Below, one piece after another: positions 1 to 38,911 of a DNA stretch of 38,911 nucleotides. Numbering within the stretch: the stretch's first letter is position 1; every line of letters starts with the position of its first letter. The notes beneath the pieces were generated by a model, which was given only the letters and a program-made list of their open reading frames with translations, did not search any database and was not told the origin of the DNA. The position numbers and the translations under genes are program-made. This DNA comes from an uncultured Solibacteraceae bacterium (GTDB lineage: Bacteria > Acidobacteriota > Vicinamibacteria > Vicinamibacterales > SCN-69-37). The stretch spans positions 25,428 through 64,338 of the forward strand of contig CAYZLT010000001.1 of assembly GCA_964479175.1 (NCBI GenBank), read 5' to 3'.

Positions 1-3000
1 CAGTGGCGCTCGGTGGCGAACGGATACGTCGGCAACGACACCCTTCGCGCCTGCGGGAACAGCGCCTGTCCGTCGAGGTTCGCGCCGGCCGTATGCAGCG
101 CCACCACGGCGTCGGCCAGCACTTCTTCCGCAGGCCGCCGTCGATCCAGGCTCGCAATCCAGGCACGCCGACTCCCGGCGGTGCGGCGCGCCAGGCCAAT
201 CAACACAGGCGACGGTCCGATTTCCAGACCCGCCGTGATGCCCAGCGCCTCCAGGGCGCGAACCCCATGCTCGAAACGCACCGTCTGCCGTGCATGATCG
301 CGCCAGTAGTCGGGCGTCGGGGCCGCCGCCATCGCCGCGCCCGTGAGATTCGAGATCCACGGCAGACGCGGCGCGTGGTGACGAACGCTCGCGGCGGCTT
401 CAACCAAGCCCGGCAACGCCGGCTCGATCAACGCGCTGTGGAACGCGTGGCTTGTCACCAACCTCGTCGCCGTCACATCGTCGGCCTCACACCGCGCCAT
501 GAACGTGTCGATGTCCGCGTGTGGACCCGCCATGACGATTTGCGTGGCGGCGTTCAGTGCCGCGACTTCCACTTGAAGGTCGGCCGCAAGTGAGGTCGCG
601 CGATCGATATCGGCGGAGACCGCCACCATGCCGCCGGGCTGCCCCAGCGTGTCCATCAGGCGACCGCGCGTCGCGATCAGGTCCAGCCCGTCTTCGAGGC
701 TGAACACGCCCGCGACCCACGCGGCCGCGAACTCACCCACGCTATGTCCGATCACGGCCGCCGGCTCGACGCCGCGAGACTGCCACAGCGCTGAGAGTGC
801 GCACTGCACGACGTACAATGCCGGCTGCGTCACGCTGGTGCGCGCGAGCGCGGCATCCCCCTCAGGGCAGGACGTGAGCAGTGCCGACAACATGTCGATC
901 CCGTGGGTGTCCTTGAGCTGGGTGGTCAGGCGGTCGATGACGTCACGACTGACGTCGTGCCGGTACAATTCGCTCGCCATGCCCGAGTACTGCGAGCCCT
1001 GACCGGTGAAGAACCAGGCGACCCGTGCGCCTTCGCGCGAGCCGCTCTCGGTCACCACCGGACGCGCCAGCCACTTCTCAAGCGACTGGACCAGGTCGGC
1101 AGTGGTGCGTCCTGACACACCCATCCGCACGGCAAACCGGTCGCGGCCAGTAGCAGCGGTGAACGCGACGTCGATCACTTCCGTGGACGCCGCGAGACGA
1201 TCGCGAAACCGCTCCACGGTGAGGCGCAAGGCCGCAGGTGTCCGCGCCGACAGCAACAACGGCACCACCTCTCCGGTGGTGTCTGCCGGCGCCGGCACGG
1301 CTGGCGCCGCTTCGAGCACCATGTGCACGTTGGTGCCGCCAAAGCCGAACGCACTCACCGCCGCCATCGGCGTCGTCGCCACGGGCCACGCGGTGACCAC
1401 GCGCGGCACGTCGATGGGCGTGCCGTCCAGGGCGATCTCGGGATTCCACTGCGAGAAGTGCAGATGCGGCACCACCGTGCGTGCCCGCAAGGCCATCGCA
1501 GTCTTGATGAGTGACGCCACGCCGGCGGCCGCCTCGAGGTGGCCGATGTTGGTTTTCACCGATCCGACGTACAGCGGTTGATCCACCGTGCGGCCTTCGC
1601 CGTATACCGCGCGGATGGCGTGCATTTCGATCGGGTCTCCCAGCGGTGTGCCTGTCCCGTGTGCTTCCACGTACTGCACCGCTGTCGGATCCACACCCGC
1701 GCGCGACAGCGCCTGTCGAATCACCCGCTGCTGCGACACCCCATTGGGCGCCGTCAGCCCGTTGGTCCGACCGTCCTGGTTGACGGCTGATGCACGAATG
1801 ACCGCGACGATCGGATCTCCGTCGCGCACGGCATCACTCAGACGTTTGAGCACGACCATGCCGCAGCCTTCGCCGCGCACATACCCGTCCGCGCCGGCAT
1901 CAAACGCCTTGCACTTGCCCTCGGGCGACAACATTCGCGCCTGCGAAAACGCGACCGTCAGGTCCGGCGTCAACATCAGGTTGACGCCACCGGCCACCGC
2001 CACGCCACACTCGCCCTGGCGCACACTCTCGCTCGCCAGATGGACCGCGAGCAGCGAGGACGAACACGCGGTGTCGACCGCGAGCGACGGCCCCTGCAGA
2101 TCGAAGAGGTAAGAAATGCGATTGGCCGCGATGCTCGCAGCATTGCCGGTCCCCGCGTGGTGATCGAGCCACTCCGGCGATCCAAACTGCAAGGTGCGGT
2201 AGTCCGACGTGCTGACGCCGACAAACACACCCGTGTCGGTGCCCGCCAGCGACGACATGGCCATTCCCGCATCCTCAAACGCTTCCCACGTGGTCTCAAG
2301 CAAAATGCGCTGCTGAGGATCCATGCGGTCCGCTTCGTTCGGCGAGATGTCAAAGAAGCCGGCGTCAAACGAATCCACCGCGTCGAGGAACCCGCCACGT
2401 GGTGAATAGTGGCGACCACGCGTGCCGGGTTCGGGATGGTACAGGTCGTCGCGCCACCGGCCCTGCGGCACGGGCGCCACCGCGTCGACACCATCACGCA
2501 GCAGGTTCCAAAACGCCTCGGGTCCTCGGGCGCCAGGGAAGCGGCAGCCGATGCCGACGATCGCGATCGGTTCAGCCGAGGGCACACGCGACGGCGCCGC
2601 AGCGGCCAGCTGCTCGCCGGACAGATGTGCCGCGAGTGCATCAATGGTCGGATAGTCGTAGACAAGCGTCGGCGACACCGAACGCCCAAGCCAGTCCTGC
2701 AACGCACCTGCGAGGCGCGTCGCCGCAAGGGAATCCACGCCGAGATTGGCGAACGGCTTCGACGGATCAATCGCCGCAGCGGAGGTCTGCAACGTCCGCG
2801 CAAGCGCCTGCACGACCCACGCGGTGATACCGGCGCGCGAGTGATTTGAGTGATTTGAGCGATTTGAGCTATCGACCAGCGGCGGGGCCTGGGCAACGAC
2901 GGCTGTCGGTGCCGCATCCACTTTCGAACGCGCGACGACCTTAAATTCATCAGCGAGATACCGTCGTCGCGTCTCGCCGCGCTGGAGTTTCCCGCTCGAG

Positions 3001-4637
3001 GTTTTTGGCAGACTGAGGGCAGGCACGAGCACGATGTCCCACGGGTCGATCTCATGCGCGTCCACAATGGCCGCGCGCATCGCCTGAAGGACGTCATCGG
3101 GCGCCATGGAGCGCGCCTGCGTGCGCGGCACCTCCTGCACGAGCACAAGCCGCTCCTGGTCACCCTCGTCCACGCTGAAACAGGATGCCAGTCCGCGCGC
3201 GAGTGATGGATGTGACGCGGAGGCCGTCGCTTCGATGTCCTGCGGATAGTGATTGCGCCCGCGGATGATGACCAGGTCCTTGATGCGACCCGTGACGAAG
3301 AGTTCCCCCTCGTGCAGGAGACCAAGATCGCCGGTCCGCATGAACGGACCGTCACCCTCGGCCGTCATCGCCTGGAACGTTTCAGCCGTCGCCTCATCCC
3401 GTCGCCAGTACCCGGCGGCGACTGAGGGTCCAGCGACCCAAATCTCGCCAACGCGCCCATCGCGACGTTCCCTGGTCTCGGGATCGACGATGGCGATCTG
3501 CAGCCCATCCACCGGTGTGCCGCACCCGACGAGATATCGCGCCTGCGGACTCGACGGGTCTGCGGCCGGACGCACCTCGTGTTGCTCGAGCGCGTCGGCA
3601 TCGGCCGCGAAGTACACGGGATCACCCGTGACCTCCGACCCGGTGACAATCAGCGTCGATTCAGCCAGGCCGTAACACGGATAAAACTGACGGGGATGGA
3701 AGCCGCACTGCGCGAACGCCTTCGCAAACGCGTCCTGCGTTTCGCGGCGGACGGGCTCGGCGCCGTTGTACGCCGTTTCCCACGCGCGCAAATCCAGCGT
3801 CGCCTTCTGCGCGTCGGTCACACCCAGCAGGCACGCTTCGTACGCAAAGTTCGGCCCGCCGCAGTGGGTGCCGCCGTACCGCGTGATCGCCTCAAGCCAC
3901 GTGGCCGGACGCTGAATAAATGTCGACGGCGCCATCAGATGCGCCGGAAACCCCGTGTACAGCGGCTGCAGAACGCCATCGATCAGGCCCATGTCGTGGA
4001 ACGACGGGAGCCAGCAGACACCAACACTGTGAGGTCCAAGATGAAACGACGTCCGCAGACATTCCGAGTTGTGGACGATGTTGGCGTGGGTGACCATCAC
4101 ACCCTTGGGCGTCGACGTGGATCCGGACGTGTACTGCAGCAGCGCCAGATCGGATCCGACGGGCAACACGCTGCTGCCGGGAATCGCATCGGCCGCCACG
4201 ACATCGATCGTGTCAATCCGGCGGAGCGTCAACGGCAACGTGCTCAGCCACTCATCCACCTTCGCCGAGCCCACATCCCCGACCAGCACCACTTGCGGCT
4301 CCGCGTCGTGCACGATCGCGTCAAGCCTCGCGTGATGGCGACGATTGCGAGGGGGGTAGGCGGGAACAGCAATGACGCCGGCCGCCAGACAGCCCAGAAA
4401 AGCCGAAACAAACTCCAGACCGGGGCCATACAGCAGCAATGCCCGATCCCCGAGACGGGTCGCCTCTCGAAGATGAGCGGCGATCGCATCAACGCGACGC
4501 GCCAATTGGACATAGGTCAGCGTCTCAGTTTGAGCGCCCGCGTCGTTCAGCCAGGAAAACGCCAAGGCGTCGGGCCGCCGCGATGCGTGTTCCCTGAGTC
4601 GGTGAAGGAGCGTTTCTGGCTTTTGATGCACACTCAT
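1..4637 (-). CDS. Hybrid fatty acyl-AMP ligase / type I polyketide synthase (FAAL-ACP-KS-AT...), 3' end beyond the left window edge
   Basis: Not in the ORF track because the frame stays open through position 1. My reverse-complement translation from the ATG at 4637..4635 reads [30 protein letters not shown].... It contains [18 protein letters not shown] and [12 protein letters not shown] (acyl-AMP ligase cores), LGVDSLAA (carrier Ser), DTACSSSL (KS Cys), GHSVGE (AT Ser) and ends ...[11 protein letters not shown] at the edge. All checked motif codons share one phase (highest coordinate = 2 mod 3), so this is a single continuous frame of at least 1545 codons. Confidence 0.92.
100..1022 (-). other. 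Acyltransferase domain (Ser codon 741..743), approximate bounds
   Basis: [33 protein letters not shown] motifs. The post-AT YPF linker lies at the window edge. Confidence 0.85.
1311..2573 (-). other. Ketosynthase domain (active-site Cys codon 2064..2066)
   Basis: [14 protein letters not shown] start, [48 protein letters not shown] end. Confidence 0.9.
2600..2825 (-). other. Acyl carrier protein domain (phosphopantetheine Ser codon 2730..2732)
   Basis: [24 protein letters not shown]... is a typical carrier-protein helix II with a DSL serine. Confidence 0.85.
2841..2867. repeat. 9-bp tandem repeat x3 (gYgatttga) inside the FAAL-ACP linker
   Basis: Plus strand reads gtgatttga gtgatttga gcgatttga. 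On the coding strand it encodes [10 protein letters not shown]. It is locally AT-richer than the flanks. Confidence 0.9.
2950..4637 (-). other. FAAL / adenylation-type acyl-AMP ligase domain of the PKS (approximate bounds)
   Basis: [52 protein letters not shown] motifs in the order expected for a fatty acyl-AMP ligase loading domain. Confidence 0.85.
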
Positions 4638-4718
4638 GTTGTATGCCTCACAGACCAGCCGATCCGAGAGCCATCGGGTTGATCTGATTCGGGTGAGACA
4701 TACACGAGCAATTAGATA

Positions 4719-5531
4719 GTGTATTACGCGCCAGTGTTTGATTCATGGATTTCTGTCACAACTCCGCGGCCCGATGGCACGTGGCGTCTCGTCTGTTTCC
4801 CTCACGCAGGCGGGGGCGCGTCGTCGTTTTTTTCGTGGTCACGCGAACTCGCCCACATTCCGGTTGAGGTTGCCACACTCAGGTTACCGGGGCGTGAAGC
4901 ACGTCTGCTCGAGGCTCCCCTTGATGACCTGCCGACCCTCGTGTCGCACATCGATGAGGCGCTTGAGGCCTTTGGCGACGGACGGCCGGTCGTGTGGTTC
5001 GGACACTCGTCAGGTTCGCGGATCGCGTTTGAAGTCGCCCGCCGACGACGCGCGCGTGGCCGATCCTTGCCGGTCCATCTGGTCGTGTCCGGCGCACCAG
5101 CCCCCGATGTGGTGCGGTCGACGCCCACACTGCATCGCATTGCCAGTGATGATGAGTTTTTACATGCCGTAGCGAGCGCGTACGGCGGGGTCCCTGCTGC
5201 GGTCATGGAGCACCAGGAACTGCGGGCACTGGTCGCACCCGCGCTTCGCGCCGACCTCAAGATGCACGAGCGCTACGTGTACACGGTCGAAGAGCCACTG
5301 CCCTTTCCGATCACGGCCTTCGGGGGTTCGGCCGACACGTCGGTGTCAGAAGCCTGGCTTCGCGGGTGGGAGCGGCACACGGCAGGCGAGTTTCGCTGGC
5401 AGATGTTTCCCGGGGATCACTTCTATCTGCATGAACCCGGGATGCGCACCGAGTTGCTTCGGGCGCTGGTGCGACGCGTCGGTACGGTCCAGGGTCCTGC
5501 AGGGTCCAAGGTCCAGGATTCGTCGCACTGA
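4719..5531 (+). CDS. Type II (editing) thioesterase, alpha/beta hydrolase
   Basis: RLVCFPHAGGGASSF, GHSSGS nucleophile elbow and a GDHFYL C-terminal His motif. Divergent from the PKS. The start is ambiguous (GTG 4719 or GTG 4734). The last ~16 aa are encoded by the GGWCC repeat cluster. Confidence 0.8.
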   Translation: MYYAPVFDSWISVTTPRPDGTWRLVCFPHAGGGASSFFSWSRELAHIPVEVATLRLPGREARLLEAPLDDLPTLVSHIDEALEAFGDGRPVVWFGHSSGSRIAFEVARRRRARGRSLPVHLVVSGAPAPDVVRSTPTLHRIASDDEFLHAVASAYGGVPAAVMEHQELRALVAPALRADLKMHERYVYTVEEPLPFPITAFGGSADTSVSEAWLRGWERHTAGEFRWQMFPGDHFYLHEPGMRTELLRALVRRVGTVQGPAGSKVQDSSH

Positions 5532-5572
5532 ACCTTGAACCTTGGACCCTGGACTCTGTCGGACCTTGGACC
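5486..5572. repeat. Cluster of GGWCC-based 12-mers forming inverted repeats between convergent genes
   Basis: ggtccagggtcc (5486..5497) matches the reverse complement ggaccctggac (5544..5554). ggtccaaggtcc (5503..5514) has an exact reverse complement, ggaccttggacc, at 5561..5572. There are eight GGWCC-type pentamers (one degenerate) in 87 bp. Confidence 0.8.
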
Positions 5573-6495
5573 TAAAAGGTGATCTGCAGACCCGCGGTCA
5601 TCAGGACCTGGCTCTTGTTGTTCAGACGCAGCGGCCGGGTGCCCACTCCCGGAATCGGCACCTGGGCGACGGCCAGCGAGAGCACGTTGTCGTACTTGTA
5701 GGTGAAGTCCACACTCGTGCCGAGGTATTTGTTGAGCTTGCCCTTCAGGCTGATGTTGCCCTCAAACACACGGAACGCCGAGTCGTTGAACGCCTGCTGG
5801 AATGACGCGCGCTGCTCGATGCGCACAAACGGGTTCGGCGTGATGATCAGGCGCTGAATCCCACCCCAGCCCATCAACCAGCGGTCATCAAACTCTGCCA
5901 GGCCCTTGCTCTCACGCTGAAGACCGAGGACCGGCACGAGTCCGATCTTCACCTTCGGCTGATCGAGCGCGAGCAGGCCGACACCGGTAAATACCTGGTG
6001 CGAGTAGTCCACGTTCCGCACGTCGTCTTTGTAGAACGCATACCGGGTCAGGAAAAAATACCGCTGACCATCACGCTGCCGGAAGTCGTAGTCGATCGAA
6101 AACTTCGGCAGGTCCATGACGGTGCCGACGGGGTCAACCACGGCGTAGGTGTAGGACGCTTCGATGCTGACCGCGTTCAGGTTGGTCGATCGCAACAAAC
6201 TGAACGTGCCCTGAAATGACTTCTGTTCGCCCTTGAGGCCAAGTGCTTCGCCTGTGAGGCCAGGAATGCCTGGATCGAGCTGACCCTGACGGAAAGGAGA
6301 TGACGTTATCGACCCTCCGAGGGTGATCGACCGCACCCAGAAGGTGTTTCCAGGAGGAACGAAGCCTCCCATTCCTGGGACCGGGGCCGGCGGCGGAGCC
6401 GGCGGCTGTTGCGGAGGGGCAGGCGTTTGTGCCGCGGTTGACGTCGCGATGACACAAAGAAGTAACGAGAGTGTGAGTAGACGAACTGAACGCAT
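5572..6495 (-). CDS. Outer-membrane beta-barrel protein, DUF481-like
   Basis: Signal peptide MRSVRLLTLSLLLCVIATSTAAQ, Pro-rich linker, alternating beta-strand pattern, C-terminal ...GLQITF. Start taken at the internal ATG 6495 rather than the track start 6534. Confidence 0.6.
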   Translation of the reverse strand: MRSVRLLTLSLLLCVIATSTAAQTPAPPQQPPAPPPAPVPGMGGFVPPGNTFWVRSITLGGSITSSPFRQGQLDPGIPGLTGEALGLKGEQKSFQGTFSLLRSTNLNAVSIEASYTYAVVDPVGTVMDLPKFSIDYDFRQRDGQRYFFLTRYAFYKDDVRNVDYSHQVFTGVGLLALDQPKVKIGLVPVLGLQRESKGLAEFDDRWLMGWGGIQRLIITPNPFVRIEQRASFQQAFNDSAFRVFEGNISLKGKLNKYLGTSVDFTYKYDNVLSLAVAQVPIPGVGTRPLRLNNKSQVLMTAGLQITF

Positions 6496-6517
6496 GAGCG
6501 AGAGATTAGCACGGTGG

Positions 6518-6547
6518 TTGCGAGTCTCCATCAACGTCCGCTATACT
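6518..6547 (+). promoter_or_regulatory. Candidate sigma70-type promoter (TTGCGA-N18-TATACT) for the DUF697-like gene
   Basis: TTGCGA at 6518..6523 and TATACT at 6542..6547, about 50 nt upstream of ATG 6597, which is preceded by GGGAGGA. Confidence 0.4.
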
Positions 6548-6596
6548 TCGCCTCGTCAGTTTGCAAATACGCACCGTGTGTGCGGGAGGAATCGAG

Positions 6597-7031
6597 ATGA
6601 GCGACAAGGATCTACAGGCCCAGGAAGTTGTCAAGAAATACGCCACCTACGCGGCGGGTGCGGGTCTGATCCCGATTCCGACCCTCGACATGGCGGCGAT
6701 CGCCGGTGTCGAGCTCAAGATGCTCGCCGACCTTTCCAAGGTCTACGACGTTCCTTTTGAGAACGATCGTGTGCGGCCGATCGTGGCGGCGGTCATCGGC
6801 GGCTATGTGTCGGCGAACCTCGGCGCCGGCGCCGGTGGCAGCCTGCTGAAGGCCGTGCCGATTTTCGGCACCGTGCTCGGCACCCTCGCCGTGCCGGCCT
6901 TCGCGGCGGGTCTCACGTTCGCCATCGGCAAGGTGTTCACGCAGCACTTCGCCTCCGGCGGCACGTTCCTCGACTTCAACCCCGAGAAGGTGCGCGAGTA
7001 CTTCAAGACGCAGAAGACCTCGGTCGCGTAA
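6597..7031 (+). CDS. DUF697-like small membrane-associated protein
   Basis: KKYATYAAGAGLIPIPTLDMAAIAGVELKMLADLSKVYD and LLKAVPIFGTVLGTLAVPAFAAGLTFAIGKVFTQHF match the pattern I recall for DUF697/YcjF-type domains. GGGAGGA lies 6 nt before the ATG. Confidence 0.6.
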   Translation: MSDKDLQAQEVVKKYATYAAGAGLIPIPTLDMAAIAGVELKMLADLSKVYDVPFENDRVRPIVAAVIGGYVSANLGAGAGGSLLKAVPIFGTVLGTLAVPAFAAGLTFAIGKVFTQHFASGGTFLDFNPEKVREYFKTQKTSVA

Positions 7032-7062
7032 CACGCGCCCAGGTTTCGACGTTGCACTTCCG

Positions 7063-7099
7063 CCGGTTCATCCCTTCGGGGATGGACCGGCGTTTTTTT
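7063..7099 (+). terminator. Rho-independent terminator
   Basis: CCGGTTCATCCC - TTCG loop - GGGATGGACCGG (12-bp stem, one G.T pair), followed by a T7 run. Lies 32 nt after the stop at 7031. Confidence 0.8.
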
Positions 7100-7108
7100 A
7101 TGGGCACG

Positions 7109-8323
7109 CTACTCCAGCGTGACGGCGACGTCCCGGCCGGTCACGATCGCCTGATTCGCCAGGATGCCGACGATCGATGCGCGTGCGCCCTCGGCCAGTG
7201 AACAGGCCACCGGTGCTCCGTCGGTGACACTCTTCAGAAAATCCATCAGTGCGTAGTAGAGGGACGGGTGCGGCAATCCCACGCCGGCCTGCAGGTTGCC
7301 CTGCTCGGCCAGTTGCGTGGCATTGGCGATGAGCACGATGCCTTCTTCGCTGAAGATCTGCTGACGAGTGGCGTAGACCTCCCACCCTTGCGTGGGTGCG
7401 TCGGCCTCCTTGAACAGCCACCCGTGTGTCCAATTCAACCGAATCGAACCATTCACACCGTTCACGACCTCCCACTGCCCCCCGTACGAGTTGGCGAGTG
7501 TGGCGCTGTACCGCATCGCCACACCATCTGCCCAAATCAGATCGAGGTCGATCGTGTCGGCTACGGTGCGCCCGTCCTTGTGATGACGCACGCCGCCGCG
7601 TCCGGCCACACGTGTCGGGTACGACCCGCGCCACCAGTGCGCCACATCAAATTGCTGCGCACCCACCTCACCGGCCAGTCCAATCGAGACTGCCGGGTCG
7701 AGACGCCAGTTGGCCTGTTCACCCGAGTCGCCTCCGCTGGCCGGGAATCGCCACGACGTCTTCCGGTGCCACTGCCCGGCCATCGACACCAGGTCGCGCA
7801 GCTCGGTGCGCACGAGAGGTTGCGCGCGTTTGTACGTGGGATTTGATCGTCCCTGAAACCCCGCCTGACAGATCGTTTCTGACGACGTAGCGGCGGCCAC
7901 CATCGCGCGGCAGTCCTCGACGGTTGATGCGATCGGCGCCTCACAGTACACATGACGGCCGTCCGCAAGAGCGTCTTCCACAATCGCGCGATGCAGATGA
8001 GTCGGCGTCGCCACCACAATCGCGGTCACGTCCGGTCGCTGCTCGAGCATGACCGTGTGGTCGGTGAAGGTCGCGGCCGACTGCGCGCGCTGCGTGGCCA
8101 GCGCCAGCCGTGCTTCCGACCGATCACACACGGCCGCGATCTCGACCTGCGGGATCTTCTGAAGTTCCGTGATGATCGCGCGACCATGCCGGCCGGTCCC
8201 CACGACGCCGACTTTGACGATGATGCCTTGCTGGAGAAATGGGAGAAGGTCAGCCGCCGTCGGCAGCAGCGCCACACCACCAAAGGCGCTGAGTGTCTGA
8301 CCGATAAACGCTCGTCGGTCCAT
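7109..8323 (-). CDS. Gfo/Idh/MocA-family oxidoreductase with Tat signal
   Basis: MDRRAFIGQTLSAFGG twin-arginine leader, VGVVGTGRHGR Rossmann motif. Last gene of the OMP / Cache-channel / SBP operon (3-nt gap to the SBP stop). Confidence 0.8.
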   Translation of the reverse strand: MDRRAFIGQTLSAFGGVALLPTAADLLPFLQQGIIVKVGVVGTGRHGRAIITELQKIPQVEIAAVCDRSEARLALATQRAQSAATFTDHTVMLEQRPDVTAIVVATPTHLHRAIVEDALADGRHVYCEAPIASTVEDCRAMVAAATSSETICQAGFQGRSNPTYKRAQPLVRTELRDLVSMAGQWHRKTSWRFPASGGDSGEQANWRLDPAVSIGLAGEVGAQQFDVAHWWRGSYPTRVAGRGGVRHHKDGRTVADTIDLDLIWADGVAMRYSATLANSYGGQWEVVNGVNGSIRLNWTHGWLFKEADAPTQGWEVYATRQQIFSEEGIVLIANATQLAEQGNLQAGVGLPHPSLYYALMDFLKSVTDGAPVACSLAEGARASIVGILANQAIVTGRDVAVTLE

Positions 8324-8326
8324 GGC

Positions 8327-9496
8327 CTACCACTCGAACGGCACGAGCTTCTCCCCTCGGACCATCGTCAACCAGACGTGATGGCTGCCCTGATGTTCCT
8401 CGCGGGAGAAGCGGAAGGGTTGTCCGACCCCGATGTCGATGGTGCCGAGGCGCTCAAAGGCCTCGATGATCCCTTCGCGCGTGACCGTCGCCCCACTGAG
8501 CGCACGACCAAACGTGCGCGCCGCCAGGAAGCCCTCGAGCGATACGGGTCCAGGTTGTGTGCCTGGAAAAAAGCGTGCAAGTGCCGATCGATACGCGGTG
8601 ACCGCCGGAAGGTCGGCCTCGTAGTGCGGCACCACCTGCGTGATGATGACTCCCTCGCTGTCGGGCCCGAGCGCAGCAATCAGCGCCTCCGATCCGACAA
8701 ACGACACGTTCAGATACGTCACATTGGACAACGCTTGTTTTGCCAGCGAAATGAACTTGGCCGACGCGCCGTACGAACCCACCATGATGATTGCTCGCGG
8801 GCGCACTCGCGCCTGCATGATGGTCAGCAATCCGTCGGCCACATCCAAGGTCCCGCGTTCGTAGCGGCCGTGCGCGAGTATCTTCGCTTCCGGATACCCG
8901 AGTGATTCGAGCGCCGCCACCGCGCCCTGATGCCCGGAGTCGCCGTACGCGTCGTTCTGTGTGAAAAACGCGATCTGCTGGGGCTTGATGCCGCGGCGCA
9001 GCAGGCCACGGACCATGACGCCGGTCTCCTCCGCATAACTCGCGCGGAAGTTGATGACATATCGATCGGGAGGATTTTTTCTGAGCACGTCGGCGCCCGA
9101 GAAGGCGCCAAAGAGCAACGTCTTTCGTTCGTTGGCAATTGGCACCGCCACGGTCGCTCCGGCCGTCCCCACACTGCCGATCACCGCCAGCACCTTCTCC
9201 TGGTCGATGAGGCGCATCATGTTGCCGCGCACTGGCTCCGCCTGATACGCATCGTCAAGTGCAACCAGCCGCAGGCGGTACCCGGCGATGCCGCCAGAGG
9301 CATTGGTTGACTGGATGAACGCCTCAATTCCCATGCGCATGCCGCGACCAAGCTGGCCGGACGGGCCACTCAGCGCGGCCGACATGCCCAGGACCACCTC
9401 GCGCTGCACGGTGTTGACCGATGCCGACCGCACCGGGATCCCCACAAGAATCACGGCTCCCGCACACGCCGCCAGAATCGAGTGACGCATCTTCAT
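8327..9496 (-). CDS. Periplasmic binding protein type I (LivK/Peripla_BP_6-like), orphan
   Basis: Signal peptide MKMRHSILAACAGAVILVG, LGMSAALSGPSGQLG, NVSFVGSEAL. Its ATG overlaps the upstream stop by 1 nt (TGATG at 9494..9498). Paralogous to the 12815..14071 product. Confidence 0.85.
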   Translation of the reverse strand: MKMRHSILAACAGAVILVGIPVRSASVNTVQREVVLGMSAALSGPSGQLGRGMRMGIEAFIQSTNASGGIAGYRLRLVALDDAYQAEPVRGNMMRLIDQEKVLAVIGSVGTAGATVAVPIANERKTLLFGAFSGADVLRKNPPDRYVINFRASYAEETGVMVRGLLRRGIKPQQIAFFTQNDAYGDSGHQGAVAALESLGYPEAKILAHGRYERGTLDVADGLLTIMQARVRPRAIIMVGSYGASAKFISLAKQALSNVTYLNVSFVGSEALIAALGPDSEGVIITQVVPHYEADLPAVTAYRSALARFFPGTQPGPVSLEGFLAARTFGRALSGATVTREGIIEAFERLGTIDIGVGQPFRFSREEHQGSHHVWLTMVRGEKLVPFEW

Positions 9497-11628
9497 CAGT
9501 AGAACACCACAAAGGTGATGACGGTAATCGCCGTCAGAATCACCGGCCAGTACAACAACTTCGGAATGATGTGATCGCCCTGCTCAAGTTTGGGAAAGTG
9601 TCCCGTATAGGTATTGGTCAACGTGATCAACGCCTGGCTGAGAATGGCGGCATAGACGACGAAGTAGAAGTACTCGATATACAGAATCGCCGAGCTCGAC
9701 ATTCTGCGTCGCAGATCAAGTTCCGACAGAATGAGGATGAAAAACAACCCTGAGAATGCGGCCAGCATCTGGACCACGTTGCTGCGAGTGTTGGGATTGA
9801 CCACCAACAACAAGGTGAACACCATGAAGCTGGAGACGGCAATCGGCAACACGCTGGAAAACAGCGGCTCAAGGATCTTGCGGTTGATGATGACGTTGAA
9901 TGCCAGCTCGTTCGCCACACCACCGGCCGAGTCGGCGATACCAAATGAGGTGTTGCGATTTGAGGCGAGGTTGCTGAACTGTGTCCGCGCGACCGACCAC
10001 CCGGGCAACGTCATGTCTTTTTCGAGCCCCAATCGCGCCAGGGGGTGAATGATTTGGTACGACTCGAGATCGGGGATCAAAATCACGCCCTTGTCGAGGT
10101 CCTGGTGCCGAATCCTGAACCGGAAGTCCTGCTGGTCAAGCGGGTACTTCGCATAGTCAAAACTCTGCCGGACCTCGGCCTTCACAAACCACCCAATCGT
10201 CTCTGAGTCCGGGTTCTTGCGCCGATACGCCTCGCGTACGGTGACGTCTGACGCTTCCGGCAGCAAAAAGCCGCGCGTGATGGTCTCCGGAATATTGGCC
10301 GGATAGGTCTGCCAGACGTAGCCGCTGACCTGGATGTTGTTGGGGCCAATGAGCTCAAACGTCTCGAGAATCACGCCCGTCGGCACAAATCGCGGCAACG
10401 TGCCACTGCGCTGCAGGGATGTGCGGGTGGTGTCGAGCACAAATTTGCGCACACTGCCGGCATTGGCAAACACCGTTTGCCCCTCAACGGGCGGCGCGGG
10501 CGCTCCAAACCCGTGTTGCCACAACATGCCGATGCCCACCACCAACATCAGGCAACTGGCGACCACCCCGCCCCACAGGACAAAGATCCTGCCGTCGGAC
10601 CGTTTCAGGATGGTGCTCCACAGGGTCAGCAGACACGCCAGCAGCACGGCCACCGTGATCGTCATTTTCTGGCGGCGGAACATCCGGATGTTCTCCGCCT
10701 GCTGCTGGAAGAACACGATGCCGACGGTCCAGCCGGTGGAGGGAACCGACCTCGACAGAATCCAACTCGCTTCTCCGGTCACCGGGTCGATCAGATTCTC
10801 GATCACGTCGACGCCGGCCGTCCGAGCGGCGTCAAAGATCCGCTGCGCCTGAACCAATGTGCCGGACCTGGCGGCGGCCGCCGGATCGAGATCACCGGAC
10901 TCATCGCCGAATTCCTGCGCGAACGGATGCGAGATCGCGAAGCCGTCTTTCGAGATCAGGAATCCATACCCGACATCCCCGAGGTCGAGGGACTGAATCA
11001 GGTCATCCACTTCAGACAGCGACATCGTCGCGTGCACCACACCGGCGGTGGCCTGCGGGGTTGACGAGGCAGGGTCGGAGAACGGAGTGGCATACTCCAC
11101 GACCGGCCCCTGTTCGCTGTCGGTCGACGGTTCGGTCCAGCCCCCGGCGGACGTGGTGCCGACCTGGTACCAGCGGGTCTCGCCAAGGGTGTAGTCGTAG
11201 AGCGAATCCAGCGGAACAAACACGGTGGATTCGCCCTGCCGTCGGAACGACGGCGCGTGCAGGCGCAGGTTCGGGTCAAACCGGTGCGGCATGAACGCCG
11301 CGCCAACGGCGAGCAGTTGTGGCGTGATGTCGATCGCCCCCTGAAGTCGGGTGGGCACCTCAGCCTTCGGCACGCGGCCGCTGCTGATGTCTGCGGCGAC
11401 GGCGTTCACCACGGCGGGAACCCGACTCAGCTCCGCATCAATGACATTGGCCGCGCGTTCCGCCTCCCTGGCCGCCCGCTCCCGCAATGCGGCGCTCGCG
11501 CGGCTGGAGCCGATCACGTAGAACACCAGGAGCGTCAGCGCGACGGCAAGACTCGCCCACTTCAGGTAATCAACGTACCGAAGCCACGGCCATTGAGCCG
11601 GGGTCACACCGGGCGTGGGATCACTCAC
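9496..11628 (-). CDS. Double-Cache sensor fused to a pentameric ligand-gated ion channel (pLGIC / Cys-loop family)-like module
   Basis: N-terminal TM, then a ~280-aa periplasmic region with dCache-like features (RWYQVG...GGWTEP, GVVHATMSLSEV, GYGFLISKDGFAISHP). Next come two TM helices and a ~200-aa beta-rich domain carrying the Cys-loop-equivalent signature KYPLDQQDFRFRI and the pre-M1 FNVIINRKILEP. Four C-terminal TM helices follow in an M1-M4 arrangement. GTG start at 11628. Confidence 0.65.
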   Translation of the reverse strand: MSDPTPGVTPAQWPWLRYVDYLKWASLAVALTLLVFYVIGSSRASAALRERAAREAERAANVIDAELSRVPAVVNAVAADISSGRVPKAEVPTRLQGAIDITPQLLAVGAAFMPHRFDPNLRLHAPSFRRQGESTVFVPLDSLYDYTLGETRWYQVGTTSAGGWTEPSTDSEQGPVVEYATPFSDPASSTPQATAGVVHATMSLSEVDDLIQSLDLGDVGYGFLISKDGFAISHPFAQEFGDESGDLDPAAAARSGTLVQAQRIFDAARTAGVDVIENLIDPVTGEASWILSRSVPSTGWTVGIVFFQQQAENIRMFRRQKMTITVAVLLACLLTLWSTILKRSDGRIFVLWGGVVASCLMLVVGIGMLWQHGFGAPAPPVEGQTVFANAGSVRKFVLDTTRTSLQRSGTLPRFVPTGVILETFELIGPNNIQVSGYVWQTYPANIPETITRGFLLPEASDVTVREAYRRKNPDSETIGWFVKAEVRQSFDYAKYPLDQQDFRFRIRHQDLDKGVILIPDLESYQIIHPLARLGLEKDMTLPGWSVARTQFSNLASNRNTSFGIADSAGGVANELAFNVIINRKILEPLFSSVLPIAVSSFMVFTLLLVVNPNTRSNVVQMLAAFSGLFFILILSELDLRRRMSSSAILYIEYFYFVVYAAILSQALITLTNTYTGHFPKLEQGDHIIPKLLYWPVILTAITVITFVVFY

Positions 11629-11631
11629 GTG

Positions 11632-12732
11632 TTAAAAAATTCCTGCGCGCTTGAGTCGCGCCGTGGGATTGACGATGACGATCAGGTCAAAGCGGTGATT
11701 GACCGGGACCGGGAACGTGTTGTCGAAGGCCTTGGTGTGGTACCAGATGAGCGACATGTCGGCGGTCACTGGGAACGTGCCGATCGTATACCACCGCTTG
11801 CCGACACCGTAGCGGTCACCATTGACGGTGGGAATGTAGGACCGATCCACGGACATGACACCCGCATTCACCGTCAACTTGCCAAACTTCAAGTCCACTG
11901 ACGCGTTCAATCCCTTGCCCTTCGGAGTGCCGGTGAACGTATTGGTCCCGGTCCGCTCCAGGTCCGACACGCGCTGATAGGCCTCGAATCGCACACCGGT
12001 CACCACCTTCGCAGCCGCAGGCGTCCGAATCACGAGAGCCTCGCGGAGGATGTCACGACCGTCTTCGTGCGTGTAATCGACCGACGCGGTGACCCGTGGC
12101 GTCAGCCTGACCCCCAGCAGGACCTGCCCGTAGTTGTAGTCAAAGCTGTCATCCAACCGGCGGAACACGTTGGGCTGGGCCACACCAAAGTGGCCGATGG
12201 TGCCCGACAGTTGGGTGATGCGCCCGGAGGTGGGCCGCACGGTGACGCGTTGACCCACGAGGTAGCCGTCCATGTCGTAGGAGATGTTCTCGGACACGTC
12301 CCCGCGGTTCGGGCCGAGGCCACCCACCTGCAGTTCCAGCCCAGAGACCGGTGCCGCGGACAGGAAGAGATGGCGCATCCAGAACTTGCCAACGAAGTCG
12401 CCCTTCCCCATACCCGTATCGTTCCAACTGGCAACGTACGTGGGGCCCGCAGAGGCCATCATGTTGACGCTGTATTTGCCGGCCGCGTCAAACAGCAGTC
12501 GCCCACGCGTCAGGCCGTGCCACTGAATACCGTCGGCGGTAACCACCTCGGCGGAGGTCTTGTTCCACCGATATCGAAGTCCCGCCTGCACTGCCTGCAC
12601 ATCGAGCCATCGTCGAATCGCCGGCGGCTCCGCTGGAGCGGCCGGGGCGGGTGTCTGAGCCAAGGTGGAGACGGGGGTCGCCAGGGCGGCGAGTCCGAAC
12701 ACGGCAAGCGATGCGAGATGAGGACGAATCAT
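11632..12732 (-). CDS. Outer-membrane beta-barrel (porin-like) protein
   Basis: Signal peptide MIRPHLASLAVFGLAALATPVSTLAQ, alternating strand pattern, C-terminal ...LKRAGIF. Start taken at ATG 12732 (ATG 12753 is also possible; the track start 12813 is unlikely). Confidence 0.65.
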   Translation of the reverse strand: MIRPHLASLAVFGLAALATPVSTLAQTPAPAAPAEPPAIRRWLDVQAVQAGLRYRWNKTSAEVVTADGIQWHGLTRGRLLFDAAGKYSVNMMASAGPTYVASWNDTGMGKGDFVGKFWMRHLFLSAAPVSGLELQVGGLGPNRGDVSENISYDMDGYLVGQRVTVRPTSGRITQLSGTIGHFGVAQPNVFRRLDDSFDYNYGQVLLGVRLTPRVTASVDYTHEDGRDILREALVIRTPAAAKVVTGVRFEAYQRVSDLERTGTNTFTGTPKGKGLNASVDLKFGKLTVNAGVMSVDRSYIPTVNGDRYGVGKRWYTIGTFPVTADMSLIWYHTKAFDNTFPVPVNHRFDLIVIVNPTARLKRAGIF

Positions 12733-12814
12733 TGCGTGGAGATTGTCCTTCATTACGGGCGTTGTTCCAATCCTGCTATCCTCTCGTCTCTTATCCCTTT
12801 GGAGGACGACCATC

Positions 12815-14071
12815 GTGACGCGACGTTCGGTCTTGATCAGTGCAATCGTGGTGGGCGCTGTGGGCCTGTCGGCCGCTCAGCCGCCCAAAGCCACCGAGGG
12901 GGTGTCGCCAACCTCGATCACGATTGGGATGTCCGCCGCCTTCACGGGAGCCTCCCGCAGCCTCGGCATCGAGCTCTTCCGCGGGTCGATGGCCTACCTG
13001 GCCGAAGTCAATCGCAATGGGGGCGTTCACGGCCGCCAGATCAGGATTCAGGCATACGACGACGGGTATCAGCCGAACGCGGCGATGAAGAACTCCCTCA
13101 AGTTGATGCTGGAAGACGACGTGTTCCTGCTGTTCAACTATGTCGGAACGCCCACGGTCACCCGTGTCCTGCCACTGCTGAAGAAGTATCAAAACCTCCA
13201 CTTTTCCCTGTTTTTCCCGTTTACAGGCGCACAGCCGCACCGCGAACCGCCGTACGGGTCGCTGGCGGTCAACCTCCGAGCCTCCTATCGGCAAGAGACG
13301 CAGGGGCTGGTCGATAACTTCCTGACGGCCGGCCGGTCGCGCATTGCGGTGTTCTACCAAGCCGACGCGTACGGTCGGAGTGGCTGGGTCGGCGTACGCG
13401 AGGCGCTCACAAAGAAGGGCCTCAAGATCGCCGGCGAAGCCACCTACACCCGGGGCACCAAGTACTCGGAGAGCCTCGACCGGCAGGTGGCGATCATGCA
13501 GGAAATCAAACCTGACGCCATCATTTCCATCGGTGCCTATGAGGCGTGTGCGGCATTCATCCGTGATGCCCGGAAGGCCGGCCTCGATGTGCCCATCGCA
13601 AACGTCTCGTTTGTCGGCAGCGAAAGCCTCCTGGCCCTGTTGAGCGCATCGTCGGCCACCGACGACCGCGACTACACGGTGAACCTCGTGAACTCGCAGG
13701 TGGTGCCCAGCTACGAAAGCGCCACCGCGCCGGTCGTGCGCGAATACCGGGCGCTGATGGAGAAACACCAACCGGACCCGCCGCAGGGGTTCGGCGACGC
13801 CGGCTACAAAATGTTGCCCTACAGCTTTGTCAGCCTCGAAGGGTTCCTGAACGCAAAACTGCTGGTCGAGGTGCTCAAGCGCATGGGCCCATCGCCGCAA
13901 CGCGCACACATTGTGTCGACGATCGAGCAATTGTCCAACATCGAATTGGGCATGGGCACGCCGGTGTCGTTTTCGCGCGAGCGGTATCAAGGGTCGGACG
14001 CGATTTATTACACCACGGTGCGCGACGGACGCTTCGTGCCCATTACGAACTGGCAGGAGTGGCGAAAGTGA
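12815..14071 (+). CDS. Periplasmic binding protein type I (LivK/Peripla_BP_6-like), orphan paralog
   Basis: GTG 12815 preceded by GGAGGA at 12801..12806. Signal peptide VTRRSVLISAIVVGAVGLSAAQ. IGMSAAFTGASRSLG, NVSFVGSESL and the C-terminal FSRERYQGS parallel the 8327..9496 protein. Confidence 0.85.
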   Translation: MTRRSVLISAIVVGAVGLSAAQPPKATEGVSPTSITIGMSAAFTGASRSLGIELFRGSMAYLAEVNRNGGVHGRQIRIQAYDDGYQPNAAMKNSLKLMLEDDVFLLFNYVGTPTVTRVLPLLKKYQNLHFSLFFPFTGAQPHREPPYGSLAVNLRASYRQETQGLVDNFLTAGRSRIAVFYQADAYGRSGWVGVREALTKKGLKIAGEATYTRGTKYSESLDRQVAIMQEIKPDAIISIGAYEACAAFIRDARKAGLDVPIANVSFVGSESLLALLSASSATDDRDYTVNLVNSQVVPSYESATAPVVREYRALMEKHQPDPPQGFGDAGYKMLPYSFVSLEGFLNAKLLVEVLKRMGPSPQRAHIVSTIEQLSNIELGMGTPVSFSRERYQGSDAIYYTTVRDGRFVPITNWQEWRK

Positions 14072-14799
14072 GAATCGCGAAACTCTTTCAAAAAACAATG
14101 TTCGGGATCTTCCTGTTGTTCGGGTTGATTGCGGTTTCCACCTCAGCGTTGTGTGTTTATACGGTCGACAAACAACTGTCGACCGAATACGAGGCCAACA
14201 GTCGCACGATTGCGCAGACGATCGCCAACTCCAGTCTCGATATCATCCTCAATCGCGACCTGTCCACCCTGCAGTCCCTCATTGACCAGTTCAAGGAACT
14301 CCAGGGCATCAAATACATCTATATCGTCGACGAACACGGCGACTGGCTGGCGCACACGTTTGTGCCGGGGATTCCGAAGGAAATTCAGTCGGCCGACCGC
14401 ACACCGGGCGCCACCGTTGAGCGGCAGTTGCCTGGGTTTGGCGAATTCGTCGAGGTCTCGAGCCCGATTCTCGACGGAATCGCCGGATCGGTGCACGTGG
14501 GCATGGACAAGGGCCTGATTGCGCTGAAGATTCAGACCGCGATCGGCCAGCAGATCTACCTGATCTCGATCATCTTCATCGTGTCGATCATCGGGTCCTA
14601 CCTGCTGGTGAATCTGGCCGCCAAACCCATCACTCGCCTGGGTGGCTACGCCACACATCTGGTGGCACCCGATGCGCCCAACGCGCTGACGCCAGACGAA
14701 GCGCAGGCGCTCCTGGAGCGGGCCGATGAAGTCGGCCAGATGGCGCGCCTCTATCGCCATCTGGCGCTGCGCAGCGAAGGCGCGGAACTCGCGCCGTGA
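14059..14799 (+). CDS. Membrane protein: periplasmic PDC/Cache-like domain + HAMP, with no output domain
   Basis: TM1 FGIFLLFGLIAVSTSALCVY, a ~130-aa periplasmic domain, TM2 IYLISIIFIVSIIGSYLLVNLAA, then a HAMP-like KPITRLGGYATHL...DEVGQMARLYRHLA, then the stop. Alternative GTG 14068 would give a GTGA overlap with the SBP stop. The stop overlaps the MFS GTG (GTGA at 14796..14799). Confidence 0.65.
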   Translation: MAKVRIAKLFQKTMFGIFLLFGLIAVSTSALCVYTVDKQLSTEYEANSRTIAQTIANSSLDIILNRDLSTLQSLIDQFKELQGIKYIYIVDEHGDWLAHTFVPGIPKEIQSADRTPGATVERQLPGFGEFVEVSSPILDGIAGSVHVGMDKGLIALKIQTAIGQQIYLISIIFIVSIIGSYLLVNLAAKPITRLGGYATHLVAPDAPNALTPDEAQALLERADEVGQMARLYRHLALRSEGAELAP

Positions 14800-16142
14800 C
14801 CGAAGCGGCACCGACCAATCGCTGGCTCGTCGCCATCATGGGCACGATCCTGCAGTTATGCCTCGGGACGGTGTACGCCTGGAGCTTTTTCCAGGCGATG
14901 CTGGTGAAGTCGTACCGCTGGTCGTATACCGACACGGCGTGGGCGTTCAGCCTGGTCATTTGCACTCTCGGAATTTCAGCCGCGTGGGCCGGCGTCAACC
15001 TGCCACGCTTCGGGCCGCGCAAACTGGCCGTCACCGGCGGCTTGTTGTTCAGCTTGAGCTACATCCTCGGTGGCCTGGCGCTGCACCTCGAAAGCCGCAC
15101 GTTGTTTTACCTCGGCTACGGCGTGGTCGGAGGATTCGGCATTGGTCTGGGCTACGTCACGCCGGTCTCTACCGTCGCCAAATGGTTCCCCGATAAGAAG
15201 GGGCTTGTCACCGGCGTCGTCGTGATGGGTTTCGGCATCGGTGCGTTTGTGATGAGCAAGGTGCTGGTCCCGCTGCTGCTGCACGCGACCGACGGCGACC
15301 TTGTGTATGTATTTGTCTCGCTGGGCGTTTTTTTCGCCATGGTCCTGCTGCCCGTGGCGATGTTCATGAAGGACCCACCAGCAGTTGCGGCCGCGGCAGC
15401 GGTCTCAACGACCGTGGTCACACCGGATCTGCCCACGAGTCACTACCTGAAGTCGAGCCAGTTCCTCATCATGTGGCTGGTCTTCTTCTGCAACATCACC
15501 GCCGGTATCTCGGTCATCAGTTTTCAGTCGCCTCTGCTGCAGGAAATTTGGGGGCTGGCCGACCCGACTGCGGAACCGGCCGCGCTGGCCACCTACGGAG
15601 CGACACTCATTGCCGTCAGCTCCCTGTTTAACGGCGTCGGGCGCTTGCTCTGGGGCATGATTTCCGACCGCATCGGACGCGTTGAGAGTTTCCGGCTCCT
15701 GCTCGCCTCCCAGATGATCGTGTTCGGCGTGTTGATGACCGAACGGGATCCGTGGATCTTCAGCGCACTCGTCTGTTATGTCCTACTGTGTTTTGGAGGC
15801 GGATTTGGCACGATGCCGTCGTTTGTCATCGATGTCTTTGGCGCCAAACGGATGTCGGTGATGTACGGCACGTTGCTCACCGCCTGGGCGGCCGCCGGCG
15901 TGGTCGGGCCCATGCTCGTGGCATCGGTCAAGGACTACTATCCGGACCGCGCCGTCCTCTATTGTTTCCTCGTCGGCGTCATGTTCCTTGGTGCGGGGTT
16001 TATTTTTTCGTTCCTGGCAACCAACGAACGGTGTGTTCCGGGGAAACCCGCACTCGACGATCTTGGGATTGCTCCCGAATATCTCCCAGCACCACGTACG
16101 CGGTTGACCACGCGTCACACAGTCGCGCCGACGGCCCCGTAA
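14796..16142 (+). CDS. MFS transporter, oxalate/formate antiporter (OFA)-like
   Basis: 12 predicted TM helices. The N-terminal LQLCLGTVYAWSFF and the GYVTPVSTVAKWFPDKKGLVTG loop are characteristic of OFA-family MFS proteins. Confidence 0.8.
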   Translation: MTEAAPTNRWLVAIMGTILQLCLGTVYAWSFFQAMLVKSYRWSYTDTAWAFSLVICTLGISAAWAGVNLPRFGPRKLAVTGGLLFSLSYILGGLALHLESRTLFYLGYGVVGGFGIGLGYVTPVSTVAKWFPDKKGLVTGVVVMGFGIGAFVMSKVLVPLLLHATDGDLVYVFVSLGVFFAMVLLPVAMFMKDPPAVAAAAAVSTTVVTPDLPTSHYLKSSQFLIMWLVFFCNITAGISVISFQSPLLQEIWGLADPTAEPAALATYGATLIAVSSLFNGVGRLLWGMISDRIGRVESFRLLLASQMIVFGVLMTERDPWIFSALVCYVLLCFGGGFGTMPSFVIDVFGAKRMSVMYGTLLTAWAAAGVVGPMLVASVKDYYPDRAVLYCFLVGVMFLGAGFIFSFLATNERCVPGKPALDDLGIAPEYLPAPRTRLTTRHTVAPTAP

Positions 16143-16764
16143 CCACCACCGACGCCGTTGCACGCTCGATCGGCACACCCGAGCGTGGATCCACGATGTG
16201 CGCGTGCGCCTGGGCTGCGGCGTCTGAGACAGAGAACGCGAGGTCTTCAAGACGAAGTCCAGGGGTCCAGGGGTCCAGGGGTCCGACGTGCACGTGCCAC
16301 GGGTGCCCAGCGACGTCGAGCCCCATCGCGATGCCGCTGCTGGTGCCGCCATGCAGAAAAGCCGACGTGATGCCGTTGGCCCGCAACAGGCGGGCGCCAC
16401 AGTCGATCGCATGCCCCTTGGCGATGCCACCCAGATCAAGCTGCATTGCGGGGTCGTCGAAGTGCAGCGTCCGCTGCCCGTGATCAAGCACGAGCGCGTG
16501 ACCATACCCCCGTGTGATGTCGAAGGCTCCGCCTGACTCCCTCCAGACGGTCTGCCCGTCCACCAACATTGCCCACACATCGTCATCACACCGGACCGCT
16601 TCAGACGCGGCCGTGCGATTGACATGGGAGAGCCAGCTGTCGGGCGCAAACCGATTGAGTCGCTGGTGCCACTCGTCGATTTCCGCCATGACGAGCTCGC
16701 CAATCGGCGCGAGGTCTGCGGCGGAGCGTACCGCAGGCAACACCAATTCGAAGCGTGTGGCCAT
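16000..16764 (-). CDS. apbE: FAD:protein FMN transferase (ApbE family), no recognisable signal peptide
   Basis: MATRFELVL..., APDSWLSHVNR, DLGGIAKGHAID, HIVDPRSGVP, CDAWSTAYVVLG. The 3' 143 nt overlap the convergent MFS gene. Confidence 0.75.
   Translation of the reverse strand: MATRFELVLPAVRSAADLAPIGELVMAEIDEWHQRLNRFAPDSWLSHVNRTAASEAVRCDDDVWAMLVDGQTVWRESGGAFDITRGYGHALVLDHGQRTLHFDDPAMQLDLGGIAKGHAIDCGARLLRANGITSAFLHGGTSSGIAMGLDVAGHPWHVHVGPLDPWTPGLRLEDLAFSVSDAAAQAHAHIVDPRSGVPIERATASVVVTGPSARLCDAWSTAYVVLGDIREQSQDRRVRVSPEHTVRWLPGTKK
16257..16284. repeat. 8-bp tandem repeat (aggggtcc x3) inside apbE
   Basis: gtcc aggggtcc aggggtcc aggggtcc. Encodes GPLDPWTPG on the minus strand. It shares the GGTCC-spacer-GGTCC motif with 5486..5572. 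Confidence 0.85.
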
Positions 16765-16796
16765 GGCTGCGGTGGCAAACCGCAGGACCTCCGCGC

Positions 16797-18101
16797 TCAG
16801 AGCTTGCGAACCTTCCCCGTGCGCGGGTCGAACCCGAAGGCGGCCCGTTCCCAGAACGACCGCTGCGCCAGATCCACGATCACCATGACCTTGGTGCCCA
16901 GTTCAACGTCACTCATCGGCTTTTCCCGCGTGCGGATGCAGTCCACCCAGTGGCGGCGCAACATCTCCTGCGGGTCGAGCACCTCGCCTTCTGGTGCAAT
17001 CTCGCGCTCTTCGATCTCGTCCGCCCAGATGCGCTCGGGCCTGATGATCGCGTTGCGGCCGCCGACAAACAGGTTGGCCTTGTGACCGCGGATGATGCGC
17101 TCGAGGCCCAGCTCATTACACGTCGACCCGGCCACGACCATCGTGTGGTCGTGCTCGAAATCAATGTTGATGTTGATCTGGTCCGGGTTCTCCATGGCCT
17201 TGTCGATCATGTGGCCACCGGTCGCGACGACACGGATGGGCCACCCGACATTCAGCGCCTTGAGCGTCGGCGTCACGTGATGCACCAGAAGGTCGCCAAT
17301 GATGCCGGACGAGTATTTCTTGTAGCGGCGCCACCGGGCGTAAATCTCCGGATTCCACGCGGCCTTGCCAAGGGGTTTGCACCACTGATCCCAGTCGAGA
17401 TTGCCTCCCGGCGTCCAGGCCGGGTCAATCGCGTAGTACGTCCACTCGCCGGTCTTGGTGTTGCGGCAATAACTGGTCTGACTCCACACCGGCTTGCCGA
17501 TCGCGCCTTCTGCGATCAGTTTCTCCGCGGCGACGTACGACGGCGTCATCACAAACTGCGTGCCGACGACGACAATGGCGGAAGGGTTGGCCTGGACCAC
17601 TTTGCGGAGACGCTGGGCGTCCTTGAGGTTCAAGGTCATCGGCTTTTCGACGTACACGTCTTTGCCGGCCTTGATGGCGTCTTCGGCCATGCGCCCGTGC
17701 CAGTGTTCAGGCGTGGCGATCAGGACGCCATGAATGTCTGGACGGGCGAGCACTTCTTCATGACGACGATAAGTCGCGATGTCCCCACCTTGCACTTTGT
17801 CGACGCGTGCCTTGGCATTGGCCACTCGGGGATCACACAGGTCACACAGCGCCTCAAGGCGGACCGGCCGTCCATCACGGGCGTTCCTGGCGAAGGCTTC
17901 CGCATGGCCTGTTCCCATGCCGCCCGTGCCGATGACCGCGATCTTGACGACATCGTTCGGGCCCAATGCGGGGCGGGGCTGCGCCGCAGGAATGGGTTCC
18001 AGATCTTCGGCCGCCTCGGCCTCTCGACCGGCCAGCCCCGCAGCGACCGCAGCCGCCGCGGTGGTCTTGAGGAAGTGACGACGGGATTTCGGGGTGGTCA
18101 T
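16797..18101 (-). CDS. Gfo/Idh/MocA-family oxidoreductase with Tat signal
   Basis: [20 protein letters not shown] leader, [13 protein letters not shown] Rossmann motif, EKPMT motif. Confidence 0.85.
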
Positions 18102-18997
18102 TTGGTCATCTCCGTACGGATTTTTTCGAGGAGCGCCTTGGTCCTGGCAATGCCTTCTCGTTCAGGAAGTTTGGATCCCTCGTATTCAATGCCGACCCAC
18201 GACCGGTACCCGGCATCAAGCACCGTCTTCATCAGGCGGCGATAGTCTTTCTGTGCCTCGTTGCCCTGCTCGTCGAAGTCATGGGACTTCGCTGACACCG
18301 CCTTGGCAAACGGCATGAGGTCGGCTACGCCCTGATAGCGGTCGTATTCGTAGAAGTTGCCAAAGTCAGGCAAAGTGCCACAGCGGGGATGGTCAACCAT
18401 CTTCATGACCCCGGAGAGCCACTTGCCGTCTGACGACAAGCCTCCGTGATTTTCGACGACCACATTGAGGTTCATCGGCGCGGCCAGCTCGGTCAATTTT
18501 CTGAGGCCATCGGCGGCGAGTTTCTGCTGTTCCTCGAATGACCCGACACTGGCGGCGTTCACACGGATGGTCACACACCCGAGCACCTTGGCGGCATCGA
18601 GCCACTTGCGGTGATTTTCGACGGCGGTCGCGCGGAGGGCCAGGTCCGGATCACCCAGCCGGCCCTCGCCGTCACACATGATCAGGTACTGCGTCACGCC
18701 CTCATCAGCCGCGCGTGTGTTCATCTCCGCGAGATACGCCGAGTCGCGCGCCTTGTCCTTGAAGAAGGAATTGACGTACTCAATCGCCTCGATCCCGAAA
18801 TCGCGTTTCGCCACGCGCGCAAAATCGAGGTGGTCGATCTCTTTTGCGCGCAGTGTGCGGTGCAGCGACCACTGCGCCAGGGAGATTTTGAACAACGGCG
18901 CGGGCTGCGCCGCCGACAGCACCCCGGAAAACGGCGTCAACGCCACGGCGCCGACGGTGGTCTGAAGGAAACTTCGTCTGGTCCACTCGTGTGTCAT
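18098..18997 (-). CDS. Xylose isomerase-like TIM-barrel (sugar phosphate isomerase/epimerase family) protein with Tat signal
   Basis: [15 protein letters not shown] leader. IEYVN, IRVNA, VVENHGG and WVGIEYEG strand-end motifs. ATGA start/stop overlaps at both ends (18098..18101 and 18994..18997). Confidence 0.8.
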
Positions 18998-20163
18998 TTG
19001 ATCCCCCTGCTGGCCGTGCTGACTTTAACCGTTCGTCCGCCCCGTGCCGCCGACTTGTCCACCGCCAAACAGACCCGCATCGTGATGTCGGCATCGTACA
19101 CGTTCAGGTGTGTCTCCCGGTCCGCCAGGATACACGCGACGAGTTCATCAATTTCGCCCTGAAACGGGTGATGTGACACATCTGCCGATCCGGGCATCAC
19201 CGTCTCAATCCGAATCGCTGCCGCTCCAGTGGGCGTCGTCGCCGCATGAAACGTGACGTCGTCAAACGGGCAGGCCTTGCGCAGCTGGGCGAGGCTCAGC
19301 GGCGTATCCTGCCAGAGAATCAGGTCGTCACGCAGCGAGGCGCGATCGCCCATCATCTCGACGCCAAAGGTGTACGGCATCTGCAAATCCGTCGAACTGA
19401 CGAGCTGCGCGAGTACGGGTTCGCCTTTTTGTGCTCCACTGGACGTCATCTTCACGTTGGCAATCACCGACGTGGGCCACTGATAGCCCTTGGTGATGGT
19501 CGACTGGAAGGCCGAGACCTCGGTCACCTCCAGCCCTGTGCACCATCGGAGTGCATCCACAGCGTGGCATCCCGCAGCCAACAGGTGGCTGCGGCCACTC
19601 CTTTTTGTGCGCACCCACGACCATCCCGAATACCAGTCGGTGACTCGCGACAGATACTGGAATCTGGCGAAGATCAGGTTGCCCAGCCACCCTTCTTCAC
19701 GCAACCATCGCGCGAATCTCAGGTACGGGTTGTAGTGCAGCTCAAAGGACACGATGGTGCGAACACCGGCTTTACAAACGGCGTCACGAATCCGTTTGAG
19801 TTCGGGCTCGTCGAGACCGGTGGGTTTCTCCAGCAGGATGTGTTTGCCGGCTTTTGCCGCTGCCACCGCCTGGTCCGCGTGCAGGTGATTGGGCGTCGCG
19901 ATCGAGATGATGTCGATATCGGGCGCGTTCAGGAGGTCCCGGAAACGCGTCGTGAACCGGGCCTCCGGCAACGTCAGGCCGTCGTCGGCAAGCCGCTTCC
20001 GGCCGCGCGTTTCATCCCGTCCACACAGCGCCACGATTCGGCAGTGGGGATTGTTGGCAAACGCAGCGAGATGCTGGCTCGCCACCCAGCCCACGCCGAC
20101 CAGACCCACTCCAAGCGTTCGCACGGAGGAAGTGTAGTCCGAGACGGGAGGTTCTGCGTTCAT
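18994..20163 (-). CDS. Gfo/Idh/MocA-family oxidoreductase (no signal peptide)
   Basis: [13 protein letters not shown] Rossmann motif, LLEKPTG motif. Confidence 0.8.
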
Positions 20164-20182
20164 GGTTCATGGTGCTGGGTTC

Positions 20183-20210
20183 TGTGTCCCAAAAAGTGTG
20201 TCCCAAAAAG
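20183..20210. repeat. Perfect 14-bp tandem direct repeat TGTGTCCCAAAAAG x2, 20-47 nt upstream of the operon start codon
   Basis: Copies at 20183..20196 and 20197..20210 are identical. On the minus strand they read CTTTTTGGGACACA x2 immediately upstream of ATG 20163. Confidence 0.9.
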
Positions 20211-20227
20211 ACGTCGGGTGTCTTTTT
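20205..20227 (-). terminator. Weak AT-rich hairpin with U-run (possible terminator of the propeller gene)
   Basis: AAAAAGAC - 7-nt loop - GTCTTTTT. It overlaps the second direct repeat. Confidence 0.35.
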
Positions 20228-20252
20228 CGTTCCAAGCCCTCCAGCAGTGCAC

Positions 20253-20308
20253 GGAGTGTGGCCGGCGTACGCTCACGCACGGCTACGCCGTCGTTCAAAT
20301 CACACTCC
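20253..20308. repeat. Nested inverted repeat (structured intergenic element)
   Basis: Outer arms GGAGTGTG (20253..20260) and CACACTCC (20301..20308). Inner arms CGGCGTA (20263..20269) and TACGCCG (20284..20290). Confidence 0.7.
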
Positions 20309-20330
20309 ATCACGTCCTCGTCTCATCCGA

Positions 20331-22157
20331 TCAACGCGGAAGGCGGAAGGCCACCATCTCTGCTCCGTTTCTCACGAGCAGAGTATCGCCGACCATGACC
20401 GGGTGATTCCAGGTCTTGCCGTCGAGCGCAGGGAGCGTTGCCAACTGGCTGAATTTGTCCGGGGTCGCGGACACCAGCGCGAGTTCGCCCTCTTCCGAAA
20501 TCACCAGGAGCAGATCCTGATCGGCGAGCAGGATGAGCTGGCCGTTTCCAAAACGACCGCCCTTCCACATACGTTTGCCGTCATTCAAATCAATCGCGGA
20601 CAGGATGCTGCCGTCGAAGCCATACGCGTGCCCCTTGTGCACGACGAAATCGTTGAAGTAGGGCTTGAGCCCGGTCGACGTCCATCGTTCCTCAAGCGTC
20701 CACACGCCTCCAGGGCGGGTGACCGCCAGTCGTCGTATGCCGAGCCCGCCAGTGGCCGCGATGGCGTTGATCAGAATGTCTCCCTCCGCGGTCAGAGCGG
20801 GTTGCACGACGGGACCCGGCTCCCAGGCGTGTGTCCACAACACGGTGCCATCACCAGGCGCCACGCTGATGGCACCTGGGCCCCCGAGCAGGACGACCTG
20901 CTCCACGCCGTCAAACGTGAGGCGATGTGGTGAGCTGTAGCTGCCGCCGTACGACGGTCCGGTCCATCGATGGTCACCGGTCGTCCTGTCGTACGCCGCA
21001 AGCGTGCCTGCGGCCGCCACGATCACCAGGTCGCGCATCACGAGCGGTGAACTTGCGAATCCCCAGATGGGCACCTCCCGTTTGGTGTCCGTCGCGACCT
21101 GACGTGACCACAGGAGCGATCCTGTCTTTGCATCAAGCGCGTTGAGAATGCCTGTCGCGCCAAACGCATACACGCGGCCCTCGTGAATCGTCGGCGTGGC
21201 CCTGGGACCTGCGCCACCGTTGGACTCCCAGAATCGCACGGCATCCCGATGCCCCCACACGGGCTCGCCGGTCGACAAGCGATAACACGACACGATCTCG
21301 TCATCTCCGCGCTGCTCCTGCGTGTAGATCAGATCCTCCTGCACCGCGAACGATGACCAGCCAGGACCGATCGGTCGCCGCCACAACTCCACCGGTGGTG
21401 AGGTCGCCCAGTCAGTGTTGATCCGCACGCCGCGGACAATTCCGTCGCGCAAGAGGCCACGAAAACCCGGCCATTCGACTCTTTCGACTCGCGGTTCGAC
21501 TCGCCCTTCGACTCGCCCAAAGACGGGCTCGCTCAGGGCTACGCTCGCCGCTCCGGGTACGACGGGAGTGGCCAGTGCAGATGCGATGTCTGGTGCGGGA
21601 GTTGCAGGCAGTGCCGCAACGACTGATGGTACGTCATCACCACGCGCGAGCAACACCTCCTCGGGCGACGGCGTCCATCGCCAGTGGTACTCCGAACCTT
21701 TCGAGGCCACGCCGGCGGTCCGCAAGAGCACCCACGGCACACACGAGAGCACTATCGCCATGGCCAATGCGAGGGTGCGACGAGCACCGGAGAGCCGCGT
21801 GGCCACAAAGGCCCCGGCCACAAGCGCGAGGCTCCAGCCGGGCACGGACGCGACAAACAGGAGCCGTCCCATTCCGGCGTTTTCGATCGAGGGATCTGCG
21901 ATGGCCCTGGTCACAATGAGCGCGAGCACAATCATCACCAGCGCTCCCACCCGCTCGAACCACCGTGCGCGGCTGAACAGGAGCCACCAGATCACGATGC
22001 CCAGCCCGCCCACCATGCCGGCGAGGATCCCGATGAGACCCGTCGTCATCTCGAAGAACTCAGCGTTGGGAGCGATGATGGGCAGGGCATACGTCAACAG
22101 CCACTGCAGGGCCACAAGGGCGACGCCGGGCCACACGCGAAGGGATCTGTTGTCCAT
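20331..22157 (-). CDS. Polytopic membrane N-domain fused to a PQQ-like/BamB-like beta-propeller
   Basis: About 5 TM helices in residues 1-160. The C-terminal ~360 aa have repeated propeller blades (VYAFGATGILNALDAKTGSLLW, LAAYDRTTGDHRW, ILSAIDLNDGKRMW). Confidence 0.75.
   Translation of the reverse strand: MDNRSLRVWPGVALVALQWLLTYALPIIAPNAEFFEMTTGLIGILAGMVGGLGIVIWWLLFSRARWFERVGALVMIVLALIVTRAIADPSIENAGMGRLLFVASVPGWSLALVAGAFVATRLSGARRTLALAMAIVLSCVPWVLLRTAGVASKGSEYHWRWTPSPEEVLLARGDDVPSVVAALPATPAPDIASALATPVVPGAASVALSEPVFGRVEGRVEPRVERVEWPGFRGLLRDGIVRGVRINTDWATSPPVELWRRPIGPGWSSFAVQEDLIYTQEQRGDDEIVSCYRLSTGEPVWGHRDAVRFWESNGGAGPRATPTIHEGRVYAFGATGILNALDAKTGSLLWSRQVATDTKREVPIWGFASSPLVMRDLVIVAAAGTLAAYDRTTGDHRWTGPSYGGSYSSPHRLTFDGVEQVVLLGGPGAISVAPGDGTVLWTHAWEPGPVVQPALTAEGDILINAIAATGGLGIRRLAVTRPGGVWTLEERWTSTGLKPYFNDFVVHKGHAYGFDGSILSAIDLNDGKRMWKGGRFGNGQLILLADQDLLLVISEEGELALVSATPDKFSQLATLPALDGKTWNHPVMVGDTLLVRNGAEMVAFRLPR
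21474..21518. repeat. Four copies of ttcgactc at 9-12-12 bp spacing (linker of the propeller protein)
   Basis: Copies start at 21474, 21483, 21495 and 21507. Encodes GRVEGRVEPRVERVE. Confidence 0.85.
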
Positions 22158-22202
22158 GTCAGGACAATACGTGCGGGCTCGGGCAGTTCGTTCCGGCTAT
22201 TC

Positions 22203-23015
22203 TCACCGGCCGGCGATGCAGGCCGCGATGTTGGCCTTGCAGTGCTCCAGATTCTGGATTTCGATCTTCCGGAACTCGGTCGGCGCGGTCTCCGACTGGA
22301 TGGCGATATATCCACCCGTCAGGGGCGTTCCATCGACCTTGACCGCCGGGTCAAACGGCGCCACATTCCCGCCACCCATCTGCGGTTTGGTGTACTCCAT
22401 CACGACTTCGCCCTCGACGTAGTGGCGGATCAATTCGTCGCCCAGCACCAGCACTTCCACTCGCACCCACTGATCCCCGTGATAGGTCTTTGCGTTTGAG
22501 TTGGTGCAGTGCGCAGTCCGGAGCTGCCCTCCCAGCACCACGTTGGTGCCTGGCGTACAGAGATTCGCGGTTGGTCGCACGCCAGTCCCCAGTCCTCCGA
22601 GCAACTGCACCTCGATCGAAATCGGAAAATCCTGATCACGGACCATCGTTGTGGGATCCTGCGCATGCAGCATGAACCCGTTGTTGCGGACCGCCCACCC
22701 GGCGCCGCGTGCTGCTGCCGGCAACTGCTCTCCGACAAATCGATACTCGGCGGCGATGCGGTAGTGGGTGTACGGCTGCGCGTAAAACAGGTGGCCAAAC
22801 TCGCCGTCAAAACTCGTCCACTTGTCGTAGGCCACCTTCAGCACGCCGTCTTCCACGCGGAAGGTGTCGTGCAAGTTCACGCCGAGATCGTGATTGGCAA
22901 ACTTCGGTGTCCAGCCGGTCAGATCGCGACCGTTGAAGAGTGGGGTCCACGATTGATCGTGGAGGGAGAACAGAGACAGCGCGACAGCGCCGAACACAAA
23001 CACTCGCGACAACAT
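22203..23015 (-). CDS. DUF1080 (3-keto-disaccharide hydrolase-like) secreted protein
   Basis: Signal peptide MLSRVFVFGAVALSLFSL. WTPLFNGRDLTGW, FRVEDGVLK, GYIAIQSETAPTEFRKIEI are the hallmark DUF1080 motifs. Confidence 0.8.
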   Translation of the reverse strand: MLSRVFVFGAVALSLFSLHDQSWTPLFNGRDLTGWTPKFANHDLGVNLHDTFRVEDGVLKVAYDKWTSFDGEFGHLFYAQPYTHYRIAAEYRFVGEQLPAAARGAGWAVRNNGFMLHAQDPTTMVRDQDFPISIEVQLLGGLGTGVRPTANLCTPGTNVVLGGQLRTAHCTNSNAKTYHGDQWVRVEVLVLGDELIRHYVEGEVVMEYTKPQMGGGNVAPFDPAVKVDGTPLTGGYIAIQSETAPTEFRKIEIQNLEHCKANIAACIAGR

Positions 23016-23042
23016 GGCCGCATTGTCGCCGATTTAAGGCCC

Positions 23043-25820
23043 CTACGACCCCATGACGATGAAACCGGCCCAGTAGAAGGGGTGGCGATATTTCGGGTCT
23101 TTCAGCATTGTCAATGCGGCGGCGCGGAGCGCGGCGGGCGCAGCATCGACCGAGTCGCCACCTTTGAGGCGCTGCTGATGGAACGCAATCATCAACGACG
23201 TCGTGCTTGACGACTCAACCTCCCACTGACTCAGCACGGCCGTGGACGCACCGGCCGCAAGTAACGCCCACGACAGACCGATCACCCCTTCGCCGCCACC
23301 GACCACGCCGCCGACAGTCGAACACGCCGACAACACCACCAGGTCAGCCGCCAGGTCCAGGTCCGCAAGTTCCCAGGCTTCGAGGCGGCCATCACCCGAG
23401 GTGGTGCGTGTATCCCCGGTGGAGAGACGCACATGCGAGAACATCGGACTCCGGTCGTCCAGCACGCCGTGCGACGCAATGTGGAGCACACCGGCGCGTG
23501 ACGCCACGTTGCGCAGCGCCAGCTCGCTCGCCTCGGCGCCCACGAGCACCGTGCTTCGGGTCGCGCCATACAGGCGGCCCAGCGATTCCACTTCCCGACG
23601 CGCGTCCGGCAACGGACCCGTGGCGGCACCCCGCATCTCACCACTCGCACTCCCCGTCGTCATCGGGTCACCGATGGCGACGAGCGTGCGGGAGAGCGAC
23701 GGTCGTTCGGCGGCACGTGCGCGCAGTGCCACGAGCGAGGAGAGCGACGGCGCGTACGACACCGCGCGCTCTTCAATCAGATACCGCCCTCGGGATGTCG
23801 TCAGCGCCTGAAACGGCACACTCCACAACGCGCTGTCCGGCACGATGATGAGCCGCTTGGCTGACGCGAGATGGACGTCCACGTCCGAGAATAGTGCGTC
23901 GTACAACTCACGTGCGGTACCGGCAAATCCGAGGTCGCGGCTACTGACTTGTTTCGCGAACCGCTCGGCCAGCGCCATGAGTGCGGTCGGCGGCATCTGC
24001 AGGCGATGGGCGATGACCGTGGCGCCATGATCCGACCCGACGACGACATACACCCACACATGGTCGCTGTTCACCATGAATTCGAGCGCAACCGTCCCGG
24101 GGGGCACAACGGCATCAAGGTCAGCTCTTGACAGGGCCGGAGTCTCGCCCCGGCTGAGTCGCAACCGCGGGTAGGCCGCATAGAGGTCATCCGTGAACGC
24201 CTGATGTGCGATGCGCGCGCGATCCCGCGCCTCTTCAAGTGTGGTGACTTCGGTGGGGTTGATCGGCTTGCGGGTGAGTGCCTCGCTGAGCGACACGGTC
24301 GCGAACACCAGTCCGGTGGTCAGCGCCTGTTCGCGACTCCGCATCGCGTCGGTCAGGTCGGCCGTGGTGGGTCGGCCAAACGCCACCATGTCGAGCAACG
24401 TCCTCGCCCGTGCCTGCTCCACAGTACGCAGGGCGTCCCATGCTCGGCCAGCTTTGGAGTGGAGCGCACTGAGTCCCACATAGGGCCCGATCCGTTCACG
24501 CAAGAAGGCCTGACGTGAGCGCTCGCCGGCCAGCGCCTGGTCCCGCATTTGTTCGGTGGTGAGAATCGCTCTCTCGAACTCGAGCTGGGCGTCAGCGGTG
24601 CGCCCCTGCGCCTCAAGGGCGTGCGCGAGGAAGAGCTGCGCGCCCGCCAGGATGCCGAGCAGGCGTCCCTCGGACGCCAGGGCGACCGCGCGCCGCGCGT
24701 CCGCCTCCGCCTCAATCGGCCGGCCGTGGCGCAGCATCAGGTGACTCATCTCCGAGTAACTTTCTGCCAGTGGAGCCATGTCGCCCACGCTGTCGCGAAG
24801 GGCGAGGCTGCGCTGCTGAAAGGCAATCGCCTCGATCAACTGACCACGATTCCGGCTCACCAGCCCCCGCAGGAACAATGCGTGCGCGAGCGCCCGTTTG
24901 TCATTCGCCGATTCCGCCACGATCTCGGTTTGTTGCAGGGTCGTCTCTGCAGCGGCGACCGATCCGAGCGCGATGTGTGCATGCGCGATGTTGTTGCGTA
25001 ACGTCAGAGCGGCATTCCCCGCACCGATGCGCTCAAACAGCGCAACGGCACGCTCAAAATACGTCAGCGCCTGGTCGTAGTCGCCGAGGGCGGAGTACAA
25101 CGAACCAAGGTTCGAATACCCGTTGGCCAGGTCTGACGTGCCGCGTCCGCCATCATCCTGTTTGAGCGACAGACTCAGGTCCAGGTACTCGCGAGCGAGC
25201 GCCAGATTGCCCTGGTTGTAGTGCATGACGCCGATGTTGTTGTAGAGGCGGGACAACTGCGCCGTCTGACCTGCTGACGGCGGCTGCGCCTTGAGCATCG
25301 TCACGCCCCGTGCCGACAACTCGGCCGCGCGATCGTAGTTGCCCATGCGACGGTACACAATCGCCAGGTTGATAAGCGGAGGCACCATCGCCTCCTGGTC
25401 GTTGACCTCCTCAAGCATGGCCAGACCCTGTTCCGTGAGTTGGAGGGAGTGCGCCAGATTGCCCCGCGCTCCCTCGATGACGCCGAATCCGATGATGGCG
25501 CCCGAACGAGTGCGTACGTTCTTGATGCGATCGCCCAACCACTGGAGCGTGAGGAACGCCTGGTCGGCGCGCGCGAACTGCCGCTCGTTGGTCATCTGCG
25601 TGCCAAAACGTGACAGTGCGTTCCGGCCAGCCGACTCACCCAAAACCGGATGCGCCGCCAGCAGCGATGCGCGCGCCTCGGTGGTGGTGGCCTCGGCGAA
25701 TTGGCGAACCAACCCAGGATCGACCGGCAGTTGCTGTGCCGTCTGCGCCTGCGGAACCGCGATCACCGTGGCGATCACCAGCACAGCGGCGAGAACAGCG
25801 CGACACACAGTTCGAGACAT
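23043..25820 (-). CDS. Secreted TPR-repeat protein with C-terminal CHAT (caspase-like) domain
   Basis: Signal peptide MSRTVCRAVLAAVLVIATVIAVPQAQ, about 10 TPR-like units (AIVYRRMGNYDRA, GSLYSALGDYDQAL...). C-terminal LHIASHG and LVVLSACST His/Cys dyad, ending YWAGFIVMGS. Confidence 0.85.
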   Translation of the reverse strand: MSRTVCRAVLAAVLVIATVIAVPQAQTAQQLPVDPGLVRQFAEATTTEARASLLAAHPVLGESAGRNALSRFGTQMTNERQFARADQAFLTLQWLGDRIKNVRTRSGAIIGFGVIEGARGNLAHSLQLTEQGLAMLEEVNDQEAMVPPLINLAIVYRRMGNYDRAAELSARGVTMLKAQPPSAGQTAQLSRLYNNIGVMHYNQGNLALAREYLDLSLSLKQDDGGRGTSDLANGYSNLGSLYSALGDYDQALTYFERAVALFERIGAGNAALTLRNNIAHAHIALGSVAAAETTLQQTEIVAESANDKRALAHALFLRGLVSRNRGQLIEAIAFQQRSLALRDSVGDMAPLAESYSEMSHLMLRHGRPIEAEADARRAVALASEGRLLGILAGAQLFLAHALEAQGRTADAQLEFERAILTTEQMRDQALAGERSRQAFLRERIGPYVGLSALHSKAGRAWDALRTVEQARARTLLDMVAFGRPTTADLTDAMRSREQALTTGLVFATVSLSEALTRKPINPTEVTTLEEARDRARIAHQAFTDDLYAAYPRLRLSRGETPALSRADLDAVVPPGTVALEFMVNSDHVWVYVVVGSDHGATVIAHRLQMPPTALMALAERFAKQVSSRDLGFAGTARELYDALFSDVDVHLASAKRLIIVPDSALWSVPFQALTTSRGRYLIEERAVSYAPSLSSLVALRARAAERPSLSRTLVAIGDPMTTGSASGEMRGAATGPLPDARREVESLGRLYGATRSTVLVGAEASELALRNVASRAGVLHIASHGVLDDRSPMFSHVRLSTGDTRTTSGDGRLEAWELADLDLAADLVVLSACSTVGGVVGGGEGVIGLSWALLAAGASTAVLSQWEVESSSTTSLMIAFHQQRLKGGDSVDAAPAALRAAALTMLKDPKYRHPFYWAGFIVMGS

Positions 25821-25840
25821 GACCAGTAGCGTAGATCAGG

Positions 25841-27208
25841 TCAGGGCAACATGAACCCGACATCGTTCGTCGGAAACGCCACCAGATTCGGGAACGCCCA
25901 GGCAAGATCGGCCGCAGACGCTCCGAACCATTTGCCGAGCGTGGCGCCAAACTGCGACGTCGACAACGTCGGAATCCACACCCCCCGATTGTTCGCATCG
26001 TCTGGTCCGCCCAGGGCGAGTGTCGGCAGGGAGCCGTAGACGCCGCCCTTGACGGCCCCCCCCAGGACGATTTGATGACTGCCCCACGCATGGTCTGAAC
26101 CACTGCCGCTGGGCTGCAACGTACGGCCGAACTCGGACTGTGTGAAGGTTGTGACCTGCTGCGACAGCCCAGCGTCGCCAATAGCATTGTGAAACGCAAA
26201 CAGCGACTGCGAGAGCTGATTGAGCAGATACCAGTGCGTCCAGTCCTGCGAGCTGTGGAGGTCAAAGCCGTCCAAGGACACAAAAAACACCTGACGACCT
26301 GGTCCCATCGCCGAGCGAATCTTGATGAGGCGCGTGACTTCCCTCAACTGATTGCCGATATTTGTTCCGGGGAACGACAGTTCGCCGCCGCCACCCTGGC
26401 TGCCGAGTGTATCGGCCAGCTGAAGCCCATCGGCAAGTGCCTTGTTCGCGGCCTTGCGGACCGGATTTCCGCCGTCGAGCTGCAACAGGTCGTTGACCGC
26501 TTGTCGACGCGACTGCGCCTGGTTCGACGGCCAGAAGTTCATGCCGGAGAGACGCAGATCGGCGCCCGGCGGAATCACATTGCCGCCGGCGTTGAATCCC
26601 TGCAGGAACAACGCGGGCTGTGACACAGCCACGGCCGCCAGACTGTCCGACGTCCCGAAACAATCCAGCAGACGCCCACCCCAGCCTGATCCGTTCGGCG
26701 TCGGCAGACCGGTCTGGGCCTGCACCGTCTGGTCGGAGTGTGAGAAGAGATTGGTGGGTGCCGCCTGACCCGCCAGGTACTGCGCACGCGTGAGCGGCGC
26801 CGCCAGCTGGCCGACATTGAGCACAAACGCCATCTGGCCGCTCTCATAGAGCGGGTTCAACTCAGACATGCCGTAGTGCATGGCCCACGGGTTTCCACTC
26901 GCATCCGCAATCGGCGAGAGCAGTTCGCTCGGCGAGAGTCCGAGGTTGCCACGCAGACTCTGATAGGTCGTGTGCAGGCCGGTCTCAAGCGGCACGATCA
27001 TGTTGTTGCCGTCGTTGCCGCCAAACAGGTAGATGCAGACCAGGGCCTTGTAGTCGGTGAGGTCGGCCGTGGACCGCGCTTCGGCCGCGAACAGGGATTT
27101 GGACCGACCCAATCCAGCGCCGGTCGCCGTCAATCCAAGGGCCGCCAGCTGCGCGCTCAGCTTGAGGAAGTGACGACGGGTGGGTGTTTTTGCGTGTGAG
27201 TGTGACAT
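25841..27208 (-). CDS. DUF1501 protein (sulfatase-fold) with Tat signal
   Basis: TRRHFLKLSAQLAALG leader, LFGGNDGNNM, FDLHSSQ, GSDHAWG motifs. Confidence 0.85.
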   Translation of the reverse strand: MSHSHAKTPTRRHFLKLSAQLAALGLTATGAGLGRSKSLFAAEARSTADLTDYKALVCIYLFGGNDGNNMIVPLETGLHTTYQSLRGNLGLSPSELLSPIADASGNPWAMHYGMSELNPLYESGQMAFVLNVGQLAAPLTRAQYLAGQAAPTNLFSHSDQTVQAQTGLPTPNGSGWGGRLLDCFGTSDSLAAVAVSQPALFLQGFNAGGNVIPPGADLRLSGMNFWPSNQAQSRRQAVNDLLQLDGGNPVRKAANKALADGLQLADTLGSQGGGGELSFPGTNIGNQLREVTRLIKIRSAMGPGRQVFFVSLDGFDLHSSQDWTHWYLLNQLSQSLFAFHNAIGDAGLSQQVTTFTQSEFGRTLQPSGSGSDHAWGSHQIVLGGAVKGGVYGSLPTLALGGPDDANNRGVWIPTLSTSQFGATLGKWFGASAADLAWAFPNLVAFPTNDVGFMLP

Positions 27209-27224
27209 GAAAAAATCCGTTCGC

Positions 27225-29504
27225 TCAGTTGGGAAGAAACGAGTGGCCGGTGTGGACCATAAACTCGCTGGAGATGGCCGTCAGGAACAACGTGCCGAAG
27301 GCGCGCTGGTTGTGATCGGATGTCGCCTGCGCCAGTGACGTCAGCAACTGCCTGAGCTCGGTCGATATCCGGCCGAACAACAACGTCTGATTGACGTGCT
27401 CCACGAGCGCCGCCGGGTTGGCCGCCAGCGCGGTGTAGGGCGCCATGTTCAAGTGGAAAGACGATGAGAAGCTGCCGTTGAACAACGCATACACGAAGTT
27501 CGCACGCTGCACCGCCAGCGCCGGTGTGTAGATCTGGAACTCAGGTCCGAACTTGGTCGCGTCACCCGGCAGCGGTGCCAGCGGAGAGTAGAAGCTGAAC
27601 ACGGTGGTCGGCGACAGCACCTGCTGACCGAGCGTGGCGAACACATACATGAACTGGTTCGCGTTCGCGATCTGGATACCCAGCGCTCGCGCCAGACCGA
27701 TCACATGAAGAATCGGGTCGCGCAGACGACCGTCAGACGCTCCAGGCAGGGCCGCGTCGGCATCGGTCAGGATGGCCATGAGCACCGCTTTGAGATCACC
27801 ACGCACCCCATCGCCGTTGTCGGCAAAGACGTTGGCGACGCGTTCGATGTAGGCCGGCGACGGATTACTCGTCACTAGTGAACGAATCAGTCGGGTGGCA
27901 ACAAACGGCGCGACGTTCGGATGATTGAACACGTTGTCGATGACGTCAGTGAGGTCCTTGGTCACCGACTGACCGGCCGGCAACACGGCGCCGTTGAGCA
28001 GCGTTTTGGACCCGGCATCGTGACGAGCCGGTCGCGGCTCCATCAGGCCGACGAAATAGTCCGGGTTGTGTGACGCCGGCTGAAAGTTCGGCTGTGTGGG
28101 ATACGTCCACCCGGAGAGTGCGCGCGCAAACTCGCGCACGGTGTTCTGCGAGTAGGTCGGTACCAACTGACCGGCAGTCTTGTCGTACGAACCGTCCATT
28201 TTCAGCTTAAAGAGGCCAATGCCAAACAGCTGCAGCAGTTCGCGTGGATAATTTTCGTTCGGCGCGTTGCCCCCCGTACCCACACTGTTCGCCAGATCGA
28301 GGAACTTGCCCATCGACGGACTCAACGTGGCTTCGCGCAGCAGCGTCTTGTAGTTGCCAAAGACGTGATTCTCGAGCAGGCGCACCCACGGAATCACCTC
28401 GTAGCCGTTGACCAGTTTGTTCGTGGACACGGCTATCGTCTGGCTGAGCGCAAATGCCATTCGCTGACGGAGCTGATCCTGGCCATTGGCCAGCTTGAGA
28501 AACATCTGCGCTCGCACCTGGTTGTTGTCCATTCCGTCAGCCAGACCACCGGCGGGAATCTTCAACTGCTCGGCGATCCAGAGTTCGAGGCCCTTGGCCT
28601 GCACCGCTGCCATCTCGGCATGGGTTGCGCCAAACGTCGCCTGAGAGAGCAGGCGTTCTGCGGTGAACTTGTCCACAGGCACGGCAGCCGGAAGCGGATC
28701 ATTGACGAACGACGGAATCGCGGATGGCTCTGGTGTCGGTTCCCACACAGGCGGGGGCGTCACCGGCGGTGTCGGGGTTGTTGGCGACGGCGTGGGCGGT
28801 GTCGGTGGATTGGGCGGCATTGGCGCGTCCACCAGAGTGATCGTGTACCGCGCCCGCTCGGACCACACCTGGTACACGACGACATCAATCTTCGTCCGGC
28901 CGTCACACACCCACGCGTTGGTCGTGGCACCGCTGACGATCTGGTTGCCTCCCACATAGAGTCTGTGCGTCGCATCCGTCAACGTCGCCGACACGGGCAC
29001 CGAGCAGGCGCTCGTCCTGGGAATGGTGTACTGCGTCGTCGTCGGGGTGAACATCGGTGAGAGGTTCGCCGTGTAGAGCGCGGACAAATACGTGACCGGT
29101 GCCGGTGGGGGAGGCGGCGGCGGGGTCACGAGCGTAATGGTGTAGCGGCCAACCTCCGTCCAGTTCGCGTAAATGACGATGCTGATCGTGGGAGAGCTGC
29201 CGCAGACCCACGCACTGCGGGTGGCCCCACTGGCGGTTTCGCCACTGGCGATGTACAGCCGATGGACTGGATTGGCGAGCGTGGCGGTGACGTTCACCGA
29301 ACAGGCGCTGGTTTTCGGAATTGTGTATTGCTTCTGGGTCGGACTGAAGGAGGGACTCAGGCCTGCCACCGTCAGCGAGGTCAGCGCGCCGGTCTGCGCG
29401 GCCGCGGTCGGCGCCCCGACCGCCAGCACCAGCGCGGCCAGCACCAGCACCCGGTATATTTGATCCCACGTCCGATCCCACACCAACGTCAATCTGTCAT
29501 CCAT
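27225..29504 (-). CDS. DUF1800 protein with two N-terminal cadherin-like beta-sandwich modules
   Basis: Start taken at ATG 29504 (MDDRLTLVWDRTWDQIYRVLVLAALVLAVGAPTAAAQ). Two 86-aa repeats are separated by Pro-rich linkers, then comes a DUF1800-type C-terminal domain (RLLSQATFGAT, LLENHVFGNY, PNENYPRELLQLF). Confidence 0.8.
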   Translation of the reverse strand: MDDRLTLVWDRTWDQIYRVLVLAALVLAVGAPTAAAQTGALTSLTVAGLSPSFSPTQKQYTIPKTSACSVNVTATLANPVHRLYIASGETASGATRSAWVCGSSPTISIVIYANWTEVGRYTITLVTPPPPPPPAPVTYLSALYTANLSPMFTPTTTQYTIPRTSACSVPVSATLTDATHRLYVGGNQIVSGATTNAWVCDGRTKIDVVVYQVWSERARYTITLVDAPMPPNPPTPPTPSPTTPTPPVTPPPVWEPTPEPSAIPSFVNDPLPAAVPVDKFTAERLLSQATFGATHAEMAAVQAKGLELWIAEQLKIPAGGLADGMDNNQVRAQMFLKLANGQDQLRQRMAFALSQTIAVSTNKLVNGYEVIPWVRLLENHVFGNYKTLLREATLSPSMGKFLDLANSVGTGGNAPNENYPRELLQLFGIGLFKLKMDGSYDKTAGQLVPTYSQNTVREFARALSGWTYPTQPNFQPASHNPDYFVGLMEPRPARHDAGSKTLLNGAVLPAGQSVTKDLTDVIDNVFNHPNVAPFVATRLIRSLVTSNPSPAYIERVANVFADNGDGVRGDLKAVLMAILTDADAALPGASDGRLRDPILHVIGLARALGIQIANANQFMYVFATLGQQVLSPTTVFSFYSPLAPLPGDATKFGPEFQIYTPALAVQRANFVYALFNGSFSSSFHLNMAPYTALAANPAALVEHVNQTLLFGRISTELRQLLTSLAQATSDHNQRAFGTLFLTAISSEFMVHTGHSFLPN
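28830..29384. repeat. Intragenic duplication: two ~258-bp cadherin-like module copies (29127..29384 and 28830..29087)
   Basis: LTSLTVAGLSPSFSPTQKQYTIPKTSACSV...RYTITLV versus LSALYTANLSPMFTPTTTQYTIPRTSACSV...RYTITLV. Confidence 0.85.
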
Positions 29505-29572
29505 GCGATCTGTCTCTCCGAACCGACATGACGCCGAGCGGGCGCTCGTATTACCATCCGGTTCGTTCCTGT

Positions 29573-30571
29573 ATGTCACTTCTGCCCACCCACCTGGATG
29601 ACCTCTCCCTGGAGCATCTCGTCGCCACCACGGTGACGGAGGTGGTGATCCCGACCGTCCAGCGGACATTCAGACGATCCCCGGCACTGCTCGCTGCAAC
29701 CGAAGACGTGGTGGCGGACGTGCAGATGAAGTTGGTCCAGCGCCTTCGCGCCTGGAGGGATGGCACAGCGGACGCGGTGGAGAACGTGGCTGGGTACGCC
29801 TCAACGACGACGGTCCACGCGTGTTACGGGCTGTTGCGCCAGCGGTTTCCCAACCGCACTCGTCTGCGCAACCGGATGCGATATGTGATGACGCACCACC
29901 CGACGCTGGCCCTGGTTGAAGATTCGCCAGGGCTCTGGCGGTGCCGGATCAACAAGGTGCGGTCGGCGCCGGCGGTCGGCGCGGTCCAACGGTTGCAGGA
30001 CTCCCCCCGGGCCTTTGCCTCAGACCGGAACCTGAGTGACACGACACCCCTTCCATCCCTATTGGAAGGATTGCTCGCTGCCTGCGACGGTCCCGTCGAG
30101 TTTGACCGGCTCGTGGACGCCGTTTCCGTCATCTTCGGGGTGACCGATGCCGCCGAATCCAGCCCGATCGAGGCGGCGGACCACGCCCCCATGGCTCCGG
30201 AGGTGCTGGAGCATCGGGCGTCGCTGCGCGAGGTCTGGGCAGAGATCGTGGAGTTGCCCGTGCGTCAGCGGGCCGCGCTCCTGCTGAATATGCGTGATCC
30301 CGAGGGGGGTGGCATTCTGGAGTTGTTGCCCACCACGGGCGTTGTGACCATGGGCGACATCGCCCGGGCCCTTGAGATCTCGCTCGAGGACCTCGGGGAA
30401 TTGTGGGCGCGCCTCCCGCTTGATGACCTGACCATTGCGACCCGCCTTGGGATTACCCGCCAACAGGTCATCAACCTTCGAAAATCAGGCCGGGCGAGAC
30501 TGGCCCGCCGACTGGCCGGTAATATCGCTCCCGGCACATCATCATCAGGATCAATGGGGACCCGCCCGTGA
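29573..30571 (+). CDS. Atypically long ECF-like sigma-70 family protein
   Basis: Sigma-2-like N-terminus (DVVADVQMKLVQRL, VAGYASTTTVHACYGLLRQR). Sigma-4-like LPVRQRAALLL ... LTIATRLGITRQQVINLRKSGRARLARRL. About 130 aa separate the two regions, and ~45 aa are inserted inside region 4. Start taken at ATG 29573. Confidence 0.6.
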   Translation: MSLLPTHLDDLSLEHLVATTVTEVVIPTVQRTFRRSPALLAATEDVVADVQMKLVQRLRAWRDGTADAVENVAGYASTTTVHACYGLLRQRFPNRTRLRNRMRYVMTHHPTLALVEDSPGLWRCRINKVRSAPAVGAVQRLQDSPRAFASDRNLSDTTPLPSLLEGLLAACDGPVEFDRLVDAVSVIFGVTDAAESSPIEAADHAPMAPEVLEHRASLREVWAEIVELPVRQRAALLLNMRDPEGGGILELLPTTGVVTMGDIARALEISLEDLGELWARLPLDDLTIATRLGITRQQVINLRKSGRARLARRLAGNIAPGTSSSGSMGTRP

Positions 30572-31572
30572 CGGATACGCGACGATTGACGACGGCACTC
30601 TCTCCGCAGGCGGGCGACTTTGACCACCCGGCCCACGACCTGCTGGTCCATTACGTGGACGGACTGGCCGATGGTGCCGGTGGTGCCGACGTCGAGTGGA
30701 TCGAGAGCCATCTGATCGTGTGCGCCATGTGTCGCGAGGATGTCGGCGATCTGCGTGACGTGCAGCAACAACTGAAGGCCGGGGTGACGCCGGCCATAAC
30801 CGCTACCGGCCGCCGCGGATGGCGCCGAGCGATCGTGTATGGATCGGTCGCCGCCGGGCTTGCACTGATGGCCTGGGCGGGCGGCGCCTTTGACTCGGCT
30901 CCACCAGAGCCGGACGCCGTGCTGGTGTCCACTCCGTCGCAGGCAGCCCCGTCGAACCCTGCCACACCTGATGTCCTGACGCCCGCGGATCGTCTGGCTG
31001 TCGATCGTGCGCTCGCTGCCGGCCAACCCACCTGGCCGTCCTTCCACGAGGTCGTGCGCGGTCGTGTGGGAACGTTGCTCGGCGAGACGTCCAGAGTTCC
31101 ACCACTCACCCCAACGTCGCCGATTGCCACGGCCGTGACATCCACGCGGCCGGAGTTCACCTGGAGCGCGAGCTCGGGCGCGACGTCGTATGAAGTGTCG
31201 GTGTACGACGACAACTTCGGTGTGGTCGCCACAAGTGGTCCACTCACACGACCGACCTGGCGGCCCGATCGTGATCTCCCACGTGGACAGGTGCTCGTGT
31301 GGCAGATCACCGCCACCACCCTCACCGGCACCATCGTCAGTCCCGCTCCCCCGCAGCCAGAGGCGAGGTTTGTGGTCTTGTCTGACGCCGACGCCGCCAC
31401 GGTCGCCCAGGCACGCACACGCCTTGCCGACGAGCCGCTCGCGCGTGGCATCACTCTGGCGGAGGCTGGCCTGTATCGTGACGCCGAAGCCGCGCTCGTG
31501 CGCGCAGCGGCTGATGCCCGCTACGACGCCGCTCAGGTGCGGAAGATCCTGGCCGCCCTGCGGGCGCGATAG
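30568..31572 (+). CDS. Zinc-binding (ZAS-type) anti-sigma factor, single-pass membrane, with extracytoplasmic domain
   Basis: HLIVCAMC = H-x3-C-x2-C, TM IVYGSVAAGLALMAWAGGAF. GTGA overlap with the sigma gene stop. Confidence 0.7.
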   Translation: MTDTRRLTTALSPQAGDFDHPAHDLLVHYVDGLADGAGGADVEWIESHLIVCAMCREDVGDLRDVQQQLKAGVTPAITATGRRGWRRAIVYGSVAAGLALMAWAGGAFDSAPPEPDAVLVSTPSQAAPSNPATPDVLTPADRLAVDRALAAGQPTWPSFHEVVRGRVGTLLGETSRVPPLTPTSPIATAVTSTRPEFTWSASSGATSYEVSVYDDNFGVVATSGPLTRPTWRPDRDLPRGQVLVWQITATTLTGTIVSPAPPQPEARFVVLSDADAATVAQARTRLADEPLARGITLAEAGLYRDAEAALVRAAADARYDAAQVRKILAALRAR

Positions 31573-32541
31573 CTACTTTTTTTTGTAGAACGCTTCGATG
31601 GGTTGGAACGGCCCGAAGCGATGCTGGTCCACCGTAAAAGGATCCGCGTAGGGCGGATACGGCGAGTCAACGGGTTTGGTCGACCGGTCCGGATAGTCCC
31701 GTGCAAGTTTGTCGGCACTCAGCATCGGGCGAGGCTGTGAGTTGATAAAGGCGGCCACGTCGAACGCCTCATCATCGGTCAGGTCAGGTTTGCCGAACGG
31801 CATCTTGGCCTTGATAAAACGTGACGCCGTGATCACACGCCCCATCCCGGCGCCGTTGTTGTACGAGTCGTCGCCCCACAGCGGCGGAAACACATACCCG
31901 CGCCGGGGATCGGACGACGCGGGCAGACCGGAGCCGTCGCGGCCGTGGCACACGGCGCACTTGTCGTAGTAGATCAGTTTCCCCGCTTCGGGTGAGGCGG
32001 CTCGGGTCGGTGTGCGGAAGGGCGCCGGTTCATTGATGGCTTTTGCCAGCGGGTTCATTGCGGCGTATTCGTCGCTGAGCGCCTTGATGTACGCCACCAT
32101 CGCGTTCATCTCCACACCATCACGCGGCAGCATGCGGCCGTTCATGCTGCGCTCCATGCAGCCGTCGATGCGGTCCTTCAGATCCGCCTCGCGACCGTCA
32201 CGGCCGGAGAACCTCGGATATTTCTGATACGTCTCGGTGAGCGACAGCTGACCAGGCAGTTCGCCCGACTGCAGATGGCACGACCCGCAGTTGAGGCCGC
32301 TGCCCGTGTATCGCATGTCGGGATCGGGATGATTCGGGCCGATCAACATCGCGGTCTGTGCAATCAGTCGACGACCATATTCGGCCGTGGCGTCAGCCTG
32401 CACGTCGCCATCAACTTTCGCCCGGTCGGCAATCACGAACAACGTGGCGGCCAGCGCCACCGCGCCGAGCACCCCGGTGACGGCCAGCGCAACAGTCCAG
32501 CCTGAAGACGAACGAGTGGTGGCCGCCGGGTCAGTCATCAT
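31573..32541 (-). CDS. Membrane-anchored diheme cytochrome c, TsdA/COG3258-like
   Basis: N-terminal TM anchor, CGSCH and CAVCH heme motifs. A conserved-looking DRIDGCMERSMNG lies 39 residues after the first heme His. Confidence 0.65.
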   Translation of the reverse strand: MMTDPAATTRSSSGWTVALAVTGVLGAVALAATLFVIADRAKVDGDVQADATAEYGRRLIAQTAMLIGPNHPDPDMRYTGSGLNCGSCHLQSGELPGQLSLTETYQKYPRFSGRDGREADLKDRIDGCMERSMNGRMLPRDGVEMNAMVAYIKALSDEYAAMNPLAKAINEPAPFRTPTRAASPEAGKLIYYDKCAVCHGRDGSGLPASSDPRRGYVFPPLWGDDSYNNGAGMGRVITASRFIKAKMPFGKPDLTDDEAFDVAAFINSQPRPMLSADKLARDYPDRSTKPVDSPYPPYADPFTVDQHRFGPFQPIEAFYKKK

Positions 32542-32686
32542 GCGTCCGATCGTAACGTTGAATGTCCTCGACGAACAGGTGCTTGGGCGCCTCTATTCGC
32601 GCCCGGAGCCTGGGACTCAGCGCCCAGACGAGTACGAAGGCGGCGGTCAAGGCCAGCACGGCATATACGAGAAGGTCGGGAATCAT
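32531..32686 (-). CDS. Small single-TM protein (51 aa), CcoQ/FixQ- or CcoS-like; not in the ORF track
   Basis: My translation: MIPDLLVYAVLALTAAFVLVWALSPRLRARIEAPKHLFVEDIQRYDRTHDD. ATGA overlap with the ccoO-P stop (32683..32686). It overlaps the next gene start by 11 nt. Confidence 0.6.
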   Translation of the reverse strand: MIPDLLVYAVLALTAAFVLVWALSPRLRARIEAPKHLFVEDIQRYDRTHDD

Positions 32687-33885
32687 CGATTGGATCTCCG
32701 ATCGGCCTCATCAAAAAAGCCGCGAATGTGATGGGCGACCGCCGCCATGTCCGCACGGCTCAACCGTGAGCCCCAGGACGCCATCATGCTGCCAGCAATC
32801 CCCTGCTCGAGCGTTTCCACCACGCCATAGAACGACATCTGCTGCAGGCGGAAGTTGGTCGGTGGCCGGGGGAGTGAACTGGCGGCCGAGCCGTCGCCCG
32901 CGCCGGTGGGGCCGTGACACTGCGCGCAGTTGTCGGCATACACACGAGCGCCACGCTCAGCGGCATCGGGAGCCGGCATCTCGCCAATGCGGTCTTCCCG
33001 AAGCAGCGCCGTTGGCTGCTGCACGTGTGAGACAAGCGCGGCGAGATCGGCGAGCGGCATGTCTCGCCACGCAGGCATCGCGGTGCCGGGTACTCCGTGC
33101 CAGAGTGCCTCAAGCACCCGATCCGACCGATAAAAGCGATCGGCCAACGACGTCGGCGCCGGCATCAGTCCTCGCGCTCCGGGTCCATCGCCTCTCATCT
33201 CCGGTCCGTGGCACGAGGCACAGTGCAGCGTGTACAGCTCAGCGCCACGTGCGCCCTTCGCGTCAGTCCAGCGTGACGCCGGGTTCGGATCGGGCGGCAA
33301 TGTCGGCAACTCGCCGGACCGGCGCGGCGAGGCGGGATTGACGACGACTACCTCATTCGTGCCACTCGCGGCGAGGAGTCGCGCCCGGCCCAGCGACTCG
33401 AGGTACGCCACGACGTCCCGGGCGGATTGCTTCGGCTGGTCTGCGGAGCCGGCGAACAACCACGGGTATCCTGGCATCACCGATTGGGACACCACAAGCC
33501 GCGGGTTGTAGAGATGCACCAGATGCCAGTCTTCCGAACGGGTGCCGGATGTGCGAGACAGGTCGGGCCCGATGCGACGAGTACCGAGCATGTGCGGCAC
33601 GTCGCGACGGCTCTCCCACGCGAGCGTCGGCGCGCCGAACCTCGCTTCATCCGCGGCGGTGAATCGCACCTGCTGCGTGTGGCAGTACCCGCAGCCTTCG
33701 CGCGCGTAGATCTCTCGACCGCGCTGCTCACTCGCCGTGAGTGCGAGTGCAGCCGTTGGACCAAAGGCCCGCGCCTGTTCTTCCAGCACACGCGCCGGCC
33801 ACACACCGAGCCACACGACCGACGTGACGAAGAAGCCCACGCCGGCCACAAGCGCCGCGAGGTACGCCATGCGCAGCGGCCTCAC
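32683..33885 (-). CDS. ccoO: cbb3-type cytochrome c oxidase subunit II (CcoO/FixO) fused to a diheme CcoP-like domain
   Basis: N-terminal TM, GREIYAREGCGYCHTQQVR, GTRRIGPDLS and WHLVHLYNPR (FixO motifs). About 230 aa follow with CASCH and CAQCH. GTGA overlap with the ccoN stop. Confidence 0.8.
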   Translation of the reverse strand: MRPLRMAYLAALVAGVGFFVTSVVWLGVWPARVLEEQARAFGPTAALALTASEQRGREIYAREGCGYCHTQQVRFTAADEARFGAPTLAWESRRDVPHMLGTRRIGPDLSRTSGTRSEDWHLVHLYNPRLVVSQSVMPGYPWLFAGSADQPKQSARDVVAYLESLGRARLLAASGTNEVVVVNPASPRRSGELPTLPPDPNPASRWTDAKGARGAELYTLHCASCHGPEMRGDGPGARGLMPAPTSLADRFYRSDRVLEALWHGVPGTAMPAWRDMPLADLAALVSHVQQPTALLREDRIGEMPAPDAAERGARVYADNCAQCHGPTGAGDGSAASSLPRPPTNFRLQQMSFYGVVETLEQGIAGSMMASWGSRLSRADMAAVAHHIRGFFDEADRRSNR

Positions 33886-35213
33886 GGGTGCACCTCGGCA
33901 TTGCGCGGTCCGGTCAGCAGGCCCTGAAGCAGATCGAGGAAGCCCCCGAGCACAAGGATGCCCGTCGCCGACCGAATGATCCAGGCGTGACGCGACGCCA
34001 CGACCGAGTCAATCCATGGCGCGCCAGACTGCCAGTGTTGCGCTTGCACCAAGCCGACAATCGTCAAGTCGGTCACCATCAGGAGCACACCGGCGAACAA
34101 AAACCAGTAGGCCCGACCAACGGCCCGTGCGTTGAATCGAACACCCGGCGTGCGTTGCCACGCGTGGACCAATCCTCCGGCGGCGGCGAATGTGGCAAAC
34201 CCCAGCATGGCCAGGTGCGAGTGACCGATGACCCAGTCGGTGAAGTGCACGACCTGATTCACCGACATGAACGCCTGCAGCGATCCCTGCACGCTGACGA
34301 TTAAGTAGAAGATCGTCGACATCACCACAAACCTGAGACCGAGATCCTTCGGGAACGCGCCGGCCCCGTGCAGTGACAACAACAGGTTGGCCACCACCAG
34401 AATGACCGTGATGCCCAGAAGCGCCGAGGCGGCAATCGCCGTAAATTGCGCGGACATCGGAATTACCGAGAACACGTAGTGATGGGTGCCGTTGAGCGGA
34501 TACAGAAAAAAGAGCAGCCAGAAGCCGAGCATCGACAGAAAGTGGCTGTAGATGGGTTTGCCCGTCACGGCAGGAATCACGAAGTAGAGAATCGCCAGGG
34601 CCAGAGGCGTCACGAACAATCCCACCGCATCGTGAATCCACAATCCGCTGAACGCGGCACCAGCCGCACCGGGCACGAACTCGGGGACGATGTTGCCCAT
34701 CGGATAGGCCAGCATCGTGAACACCAGCGCGCCGATCACATACCAGCTCGAGACGTACAGCGACTCAAGCCCACGCGCAAAAAACGGCGGCACAAACTGG
34801 ATCAGCGCCATGACGATGCCGATGGCGACGAAGGCGTCAATCACGAGTGGAAACTCCGCCCATTCGAGGGGTTGGCTGACACCGGCAAGGACCAGCGCCC
34901 AGCCCGGCACCATCACCGCGAGGTTCCAGATGCCGAAGAGCCACCGGCCCAGGCGTGGACTCGTCACCGAACTGCCGGTGAGTCTGGGCACAGCATGGTA
35001 CAGGAACGCAAAAAACGCATTCGCAAGCCAGCCGAGCATGATGCCCTGGGTATGTGCGTAGCGAAGGCGGCCCCAACTGAGGGCAGGGACACCGGCGCCC
35101 AGATCGGGCCACCAGAGTTGAATGGAAATGATCAGGCCGAACGTGACCGACACAAGCAGCGTGACAAGGGCTGCAAGGCCGTGCGCACGAACGAGACCGG
35201 TGTCGACGTGCAC
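33882..35213 (-). CDS. ccoN: cbb3-type cytochrome c oxidase subunit I
   Basis: 12-TM heme-copper oxidase, C family: RLRYAHTQ, YPLNGTHHY, HFTDWVIGHSHLAMLGF. Confidence 0.85.
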   Translation of the reverse strand: MHVDTGLVRAHGLAALVTLLVSVTFGLIISIQLWWPDLGAGVPALSWGRLRYAHTQGIMLGWLANAFFAFLYHAVPRLTGSSVTSPRLGRWLFGIWNLAVMVPGWALVLAGVSQPLEWAEFPLVIDAFVAIGIVMALIQFVPPFFARGLESLYVSSWYVIGALVFTMLAYPMGNIVPEFVPGAAGAAFSGLWIHDAVGLFVTPLALAILYFVIPAVTGKPIYSHFLSMLGFWLLFFLYPLNGTHHYVFSVIPMSAQFTAIAASALLGITVILVVANLLLSLHGAGAFPKDLGLRFVVMSTIFYLIVSVQGSLQAFMSVNQVVHFTDWVIGHSHLAMLGFATFAAAGGLVHAWQRTPGVRFNARAVGRAYWFLFAGVLLMVTDLTIVGLVQAQHWQSGAPWIDSVVASRHAWIIRSATGILVLGGFLDLLQGLLTGPRNAEVHP

Positions 35214-35223
35214 GCCGCCCGCG

Positions 35224-35913
35224 TCAACCGACGTAGATCATGCTGTAGCCGTATTCCTGCGCGCGGGTAATCCCGACCACGCCCGCCGACATCATGTGCG
35301 CATTGGCCACCATGTTGGACTCGAGTTCCTTGTAGACCGCGGCGCGATCGCCGCCCTCGCCCGCAATCTGTCCGGCATACAGGCCCGTGGCCAAACCACA
35401 GACGATGATGTGGGCACCACGAGCCGTGAGGCGATCGAGGGGCGGACGTTCGCCGGAGTTGCGCGGGTTGGAGACCGGCGGACCCGGGTCGGTCGGATGT
35501 TTGTAGTTGGTCAAGTCGGCGAACACCTTGCCGTATTTCTTCCACATCCCGTTATTGAAGGCGAACGCGGTCGCGTGATGCCGCAACACCAGGACGAGCG
35601 CGATGTCGGGGTTTTCGAGTGCGTACCCCGTCCGGTTCGCGTTGAAGACATTGTTGGAGTAGCCGATGCCTTGCGCCGCGCCGTCGGGCGAGACCGCGTC
35701 GAGCACAACACGATGTTTTCCCGGCACCGCATCGAGCCAGGCGTCCTGGGGATGCCGCATCGGCTGGAATGTGGTGGCCGCTGGTGCCTGTGTCGCGGCC
35801 TGTGCGGGAGGCACCGCCTGCGCCGACAAATGGACCGAGCCAACCACCAGGCCAGCTGTGGCTGCGCCTACACCGTGCAGTAACGTCCGTCGATCCATTC
35901 GCTCGTGGGCCAT
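35224..35913 (-). CDS. DsrE/DsrF-like (COG1416-type) protein with Tat signal
   Basis: MDRRTLLHGVGAATAGL leader. AHIIVCGLAT and the C-terminal SAGVVGITRAQEYGYSMIYV resemble the DsrE-like fold family as I recall it. Confidence 0.5.
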   Translation of the reverse strand: MAHERMDRRTLLHGVGAATAGLVVGSVHLSAQAVPPAQAATQAPAATTFQPMRHPQDAWLDAVPGKHRVVLDAVSPDGAAQGIGYSNNVFNANRTGYALENPDIALVLVLRHHATAFAFNNGMWKKYGKVFADLTNYKHPTDPGPPVSNPRNSGERPPLDRLTARGAHIIVCGLATGLYAGQIAGEGGDRAAVYKELESNMVANAHMMSAGVVGITRAQEYGYSMIYVG

Positions 35914-35980
35914 CAGGAAACCTCGCCGGTGATTCTACCCCGACTGGTTACCGGAGCGACCCCAGGTGGATCCGGCCCCG

Positions 35981-36379
35981 CTACCTGAACAGCGAGTACA
36001 GCACCACGGCCCCGGCGACCAGCGGACCAATCGCGAATGTGGTCATGGACCGTGTGGCCATCGGCACCGACCAGGCGGCAAAACGTCGGTGCCATCGCCA
36101 GGGCACGACCAGCAGAACCATCGTCGTGGTGATCAGCAGCCAACCGAAGGCGACGAAGACTTCGGAGAACTGCATCTGCGGCGCGGCCACAATGAACGCC
36201 GCACCGAGCACAAGTCTCGCGAACAGCTCGATGTAGTGGGCACGCGCTGAGCTCGCGAAACTGCCGAGAAAGCGTCTGGTTGCATCCGGTCGGACGATCG
36301 AGGCGCCTCCCATAAGAAGGAGATAGATGCCAGTGGTCAGGACGCCGAGCCAGGCAAGCCAGTTCATAAATAATGTCAC
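35981..36379 (-). CDS. Small integral membrane protein (4 TM), unknown function
   Basis: Hydrophobic segments throughout. GTG 36379 or ATG 36367 start. Confidence 0.5.
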   Translation of the reverse strand: MTLFMNWLAWLGVLTTGIYLLLMGGASIVRPDATRRFLGSFASSARAHYIELFARLVLGAAFIVAAPQMQFSEVFVAFGWLLITTTMVLLVVPWRWHRRFAAWSVPMATRSMTTFAIGPLVAGAVVLYSLFR

Positions 36380-36382
36380 CGG

Positions 36383-36550
<168 letters not shown>

Positions 36551-36561
36551 TCACGGTGGAA

Positions 36562-36774
36562 CTAGCTCGCCCGCCGCTTCGCCAGCAGAGCCCGGACCTC
36601 TGGTACCAGTTTCACTGGCACCTTCATGAGCGTGGCCTTGGTGGATCGGTAGGCGACCTCGTCCTCGGCGACCGCCGCGACGTCGGTCTGTTGCTCGTAG
36701 TGAGTGATCACTCGTTTGACGCGAGCCGCGTTCCAACCAACGGGAAACTGATTCTGTTTCGTCGTGTTCTTCAT
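36562..36774 (-). CDS. Small putative antitoxin/partner protein (70 aa) of the upstream toxin-like gene
   Basis: MKNTTKQNQFPVGWNAARVKRVITHYEQQTDVAAVAEDEVAYRSTKATLMKVPVKLVPEVRALLAKRRAS. Its ATG overlaps (ATGA, 36771..36774) the stop of the toxin C-terminal frame. Confidence 0.55.
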   Translation of the reverse strand: MKNTTKQNQFPVGWNAARVKRVITHYEQQTDVAAVAEDEVAYRSTKATLMKVPVKLVPEVRALLAKRRAS

Positions 36775-37065
36775 AGCTTCTTCCGCGTTGATGACTTCTG
36801 ACGACGACGCAAGGCCTTGAGGGCCTTCGCACCGAGTTCGTACGCCGTAATCACGAAGACGGCACCCGGTACCGGATCGGGGACGTAGATGACCCGCAAG
36901 TACCGGCCCGCTTCCGTTTGGGCCAAGCGCCACGCGCGACCCATCGCGTCCCGCTCGATCCTCCATTGGCCGTGTCAACACGTCCTCGATTTCCTGTTCC
37001 TCGACATCGTGGCGGTAGATGTGCGGCTGCCGCGTCGACTCGTCGATGAAGTACCGGACTTTCAC
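36771..37065 (-). pseudogene. DUF4258-like toxin gene with a +1 frameshift near 36921..36925
   Basis: The N-part (frame of GTG 37065) reads MKVRYFIDESTRQPHIYRHDVEEQEIEDVLTRPMEDRAGRDGSRVAL. The next frame reads AQTEAGRYLRVIYVPDPVPGAVFVITAYELGAKALKALRRRQKSSTRKKL, then stop. The span is 295 nt (= 3n+1). The track ORF 36562..37065 is a chimeric read-through. Confidence 0.65.
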
Positions 37066-37122
37066 AATCAGATTCTACGCCCGCATCCTGGAGTCCGATA
37101 GATCTCCGAGCGAGGGATTGGG

Positions 37123-37198
37123 GCCCAACTCGCCGCTTCAGCCGCGGCGGAATCAAATGCTTGCACCATCCGCCGACGTCTGCAAGCGGTGGTTAGGC
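37123..37198 (-). repeat. attC site (76 bp)
   Basis: Minus strand: GCCTAAC caccgcttgcagacgtcggcgga ...loop... tccgccgcggctgaagcggcga GTTGGGC. The arms pair with bulged bases. The DUF2971 stop TAA lies inside GCCTAAC. Confidence 0.7.
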
Positions 37199-37924
37199 CG
37201 TTCCCACACACGTAACGATTGGAATGCCAGCGGCTATCTGGTCGACCGCCGCAATGTCGGCCGCGGACACCCTGGGACCAAGCACGACCTTGGATACGCT
37301 CGAGCCATTAATTTTGACCTCGCCTTGCTGTCTTCTGGCCAGGAATCGAATTTCCTGCTCTGGGGACCATGACCTCGTCTTCGTCAACAACGTTGCATAG
37401 ACCCCGATAGCCGAATCGCGCTCGTCCATCGACCGTATGAAGTCGTCGATGTGAATTCTTCGGTCATCGTCGTAGATGACACGGTGCAGTTGTGTGCCCA
37501 TCAGCGATTCGGGGACGTCGATCTCAATTGCGACACCCCTACCGTCGCCGGCATAGCGTGACCACATTATTGGGTTATCTGACGTTGACCCAAAACTCGC
37601 GATCCCAACCTCGTCACGTATCTGGCCAATCATGTCGGCAATCACTGGTCGACCCAGAGATTCCAGAACACCTCGATCGAGAACTATCTGAGCTCTTCGA
37701 CGCGCCTCTGGCGCGGGGTGATGGTTCGCCTTCTGCAGGAGAGTTCCCAGGACATCAAGAGTGGTGGGTGACGGCGTGAAGTCACACGTCCACGCGAACT
37801 CTCCTGGGTCGTTAAGGGCGTCCGGCCGAGCGCACCACACGAAGCCGTCACGCACAATCCGACTGAGCCTCGACAGACTTACGCCGTCGCTGGAGTCGAC
37901 CTCTCGGTACTTATAGATCTTCAT
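37193..37924 (-). CDS. DUF2971 family protein (cassette cargo)
   Basis: ALNDPGEF and IMWSRYAGDGRGVAIEI match the DUF2971 NDPxE / MWxxYA motifs. The ATG lies 4 nt after the attC R' core. Confidence 0.7.
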   Translation of the reverse strand: MKIYKYREVDSSDGVSLSRLSRIVRDGFVWCARPDALNDPGEFAWTCDFTPSPTTLDVLGTLLQKANHHPAPEARRRAQIVLDRGVLESLGRPVIADMIGQIRDEVGIASFGSTSDNPIMWSRYAGDGRGVAIEIDVPESLMGTQLHRVIYDDDRRIHIDDFIRSMDERDSAIGVYATLLTKTRSWSPEQEIRFLARRQQGEVKINGSSVSKVVLGPRVSAADIAAVDQIAAGIPIVTCVGTA

Positions 37925-37928
37925 ATCG

Positions 37929-38003
37929 GCCCAACGCCCGGCTTCAGCCGCGGCGGAATCAAATGATTTTACCCGCCGCCGTCGGCTGCACGGCGTGTAA
38001 GGC
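37929..38003 (-). repeat. attC site (75 bp), R'' core degenerate (GCCTTAC)
   Basis: Minus strand: GCCTTAC acgccgtgcagccgacggcggcggg ...loop... tccgccgcggctgaagccgggc GTTGGGC. The L'-R' arm is near-identical to that of 37123..37198. Confidence 0.65.
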
Positions 38004-38035
38004 AGTTTTTGGCGTGGGTGCTACATTAGCCTTGG

Positions 38036-38257
38036 GTGACCGCCATGTCGATGACATTTGAAATCGAGATCGATCGTGAGGACGATGGTCGATGGATTGC
38101 CGAAGTCCCCGCTCTCTCCGGAGTCCTGTCGTATGGTCGGACTCAAGACGAAGCGGTGGCGCGAGTGCAGGCCTTGGCCCTCAGGGTGCTTGCCGAGCGG
38201 CTGGAGCACGCTGAAGCGCCTGCCGAATTCTTGACAGTCACCTTCAGCGCAGCGTGA
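38036..38257 (+). CDS. hicB: HicB-like antitoxin (UPF0150-type)
   Basis: FEIEIDREDDGRWIAEVPALSGVLSYGRTQDEAVARVQALALRVL. The likely start is ATG 38045. It lies opposite to the array direction. Confidence 0.7.
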   Translation: MTAMSMTFEIEIDREDDGRWIAEVPALSGVLSYGRTQDEAVARVQALALRVLAERLEHAEAPAEFLTVTFSAA

Positions 38258-38448
38258 GCACCTGGCCGGCGACCAAGGCGCGTCGCGTATTGACGGCGCT
38301 CAGCAAGATCGGGTGGCAGATCAAACGGCAGTCTGGCTCCCACCGCACCCTCTGTCGAGACGGATGGGCAGATACGGTCTTCGCCTTCCACGATGACGAT
38401 GAACTTGGCCCAAAGATGTTGAGTCGGATCGACAAAACACTGGACTGA
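38254..38448 (+). CDS. hicA: HicA-family toxin (YcfA-like), C-terminus possibly altered by a 1-nt deletion
   Basis: KARRVLTALSKIGWQIKRQSGSHRTL is the HicA core with the catalytic-region GSH. GTGA overlap with the hicB stop. Confidence 0.7.
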   Translation: MSTWPATKARRVLTALSKIGWQIKRQSGSHRTLCRDGWADTVFAFHDDDELGPKMLSRIDKTLD

Positions 38449-38493
38449 CTCCCGACGATCTCTGAGCGATTTACCGGCCCGACATGTTTCTGC

Positions 38494-38800
38494 TCAGCTG
38501 TGCGCAGGATCCGCGTGGGTCGCGCCGCGTCGCAGAAGGTCAGCCACGGTCGTGGCCGAGTCGCGAGTTGGCGGGCTGAATTGGCTCAACTCCTCGTCAG
38601 TGACGACCCCGAGAGCAATCATCGACGCGAGGCTCCCGCTCGTTCACGACTCGAAAAAGACGAAGGTATCGATCGTGAACCGGACTGTTCGTGTCCTGAA
38701 TTCCGGGCGCACACTCCTGGAGCACACGGACACAATAACGATCCAACGCCGTGTGATGGAGCGCCCGAAGTAATCGCCAGTCGGCTTCTGGACGCGTCAT
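38494..38800 (-). pseudogene. Cassette ORF of unknown function, split over two adjacent frames (307 nt = 3n+1)
   Basis: Frame A (38800..38597) reads MTRPEADWRLLRALHHTALDRYCVRVLQEC...NEREPRVDDCSRGRH. The +1 frame is open from 38643 to the stop at 38494 and reads ...VVTDEELSQFSPPTRDSATTVADLLRRGATHADPAHS. Both frames are open across 38597..38643, which contains a G4 run. AAGGAAG lies 5 nt before ATG 38800. Confidence 0.45.
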
Positions 38801-38816
38801 ACGGTCTTCCTTGTCT

Positions 38817-38874
38817 GCCCAACGTTTGAGTTCAGCGGCGGCCGAAGGCAGTCCGATGCAACGAAGGGTTAGGC
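38817..38874 (-). repeat. attC site (58 bp)
   Basis: Minus strand GCCTAAC ... GTTGGGC. Its internal ttcagcggcggccgaa (plus strand) is related to ttcagccgcggcggaa in the other sites. The upstream partial ORF ends with a TAA inside GCCTAAC. Confidence 0.6.
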
Positions 38875-38911
38875 AGCTGTGCCTCGCGAAAGCACAAAGT
38901 CGTCTTGCATT
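38869..38911 (-). CDS. 3' end of a further cassette ORF entering from the right edge
   Basis: The frame ...QDDFVLSRGTAA ends with TAA (38871..38869) inside the R'' core, the same geometry as the DUF2971 cassette. Too short to identify. Confidence 0.35.
   Translation of the reverse strand, partial: MQDDFVLSRGTAA

Follow-up and report, generated by a model that had tools for sequence, protein, structure and literature searches.

Of the four tightly packed genes that we identified on the minus strand of a 38.9-kb acidobacterial window (the whole stretch of DNA that was analysed), two form a conserved operon core, namely those encoding a predicted Cache-fused pLGIC (an ion channel of the pentameric, ligand-gated type) and a secreted type I periplasmic binding protein, SBP1. 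We propose, with a probability of roughly 55%, that this pair is the conserved functional unit, with SBP1 as a co-sensor controlling the channel, and that the accessory genes came later. The operon suggests a binding-protein-controlled ion channel, an output beyond the chemoreceptor or histidine kinase.

The four genes run in the order porin-like protein, channel, SBP1 and Gfo/Idh/MocA oxidoreductase (Table 1). As read from the letters at the junctions, the porin and channel genes are separated by 3 nt (stop TAA, "cac", start GTG), the channel and SBP1 genes share TGATG with a 1-nt overlap at 9496 (...TAC TGA, then ATG), and SBP1 and the oxidoreductase are again 3 nt apart (stop TAG, "gcc", start ATG). 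A second GTG at 11607 would give a 703-aa form of the channel, the one picked by gene callers for the identical protein P0001, and the porin frame has alternative in-frame ATGs further upstream at 12753 and 12813. A hairpin downstream of the oxidoreductase gene is the probable end of the transcription unit, and weaker terminator-like sites within the operon did not exceed shuffled sequence (7 versus 4.9 +/- 2.6). Pfam, NCBIfam and a Walker-A/LSGGQ scan returned zero ABC permease or ATPase genes across the window. The original prediction had described tight packing by 3-nt gaps and a 1-nt overlap, a binding protein encoded in trans and translationally coupled to the channel, and the lack of an ABC permease or ATPase beside it, all of which the open reading frames, junctions and domain searches bear out; its four identities (outer-membrane barrel, Cache-channel, periplasmic binding protein and Tat-type oxidoreductase) likewise agree with the profile, fold and motif evidence given below.

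Table 1. Features of the operon and of the divergent module beside it, in window coordinates
Feature	Position	Strand	Details and basis
Hairpin, 14-bp, G+C-rich	7061-7092		between convergent oxidoreductase and DUF697 genes
Gfo/Idh/MocA oxidoreductase, predicted twin-arginine leader	7109-8323	-	404 aa; lineage-specific operon addition
SBP1, type I binding protein (Peripla_BP_6), secreted and most likely signalling-type	8327-9496	-	389 aa; Pfam, PDB, family context
Predicted Cache-fused pLGIC subunit	9496-11628	-	710 aa from GTG start; 7 predicted TM helices
Predicted pLGIC TM domain M1-M4, aa 586-710	9499-9873	-	hydropathy, AF2 helices, GLIC fold match
Predicted pLGIC extracellular (periplasmic) beta-sandwich, aa 385-585	9874-10476	-	AF2 strands 413-583
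TM2-TM3 hairpin, aa 321-373	10510-10668	-	hydropathy, AF2 helices 315-343 and 348-373
Periplasmic dCache_1 domain, aa 46-320	10669-11493	-	between TM1 (aa 21-45) and TM2
Porin-like outer-membrane beta-barrel	11632-12732	-	366 aa, ATG at 12732; AF2 and Foldseek; signal-peptide-like segment at N-terminus
SBP2 - sCache_3_2 stub - MFS transporter module	12743-16142	+	Pfam, NCBIfam
TM-sCache_3_2-TM-HAMP-like stub	14059-14799	+	246 aa; Pfam, NCBIfam
MFS transporter	14796-16142	+	Pfam, NCBIfam

The N-terminal half of the channel is recognized by several routes as a dCache domain, a double PAS-like module with a long N-terminal helix and a TM helix on either side. The Pfam dCache_1 score of this protein by itself is 30.9 bits, under the 45-bit cut-off, while the Cache region matches PctB, Mlp24 and HK1S-Z in a phmmer search of the PDB, a profile of 33 homologs matches the dCache structure 3li8 (E 8e-20), and Foldseek aligns the AF2 model with 3lic, 3lib and 3li8 at E ~1e-11 and target-normalised TM of 0.71-0.75. 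Hydropathy places the flanking TM helices at aa 21-45 and 321-342, and the TM2-TM3 hairpin would bring the chain back to the periplasm, with KRSDGR as its cytoplasmic turn under the positive-inside rule. Amino-acid-binding dCache_1 domains of the PctA type carry a conserved Asp, which binds the ligand amino group, and an R-x-W-Y motif. We rejected this type for the channel, since T201 stands at the Asp position and the Arg is displaced in the PctB alignment, though W153/Y154 align.

The remainder can be assigned to the pLGICs from predicted fold and motifs, Pfam detecting only the Cache domain. Foldseek aligns the AF2 model with GLIC (6zgk_A) at E 1.3e-9, probability 1.00 and a target-normalised TM of 0.59 over 319 columns. 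In the beta-sandwich, FDYAKYPLDQQ forms the Pro-loop motif and an Arg precedes M1, following the criterion of [FY]-P-x-D in the beta6-beta7 loop plus a basic residue before M1; Y495, P496, L497, D498 and R583 are near-invariant (conservation of 90% or more across 33 homologs), and the motif is colinear with the Cys/Pro-loop of GABA-rho1 and GLIC in an HMM alignment. M1-M4 are modeled as helices at 588-608, 612-642, 646-673 and 687-709, with low pLDDT (44-66) and a very short M3-M4 loop. Neither Pfam Neur_chan_LBD nor Neur_chan_memb matched the channel at E <= 0.01, nor is a match precomputed for 50 homologs. Profile searches of the PDB gave marginal values for pLGICs (E 0.045 in one search, 0.46-0.86 in another), which are nevertheless the sole matches for the ECD-TMD region. 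The protein is therefore best described as a predicted dCache-fused, GLIC-like pentameric ligand-gated channel, whose pentamer and conduction are also predictions. Such channels are bacterial relatives of those gated by neurotransmitters. It resembles GLIC and ELIC in ECD/TMD fold, Pro-loop and short M3-M4 loop, and differs from them in its marginal sequence similarity (profile E 0.045-0.57) and in the extra N-terminal modules of its clade.

SBP1, whose N-terminal sequence displays a hydrophobic leader, matches Pfam Peripla_BP_6 at 176.5 bits, with 339 of the 343 profile positions covered, and the PDB structure 4kv7 at E 6e-91. Its nearest named families by Pfam and NCBIfam are the Liv and urea ABC binding proteins, and it shares the type I periplasmic binding-protein fold with LivJ/LivK and UrtA. 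Unlike these, it lies far under the NCBIfam cut-offs (45.7 versus 477 bits for LivJ/K, 26.5 versus 492.75 bits for UrtA), so that both equivalog assignments were rejected, and neither this operon nor the homologous loci provide it with a permease or ATPase.

Each of the 10 acidobacterial relatives that could be evaluated (48-93% identity) keeps the order channel then SBP1, with junctions ranging from a 1- to 16-nt overlap to a gap of up to 25 nt; the acidobacterial loci with this order are L002, L004, L007, L080-L086, L172 and L173. SBP1 orthologs (43-47% identity) also occur in the gammaproteobacterial loci L012, L016 and L022, as divergently oriented neighbours of channels that share just 27-30% identity, and Peripla_BP_5, another type I SBP, lies directly 3' of the channel in L017, L018, L026, L028, L034 and L043. 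The linkage of SBP and Cache-channel thus recurs across phyla, in three arrangements. An SBP adjoins 11 of 44 Cache-linked channels versus 1 of 35 Cache-less ones (Fisher p ~0.01, for loci that are not phylogenetically independent), and 12 of the 13 SBP matches among ~1,000 genes in 79 loci directly adjoin the channel. The exception, in L014, is the SBP2 of a divergent module, with a porin gene between it and the channel. In a neighbour-joining tree without support values, the channel-linked SBPs of two phyla cluster together. No SBP adjoins the other three quarters of the Cache-linked channels, which indicates that the channel family does not need one.

We hypothesize that SBP1 captures a small solute and that the liganded protein would dock on the periplasmic face of the channel. 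This face would consist of the canonical pLGIC beta-sandwich plus the N-terminal dCache, the latter anchored by its own TM helices and linked to the channel through the TM hairpin. The Cache would be the likeliest docking site by analogy with LuxP-LuxQ and BasB-BasT, in which the SBP contacts the sensor domain of the receptor directly. Docking may then shift the gating equilibrium, whereby a chemical cue would give rise to a flux of ions or alter the membrane potential. We infer this contact, the gating and the ion conduction; what the analysis shows is how the genes are identified, packed and conserved, and that ABC partners are lacking. The porin and oxidoreductase, probably co-transcribed here, may aid ligand access or modify the ligand.

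BasB-BasT of Halobacterium salinarum and LuxP-LuxQ of Vibrio are SBP co-sensor systems (Matilla, Ortega and Krell 2021; PMC8050422), BasB being itself a Peripla_BP_6 protein, and passages of PMC8050422 and PMC11113362 offer precedent for the adjacency of sbp and sensor genes. As in those systems, a secreted type I SBP gene here adjoins a receptor with a dCache-like sensor domain; BasB and LuxP have a role in signalling only. SBP1 also shares with LuxP, BasB and TorT two marks of a co-sensor SBP, adjoining a membrane transducer and lacking a cognate transporter; the third, ligand-dependent binding to the sensor domain of its partner, is predicted. The output of BasT and LuxQ is a chemoreceptor or histidine kinase. 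In the present pair an ion channel would take this role, a kind of output absent from that review, in which the term "ion channel" has 0 occurrences.

SBP1 might instead merely concentrate the ligand, with free ligand binding the orthosteric or Cache pocket and no signalling complex being formed, a hand-over proposed by Tasneem et al. (2004) for operons of PBP-II proteins and pLGICs (PMC549065). The near-invariance of D145, Y146, W153, E178 and H199 in the pocket region of the homolog alignment is compatible with the Cache having a ligand site of its own, and most Cache-channels have no SBP beside them. We nonetheless consider the hand-over unlikely, given the replacement of the amino-group-binding Asp by T201 and the action of the binding protein on the receptor's own sensor domain in LuxP-LuxQ and BasB-BasT (PMC8050422). 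Moreover, the SBP clades in the tree follow the type of partner, pointing to a specific interface.

The original prediction went further than the two-gene pair, proposing as a hypothesis an envelope-spanning module in which a solute enters through the barrel, is captured or modified in the periplasm, and gates the channel. The identities of the two outer genes suit such a scheme. The porin-like protein, which has no Pfam or NCBIfam match, gave an all-beta AF2 model (pLDDT 79, pTM 0.74) that Foldseek aligns with 16-strand OmpU, the Rhodopseudomonas blastica porin, OmpF and PorB (E 3.5e-10 to 1e-8, probability 1.00, TM 0.5-0.6). Its model points to the antiparallel 16-strand fold of general porins, with trimer and pore function predicted. 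The oxidoreductase contains PF01408 (GFO_IDH_MocA, 84.5 bits) and the C-terminal domains PF22725 and PF02894, in keeping with the family layout of an N-terminal Rossmann and a C-terminal alpha/beta domain, reached no NCBIfam equivalog (best 96.8 versus 355 bits), and begins with an apparent twin-arginine leader, MDRRAFIGQ..., from which Tat export is predicted. Porin fold and Tat-type leader would both put the accessory proteins in the envelope, all junctions are of 3 nt or less with a single terminal hairpin, relatives at 92% and 82% identity keep all four genes in this order, and an Alginate_exp-like barrel precedes an SBP-sCache-MFS trio in L170.

An obligate module of all four proteins, with a dedicated barrel and capture or oxidation of the solute in the periplasm, is nevertheless quite unlikely, since the outer genes come and go while the SBP stays. 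The oxidoreductase is limited to the clade of at least 82% identity and absent from relatives at 78%, 71% and ~50%, a DUF697 or peptidase M1 gene taking its place at 78% and 71%. The porin lies upstream of the channel only in relatives of at least 71% identity and is absent from those at 48-54%, which retain the SBP; its homologs at 45-50% identity sit mostly in unrelated neighbourhoods, and the gammaproteobacterial SBP-channel loci contain homologs of neither porin nor oxidoreductase. In one acidobacterial sub-clade the porin gene was recruited upstream, and the oxidoreductase joined after it; both are later layers and not part of the conserved machine. What stands of the original prediction is the repeated linkage of an orphan SBP to the Cache-channel, conserved in Acidobacteriota and Gammaproteobacteria when channel homologs are compared for synteny; the four-part module, given the clade-limited porin and oxidoreductase, is not supported in the form proposed.

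Family context bears on whether the linkage is rather coincidental or purely regulatory, SBP1 being an ordinary receptor for uptake by an ABC transporter whose genes lie elsewhere and having no tie to the channel beyond shared expression. Orphan SBPs are known to serve transporters encoded at a distance, and the nearest named families of SBP1 are ABC binding proteins. A reverse test on 80 SBP1-family loci found as neighbours chemoreceptors, histidine kinases, GGDEF/EAL proteins, Ser/Thr-kinase fusions and sCache proteins; Pfam domains in 49 same-strand downstream neighbours included HAMP (17), HATPase_c (14), MCPsignal (8) and GGDEF/EAL (7), and ABC domains were found in none of the 49. Fusions to Ser/Thr kinases or DUF4388 are seen in further members of the family. 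Of the 80 loci, 4 contain ABC-ATPase-like ORFs (one, in L088, being the divergent upstream neighbour), never downstream of the SBP on its strand, and the SBP-linked channel loci contain none. These signalling neighbours, and the lack of ABC permeases among them, make SBP1 most likely a signalling co-sensor, from which its modulation of the Cache-channel would follow by extension, and they agree with the original prediction that no ABC partner accompanies the binding protein. Together with the pairing across phyla, LivJ/K and UrtA scores ten-fold under their cut-offs, and the absence of ABC genes from the window and from within 10 kb of SBP-linked channel loci, they make it very improbable that SBP1 serves a distant transporter and is only co-expressed with the channel. 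Most partners of the SBP1 family have an all-helical periplasmic domain of ~300 aa unrelated to Cache (hhalign probability 0.5%), so the Cache is not the family's usual docking surface.

It is just as hard to credit that the pLGIC-like part is a non-conducting membrane scaffold or receptor with an output other than ion flux: the clade is too divergent for the Pfam Neur_chan models, the predicted M2 is strongly hydrophobic without an acidic ring at the cytoplasmic mouth, and no electrophysiological recording of a clade member was found in the literature searched, but the ECD and four-helix architecture, Pro-loop, pre-M1 Arg and a Phe/Leu near 9' are kept over ~1,500 clusters (50% identity), and to our knowledge all characterised proteins with the pLGIC fold are channels. 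The M2 register is ambiguous, so conduction and selectivity cannot be read from sequence.

Binding proteins that cooperate with bacterial pLGICs are an idea that the present operon shares with Tasneem, Iyer, Jakobsson and Aravind (2004; PMC549065), who described Cache-fused and PBP-I-fused pLGICs, confirming that direct fusions were already known, and operons with stand-alone PBP-II or Cache, their function being predicted and not assayed. Their Cache-fused channels came from Methanosarcina, Cytophaga and Microbulbifer, lineages recovered here too (L035, L040-L048), and had, like ours, an ECD and four TM helices preceded by an N-terminal dCache (then termed MCP-N plus Cache). New here is a type I SBP (Peripla_BP_6, or Peripla_BP_5 in some loci) that is encoded in trans, is paired specifically with the Cache-fused form and belongs to a signalling-dedicated family. 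Among pLGICs, DeCLIC alone has an N-terminal domain that has been characterised (PMC12664993, PMC9897478); it is likewise a bacterial pLGIC with an accessory periplasmic domain, one that modulates gating. The Ca2+-sensing domain of DeCLIC consists of two beta-rich lobes and is joined straight to the ECD; in our channel, in contrast, the dCache is flanked by TM helices, giving three extra per subunit, with a separate binding protein attached at the genetic level.

A divergent module next to the operon, overlooked earlier, encodes SBP2, an SBP1 paralog (36% identical, E 4e-59), with an sCache_3_2 stub and an MFS transporter. All relatives of at least 71% identity keep this module, in divergent orientation, along with the operon, and the trio is also kept on its own in distant genomes. 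In L170, the Alginate_exp-like outer-membrane barrel lies 5' of this paralogous trio.

The four minus-strand genes of the original prediction were recovered at its coordinates and with its junctions, which can be read directly from the sequence. The barrel and channel genes are separated by TAA-cac-GTG, the channel and the Peripla_BP_6 binding protein directly 3' of it (SBP1) share a TGATG overlap, and SBP1 and the oxidoreductase are separated by TAG-gcc-ATG. A second GTG, 21 nt downstream of the channel GTG, is the start chosen by gene callers for the identical protein P0001. The binding protein was also said to have no ABC permease or ATPase beside it, and none is encoded in the whole 38.9-kb window. 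A 14-bp G+C-rich hairpin (7061-7092) lies between the oxidoreductase, the last gene of the unit, and a convergent DUF697 gene; within the unit, terminator-like sites are not enriched over shuffled sequence. Beside the operon, here (4719-7031) and in the homologous loci L081, L085, L086, and L172, are genes for DUF697, a DUF481 outer-membrane-type protein, and a thioesterase. In relatives these genes adjoin a hybrid PKS/NRPS gene of ~4,750 aa, and in the clade at 48-50% identity DUF697 and DUF481 are found 5' of the channel gene, not 3'.

Operon genes, the divergent neighbouring trio, and fused members of the SBP1 family
Feature	Position or locus	Strand	Basis or remark
Oxidoreductase ORF, 404 aa	7109-8323	-	ORF scan
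SBP1 ORF, 389 aa	8327-9496	-	ORF scan
Channel ORF, 710 aa	9496-11628	-	ORF scan
Barrel ORF, 366 aa; longer in-frame versions from 12753 or 12813	11632-12732	-	ORF scan
SBP2, sCache stub, and MFS transporter, overlapping junctions	12743-16142	+	divergent from operon; also L080-L082, L085, L086, L170, L171
Pkinase + Peripla_BP_6 fusions	L132, L135, L142		
DUF4388 + Peripla_BP_6 fusions	L133, L145		

The identification of the channel as a Cache-fused pentameric ligand-gated ion channel (Cache-pLGIC) proved right on the basis of fold and motifs, not of sequence statistics, with the TM domain modelled at low confidence. Pfam gives only a sub-threshold dCache_1 match for this protein and likewise for all 50 homologs, its C-terminal half has no match in Pfam or NCBIfam, and phmmer against the PDB returned Cache matches only. 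A profile of 33 homologs matched the dCache structure 3li8 (E 8e-20) and, marginally, GLIC (E 0.045); a second profile, built from Cache-less relatives, reached only E ~0.5. Confirmation from sequence having failed, fold comparison was needed. Foldseek searches with the AlphaFold2 model (mean pLDDT 69) recovered dCache structures at E ~1e-11 and GLIC 6zgk_A at E 1.3e-9 (probability 1.00, 319 columns). Conservation reaches 90% or more at the Pro-loop YPLD and the pre-M1 Arg, which align with the corresponding GABA-rho1 and GLIC loops, and hydropathy with the positive-inside rule gives a topology of TM1, periplasmic dCache, a TM2-TM3 hairpin, a periplasmic pLGIC extracellular domain, and M1-M4. 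M2 can be placed in two registers, with R615 at 0' or -1', so ion selectivity was not called. What we take to be the amino-acid-type Cache motif is not kept in the Cache domain. The clade of the channel module is large, with 1,486 clusters at 50% identity matching at E <= 1e-3, most of them ~700 aa, and its Cache-fused channels escape Pfam's channel models.

We compared 79 loci from species-representative genomes together with nine contexts, metagenomic or genomic, from closer relatives. An SBP1 ortholog lies immediately downstream of the channel in 10/10 evaluable acidobacterial relatives (48-93% identity), the two genes overlapping or lying no more than 25 nt apart, and three gammaproteobacterial loci carry SBP1 orthologs (43-47%) divergently upstream of channels only 27-30% identical to that of the window. 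Elsewhere (L017, L018, L026, L028, L034, and L043) a Peripla_BP_5 protein is encoded directly downstream of the channel on the same strand; five of these six loci are annotated as Gammaproteobacteria, and the taxonomy of L026 was not cross-checked. These proteins are UrtA/AmiC-like (~440 bits in Pfam, run on two members of the BLAST cluster, those of L017 and L034), no ABC genes lie within 10 kb of the six channels, and their presence beside Cache-pLGICs is an independent recruitment of another type I binding protein. An adjacent type I binding protein was found for 11/44 Cache-linked vs 1/35 Cache-less channels (Fisher p ~0.01, which is only indicative because the loci are not phylogenetically independent).

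The acidobacterial and gammaproteobacterial loci thus bear out the link between binding protein and channel, while the larger proposal of a four-part envelope-spanning module did not hold up as stated: the porin occurs upstream of the channel only in relatives of at least 71% identity and the oxidoreductase only in those of at least 82%, while SBP1 is kept throughout the acidobacterial range. In the oxidoreductase's place stand DUF697 at 78% identity and a peptidase M1 gene at 71%. This conservation shows the porin and the oxidoreductase to be late accretions, which here are probably co-transcribed with the channel-SBP1 pair. The 366-aa barrel protein has no family match, and its model (pTM 0.74) matches 16-strand general porins with E down to 3.5e-10. 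A specific tie between this porin family and channel or SBP genes was rejected, as three homologs with 45-50% identity have unrelated neighbourhoods. The oxidoreductase has GFO_IDH_MocA (84.5 bits) and both C-terminal domains in Pfam, reaches no NCBIfam equivalog cut-off, and begins with a leader, MDRRAFIGQTLSAFGGVALLP, that resembles a Tat signal as read from the sequence only. Two more Gfo/Idh/MocA oxidoreductases are encoded at 16797-23015 (-) with a xylose-isomerase-like TIM barrel, a PQQ-type beta-propeller protein, and a 3-keto-disaccharide hydrolase; the cluster resembles a set for 3-keto-glycoside catabolism, and the Tat oxidoreductase of the operon may be related to it.

Several loci showed further arrangements of these channels. 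The Streptomyces sp. AHA2 locus L074 (6520-10948) contains an ORF with Peripla_BP_6 and a canonical pLGIC TM domain (Neur_chan_memb, E 4.7e-5), followed directly in another frame by a second pLGIC gene, of the Cache-pLGIC's clade; a PBP-I-pLGIC fusion would here stand in tandem with a short channel. We rejected it as a Rosetta-stone fusion, since its fused channel is of the canonical, Pfam-detectable type outside that clade, and therefore count it as superfamily-level support only. Candidatus Anammoxibacter (L019, 9947-14355) has a same-strand tandem of two Cache-pLGIC genes, whose products could form heteromeric channels. In L173 (1760-3952), ExbB, ExbD, TonB, and a 128-aa ORF lie directly upstream, on the same strand, of a channel-SBP1 pair at 53% identity. 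Next in closeness to the acidobacterial clade, at 31-33% identity, are the Cache-pLGICs of L003, L005, L008, L020, and L030, of which three are cyanobacterial, one is actinomycetotal, and L003 is from an unclassified bacterium. Just downstream of all five, and convergent, are EgtD-like (Methyltransf_33) and EgtB-like (FGE-sulfatase/DinB_2) ergothioneine-synthesis genes, which may hint at the ligand class of these channels. L014, labelled an Acidimicrobiia MAG from Lake Tanganyika, shares the window's gene order, its proteins being 69-79% identical; it is binned as Actinomycetota where all other close relatives are Acidobacteriota (Vicinamibacterales), and is thus probably mis-binned.

SBP1 is a Peripla_BP_6 protein (176.5 bits, Pfam) with 50% identity (E 6e-91) to the uncharacterised structure 4kv7, which no paper found in our literature search mentions, and its scores against LivJ/K and UrtA models are ten-fold under the cut-offs. 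As a reverse test, we analysed 80 loci from metagenomes in which an SBP1-family protein (37-58% identity) is encoded. A Cache-pLGIC adjoins the SBP1-family gene in only 4/80. The same-strand downstream neighbours (Pfam, n=49) carry HAMP (17), HATPase_c (14), MCPsignal (8), GGDEF/EAL (7), and sCache_3_2 (3) domains, and an ABC domain in 0/49. ABC-ATPase-like ORFs occur in 4/80 loci, none downstream of the SBP on its strand; that of L088 is a divergent upstream neighbour. The reverse test therefore places SBP1 in a signalling-dedicated binding-protein family with interchangeable outputs, one clade of which is fused via a TM segment to Ser/Thr protein kinases or DUF4388. The notion that SBP1-type proteins always dock on Cache was rejected, since 29 of the 30 usual two-TM partners form one cluster with a periplasmic domain of ~300 aa that looks all-helical, judging by residue composition, and shows no relation to the Cache of the channel (hhalign probability 0.5%). 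This domain lies between the two TM helices of chemoreceptors, histidine kinases, and GGDEF/EAL proteins whose genes follow those of the SBP1 family (L088-L141). Neither Pfam nor a PDB sequence search gave a match to it, so it may be a sensor domain for SBP docking that has gone unannotated. In a rough neighbour-joining tree, channel-linked SBPs of Acidobacteriota and Gammaproteobacteria group together and sCache-linked SBPs form a separate group, which suggests that SBP clades track partner type.

We hypothesize, as the best-supported reading, that SBP1 and the Cache-pLGIC form a two-protein sensor-channel, in which a periplasmic solute would be captured by SBP1 and liganded SBP1 would act on the periplasmic face of the channel, shifting its gating. 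The main rival is that SBP1 would hand over free ligand, in the manner that Tasneem et al. proposed. For the sensor-channel we favour the Cache domain as the probable docking site of SBP1, because SBP genes are enriched beside Cache-fused channels, because the paralogous SBP2 next door pairs with an sCache protein, and because type I SBPs work with dCache-like receptors, as in BasB/BasT and LuxP/LuxQ (PMC8050422).

SBP2 is a Peripla_BP_6 protein 36% identical to SBP1. It is followed by a 246-aa TM-sCache_3_2-TM-HAMP-like stub without an output domain and by a lactate/oxalate-formate-type MFS transporter. The stub family has 769 matches, ~240-250 aa throughout, with 60-93% identity among the best 120 of 769. 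The SBP2-stub-MFS order is conserved by itself in distant genomes, once after an Alginate_exp-like barrel. This trio looks like a binding-protein-dependent or -regulated MFS system, to which TRAP and TTT transporters would be analogous; our literature search found no description of such a system, and the trio may be a more novel object than the channel pair. Two paralogous modules of type I binding protein, Cache domain, and membrane permeation protein stand back to back, that of SBP1 ending in a pentameric ion channel and that of SBP2 in an MFS carrier. It is a tentative and rather doubtful generalization that in both modules signalling-type SBPs plug via Cache domains directly into permeation proteins; if true, these would be the first binding-protein-gated pLGIC and an undescribed three-component binding-protein-dependent MFS system.

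The binding-protein/pLGIC concept is itself 20 years old: Tasneem et al. 2004 described pLGICs fused to MCP-N/Cache or to PBP-I, as well as operons containing PBP-II or Cache as stand-alone genes, and predicted chemoreceptor-like roles for such channels (PMC549065). Our literature searches found no later report of an SBP-pLGIC pair. A 2021 review lists chemoreceptors, kinases, cyclases, and Ser/Thr kinases as SBP co-sensor outputs, and never ion channels (PMC8050422). Accessory N-terminal domains of prokaryotic pLGICs are almost unstudied, DeCLIC being as of 2025 the only pLGIC with a studied N-terminal domain (PMC12664993), and a physiological role is known for no prokaryotic pLGIC (PMC4795631). 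New here are a type I signalling-type SBP, encoded in trans and conserved with a Cache-fused channel across phyla, and the evidence that this SBP's family never works for ABC transporters. As a conserved and soluble protein, translationally coupled to the channel and with a 50%-identical structure available, SBP1 is a practical route to the ligand, and the pair a concrete route to de-orphanising a large unannotated pLGIC clade. If our reading is true, binding-protein co-sensors would have ion channels among their outputs, beside chemoreceptors, kinases, and cyclases, and eukaryotic channels with PBP-fold ligand-binding domains would have a bacterial parallel.

Elsewhere in the window, a DUF1501/DUF1800 pair comes after a 925-aa TPR-CHAT protein (23043-29669, -), and the same pair adjoins a porin paralog in L168. 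Genes for COX1, a FixO/cytochrome c fusion, and a SoxA/TsdA-like dihaem cytochrome c (31573-35213, -) resemble a haem-copper oxidase cluster.

Follow-up and report, generated by a model that had tools for sequence, protein, structure and literature searches.

Introduction

[quoted passage not shown] The control of such channels by accessory N-terminal domains is known from DeCLIC only. A family of prokaryotic pLGIC homologs carrying Cache sensors was predicted computationally by Tasneem et al. (2004), who recovered it by PSI-BLAST (PMC549065). In that study, the extra domains were placed between the signal peptide and the ligand-binding domain, and a transmembrane (TM) hairpin was not mentioned. 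Fusions with type I periplasmic binding proteins (PBP-I) and operons with PBP-II were described for other pLGIC groups, and no PBP-I operon was given for the Cache group (PMC549065). Literature searches that paired Cache or dCache with pLGIC or DeCLIC, or that looked for additional TM helices in pLGICs, turned up only the 2004 study.

The window analyzed here, i.e., 38,911 nucleotides from an uncultured Solibacteraceae bacterium, contains a gene that very probably encodes a dCache-fused homolog of the pLGIC superfamily. By its sequence, the protein is not new as a kind and belongs to the same family as the MCP-N + Cache ART-LGICs of Tasneem et al. The first-pass annotation had noted that comparative genomics knew of pLGICs with extra N-terminal sensors, and the 2004 study indeed described this very family (PMC549065). 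Its remark that no Cache-pLGIC had been functionally characterized also agrees with the literature, in which DeCLIC was, as of November 2025, the only pLGIC with a characterized N-terminal domain (PMC12664993).

Gene Organization and Membrane Topology

The channel ORF (9496..11628, minus strand, as are all genes and protein parts below) starts with GTG and encodes a 710 aa subunit, assigned from the ORF call, the AlphaFold2 (AF2) model, Foldseek, and hhalign. An alternative JGI gene call uses a GTG start 7 codons further downstream, giving 703 aa. Two metagenome contigs, independent of each other and alike in synteny, carry the identical protein. Because of these two contigs, about 2,000 homologous clusters, and the overlap of its stop with the next start, the ORF is a real gene and not a chance ORF.

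The membrane anchor TM1 (11500..11568, residues ~21-43; hydropathy, AF2 helix 14-67) precedes a periplasmic double-Cache sensor of dCache_1 type with an alpha/beta make-up (10672..11499, residues 44-319), which was assigned by Pfam, PDB matches, the family profile, and Foldseek. TM2 (10600..10671, residues ~320-343; hydropathy, AF2) runs on from the last Cache helix as the first helix of a hairpin. The second hairpin helix, here called TM0 (10507..10587, residues 348-374), leads into the channel ectodomain (ECD). In hydropathy and AF2 secondary structure, the hairpin helices span residues 314-343 and 348-374. The pLGIC-type periplasmic ECD (9874..10506, residues 375-585; AF2, Foldseek to GLIC, hhalign) is composed of a linker, a helix at 390-407, and a beta-sandwich at 413-583. 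It holds the Pro-loop, the equivalent of the Cys-loop, QSFDYAKYPLDQQ (10129..10167, residues 488-500), aligned to Y119-P120-D122 of GLIC. The transmembrane channel domain M1-M4 (9499..9873, residues 586-710; AF2, hhalign, alignment conservation) comprises four helices at 586-609, 616-643, 650-671, and 687-709, as given by hydropathy and AF2 secondary structure. The signature-loop sequence KYPLDQQDFRFRI was placed at residues 494-506 by translation, and NRKILEP at residues 582-588.

This layout agrees with the first-pass annotation, which had proposed TM1 with a double-Cache-like periplasmic sensor (hydropathy, Pfam dCache_1, profile match to 3li8, Foldseek), a two-helix membrane hairpin (hydropathy, AF2 helices), and a pLGIC-like module of a ~200 aa beta domain and four TM helices (hhalign, Foldseek). 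The F/YPxDxQ-type loop and the pre-M1 NRKILEP that it had quoted are all present at the checked residues.

Seven TM helices were predicted per subunit. Two of them lie between the Cache and beta domains, and therefore both domains face one side of the membrane, which by homology would be the periplasm. The earlier proposal that both ligand-binding domains are periplasmic is thus supported, in sidedness by homology. By the same helix count and homology, the ECD is predicted to be extracytoplasmic and the C-terminus outside. The positive-inside rule, i.e., charge bias, did not discriminate between topologies. The loops on the cytoplasmic side are all short, at about 5, 7, and 16 residues, and the protein thus lacks an output domain there.

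TM0 shows a conserved face (W352...S355...S359...G365-I366...W370), and it is also found ahead of the channel domain in Cache-less family members. This conserved extra helix before the channel domain is an addition of the present work.

Sensor Domain

TM1 and TM2 flank the dCache domain, and the PDB sequence matches of the latter were PctA, PctB, and Mlp. The search against dCache_1 (PF02743) that the first-pass annotation had suggested was positive, with E=2.5e-7 and 30.9 bits in the target, although below the gathering score of 45. The domain was matched in 26 of 56 relatives (best E=5.6e-18). The family profile aligned with the dCache sensor 3li8 at E=5.7e-29, and in Foldseek the target gave a target-normalized TM score of 0.74-0.78 to 3lic and 3li8 (0.78 for 3li8).

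The amino-acid motif of dCache_1AA domains, ascribed to Gumerov et al. 2022, reportedly consists of Y121, R126, W128, Y129, Y144, and D173 (PctA numbering) in the membrane-distal pocket. It was mapped onto the target through the PctB alignment. The target keeps the motif positions Y146, W153, and Y154, and T151, S168, and T201 replace the equivalents of R126, Y144, and D173. Judged by this motif, an amino-acid-sensing role of the Cache was rejected. The absence of this motif from the Cache pocket, as read from the alignment, is an addition of the present work. Across the family, the columns of the motif and pocket are variable, while the aromatics of the membrane-distal pocket (Y146, W153, Y154, W164) are still conserved.

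Channel Domain

Pfam Neur_chan_LBD (PF02931) and Neur_chan_memb (PF02932) were not matched by the full protein at E<=1, by the C-terminal half alone even at E<=10, or at E<=0.01 by any of the 56 proteins of the family that were searched. Scanning the full protein, the C-terminal half, and 56 relatives for pLGIC domains in Pfam and NCBIfam was likewise negative, and the precomputed Pfam annotation lists Cache domains only. The hmmscan check against the two Neur_chan models, proposed in the first-pass annotation, thus failed in the target and its relatives.

Profile and structure comparisons were positive. The family profile aligned by hhalign with a GLIC-like channel profile, built from 41 genuine PF02931/PF02932 proteins and GLIC-seeded, at 97.9% probability and E=4.4e-13; the 279 aligned columns reach from beta1 to M4 (query 401-711). 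Against the PDB, the C-terminal half of the family profile matched GLIC entries only, at E=1e-3 to 1e-2. The AF2 model of the target (pLDDT 90.8, pTM 0.88) matched whole GLIC chains in Foldseek at E~1e-10 with a target-normalized TM score of 0.72-0.76. A Cache-less member, P0011, was modeled separately, and its top 50 Foldseek matches were pLGICs only. The AlphaFold models (pLDDT 91 and 87) matched whole chains of GLIC, ELIC, and GABA-A with TM scores of 0.6-0.76; the AF2 training set included pLGIC structures, and the folds are predicted rather than experimental.

The first-pass annotation had suggested comparing an AlphaFold monomer with GLIC and ELIC, and whole-chain matches to both were found (TM 0.6-0.76). 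It had also staked its reading on a pLGIC HMM or structural match of the C-terminal half; the HMM part did not appear, and the structural part did (GLIC, E~1e-10). Because the profile-profile and structural tests are positive, the Pfam failure is not read as refutation. It is extremely unlikely that the C-terminal half is an unrelated four-TM module resembling pLGICs by chance or convergence. The missing Pfam Neur_chan match and an identity to GLIC of just 14-17% would fit such a module, but the hhalign alignment (E=4.4e-13) spans both the ECD and the TM domain with motifs in register, two independent AF2 models match only pLGICs, and the family was recovered independently by PSI-BLAST in 2004. 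In silico, the encoded subunit is shown to belong to a divergent clade of the pLGIC (Pro-loop/Cys-loop) superfamily.

In the family alignment, the Pro-loop keeps P496 in 104/104 sequences, Y/F495 in 104/104 (Y 84, F 20), and D498 in 93/104. Its Y-P-x-D is in register with Y119-P120-D122 of GLIC in the profile alignments. The Pro-loop proline was described as the sole absolutely conserved pLGIC residue (Jaiteh 2016, PMC4795631). The pre-M1 R583 (94/104) aligned to GLIC R192, and P595 (99/104) to the M1 proline of GLIC. Landmarks of the channel domain are M2 at 616-643 (F630, R640), Y650/E652/Y659 in M3, and W694-P695 in M4. GYxWQ, R640, Y650-x-E652, and F629-F630 are invariants specific to the family. 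In hhalign, no counterparts were found for the reference-profile invariants W48, D50, R52, and L53 of the canonical WxDxRL after beta2, or for P248 and T254 of the Pro/Tyr/Thr motif in the M2-M3 loop. Columns conserved in at least 80% make up 25% of the ECD versus 5% of the dCache, a contrast that is inflated because the members were chosen by C-terminal similarity.

M2 is conserved along its whole length. An 8-residue gap introduced by hhalign leaves its register uncertain. If R640 is taken as 19', the canonical 9' Leu gate is replaced by Phe (F630, 97/104), with Ala/Gly at 2' and 6' and Phe/Leu/Ile at 9'/13'/16', i.e., a very hydrophobic lining without polar rings. The acidic M1-M2 loop or ring is absent in the target, though present in most relatives, leaving the target without a charged selectivity ring. 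These features would suit a pLGIC fold without conduction, in which the pentameric scaffold acts as a membrane receptor or transducer, e.g., regulating a partner protein or a membrane property, with a hydrophobic M2 that stays closed throughout. The lining under the most natural register, the lack of polar rings and of a charged selectivity ring in the target, and several missing canonical coupling motifs point that way. However, all characterized members of the superfamily are channels, a non-ionic signal would find neither a cytoplasmic domain nor a conserved cytoplasmic partner gene to receive it, M2 is conserved at full length, and most relatives carry the acidic M1-M2 loop as in cation channels. 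A non-conducting protein is therefore considered unlikely.

An exhaustive HMM search recovered 2,003 homologous clusters at 50% identity across many phyla, which overturned the view of a rare family taken from 12 matches in a word-indexed search. Culturable members include Nannocystis, Maribacter, Ruegeria, and Baaleninema (PCC 7105, formerly Geitlerinema). The proteins are annotated only as "cache domain-containing protein". Because Pfam and NCBI models miss the channel half, thousands of putative ion channels still bear only a Cache label, 20 years after the computational description.

Operon and Periplasmic Binding Protein

Downstream of the channel gene, an orphan type I PBP (Peripla_BP_6, with signal peptide) is encoded at 8327..9496 in the same operon, and the channel stop and the PBP start share 1 nt (TGATG). 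An OMP-like ORF with a signal peptide and C-terminal Phe (11632..12813) lies upstream, 3 nt from the channel start, in the same operon; it gave no Pfam or PDB match. The last operon gene, a Gfo/Idh/MocA oxidoreductase with a TAT-like N-terminus (7109..8323), follows 3 nt after the PBP. A scan for promoters and terminators stayed at chance level, except for a hairpin at 7061-7092 beyond the last gene.

Related loci were collected by a genome scan with a 13-sequence alignment. A PBP gene neighbors the channel gene in 8 of the 63 loci, i.e., downstream in L002, L003, L004, and L046 (59-69% identity) and upstream in L022, L024, L027, and L034 (38-43% identity). The PBP-bearing loci form two separate, distant channel clades with shuffled gene order. 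The other 55 loci have a Cache without a PBP neighbor, and therefore a PBP cannot be required throughout the family. The occurrence of a type I PBP gene beside the channel gene in two distant clades is an addition of the present work. Precedents exist in pLGICs that have a PBP-I as a fused domain or as the product of a neighboring gene (PMC549065).

Other neighbors were rejected as conserved partners. The OMP-like, Gfo/Idh/MocA, sCache_3_2, and MFS genes are not kept beside homologs at the 63 loci, and the large genes (~1,100 aa) that lie ahead of members lacking the Cache, on their upstream side, belong to two unrelated lineage-specific families rather than one common partner. No conserved cytoplasmic partner gene was found at related loci.

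The type I PBP LuxP docks on the tandem-PDC sensor LuxQ. By analogy, the dCache could be mainly a docking platform for a ligand-loaded PBP, with the PBP alone setting the stimulus in the clade of the target. This arrangement is possible, though doubtful, and it would be a special case within the favored reading given below, not a full rival to it. The PBP adjacency in two clades with shuffled gene order, the orphan state of the PBP, with no ABC transporter genes found nearby, and the Cache pocket without the amino-acid motif are consistent with it. Against it stand the 55/63 loci with a Cache and no PBP neighbor, and the kept aromatics of the distal pocket (Y146, W153, Y154, W164).

One operon tightly couples the channel and PBP with a porin-like OMP and an oxidoreductase of periplasmic type, which could also be taken to mean uptake, i.e., a PBP delivering a charged solute that permeates the pore, rather than signaling. 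This is very unlikely, as neither the OMP nor the oxidoreductase is kept with the channel at other loci and pLGIC pores carry small inorganic ions. We know of no precedent for PBP-dependent uptake through a pLGIC.

Proposed Mechanism

The reading that is favored, and held to be rather probable as a whole, is a dCache-fused pLGIC homolog with gated ion conduction and Cache/PBP input. In silico, each subunit runs from TM1 through a periplasmic dCache to TM2, makes a short turn in the cytoplasm, and continues with TM0, a pLGIC beta-sandwich in the periplasm, and M1-M4. By homology, five subunits would assemble in the inner membrane around a pore lined by M2 and would give as output an ion flux that alters membrane potential or ion content. 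Context and conservation suggest that the variable dCache is the input determining specificity, and that the translationally coupled orphan PBP is part of the input in the clade of the target, where it may capture a periplasmic solute and dock on the receptor. The signal might reach the conserved ECD and TM domain by periplasmic Cache-ECD contact or by packing of the TM2-TM0 hairpin on the channel bundle. Coupling to the gate would involve the interface set of the Pro-loop P496/D498, pre-M1 R583, M2-top R640, and M3-top Y650/E652.

As a tentative extension, the canonical pLGIC ectodomain may no longer be the agonist site but a conserved transducer, with specificity moved to the membrane-anchored dCache and, for some clades, to a dedicated orphan PBP as well, and the signal passed to the pore via the TM2-TM0 hairpin on M1/M3/M4. 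If true, this would make a three-tier periplasmic sensing system, from PBP to Cache to channel, built on subunits with 7 TM helices, and its gating pathway would be one that has been described for no pLGIC. The family, with ~2,000 clusters, offers a second, very different, and very widespread model of control by accessory domains. A well-understood dCache fold, a candidate soluble co-receptor in the PBP, and the extra TM helices add to its experimental appeal.

Comparison with Known Systems

The closest relatives are the MCP-N + Cache ART-LGICs, whose named members are MA1624/Meth2754 of Methanosarcina, Chut2789 of Cytophaga, and Mdeg1480 of Microbulbifer. The target shares 32% identity with Meth2754 (sequence from the Tasneem supplement) over 301 residues (E=7e-55). 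Like this group, it is ~700 aa long (696-709 aa) with the ECD starting at ~375, and has the common motifs IPTGVFIQS, GYxWQ, LRQxFDYSxYPFD, YNTNFG, PELYFN, YLEYFYF, and C-terminal FY. It differs as an additional member from an uncultured Acidobacteriota-like organism.

GLIC and ELIC resemble the target in the beta-sandwich ECD and four-helix TM domain (TM 0.6-0.76), the Pro-loop Y-P-x-D, GW before beta9, the pre-M1 Arg, the M1 Pro, and a short M3-M4 loop. In contrast, the target has no Pfam match, lacks WxDxRL and the M2-M3 Pro/Tyr/Thr, and has its own family invariants, and it carries N-terminal TM1, dCache, and TM2 and an uncleaved conserved TM0.

DeCLIC of Desulfofustis shares a large periplasmic N-terminal module of about half of the mass, thought to be a gating modulator, but that module consists of two soluble jelly-roll lobes fused straight to the ECD and senses Ca2+ (PMC12664993). 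The target has instead a dCache with flanking TM helices, joined to the ECD via a membrane hairpin, and a jelly-roll N-terminal domain was not found.

In LuxP-LuxQ, PBP-I-fused pLGICs, and iGluR-type receptors, a type I PBP is functionally paired with a membrane receptor bearing a PDC-type or channel ectodomain. In the target, the PBP is a separate gene whose product is a putative partner of the channel.

The dCache_1 receptors and kinases, i.e., PctA/PctB, Mlp24/37, and M. mazei HK1S-Z2 (3li8), show the same order of TM1, double-PDC, and TM2 and the same fold. The output in the target is a channel module, not HAMP, MCP, kinase, or GGDEF, and a pentameric rather than dimeric context would be expected for its sensor.

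Channel gene and architecture

The ORF was confirmed at the position given in the first-pass annotation, i.e., 9496..11628 on the minus strand, with a GTG start and a 710-aa product. A JGI gene call uses an alternative GTG seven codons downstream, which gives 703 aa. The ORF is a real gene, because two independent JGI metagenome contigs carry the identical protein with unchanged neighbours, its stop overlaps the ATG of the next gene by one base (TGATG), and 3 nt separate its start from the end of the upstream gene. By hydropathy and AlphaFold secondary structure, TM1 (residues ~21-43) is followed by an alpha/beta domain (residues 44-319), a hairpin of two helices (314-343 and 348-374), a further helix (390-407), a stretch of approximately eight long beta strands (413-583), and, at the C-terminus, four helices (586-609, 616-643, 650-671, and 687-709). 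Both motifs noticed earlier were found, i.e., KYPLDQQDFRFRI at residues 494-506 and NRKILEP at residues 582-588.

Homology of the C-terminal half to pentameric ligand-gated ion channels

The search with the Pfam models named in the first-pass annotation, Neur_chan_LBD (PF02931) and Neur_chan_memb (PF02932), was negative for the whole protein, the C-terminal half (E ≤ 10), and 56 relatives (E ≤ 0.01). The precomputed Pfam annotation of the homologues listed Cache domains only, with no channel domain, and their sole informative database name was the NCBI entry "cache domain-containing protein". The failure of Pfam on the channel half is informative in itself.

Three more sensitive and mutually independent tests of this half were positive, i.e., the family profile, hhalign, and AlphaFold2 with Foldseek. 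In its C-terminal half, the family profile matched GLIC entries only (E = 1e-3 to 2e-2), in register, with YPlDqq aligned to YPFDSQ of GLIC and the pre-M1 Arg to its R192. For the second test, a profile was made from 41 natural relatives of GLIC, each carrying PF02931, with or without PF02932; hhalign aligned the family with it from beta1 through the end of M4 (279 columns, 97.9% probability, E = 4.4e-13). For the target, AlphaFold2 with a 104-sequence alignment and no templates gave a model with a mean pLDDT of 90.8 and pTM of 0.88. Foldseek matched this model to whole GLIC chains (~311 residues, beta-sandwich extracellular domain (ECD) plus transmembrane domain (TMD); E ~ 1e-10, TM 0.72-0.76), with GABA-A and glycine receptors next in order. 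A second model, of the Cache-less relative P0011 from its own 27-sequence alignment (pLDDT 86.8), returned only pLGICs (pentameric ligand-gated ion channels) among its top 50 matches, i.e., GABA-A, ELIC, GLIC, and GlyR. The earlier reading of a Cache sensor, a hairpin, and a pLGIC-type module is thus supported by profile-profile and structural tests. Chance resemblance of the C-terminal half to pLGICs is effectively excluded.

The sensor half

The dCache_1 model anticipated by the first-pass annotation matched residues 144-304 (E = 2.5e-7), although its 30.9 bits were under the gathering score of 45. By phmmer against PDB, the target matched the dCache chemoreceptor domains of PctB, PctA, and Mlp. 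The 104-member family profile covered the whole domain of the M. mazei dCache sensor 3li8 (E = 5.7e-29), and the AlphaFold model fitted 3lic/3li8 with a target-normalised TM of 0.74-0.78. Among 56 relatives, Pfam assigned dCache_1 to 26, Cache_3-Cache_2 to 17, MCP-like_PDC_1 to 15, and dCache_2 to 9.

The amino-acid-sensing dCache motif, reportedly the one described by Gumerov and colleagues in 2022, was mapped onto the target through the PctB alignment. Y146, W153, and Y154 were kept, and the backbone-binding Arg, Tyr, and Asp were replaced by T151, S168, and T201. Given these replacements and the variability of the motif columns across the family, the sensor is a dCache, though one outside the amino-acid-sensing type.

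Membrane topology and the TM0 helix

Seven TM helices were predicted. Exactly two of them, the hairpin, lie between the Cache domain and the beta-sandwich, and therefore both ectodomains are on the same side. This agrees with the topology proposed earlier; the side is assigned as the periplasm by homology of both domains, and the positive-inside rule does not discriminate between topologies. The cytoplasmic loops are short (~5, 7, and 16 residues) and leave no cytoplasmic output domain, so ion flux would be the only evident output.

In TM0 (348-374), the second helix of the hairpin, conservation is seen at W352 (95/104), S359 (70), G365 (70), and W370 (87). Cache-less members carry TM0 at the N-terminus, with an equal W...S...S...W pattern and high model confidence, which point to a retained TM helix rather than a cleaved signal peptide. 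On that reading, the clade core would have five predicted TM helices and the Cache-fused form seven. Extra domains were placed only "between the signal peptide and the LBD" by Tasneem et al. (2004; PMC549065), and our literature search found no account of additional TM helices in pLGICs.

Conserved residues and possible mechanism

In the 104-sequence alignment, the Pro-loop is kept at P496 (104), Y/F495 (104), and D498 (93). Also kept are pre-M1 R583 (94/104), M1 P595 (99/104), M2-top R640 (102/104), Y650 (99/104), E652 (96/104), and Y659 (103/104). These residues gather at the ECD-TMD interface, the pattern reported for the superfamily (Jaiteh et al., 2016; PMC4795631). The canonical set is nevertheless incomplete. 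In the alignment against the GLIC profile, the WxDxRL motif and the P/Y/T motif of the M2-M3 loop, both of the GLIC group, had no counterpart in the family.

Columns at least 80% conserved make up 25% of the ECD, similar to the TMD, and 5% of the Cache domain; the ranking of members used their C-terminal half, which makes the ECD-Cache contrast in part an artefact of selection and leaves the ECD-TMD comparison unaffected. The pocket positions of the Cache domain are variable, and stimulus specificity is likely set by this membrane-anchored domain.

By homology, the subunit would assemble as a homopentamer around an M2-lined pore. Owing to an 8-residue gap in the hhalign alignment, the register of M2 is uncertain. 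With R640 at 19', the position suggested by hhalign, the pore-facing residues would be Ala/Gly at 2' and 6', Phe630 at 9' (97/104), Leu/Phe at 13', and Ile at 16'. The M1-M2 loop is acidic in most relatives (consensus T-K-E-E-E-K-S), whereas the target has NPNTRS. The hydrophobic M2 is in favour of a rival, less likely explanation, i.e., a receptor scaffold that does not conduct. In a conducting channel, the gate may be coupled through the interface residues P496/D498, R583, R640, and Y650/E652, and the signal may arrive by a periplasmic Cache-ECD contact or by the TM2-TM0 hairpin. The high whole-chain pTM (0.88) suggests that the relative arrangement of the domains is defined in the model.

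Operon and neighbouring genes

The gene downstream of the channel (8327-9496) encodes a signal-peptide-bearing type-I periplasmic binding protein (PBP; Peripla_BP_6, E = 1.5e-51), whose closest solved structure is 4kv7 (E = 6e-91), a homologue indicating that such a PBP is amenable to crystallisation. No ABC transporter genes were found near it. Orthologous PBP genes adjoin the channel in two arrangements. They are directly downstream in four loci from Acidobacteriota (59-69% identity) and directly upstream in four others, of which two are Thermodesulfobacteriota, one is Spirochaetia, and one carries the label Deltaproteobacteria (38-43% identity). When a neighbour-joining tree was made from the channel domain, these two sets of loci separated into different clades. 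Linkage kept across phyla despite altered gene order argues for functional pairing of channel and PBP, although it occurs in only 8 of 63 loci. A precedent is LuxP, which docks on the tandem-PDC sensor LuxQ. The Cache domain could likewise be solely a dock for the PBP, or, much less likely, the protein could be an uptake channel fed by it; the reading preferred here is that the orphan PBP probably acts together with the Cache domain in setting stimulus specificity. Further precedents have been described (PMC549065), with PBP-I domains present as fusions in other bacterial pLGICs and with PBP or Cache genes that share operons with such channels.

The first operon gene, an OMP-like ORF (11632-12813, minus strand), has a signal peptide and a C-terminal ...AGIF, and gave no match in Pfam or PDB. 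DUF481 outer-membrane proteins occur upstream of homologous channels in two loci (L001 and L004); a DUF481 gene is also present in the window, at 5572-6534. A strong, GC-rich 14-bp hairpin with a T-run (7061-7092) lies between the convergent DUF697 (+) and Gfo/Idh/MocA (-) genes, and is likely a bidirectional terminator closing the four-gene operon.

Several Gfo/Idh/MocA oxidoreductases, two with TAT-like N-termini, and a xylose-isomerase-like TIM-barrel gene were found at 7109-8323 and 16797-20163. Together these genes suggest that the surroundings of the channel operon share a theme of periplasmic oxidation of sugar or inositol, one not conserved with the channel elsewhere. The divergent neighbour operon (12743-16142, plus strand) is a second trio of PBP, Cache, and membrane transport protein with overlapping gene boundaries, i.e., Peripla_BP_6 (12743-14071), an sCache_3_2 protein of 246 aa that has two TM helices but lacks an output domain (14059-14799), and, at 14796-16142, an MFS transporter. 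This trio was not found beside homologous channels elsewhere.

Family extent and comparison with known systems

A word-indexed search with the C-terminal half gave only 12 relatives. The rarity that this would imply is badly wrong, since an exhaustive search by HMM yielded 2,003 clusters at 50% identity, with E ≤ 1e-30 for 1,170. Among the best 150 of the 2,003, 110 are target-like (630-800 aa) and 23 are stand-alone forms (330-460 aa). A GTDB genome scan gave the 63 loci, the closest of which (58-62% identity) are from Vicinamibacterales, Solibacteraceae, and other Acidobacteriota MAGs. The remainder include Cyanobacteria, Cytophagales, Flavobacteriaceae, Nannocystis, Rhodobacterales, Thermodesulfobacteriota, Spirochaetia, and Lentisphaeraceae. 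Among the organisms with a family member, Nannocystis, Maribacter, Ruegeria sediminis, and Baaleninema simplex PCC 7105 are culturable.

Three cyanobacterial loci (L007, L011, and L012) have two tandem Cache-pLGIC genes, e.g., 1723-3672 and 4008-5957 in L007, so heteromeric channels are possible. On a 1.4-Mb Acidobacteriota MAG contig (L003, 6001-7018), the channel gene falls into two reading frames, 6001-6171 and 6164-7018, for which the gene calls are P0211 (503 aa) and P0006 (229 aa). Either a frameshift/pseudogene or a fault in the assembly accounts for the split. Cache-less members at L026, L031, and L032 and at L038, L039, L042, and L062 have large lineage-specific upstream genes, i.e., an AAA ATPase and an unknown 1,115-1,239-aa protein in gammaproteobacterial loci, and a SAM/adenylate cyclase/AAA_16/TPR protein in Rhodobacterales. 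No homology was found between the large upstream proteins of these two groups. At L026, an eCIS_core (DUF4157) protein lies downstream. Rare architectures are a 1,282-aa member (most likely P0095, judged by length), in which Pfam matched a long TPR-repeat array, and P0062 (974 aa), matched by the channel profile in two stretches.

The first-pass annotation correctly stated that N-terminal sensor fusions had been noted by comparative genomics: "MCP-N + Cache" fusions to ART-LGICs were described in Methanosarcina, Cytophaga, and Microbulbifer (Tasneem et al., 2004; PMC549065). Nothing joining Cache domains with pLGICs was found in the later literature that was searchable. The first-pass view that no Cache-pLGIC has been functionally characterised also holds, as DeCLIC was the only pLGIC with a characterised N-terminal domain in a November 2025 paper (PMC12664993). 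The novelty of the target is modest. The PBP pairing, the TM0 helix, and pointing out the persisting annotation gap of the channel half are useful additions of the present analysis. In the supplementary alignment of Tasneem et al., MA1624, Meth2754, Chut2789, and Mdeg1480 show the hallmark motifs of the target family, with ~700 aa and the ECD from ~375. The target and Meth2754 (sequence from that supplement) share 32% identity over 301 residues (E = 7e-55). Because this equals the level with other family members, the target is, by sequence comparison, a new addition to a family whose pLGIC identity had been predicted by computation in 2004.

Follow-up and report, generated by a model that had tools for sequence, protein, structure and literature searches.

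A binding protein gene, an output-less Cache-HAMP gene and an SfMCT-like MFS carrier gene form a conserved trio in at least eight phyla

To our knowledge, only ABC, TRAP/TAXI, TTT and, more recently, TAXI-GltS transporters use periplasmic binding proteins (SBP), and carriers of the MFS, which is the largest superfamily of transporters, are generally assumed to need no SBP. In TRAP (DctPQM), TTT (TctCBA) and TAXI-GltS systems, there is no ATPase and the gene of a large secondary carrier comes with genes for an SBP and a small membrane protein, as it does in the locus described here; however, its SBP belongs to Peripla_BP_6 rather than to DctP, TAXI or TctC, the place of the small subunit is taken by a 2-TM Cache-HAMP protein outside the TRAP and TTT families (neither DctQ nor TctB by Pfam), and its carrier is an MFS rocker-switch protein as opposed to the elevator-type DctM, TctA and GltS. 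A dedicated SBP gene likewise lies beside the gene for a receptor with an extracytoplasmic PAS/Cache-type domain in the case of LuxP-LuxQ in Vibrio and BasB-BasT in Halobacterium salinarum, and BasB is a Peripla_BP_6 protein (review PMC8050422). By contrast to LuxQ and BasT, which have kinase or transducer outputs, the Cache-HAMP protein of this locus stops after the HAMP, and its gene is accompanied by that of an MFS carrier; moreover, it has a single sCache_3_2 domain where LuxPQ/BasBT-type receptors have a double Cache-like domain.

DcuS-DctA/DcuB and UhpC-UhpB are sensor-transporter co-sensing complexes, in which the transporter modulates kinase signalling to DNA without an SBP. The former joins a CitA/DcuS-type PDC (sCache_3_2) sensor physically to a carboxylate carrier and the latter joins a membrane sensor to an MFS protein, pairings that the locus would resemble; because the locus encodes no kinase, information can end only at the carrier or at another partner. 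By architecture alone, the Cache-HAMP protein can be likened to Af1503 of Archaeoglobus fulgidus, which, in work attributed to Hulko et al. in 2006, reportedly comprises a TM, an extracytoplasmic domain, a second TM and a HAMP, with no output domain. No link of Af1503 to an SBP or an MFS carrier is known to us.

The window, i.e. the whole stretch of 38,911 nucleotides that was analysed, contains three genes on the same strand, SBP2, Cache-HAMP and MFS, the stop and start codons of which overlap. The features of the locus are:

12801..12806, + strand: Shine-Dalgarno-like GGAGGA, 8 nt before the SBP2 start codon (sequence reading)
12815..14071, + strand: SBP2, a 418-aa periplasmic binding protein, Peripla_BP_6, 4KV7-like (Pfam, E 4e-46)
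14068..14071, + strand: GTGA overlap of the SBP2 stop and the Cache-HAMP start (sequence reading)
14068..14799, + strand: output-less sensor of 243 aa, consisting of TM1, sCache_3_2, TM2, HAMP and stop (Pfam, alignment, AlphaFold2, Foldseek)
14098..14166, + strand: TM1, aa 11-33 (alignment; strongly conserved in the family of short homologues)
14167..14523, + strand: periplasmic sCache_3_2 (PDC), aa 34-152, with the conserved motifs HTFVPGIP and VHVGMD (Pfam PF17203, Foldseek)
14554..14616, + strand: TM2, aa 163-183 (largest conservation excess over long relatives)
14617..14772, + strand: HAMP-like segment, aa 184-235 (hhalign, Pfam in relatives, AlphaFold2 helices)
14796..14799, + strand: GTGA overlap of the Cache-HAMP stop and the MFS start (sequence reading)
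14796..16142, + strand: MFS carrier of 448 aa, SfMCT/SLC16-like within the OFA branch (Pfam, NCBIfam, PDB match)
15546..15578, + strand: insertion in the TM7-TM8 periplasmic loop, aa 251-261, IWGLADPTAEP (gap in the SfMCT alignment)

The best start codon of SBP2 is the GTG at 12815, preceded by the GGAGGA, and its stop codon is at 14069-14071; MFS also starts with GTG, at 14796. For Cache-HAMP, the GTG at 14068 is better than a start at 14059 because AGGAG lies 8 nt upstream, the start forms the GTGA overlap and homologues have 240-250 aa. The two GTGA overlaps agree with the translational coupling proposed in a sequence-only reading of the locus, and the length of the Cache-HAMP protein is corrected from 246 to 243 aa. 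In a Pfam search, no genes for an ABC permease or ATPase were detected near the trio in the window.

The Cache domain of the 243-aa protein was identified by Pfam (sCache_3_2, E 4e-13; its 50 bits exceed the cut-off of 28.4) and matched the PDC domains of CitA as well as a WalK model in Foldseek; PF17203 matched 24/24 tested members of the family of short homologues. The HAMP is supported indirectly, by homology. PF00672 gave no Pfam match on the protein itself at E up to 1; among the short homologues it matched 14/24 (best E 1.3e-4), and in hhalign aa 184-235 aligned with a probability of 100% to the segment that Pfam calls significantly as HAMP in long relatives. Within aa 184-235, AS1 starts from AAKP, and DEVGQMARLY lies in AS2. 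A short variable tail follows, and the protein ends 8 aa past AS2. The HAMP signature residues Pro187, Asp220, Glu221 and Gly223 are invariant across the short family, and AlphaFold2 predicted helices at 148-199 and 221-239, as expected for a HAMP, with moderate confidence (pLDDT 72.5). Pfam and NCBIfam detected no kinase, MCP or cyclase domain in the protein, and there is no HisKA/HATPase_c transmitter before the next gene, which is MFS. Thus, the description of the protein as lacking an output domain holds; its Cache domain is confirmed by a match on the protein itself, while the HAMP-like segment is supported by way of its relatives. In public databases the short protein is annotated as a citrate/malate sensor kinase.

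TM1 has a conservation of 0.84 in the short family compared to 0.62 in the long relatives, and for the region of aa 156-184, which contains TM2, the short/long conservation ratio is 1.54 compared to 1.27 overall. TM2 and AS2 are the relatively most conserved parts in comparison with the long relatives, an excess that may partly come from narrower sampling of the short family. Judged by conservation, the HAMP and the membrane helices appear to stay under selection in the short family.

The members of the short family have lengths of 237-257 aa, are at least 48% identical to one another and separate cleanly from the long relatives (78 versus 73 sequences, between-group identity at most 43%). All ~77 distinct short sequences extracted from the loci lack a kinase, MCP or other transmitter. 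The homologues are uniformly short and form a clade of their own, and the short protein is not a recent truncation of a kinase, which had been raised as a caveat. A relative of the short protein is encoded by 478 species-level genomes. We surveyed 82 loci, and SBP, Cache-HAMP and MFS were linked in 80/80 assessable loci, which span at least eight phyla, so the trio is not peculiar to this genome, which had been the second caveat; it was found in Acidobacteriota, Binatia, Latescibacterota, Gemmatimonadota, Alpha- and Gammaproteobacteria, Thermodesulfobacteriota, Verrucomicrobiota and Actinomycetota. The SBP-Cache junction lies within -4 to +4 nt in 65/74 trio loci, and the gap between Cache-HAMP and MFS in other trio loci, with a median of 40 nt, does not exceed 150 nt in 69/74. 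In two rearranged loci, MFS is followed by SBP 2 nt apart and the Cache gene is divergent, with all three genes still linked. No further gene is conserved around the trio (no other cluster occurs in more than 15 of ~80 loci), and LivHMGF-type permease/ATPase genes are not conserved across the 82 loci; one alphaproteobacterial locus has additional signalling genes downstream of the trio. Many of the hosts are MAGs, and isolate or contig names point to sponge, groundwater and lake samples. Because the linkage was found wherever the contig permits the test, chance association is excluded. In total, comparative genomics strongly supports functional coupling of the three genes.

The same Cache-HAMP module, with 35-47% identity, heads proteins with HisKA/HATPase, MCP, SpoIIE, GGDEF/EAL or cyclase domains. 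In 77/80 of the loci for these long sensors, the gene directly upstream encodes an SBP2 orthologue, usually with a 4-nt overlap (the junction is exactly -4 nt in 65/73), and searches seeded with the SBP returned the same SBP/Cache-HAMP pair in Lusitaniella, Moorena and a JGI contig. A trio-type MFS gene was present in none of the long-sensor loci surveyed; thus, MFS is found only where the output domain is missing. We conclude that SBP and Cache-HAMP form a widespread sensory input cassette with varied outputs and that, in the trio, the covalent output is absent and an MFS carrier is linked in every case.

SBP2 has an N-terminal signal peptide with a twin-arginine-like motif (MTRRSVLI), and its top PDB match is 4KV7 (E 1e-43). 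It is 36% identical to SBP1 of the divergent operon and, as previously suggested, a paralogue of that protein. The view that SBP2 is an orphan did not hold, since ~55-60% identical relatives are encoded directly upstream of the same Cache-HAMP module elsewhere. Orthologues located upstream of Cache-HAMP homologues are 55-91% identical to SBP2. This gene context marks SBP2 as a partner dedicated to the Cache-HAMP module. Trio SBPs cluster separately and differ in signal peptide type from the SBPs of sensor cassettes, while the residues at LivJ-pocket positions are identical in trio SBPs and purely sensory cassettes, the SBPs being ~55% identical overall. SBP is publicly annotated as a branched-chain amino acid ABC substrate-binding protein. 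In a low-identity alignment with LivJ, the residue numbering of which was checked, the set of alpha-amino/carboxylate contacts (Ser79, Thr102, Tyr202, Glu226) is not preserved in SBP2: Thr102 is replaced by Pro, Tyr202 by Ala or Ser and Ser79 by Thr, and Glu226 falls in a gap; Tyr150 is kept.

The carrier matched MFS_1 (E 2e-29) and narrowly passed the cut-off of NCBIfam NF049980 for the SfMCT L-lactate transporter (326.9 bits versus 320), while it scored below the cut-offs of TIGR00890 (OFA; 199 bits versus 374.85) and TIGR04259 (159 bits versus 335). Its best PDB match is SfMCT (6G9X, E 3e-34) and its second-best is OxlT (E 2e-24). By these matches, the carrier is related to the OFA branch, is closer to the SLC16-like SfMCT and is not an OxlT equivalog. 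Its earlier assignment to the OFA family within the MFS is therefore right for the superfamily and the branch, but the protein lies nearer to SfMCT than to OxlT and under the OFA cut-off.

The SfMCT carboxylate site, Tyr119 (TM4), Asn276 and Arg280 (TM8), corresponds to Tyr120, Asn279 and Arg283 of the carrier, none of which varies among 75 trio carriers. Phe335, Lys377 and Asp378 of SfMCT are also kept; by contrast, three pocket residues are changed (Leu145 to Phe146, Phe359 to Leu361 and Cys362 to Trp364), and the proton site His250/Arg256/Asp257 is Phe243/Gln249/Glu250 in the carrier. Because residues of the proton site and the pocket are changed, substrate and coupling may differ from those of SfMCT. 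Overall, at the level of sequence, the carrier has the appearance of a functional transporter of carboxylates. The loop insertion of aa 251-261 is missing from SfMCT and conserved in 75 trio MFS sequences, in which the C-terminal tail is also conserved; the insertion is a candidate docking element. Mammalian SLC16 carriers (MCT1-basigin) require a membrane-anchored ancillary protein, basigin being unrelated to Cache-HAMP proteins. SfMCT, an L-lactate/H+ symporter of Syntrophobacter fumaroxidans, works alone and has no such periplasmic loop segment.

We tentatively propose that the trio could well be a three-component, binding-protein-coupled carboxylate uptake module. SBP2 would be exported to the periplasm and bind a small ligand, most likely a monocarboxylate. 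The closed, liganded SBP would dock on the periplasmic sCache of a dimeric TM-Cache-TM-HAMP receptor, as it would in the many relatives in which the module drives a kinase, a chemoreceptor or a phosphatase. The resulting conformational change of the receptor would be transmitted via TM2 and HAMP and read, by contact with the receptor, by the co-encoded SfMCT-like MFS H+/carboxylate carrier, which the receptor, in the presence of external substrate, might turn on or bias in its affinity or direction. More specifically, a kinase-less sensor might have been recruited as a membrane adaptor or gate, making transport dependent on a ligand-loaded periplasmic binding protein, which we regard as a rather doubtful possibility; we know of no experimentally established precedent for a HAMP domain controlling a transporter. 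The divergent operon, with its pair of a dCache-pLGIC and a binding protein, would then offer a parallel, in which a binding protein gates a channel. Taken by itself, the operon linkage could equally reflect plain co-regulation, with a sensor accessory and a transporter both serving one compound.

Alternatively, the SBP might pass its ligand directly to the outward-open MFS carrier, as in the SBP-dependent secondary transport of TRAP and TTT systems, with the Cache-HAMP protein as a small membrane subunit of sensor origin that only anchors and orients the SBP beside the carrier and carries no transmembrane signal. This is unlikely, although several observations agree with it, i.e. the tripartite layout, in which a 12-TM carrier is joined by a small membrane protein and an SBP, the coupling of SBP to MFS instead of to the Cache gene in the two rearranged loci, the separate cluster and different signal peptides of the trio SBPs, and the conserved periplasmic-loop insertion of the carrier. 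Nutrient-poor habitats favour SBP-dependent scavenging, and the sponge, groundwater and lake names among the many MAG hosts would be in line with this. Moreover, new SBP-dependent classes are still emerging, TAXI-GltS being a recently found one (PMC12344293). However, the HAMP signatures do not vary, whereas a protein that serves as an anchor alone could do without them, and the LivJ-pocket-position residues are the same as in sensory cassettes. Also, we know of no MFS carrier that takes its substrate from an SBP.

It is more improbable still that the Cache-HAMP protein signals to an unlinked kinase or chemoreceptor, by heterodimer formation or docking, or acts as an SBP decoy, with MFS merely co-expressed to import the same compound. 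Split and accessory sensor proteins occur in other systems, the Cache-HAMP module is otherwise always a signalling input, and the single alphaproteobacterial locus with downstream signalling genes would agree with such a partner; nevertheless, no signalling gene is conserved beside the trio in other lineages, the identity of at most 43% between short and long proteins makes heterodimers less likely, and MFS is linked in every assessable locus. Finally, the public labels would suggest an ordinary amino-acid ABC binding protein beside a decaying, truncated sensor kinase gene and an unrelated transporter, which is highly improbable and contradicted by the locus survey, given that ABC permease and ATPase genes were not found nearby, the LivJ alpha-amino contacts are not preserved, ~77 distinct sequences are uniformly short in a separate clade and the trio is kept in at least eight phyla.

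A literature search returned no publication on the trio. In total, our analysis defines a previously unremarked input cassette, consisting of a 4KV7-like Peripla_BP_6 protein and an sCache_3_2-HAMP module, that provides the input to kinases, chemoreceptors, PP2C phosphatases and cyclases across many phyla, cultured cyanobacteria included. The labels "branched-chain amino acid ABC binding protein" and "citrate/malate sensor kinase" mislead for hundreds of genomes. Moreover, the findings suggest that the trio couples a binding protein to a secondary transporter in a manner not yet described; if the proposed uptake module is true, either binding-protein dependence would extend to the MFS, or a HAMP would act on a transporter and not on an enzyme.

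The binding protein, the output-less Cache-HAMP protein (the short sensor) and the MFS carrier are encoded by three ORFs on the + strand that together span 12815-16142; SBP2 denotes the binding protein of this trio.

12815-14071, + strand: SBP2 gene; best start GTG 12815, with GGAGGA 8 nt before it; stop TGA 14069-14071
14068-14799, + strand: Cache-HAMP gene; better start GTG 14068, with AGGAG 8 nt before it and in a GTGA overlap with the SBP2 stop; stop TGA 14797-14799
14796-16142, + strand: MFS gene; start GTG 14796, overlapping the Cache-HAMP stop TGA 14797-14799

The sequence-only reading had described a 246-aa sensor with a possible GTGA at 14068. This overlap stood while the length did not, i.e. 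GTG 14059 is an alternative start and the product from GTG 14068 has 243 aa, which is the modal length of the closest homologues. The GTGA coupling described at 14796..14799 was also recovered, and the MFS start is supported because Arg9 of the carrier is conserved in homologues. A consensus scan of 12500-16500 detected no promoter-like or terminator-like signal at any gene junction; it returned a single promoter-like site, which lies on the opposite strand, and six weak hairpins resembling terminators, versus ~3 expected by chance. Rfam and tRNA scans detected no Rfam family and no tRNA in the window. On the - strand, a convergent ApbE-family gene (16000-16764) shares 143 nt with the 3' end of the MFS ORF; because the overlapped tail of the carrier (aa beyond ~425) is unconserved among homologues, the true MFS C-terminus or the ApbE stop may depart from the ORF calls.

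The proposed Cache domain of the short sensor was confirmed in Pfam, where sCache_3_2 (50 bits, cut-off 28.4) was the sole match above threshold. An AlphaFold2 model of the 243-aa protein, built from 24 homologues (pLDDT 72.5), comprises a long N-terminal helix with TM1, a PDC-type sheet, a continuous helix 148-199 with TM2 and a final helix 221-239. Structurally, it was matched best by a WalK model over its TM-PDC-TM-HAMP part (TM-score 0.69 on the query); CitA periplasmic domains came next, and a PDB sequence search gave only weak CitA matches (E 0.04). The proposed HAMP segment received no Pfam call on the window protein itself and is supported by homology: PF00672 was matched by 14 of 24 close homologues, and hhalign aligned the segment, at 100% probability, to the HAMP that Pfam calls significant in longer relatives. 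Moreover, the Pro and DExG signatures of HAMP are invariant in the short family, TM2 and AS2 (the second helix of the HAMP segment) show relative excess conservation in this family, and only ~8 variable residues follow AS2.

The best 120 database matches of the short sensor had lengths of 214-258 aa at 60-93% identity, apart from three (187, 350 and a few fragments). When 50%-identity cluster representatives were searched exhaustively, the top ranks went to full-length matches of ~240-256 aa, and from ~47% identity downward the same module, residues 1-235, formed the N terminus of proteins of 500-1200 aa. These long relatives carry PAS/GAF and HisKA/HATPase_c, in some cases also REC and Hpt; others have MCPsignal, SpoIIE (alone or alongside HATPase_c_2), GGDEF/EAL, or a cyclase domain. 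In one alignment, short (n=78) and long (n=73) modules separated perfectly, with at least 48% identity (mean 74%) among short modules and at most 43% between short and long ones. A recent truncation of a kinase, which would have undermined the sequence-only reading, is ruled out by the uniform length and the separate clade. Because the two groups separate cleanly and length is uniform, we conclude from these comparisons that the output-less form is an old, stable lineage. Among 74 longer cluster representatives, no recurrent fusion of the Cache-HAMP module to an MFS or SBP domain was detected, neither domain being among the 25 commonest Pfam families, a listing that rare fusions would escape.

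We examined long relatives of the module and their neighbours in 80 metagenome loci. An SBP2 orthologue (46-63% identity) lay immediately upstream of the long sensor in 77 of the 80, with a 4-nt overlap between the SBP gene and the sensor start in 65 of 73 measurable loci; the MFS carrier was absent from all 80. We also looked up the neighbourhoods of three matches (62-65% identity) from a search seeded with SBP2. In Lusitaniella coriacea, the SBP2 relative pairs with a hybrid kinase, after which comes a GAF-cyclase; in Moorena it pairs with a chemoreceptor within a che cluster, and on a JGI contig with another chemoreceptor. Each of the three sensors has sCache_3_2-HAMP and the 4-nt overlap. 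Thus, SBP2 is not the orphan that it had been taken for, and we conclude that it is dedicated to the Cache-HAMP module as its partner. Binding proteins are known to work with PAS/Cache receptors in LuxP-LuxQ and BasB-BasT, and BasB is itself a Peripla_BP_6 protein (PMC8050422).

Recurrence of the trio was surveyed by a pattern scan with one genome per species, in which 478 stretches encoded a relative; the best 80 were examined, and two further look-ups brought the set to 82 loci. All three genes of the trio occurred together in every locus with sufficient contig extent, contig ends cutting two of the 82; the trio therefore does recur in other genomes. In two other loci the genes are rearranged, the MFS gene being followed by the SBP gene 2 nt apart and the sensor gene being divergent. 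The SBP-sensor junction measured -4 to +4 nt in 65 of 74 trio loci, and the median sensor-MFS gap was 40 nt. By record title, the best 80 of the 478 loci belong to Binatia (18), Latescibacterota (17), Acidobacteriota (14), Gammaproteobacteria (12), Alphaproteobacteria (10), Gemmatimonadota (4), and Thermodesulfobacteriota, Deltaproteobacteria, Opitutales, Acidimicrobiia and unclassified (1 each); all 80 records are metagenome-assembled bins. Beyond lineage-level synteny, no other neighbour (enzymes, regulators, ABC parts) was conserved around the trio: the next commonest real gene cluster was found in 15 loci of a single lineage, and one bigger cluster appears spurious, consisting of an ORF opposite the Cache gene. 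In one alphaproteobacterial MAG (L007, 9284-14260; same contig as L002), a REC-SpoIIE phosphatase and a HATPase_c_2 protein lie directly 3' of the trio, followed by a further Peripla_BP_6 protein, 41% identical to SBP1 (the binding protein of the divergent operon in the window), which has a 4-nt overlap with a histidine kinase containing a TorS-like sensor domain and HAMP. Members of this Peripla_BP_6 subgroup seem to have sensors of several kinds as partners.

The carrier had been read as an OFA-family MFS protein. Pfam supports MFS_1, but the carrier scored under the OFA and OxlT cut-offs and instead narrowly passed the NCBIfam equivalog for the SfMCT L-lactate transporter (326.9 versus 320 bits); SfMCT (6G9X) was also its first PDB match and OxlT the second. 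We mapped the functional residues defined for SfMCT (PMC6573034) onto the carrier through a phmmer alignment. The carboxylate site (Tyr119, Asn276, Arg280 and Phe335, SfMCT numbering) and Lys377/Asp378 are retained and invariant in 75 trio carriers; Leu145, Phe359, Cys362, His250 and Arg256 are substituted. From these residues, the substrate is likely a carboxylate, perhaps L-lactate. An insertion in the periplasmic TM7-TM8 loop, vWGLADPxxEP (aa 251-261; window 15546-15578), is common to trio carriers and aligns to a gap in SfMCT, and the cytoplasmic C-terminal motif RxxxxRPxLExxGI (aa ~405-425; window 16000-16070) is conserved in trio carriers. At either place the carrier could contact the binding protein, the Cache domain or HAMP.

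SBP2 is a Peripla_BP_6 periplasmic binding protein (Pfam, E 4e-46) whose closest solved structure is 4KV7 (E 1e-43), and at 36% identity to SBP1 the suggested paralogy is upheld. Between trio and sensor cassette, the binding proteins average 55% identity and the Cache modules only 37%. In an alignment to LivJ (numbering verified), trio and sensor-cassette SBPs have the same residues at the pocket positions, and the alpha-amino contacts of LivJ are absent from both. On these grounds, they probably read the same ligand, and probably bind it differently from the way LivJ holds amino acids. A twin-arginine signal peptide (Tat-type, MTRRxLLR) was present in 69-71 of 75 trio SBPs and in 0 of 61 sensor-cassette SBPs, all 61 of which have Sec-type signals. 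The RR motif is missing in L003-L006, the four loci most closely related to the window, and SBP2 itself has TRRSVL (signal peptide 12815-12880).

The divergent operon encodes a 710-aa protein followed by SBP1.

9496-11628, - strand: dCache-pLGIC-like "channel" protein; dCache by Pfam, GLIC match by AlphaFold2; neighbours 8327-9496 and 11632-12813, both - strand

A dCache domain, the only domain called by Pfam, occupies the N-terminal half; in an AlphaFold2 model (pLDDT 68.6), the C-terminal half, unseen by Pfam, resembles the pentameric ligand-gated channel GLIC (6ZGK, E 3.7e-7, TM-score 0.53 on target), and 3EAM was also matched. On other contigs that lack both the trio and the upstream porin-like gene, the 710-aa protein and its SBP are conserved as a pair at ~50% identity. 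A binding protein may gate this putative channel. The window thus contains two separate units, each a Peripla_BP_6 protein paired with a Cache-bearing membrane protein that terminates in a transport device instead of a kinase. Several Gfo/Idh/MocA-type oxidoreductases flank the locus (16797-20163 and 7109-8323, both - strand; 7109-8323 alone was scanned); some ORFs have twin-arginine N termini and one, by our own reading, resembles a xylose-isomerase-like barrel. Further along lie DUF1501/DUF1800, a CHAT-TPR protein and a 3-keto-disaccharide hydrolase. Taken with the closest homologues, which are from Vicinamibacterales and other Acidobacteriota MAGs, these genes point to an acidobacterial origin of the window.

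In total, an SBP and Cache-HAMP input cassette exists with many covalent outputs, and in one clade the covalent output is missing and a putative carboxylate carrier of the MFS is always linked. We infer that the carrier has replaced the covalent output. Tentatively, we favor a mechanism in which liganded SBP2 would dock on the Cache domain and the Cache-HAMP dimer, via TM2 and HAMP, would control the carrier allosterically; the invariant HAMP signatures, the relative over-conservation of TM2 and AS2, and the conserved cytoplasmic tail and periplasmic loop insertion of the carrier lend this soft support. TRAP-like delivery, in which the Cache-HAMP protein would be no more than an adaptor, is rather unlikely. 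Still less probable is signaling to an unlinked partner with the MFS carrier merely co-expressed; the sensory role of the module elsewhere speaks for this reading, and the presence of the carrier beside the short sensor in all assessable loci against it. Chance adjacency or gene decay is essentially excluded by that same recurrence and by the uniform sensor length.

In Pfam, the trio failed every component test for TRAP as well as for TTT; it also failed the transmitter test for binding-protein-dependent sensors and for CitA/DcuS kinases. Its nearest working likeness is LuxPQ/BasBT on the outside and an accessory-controlled carrier in the membrane. Public annotations are generic or wrong, and a literature search on SBP-dependent MFS carriers, Peripla_BP_6 with Cache sensors and output-less HAMP returned SBP-sensor reviews and TAXI-GltS, a newly reported binding-protein-dependent class (PMC12344293), and no description of the trio. 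That the trio is a genuinely new transporter class is possible, if on balance doubtful; finds of new binding-protein-dependent classes count as noteworthy in the field (PMC12344293).
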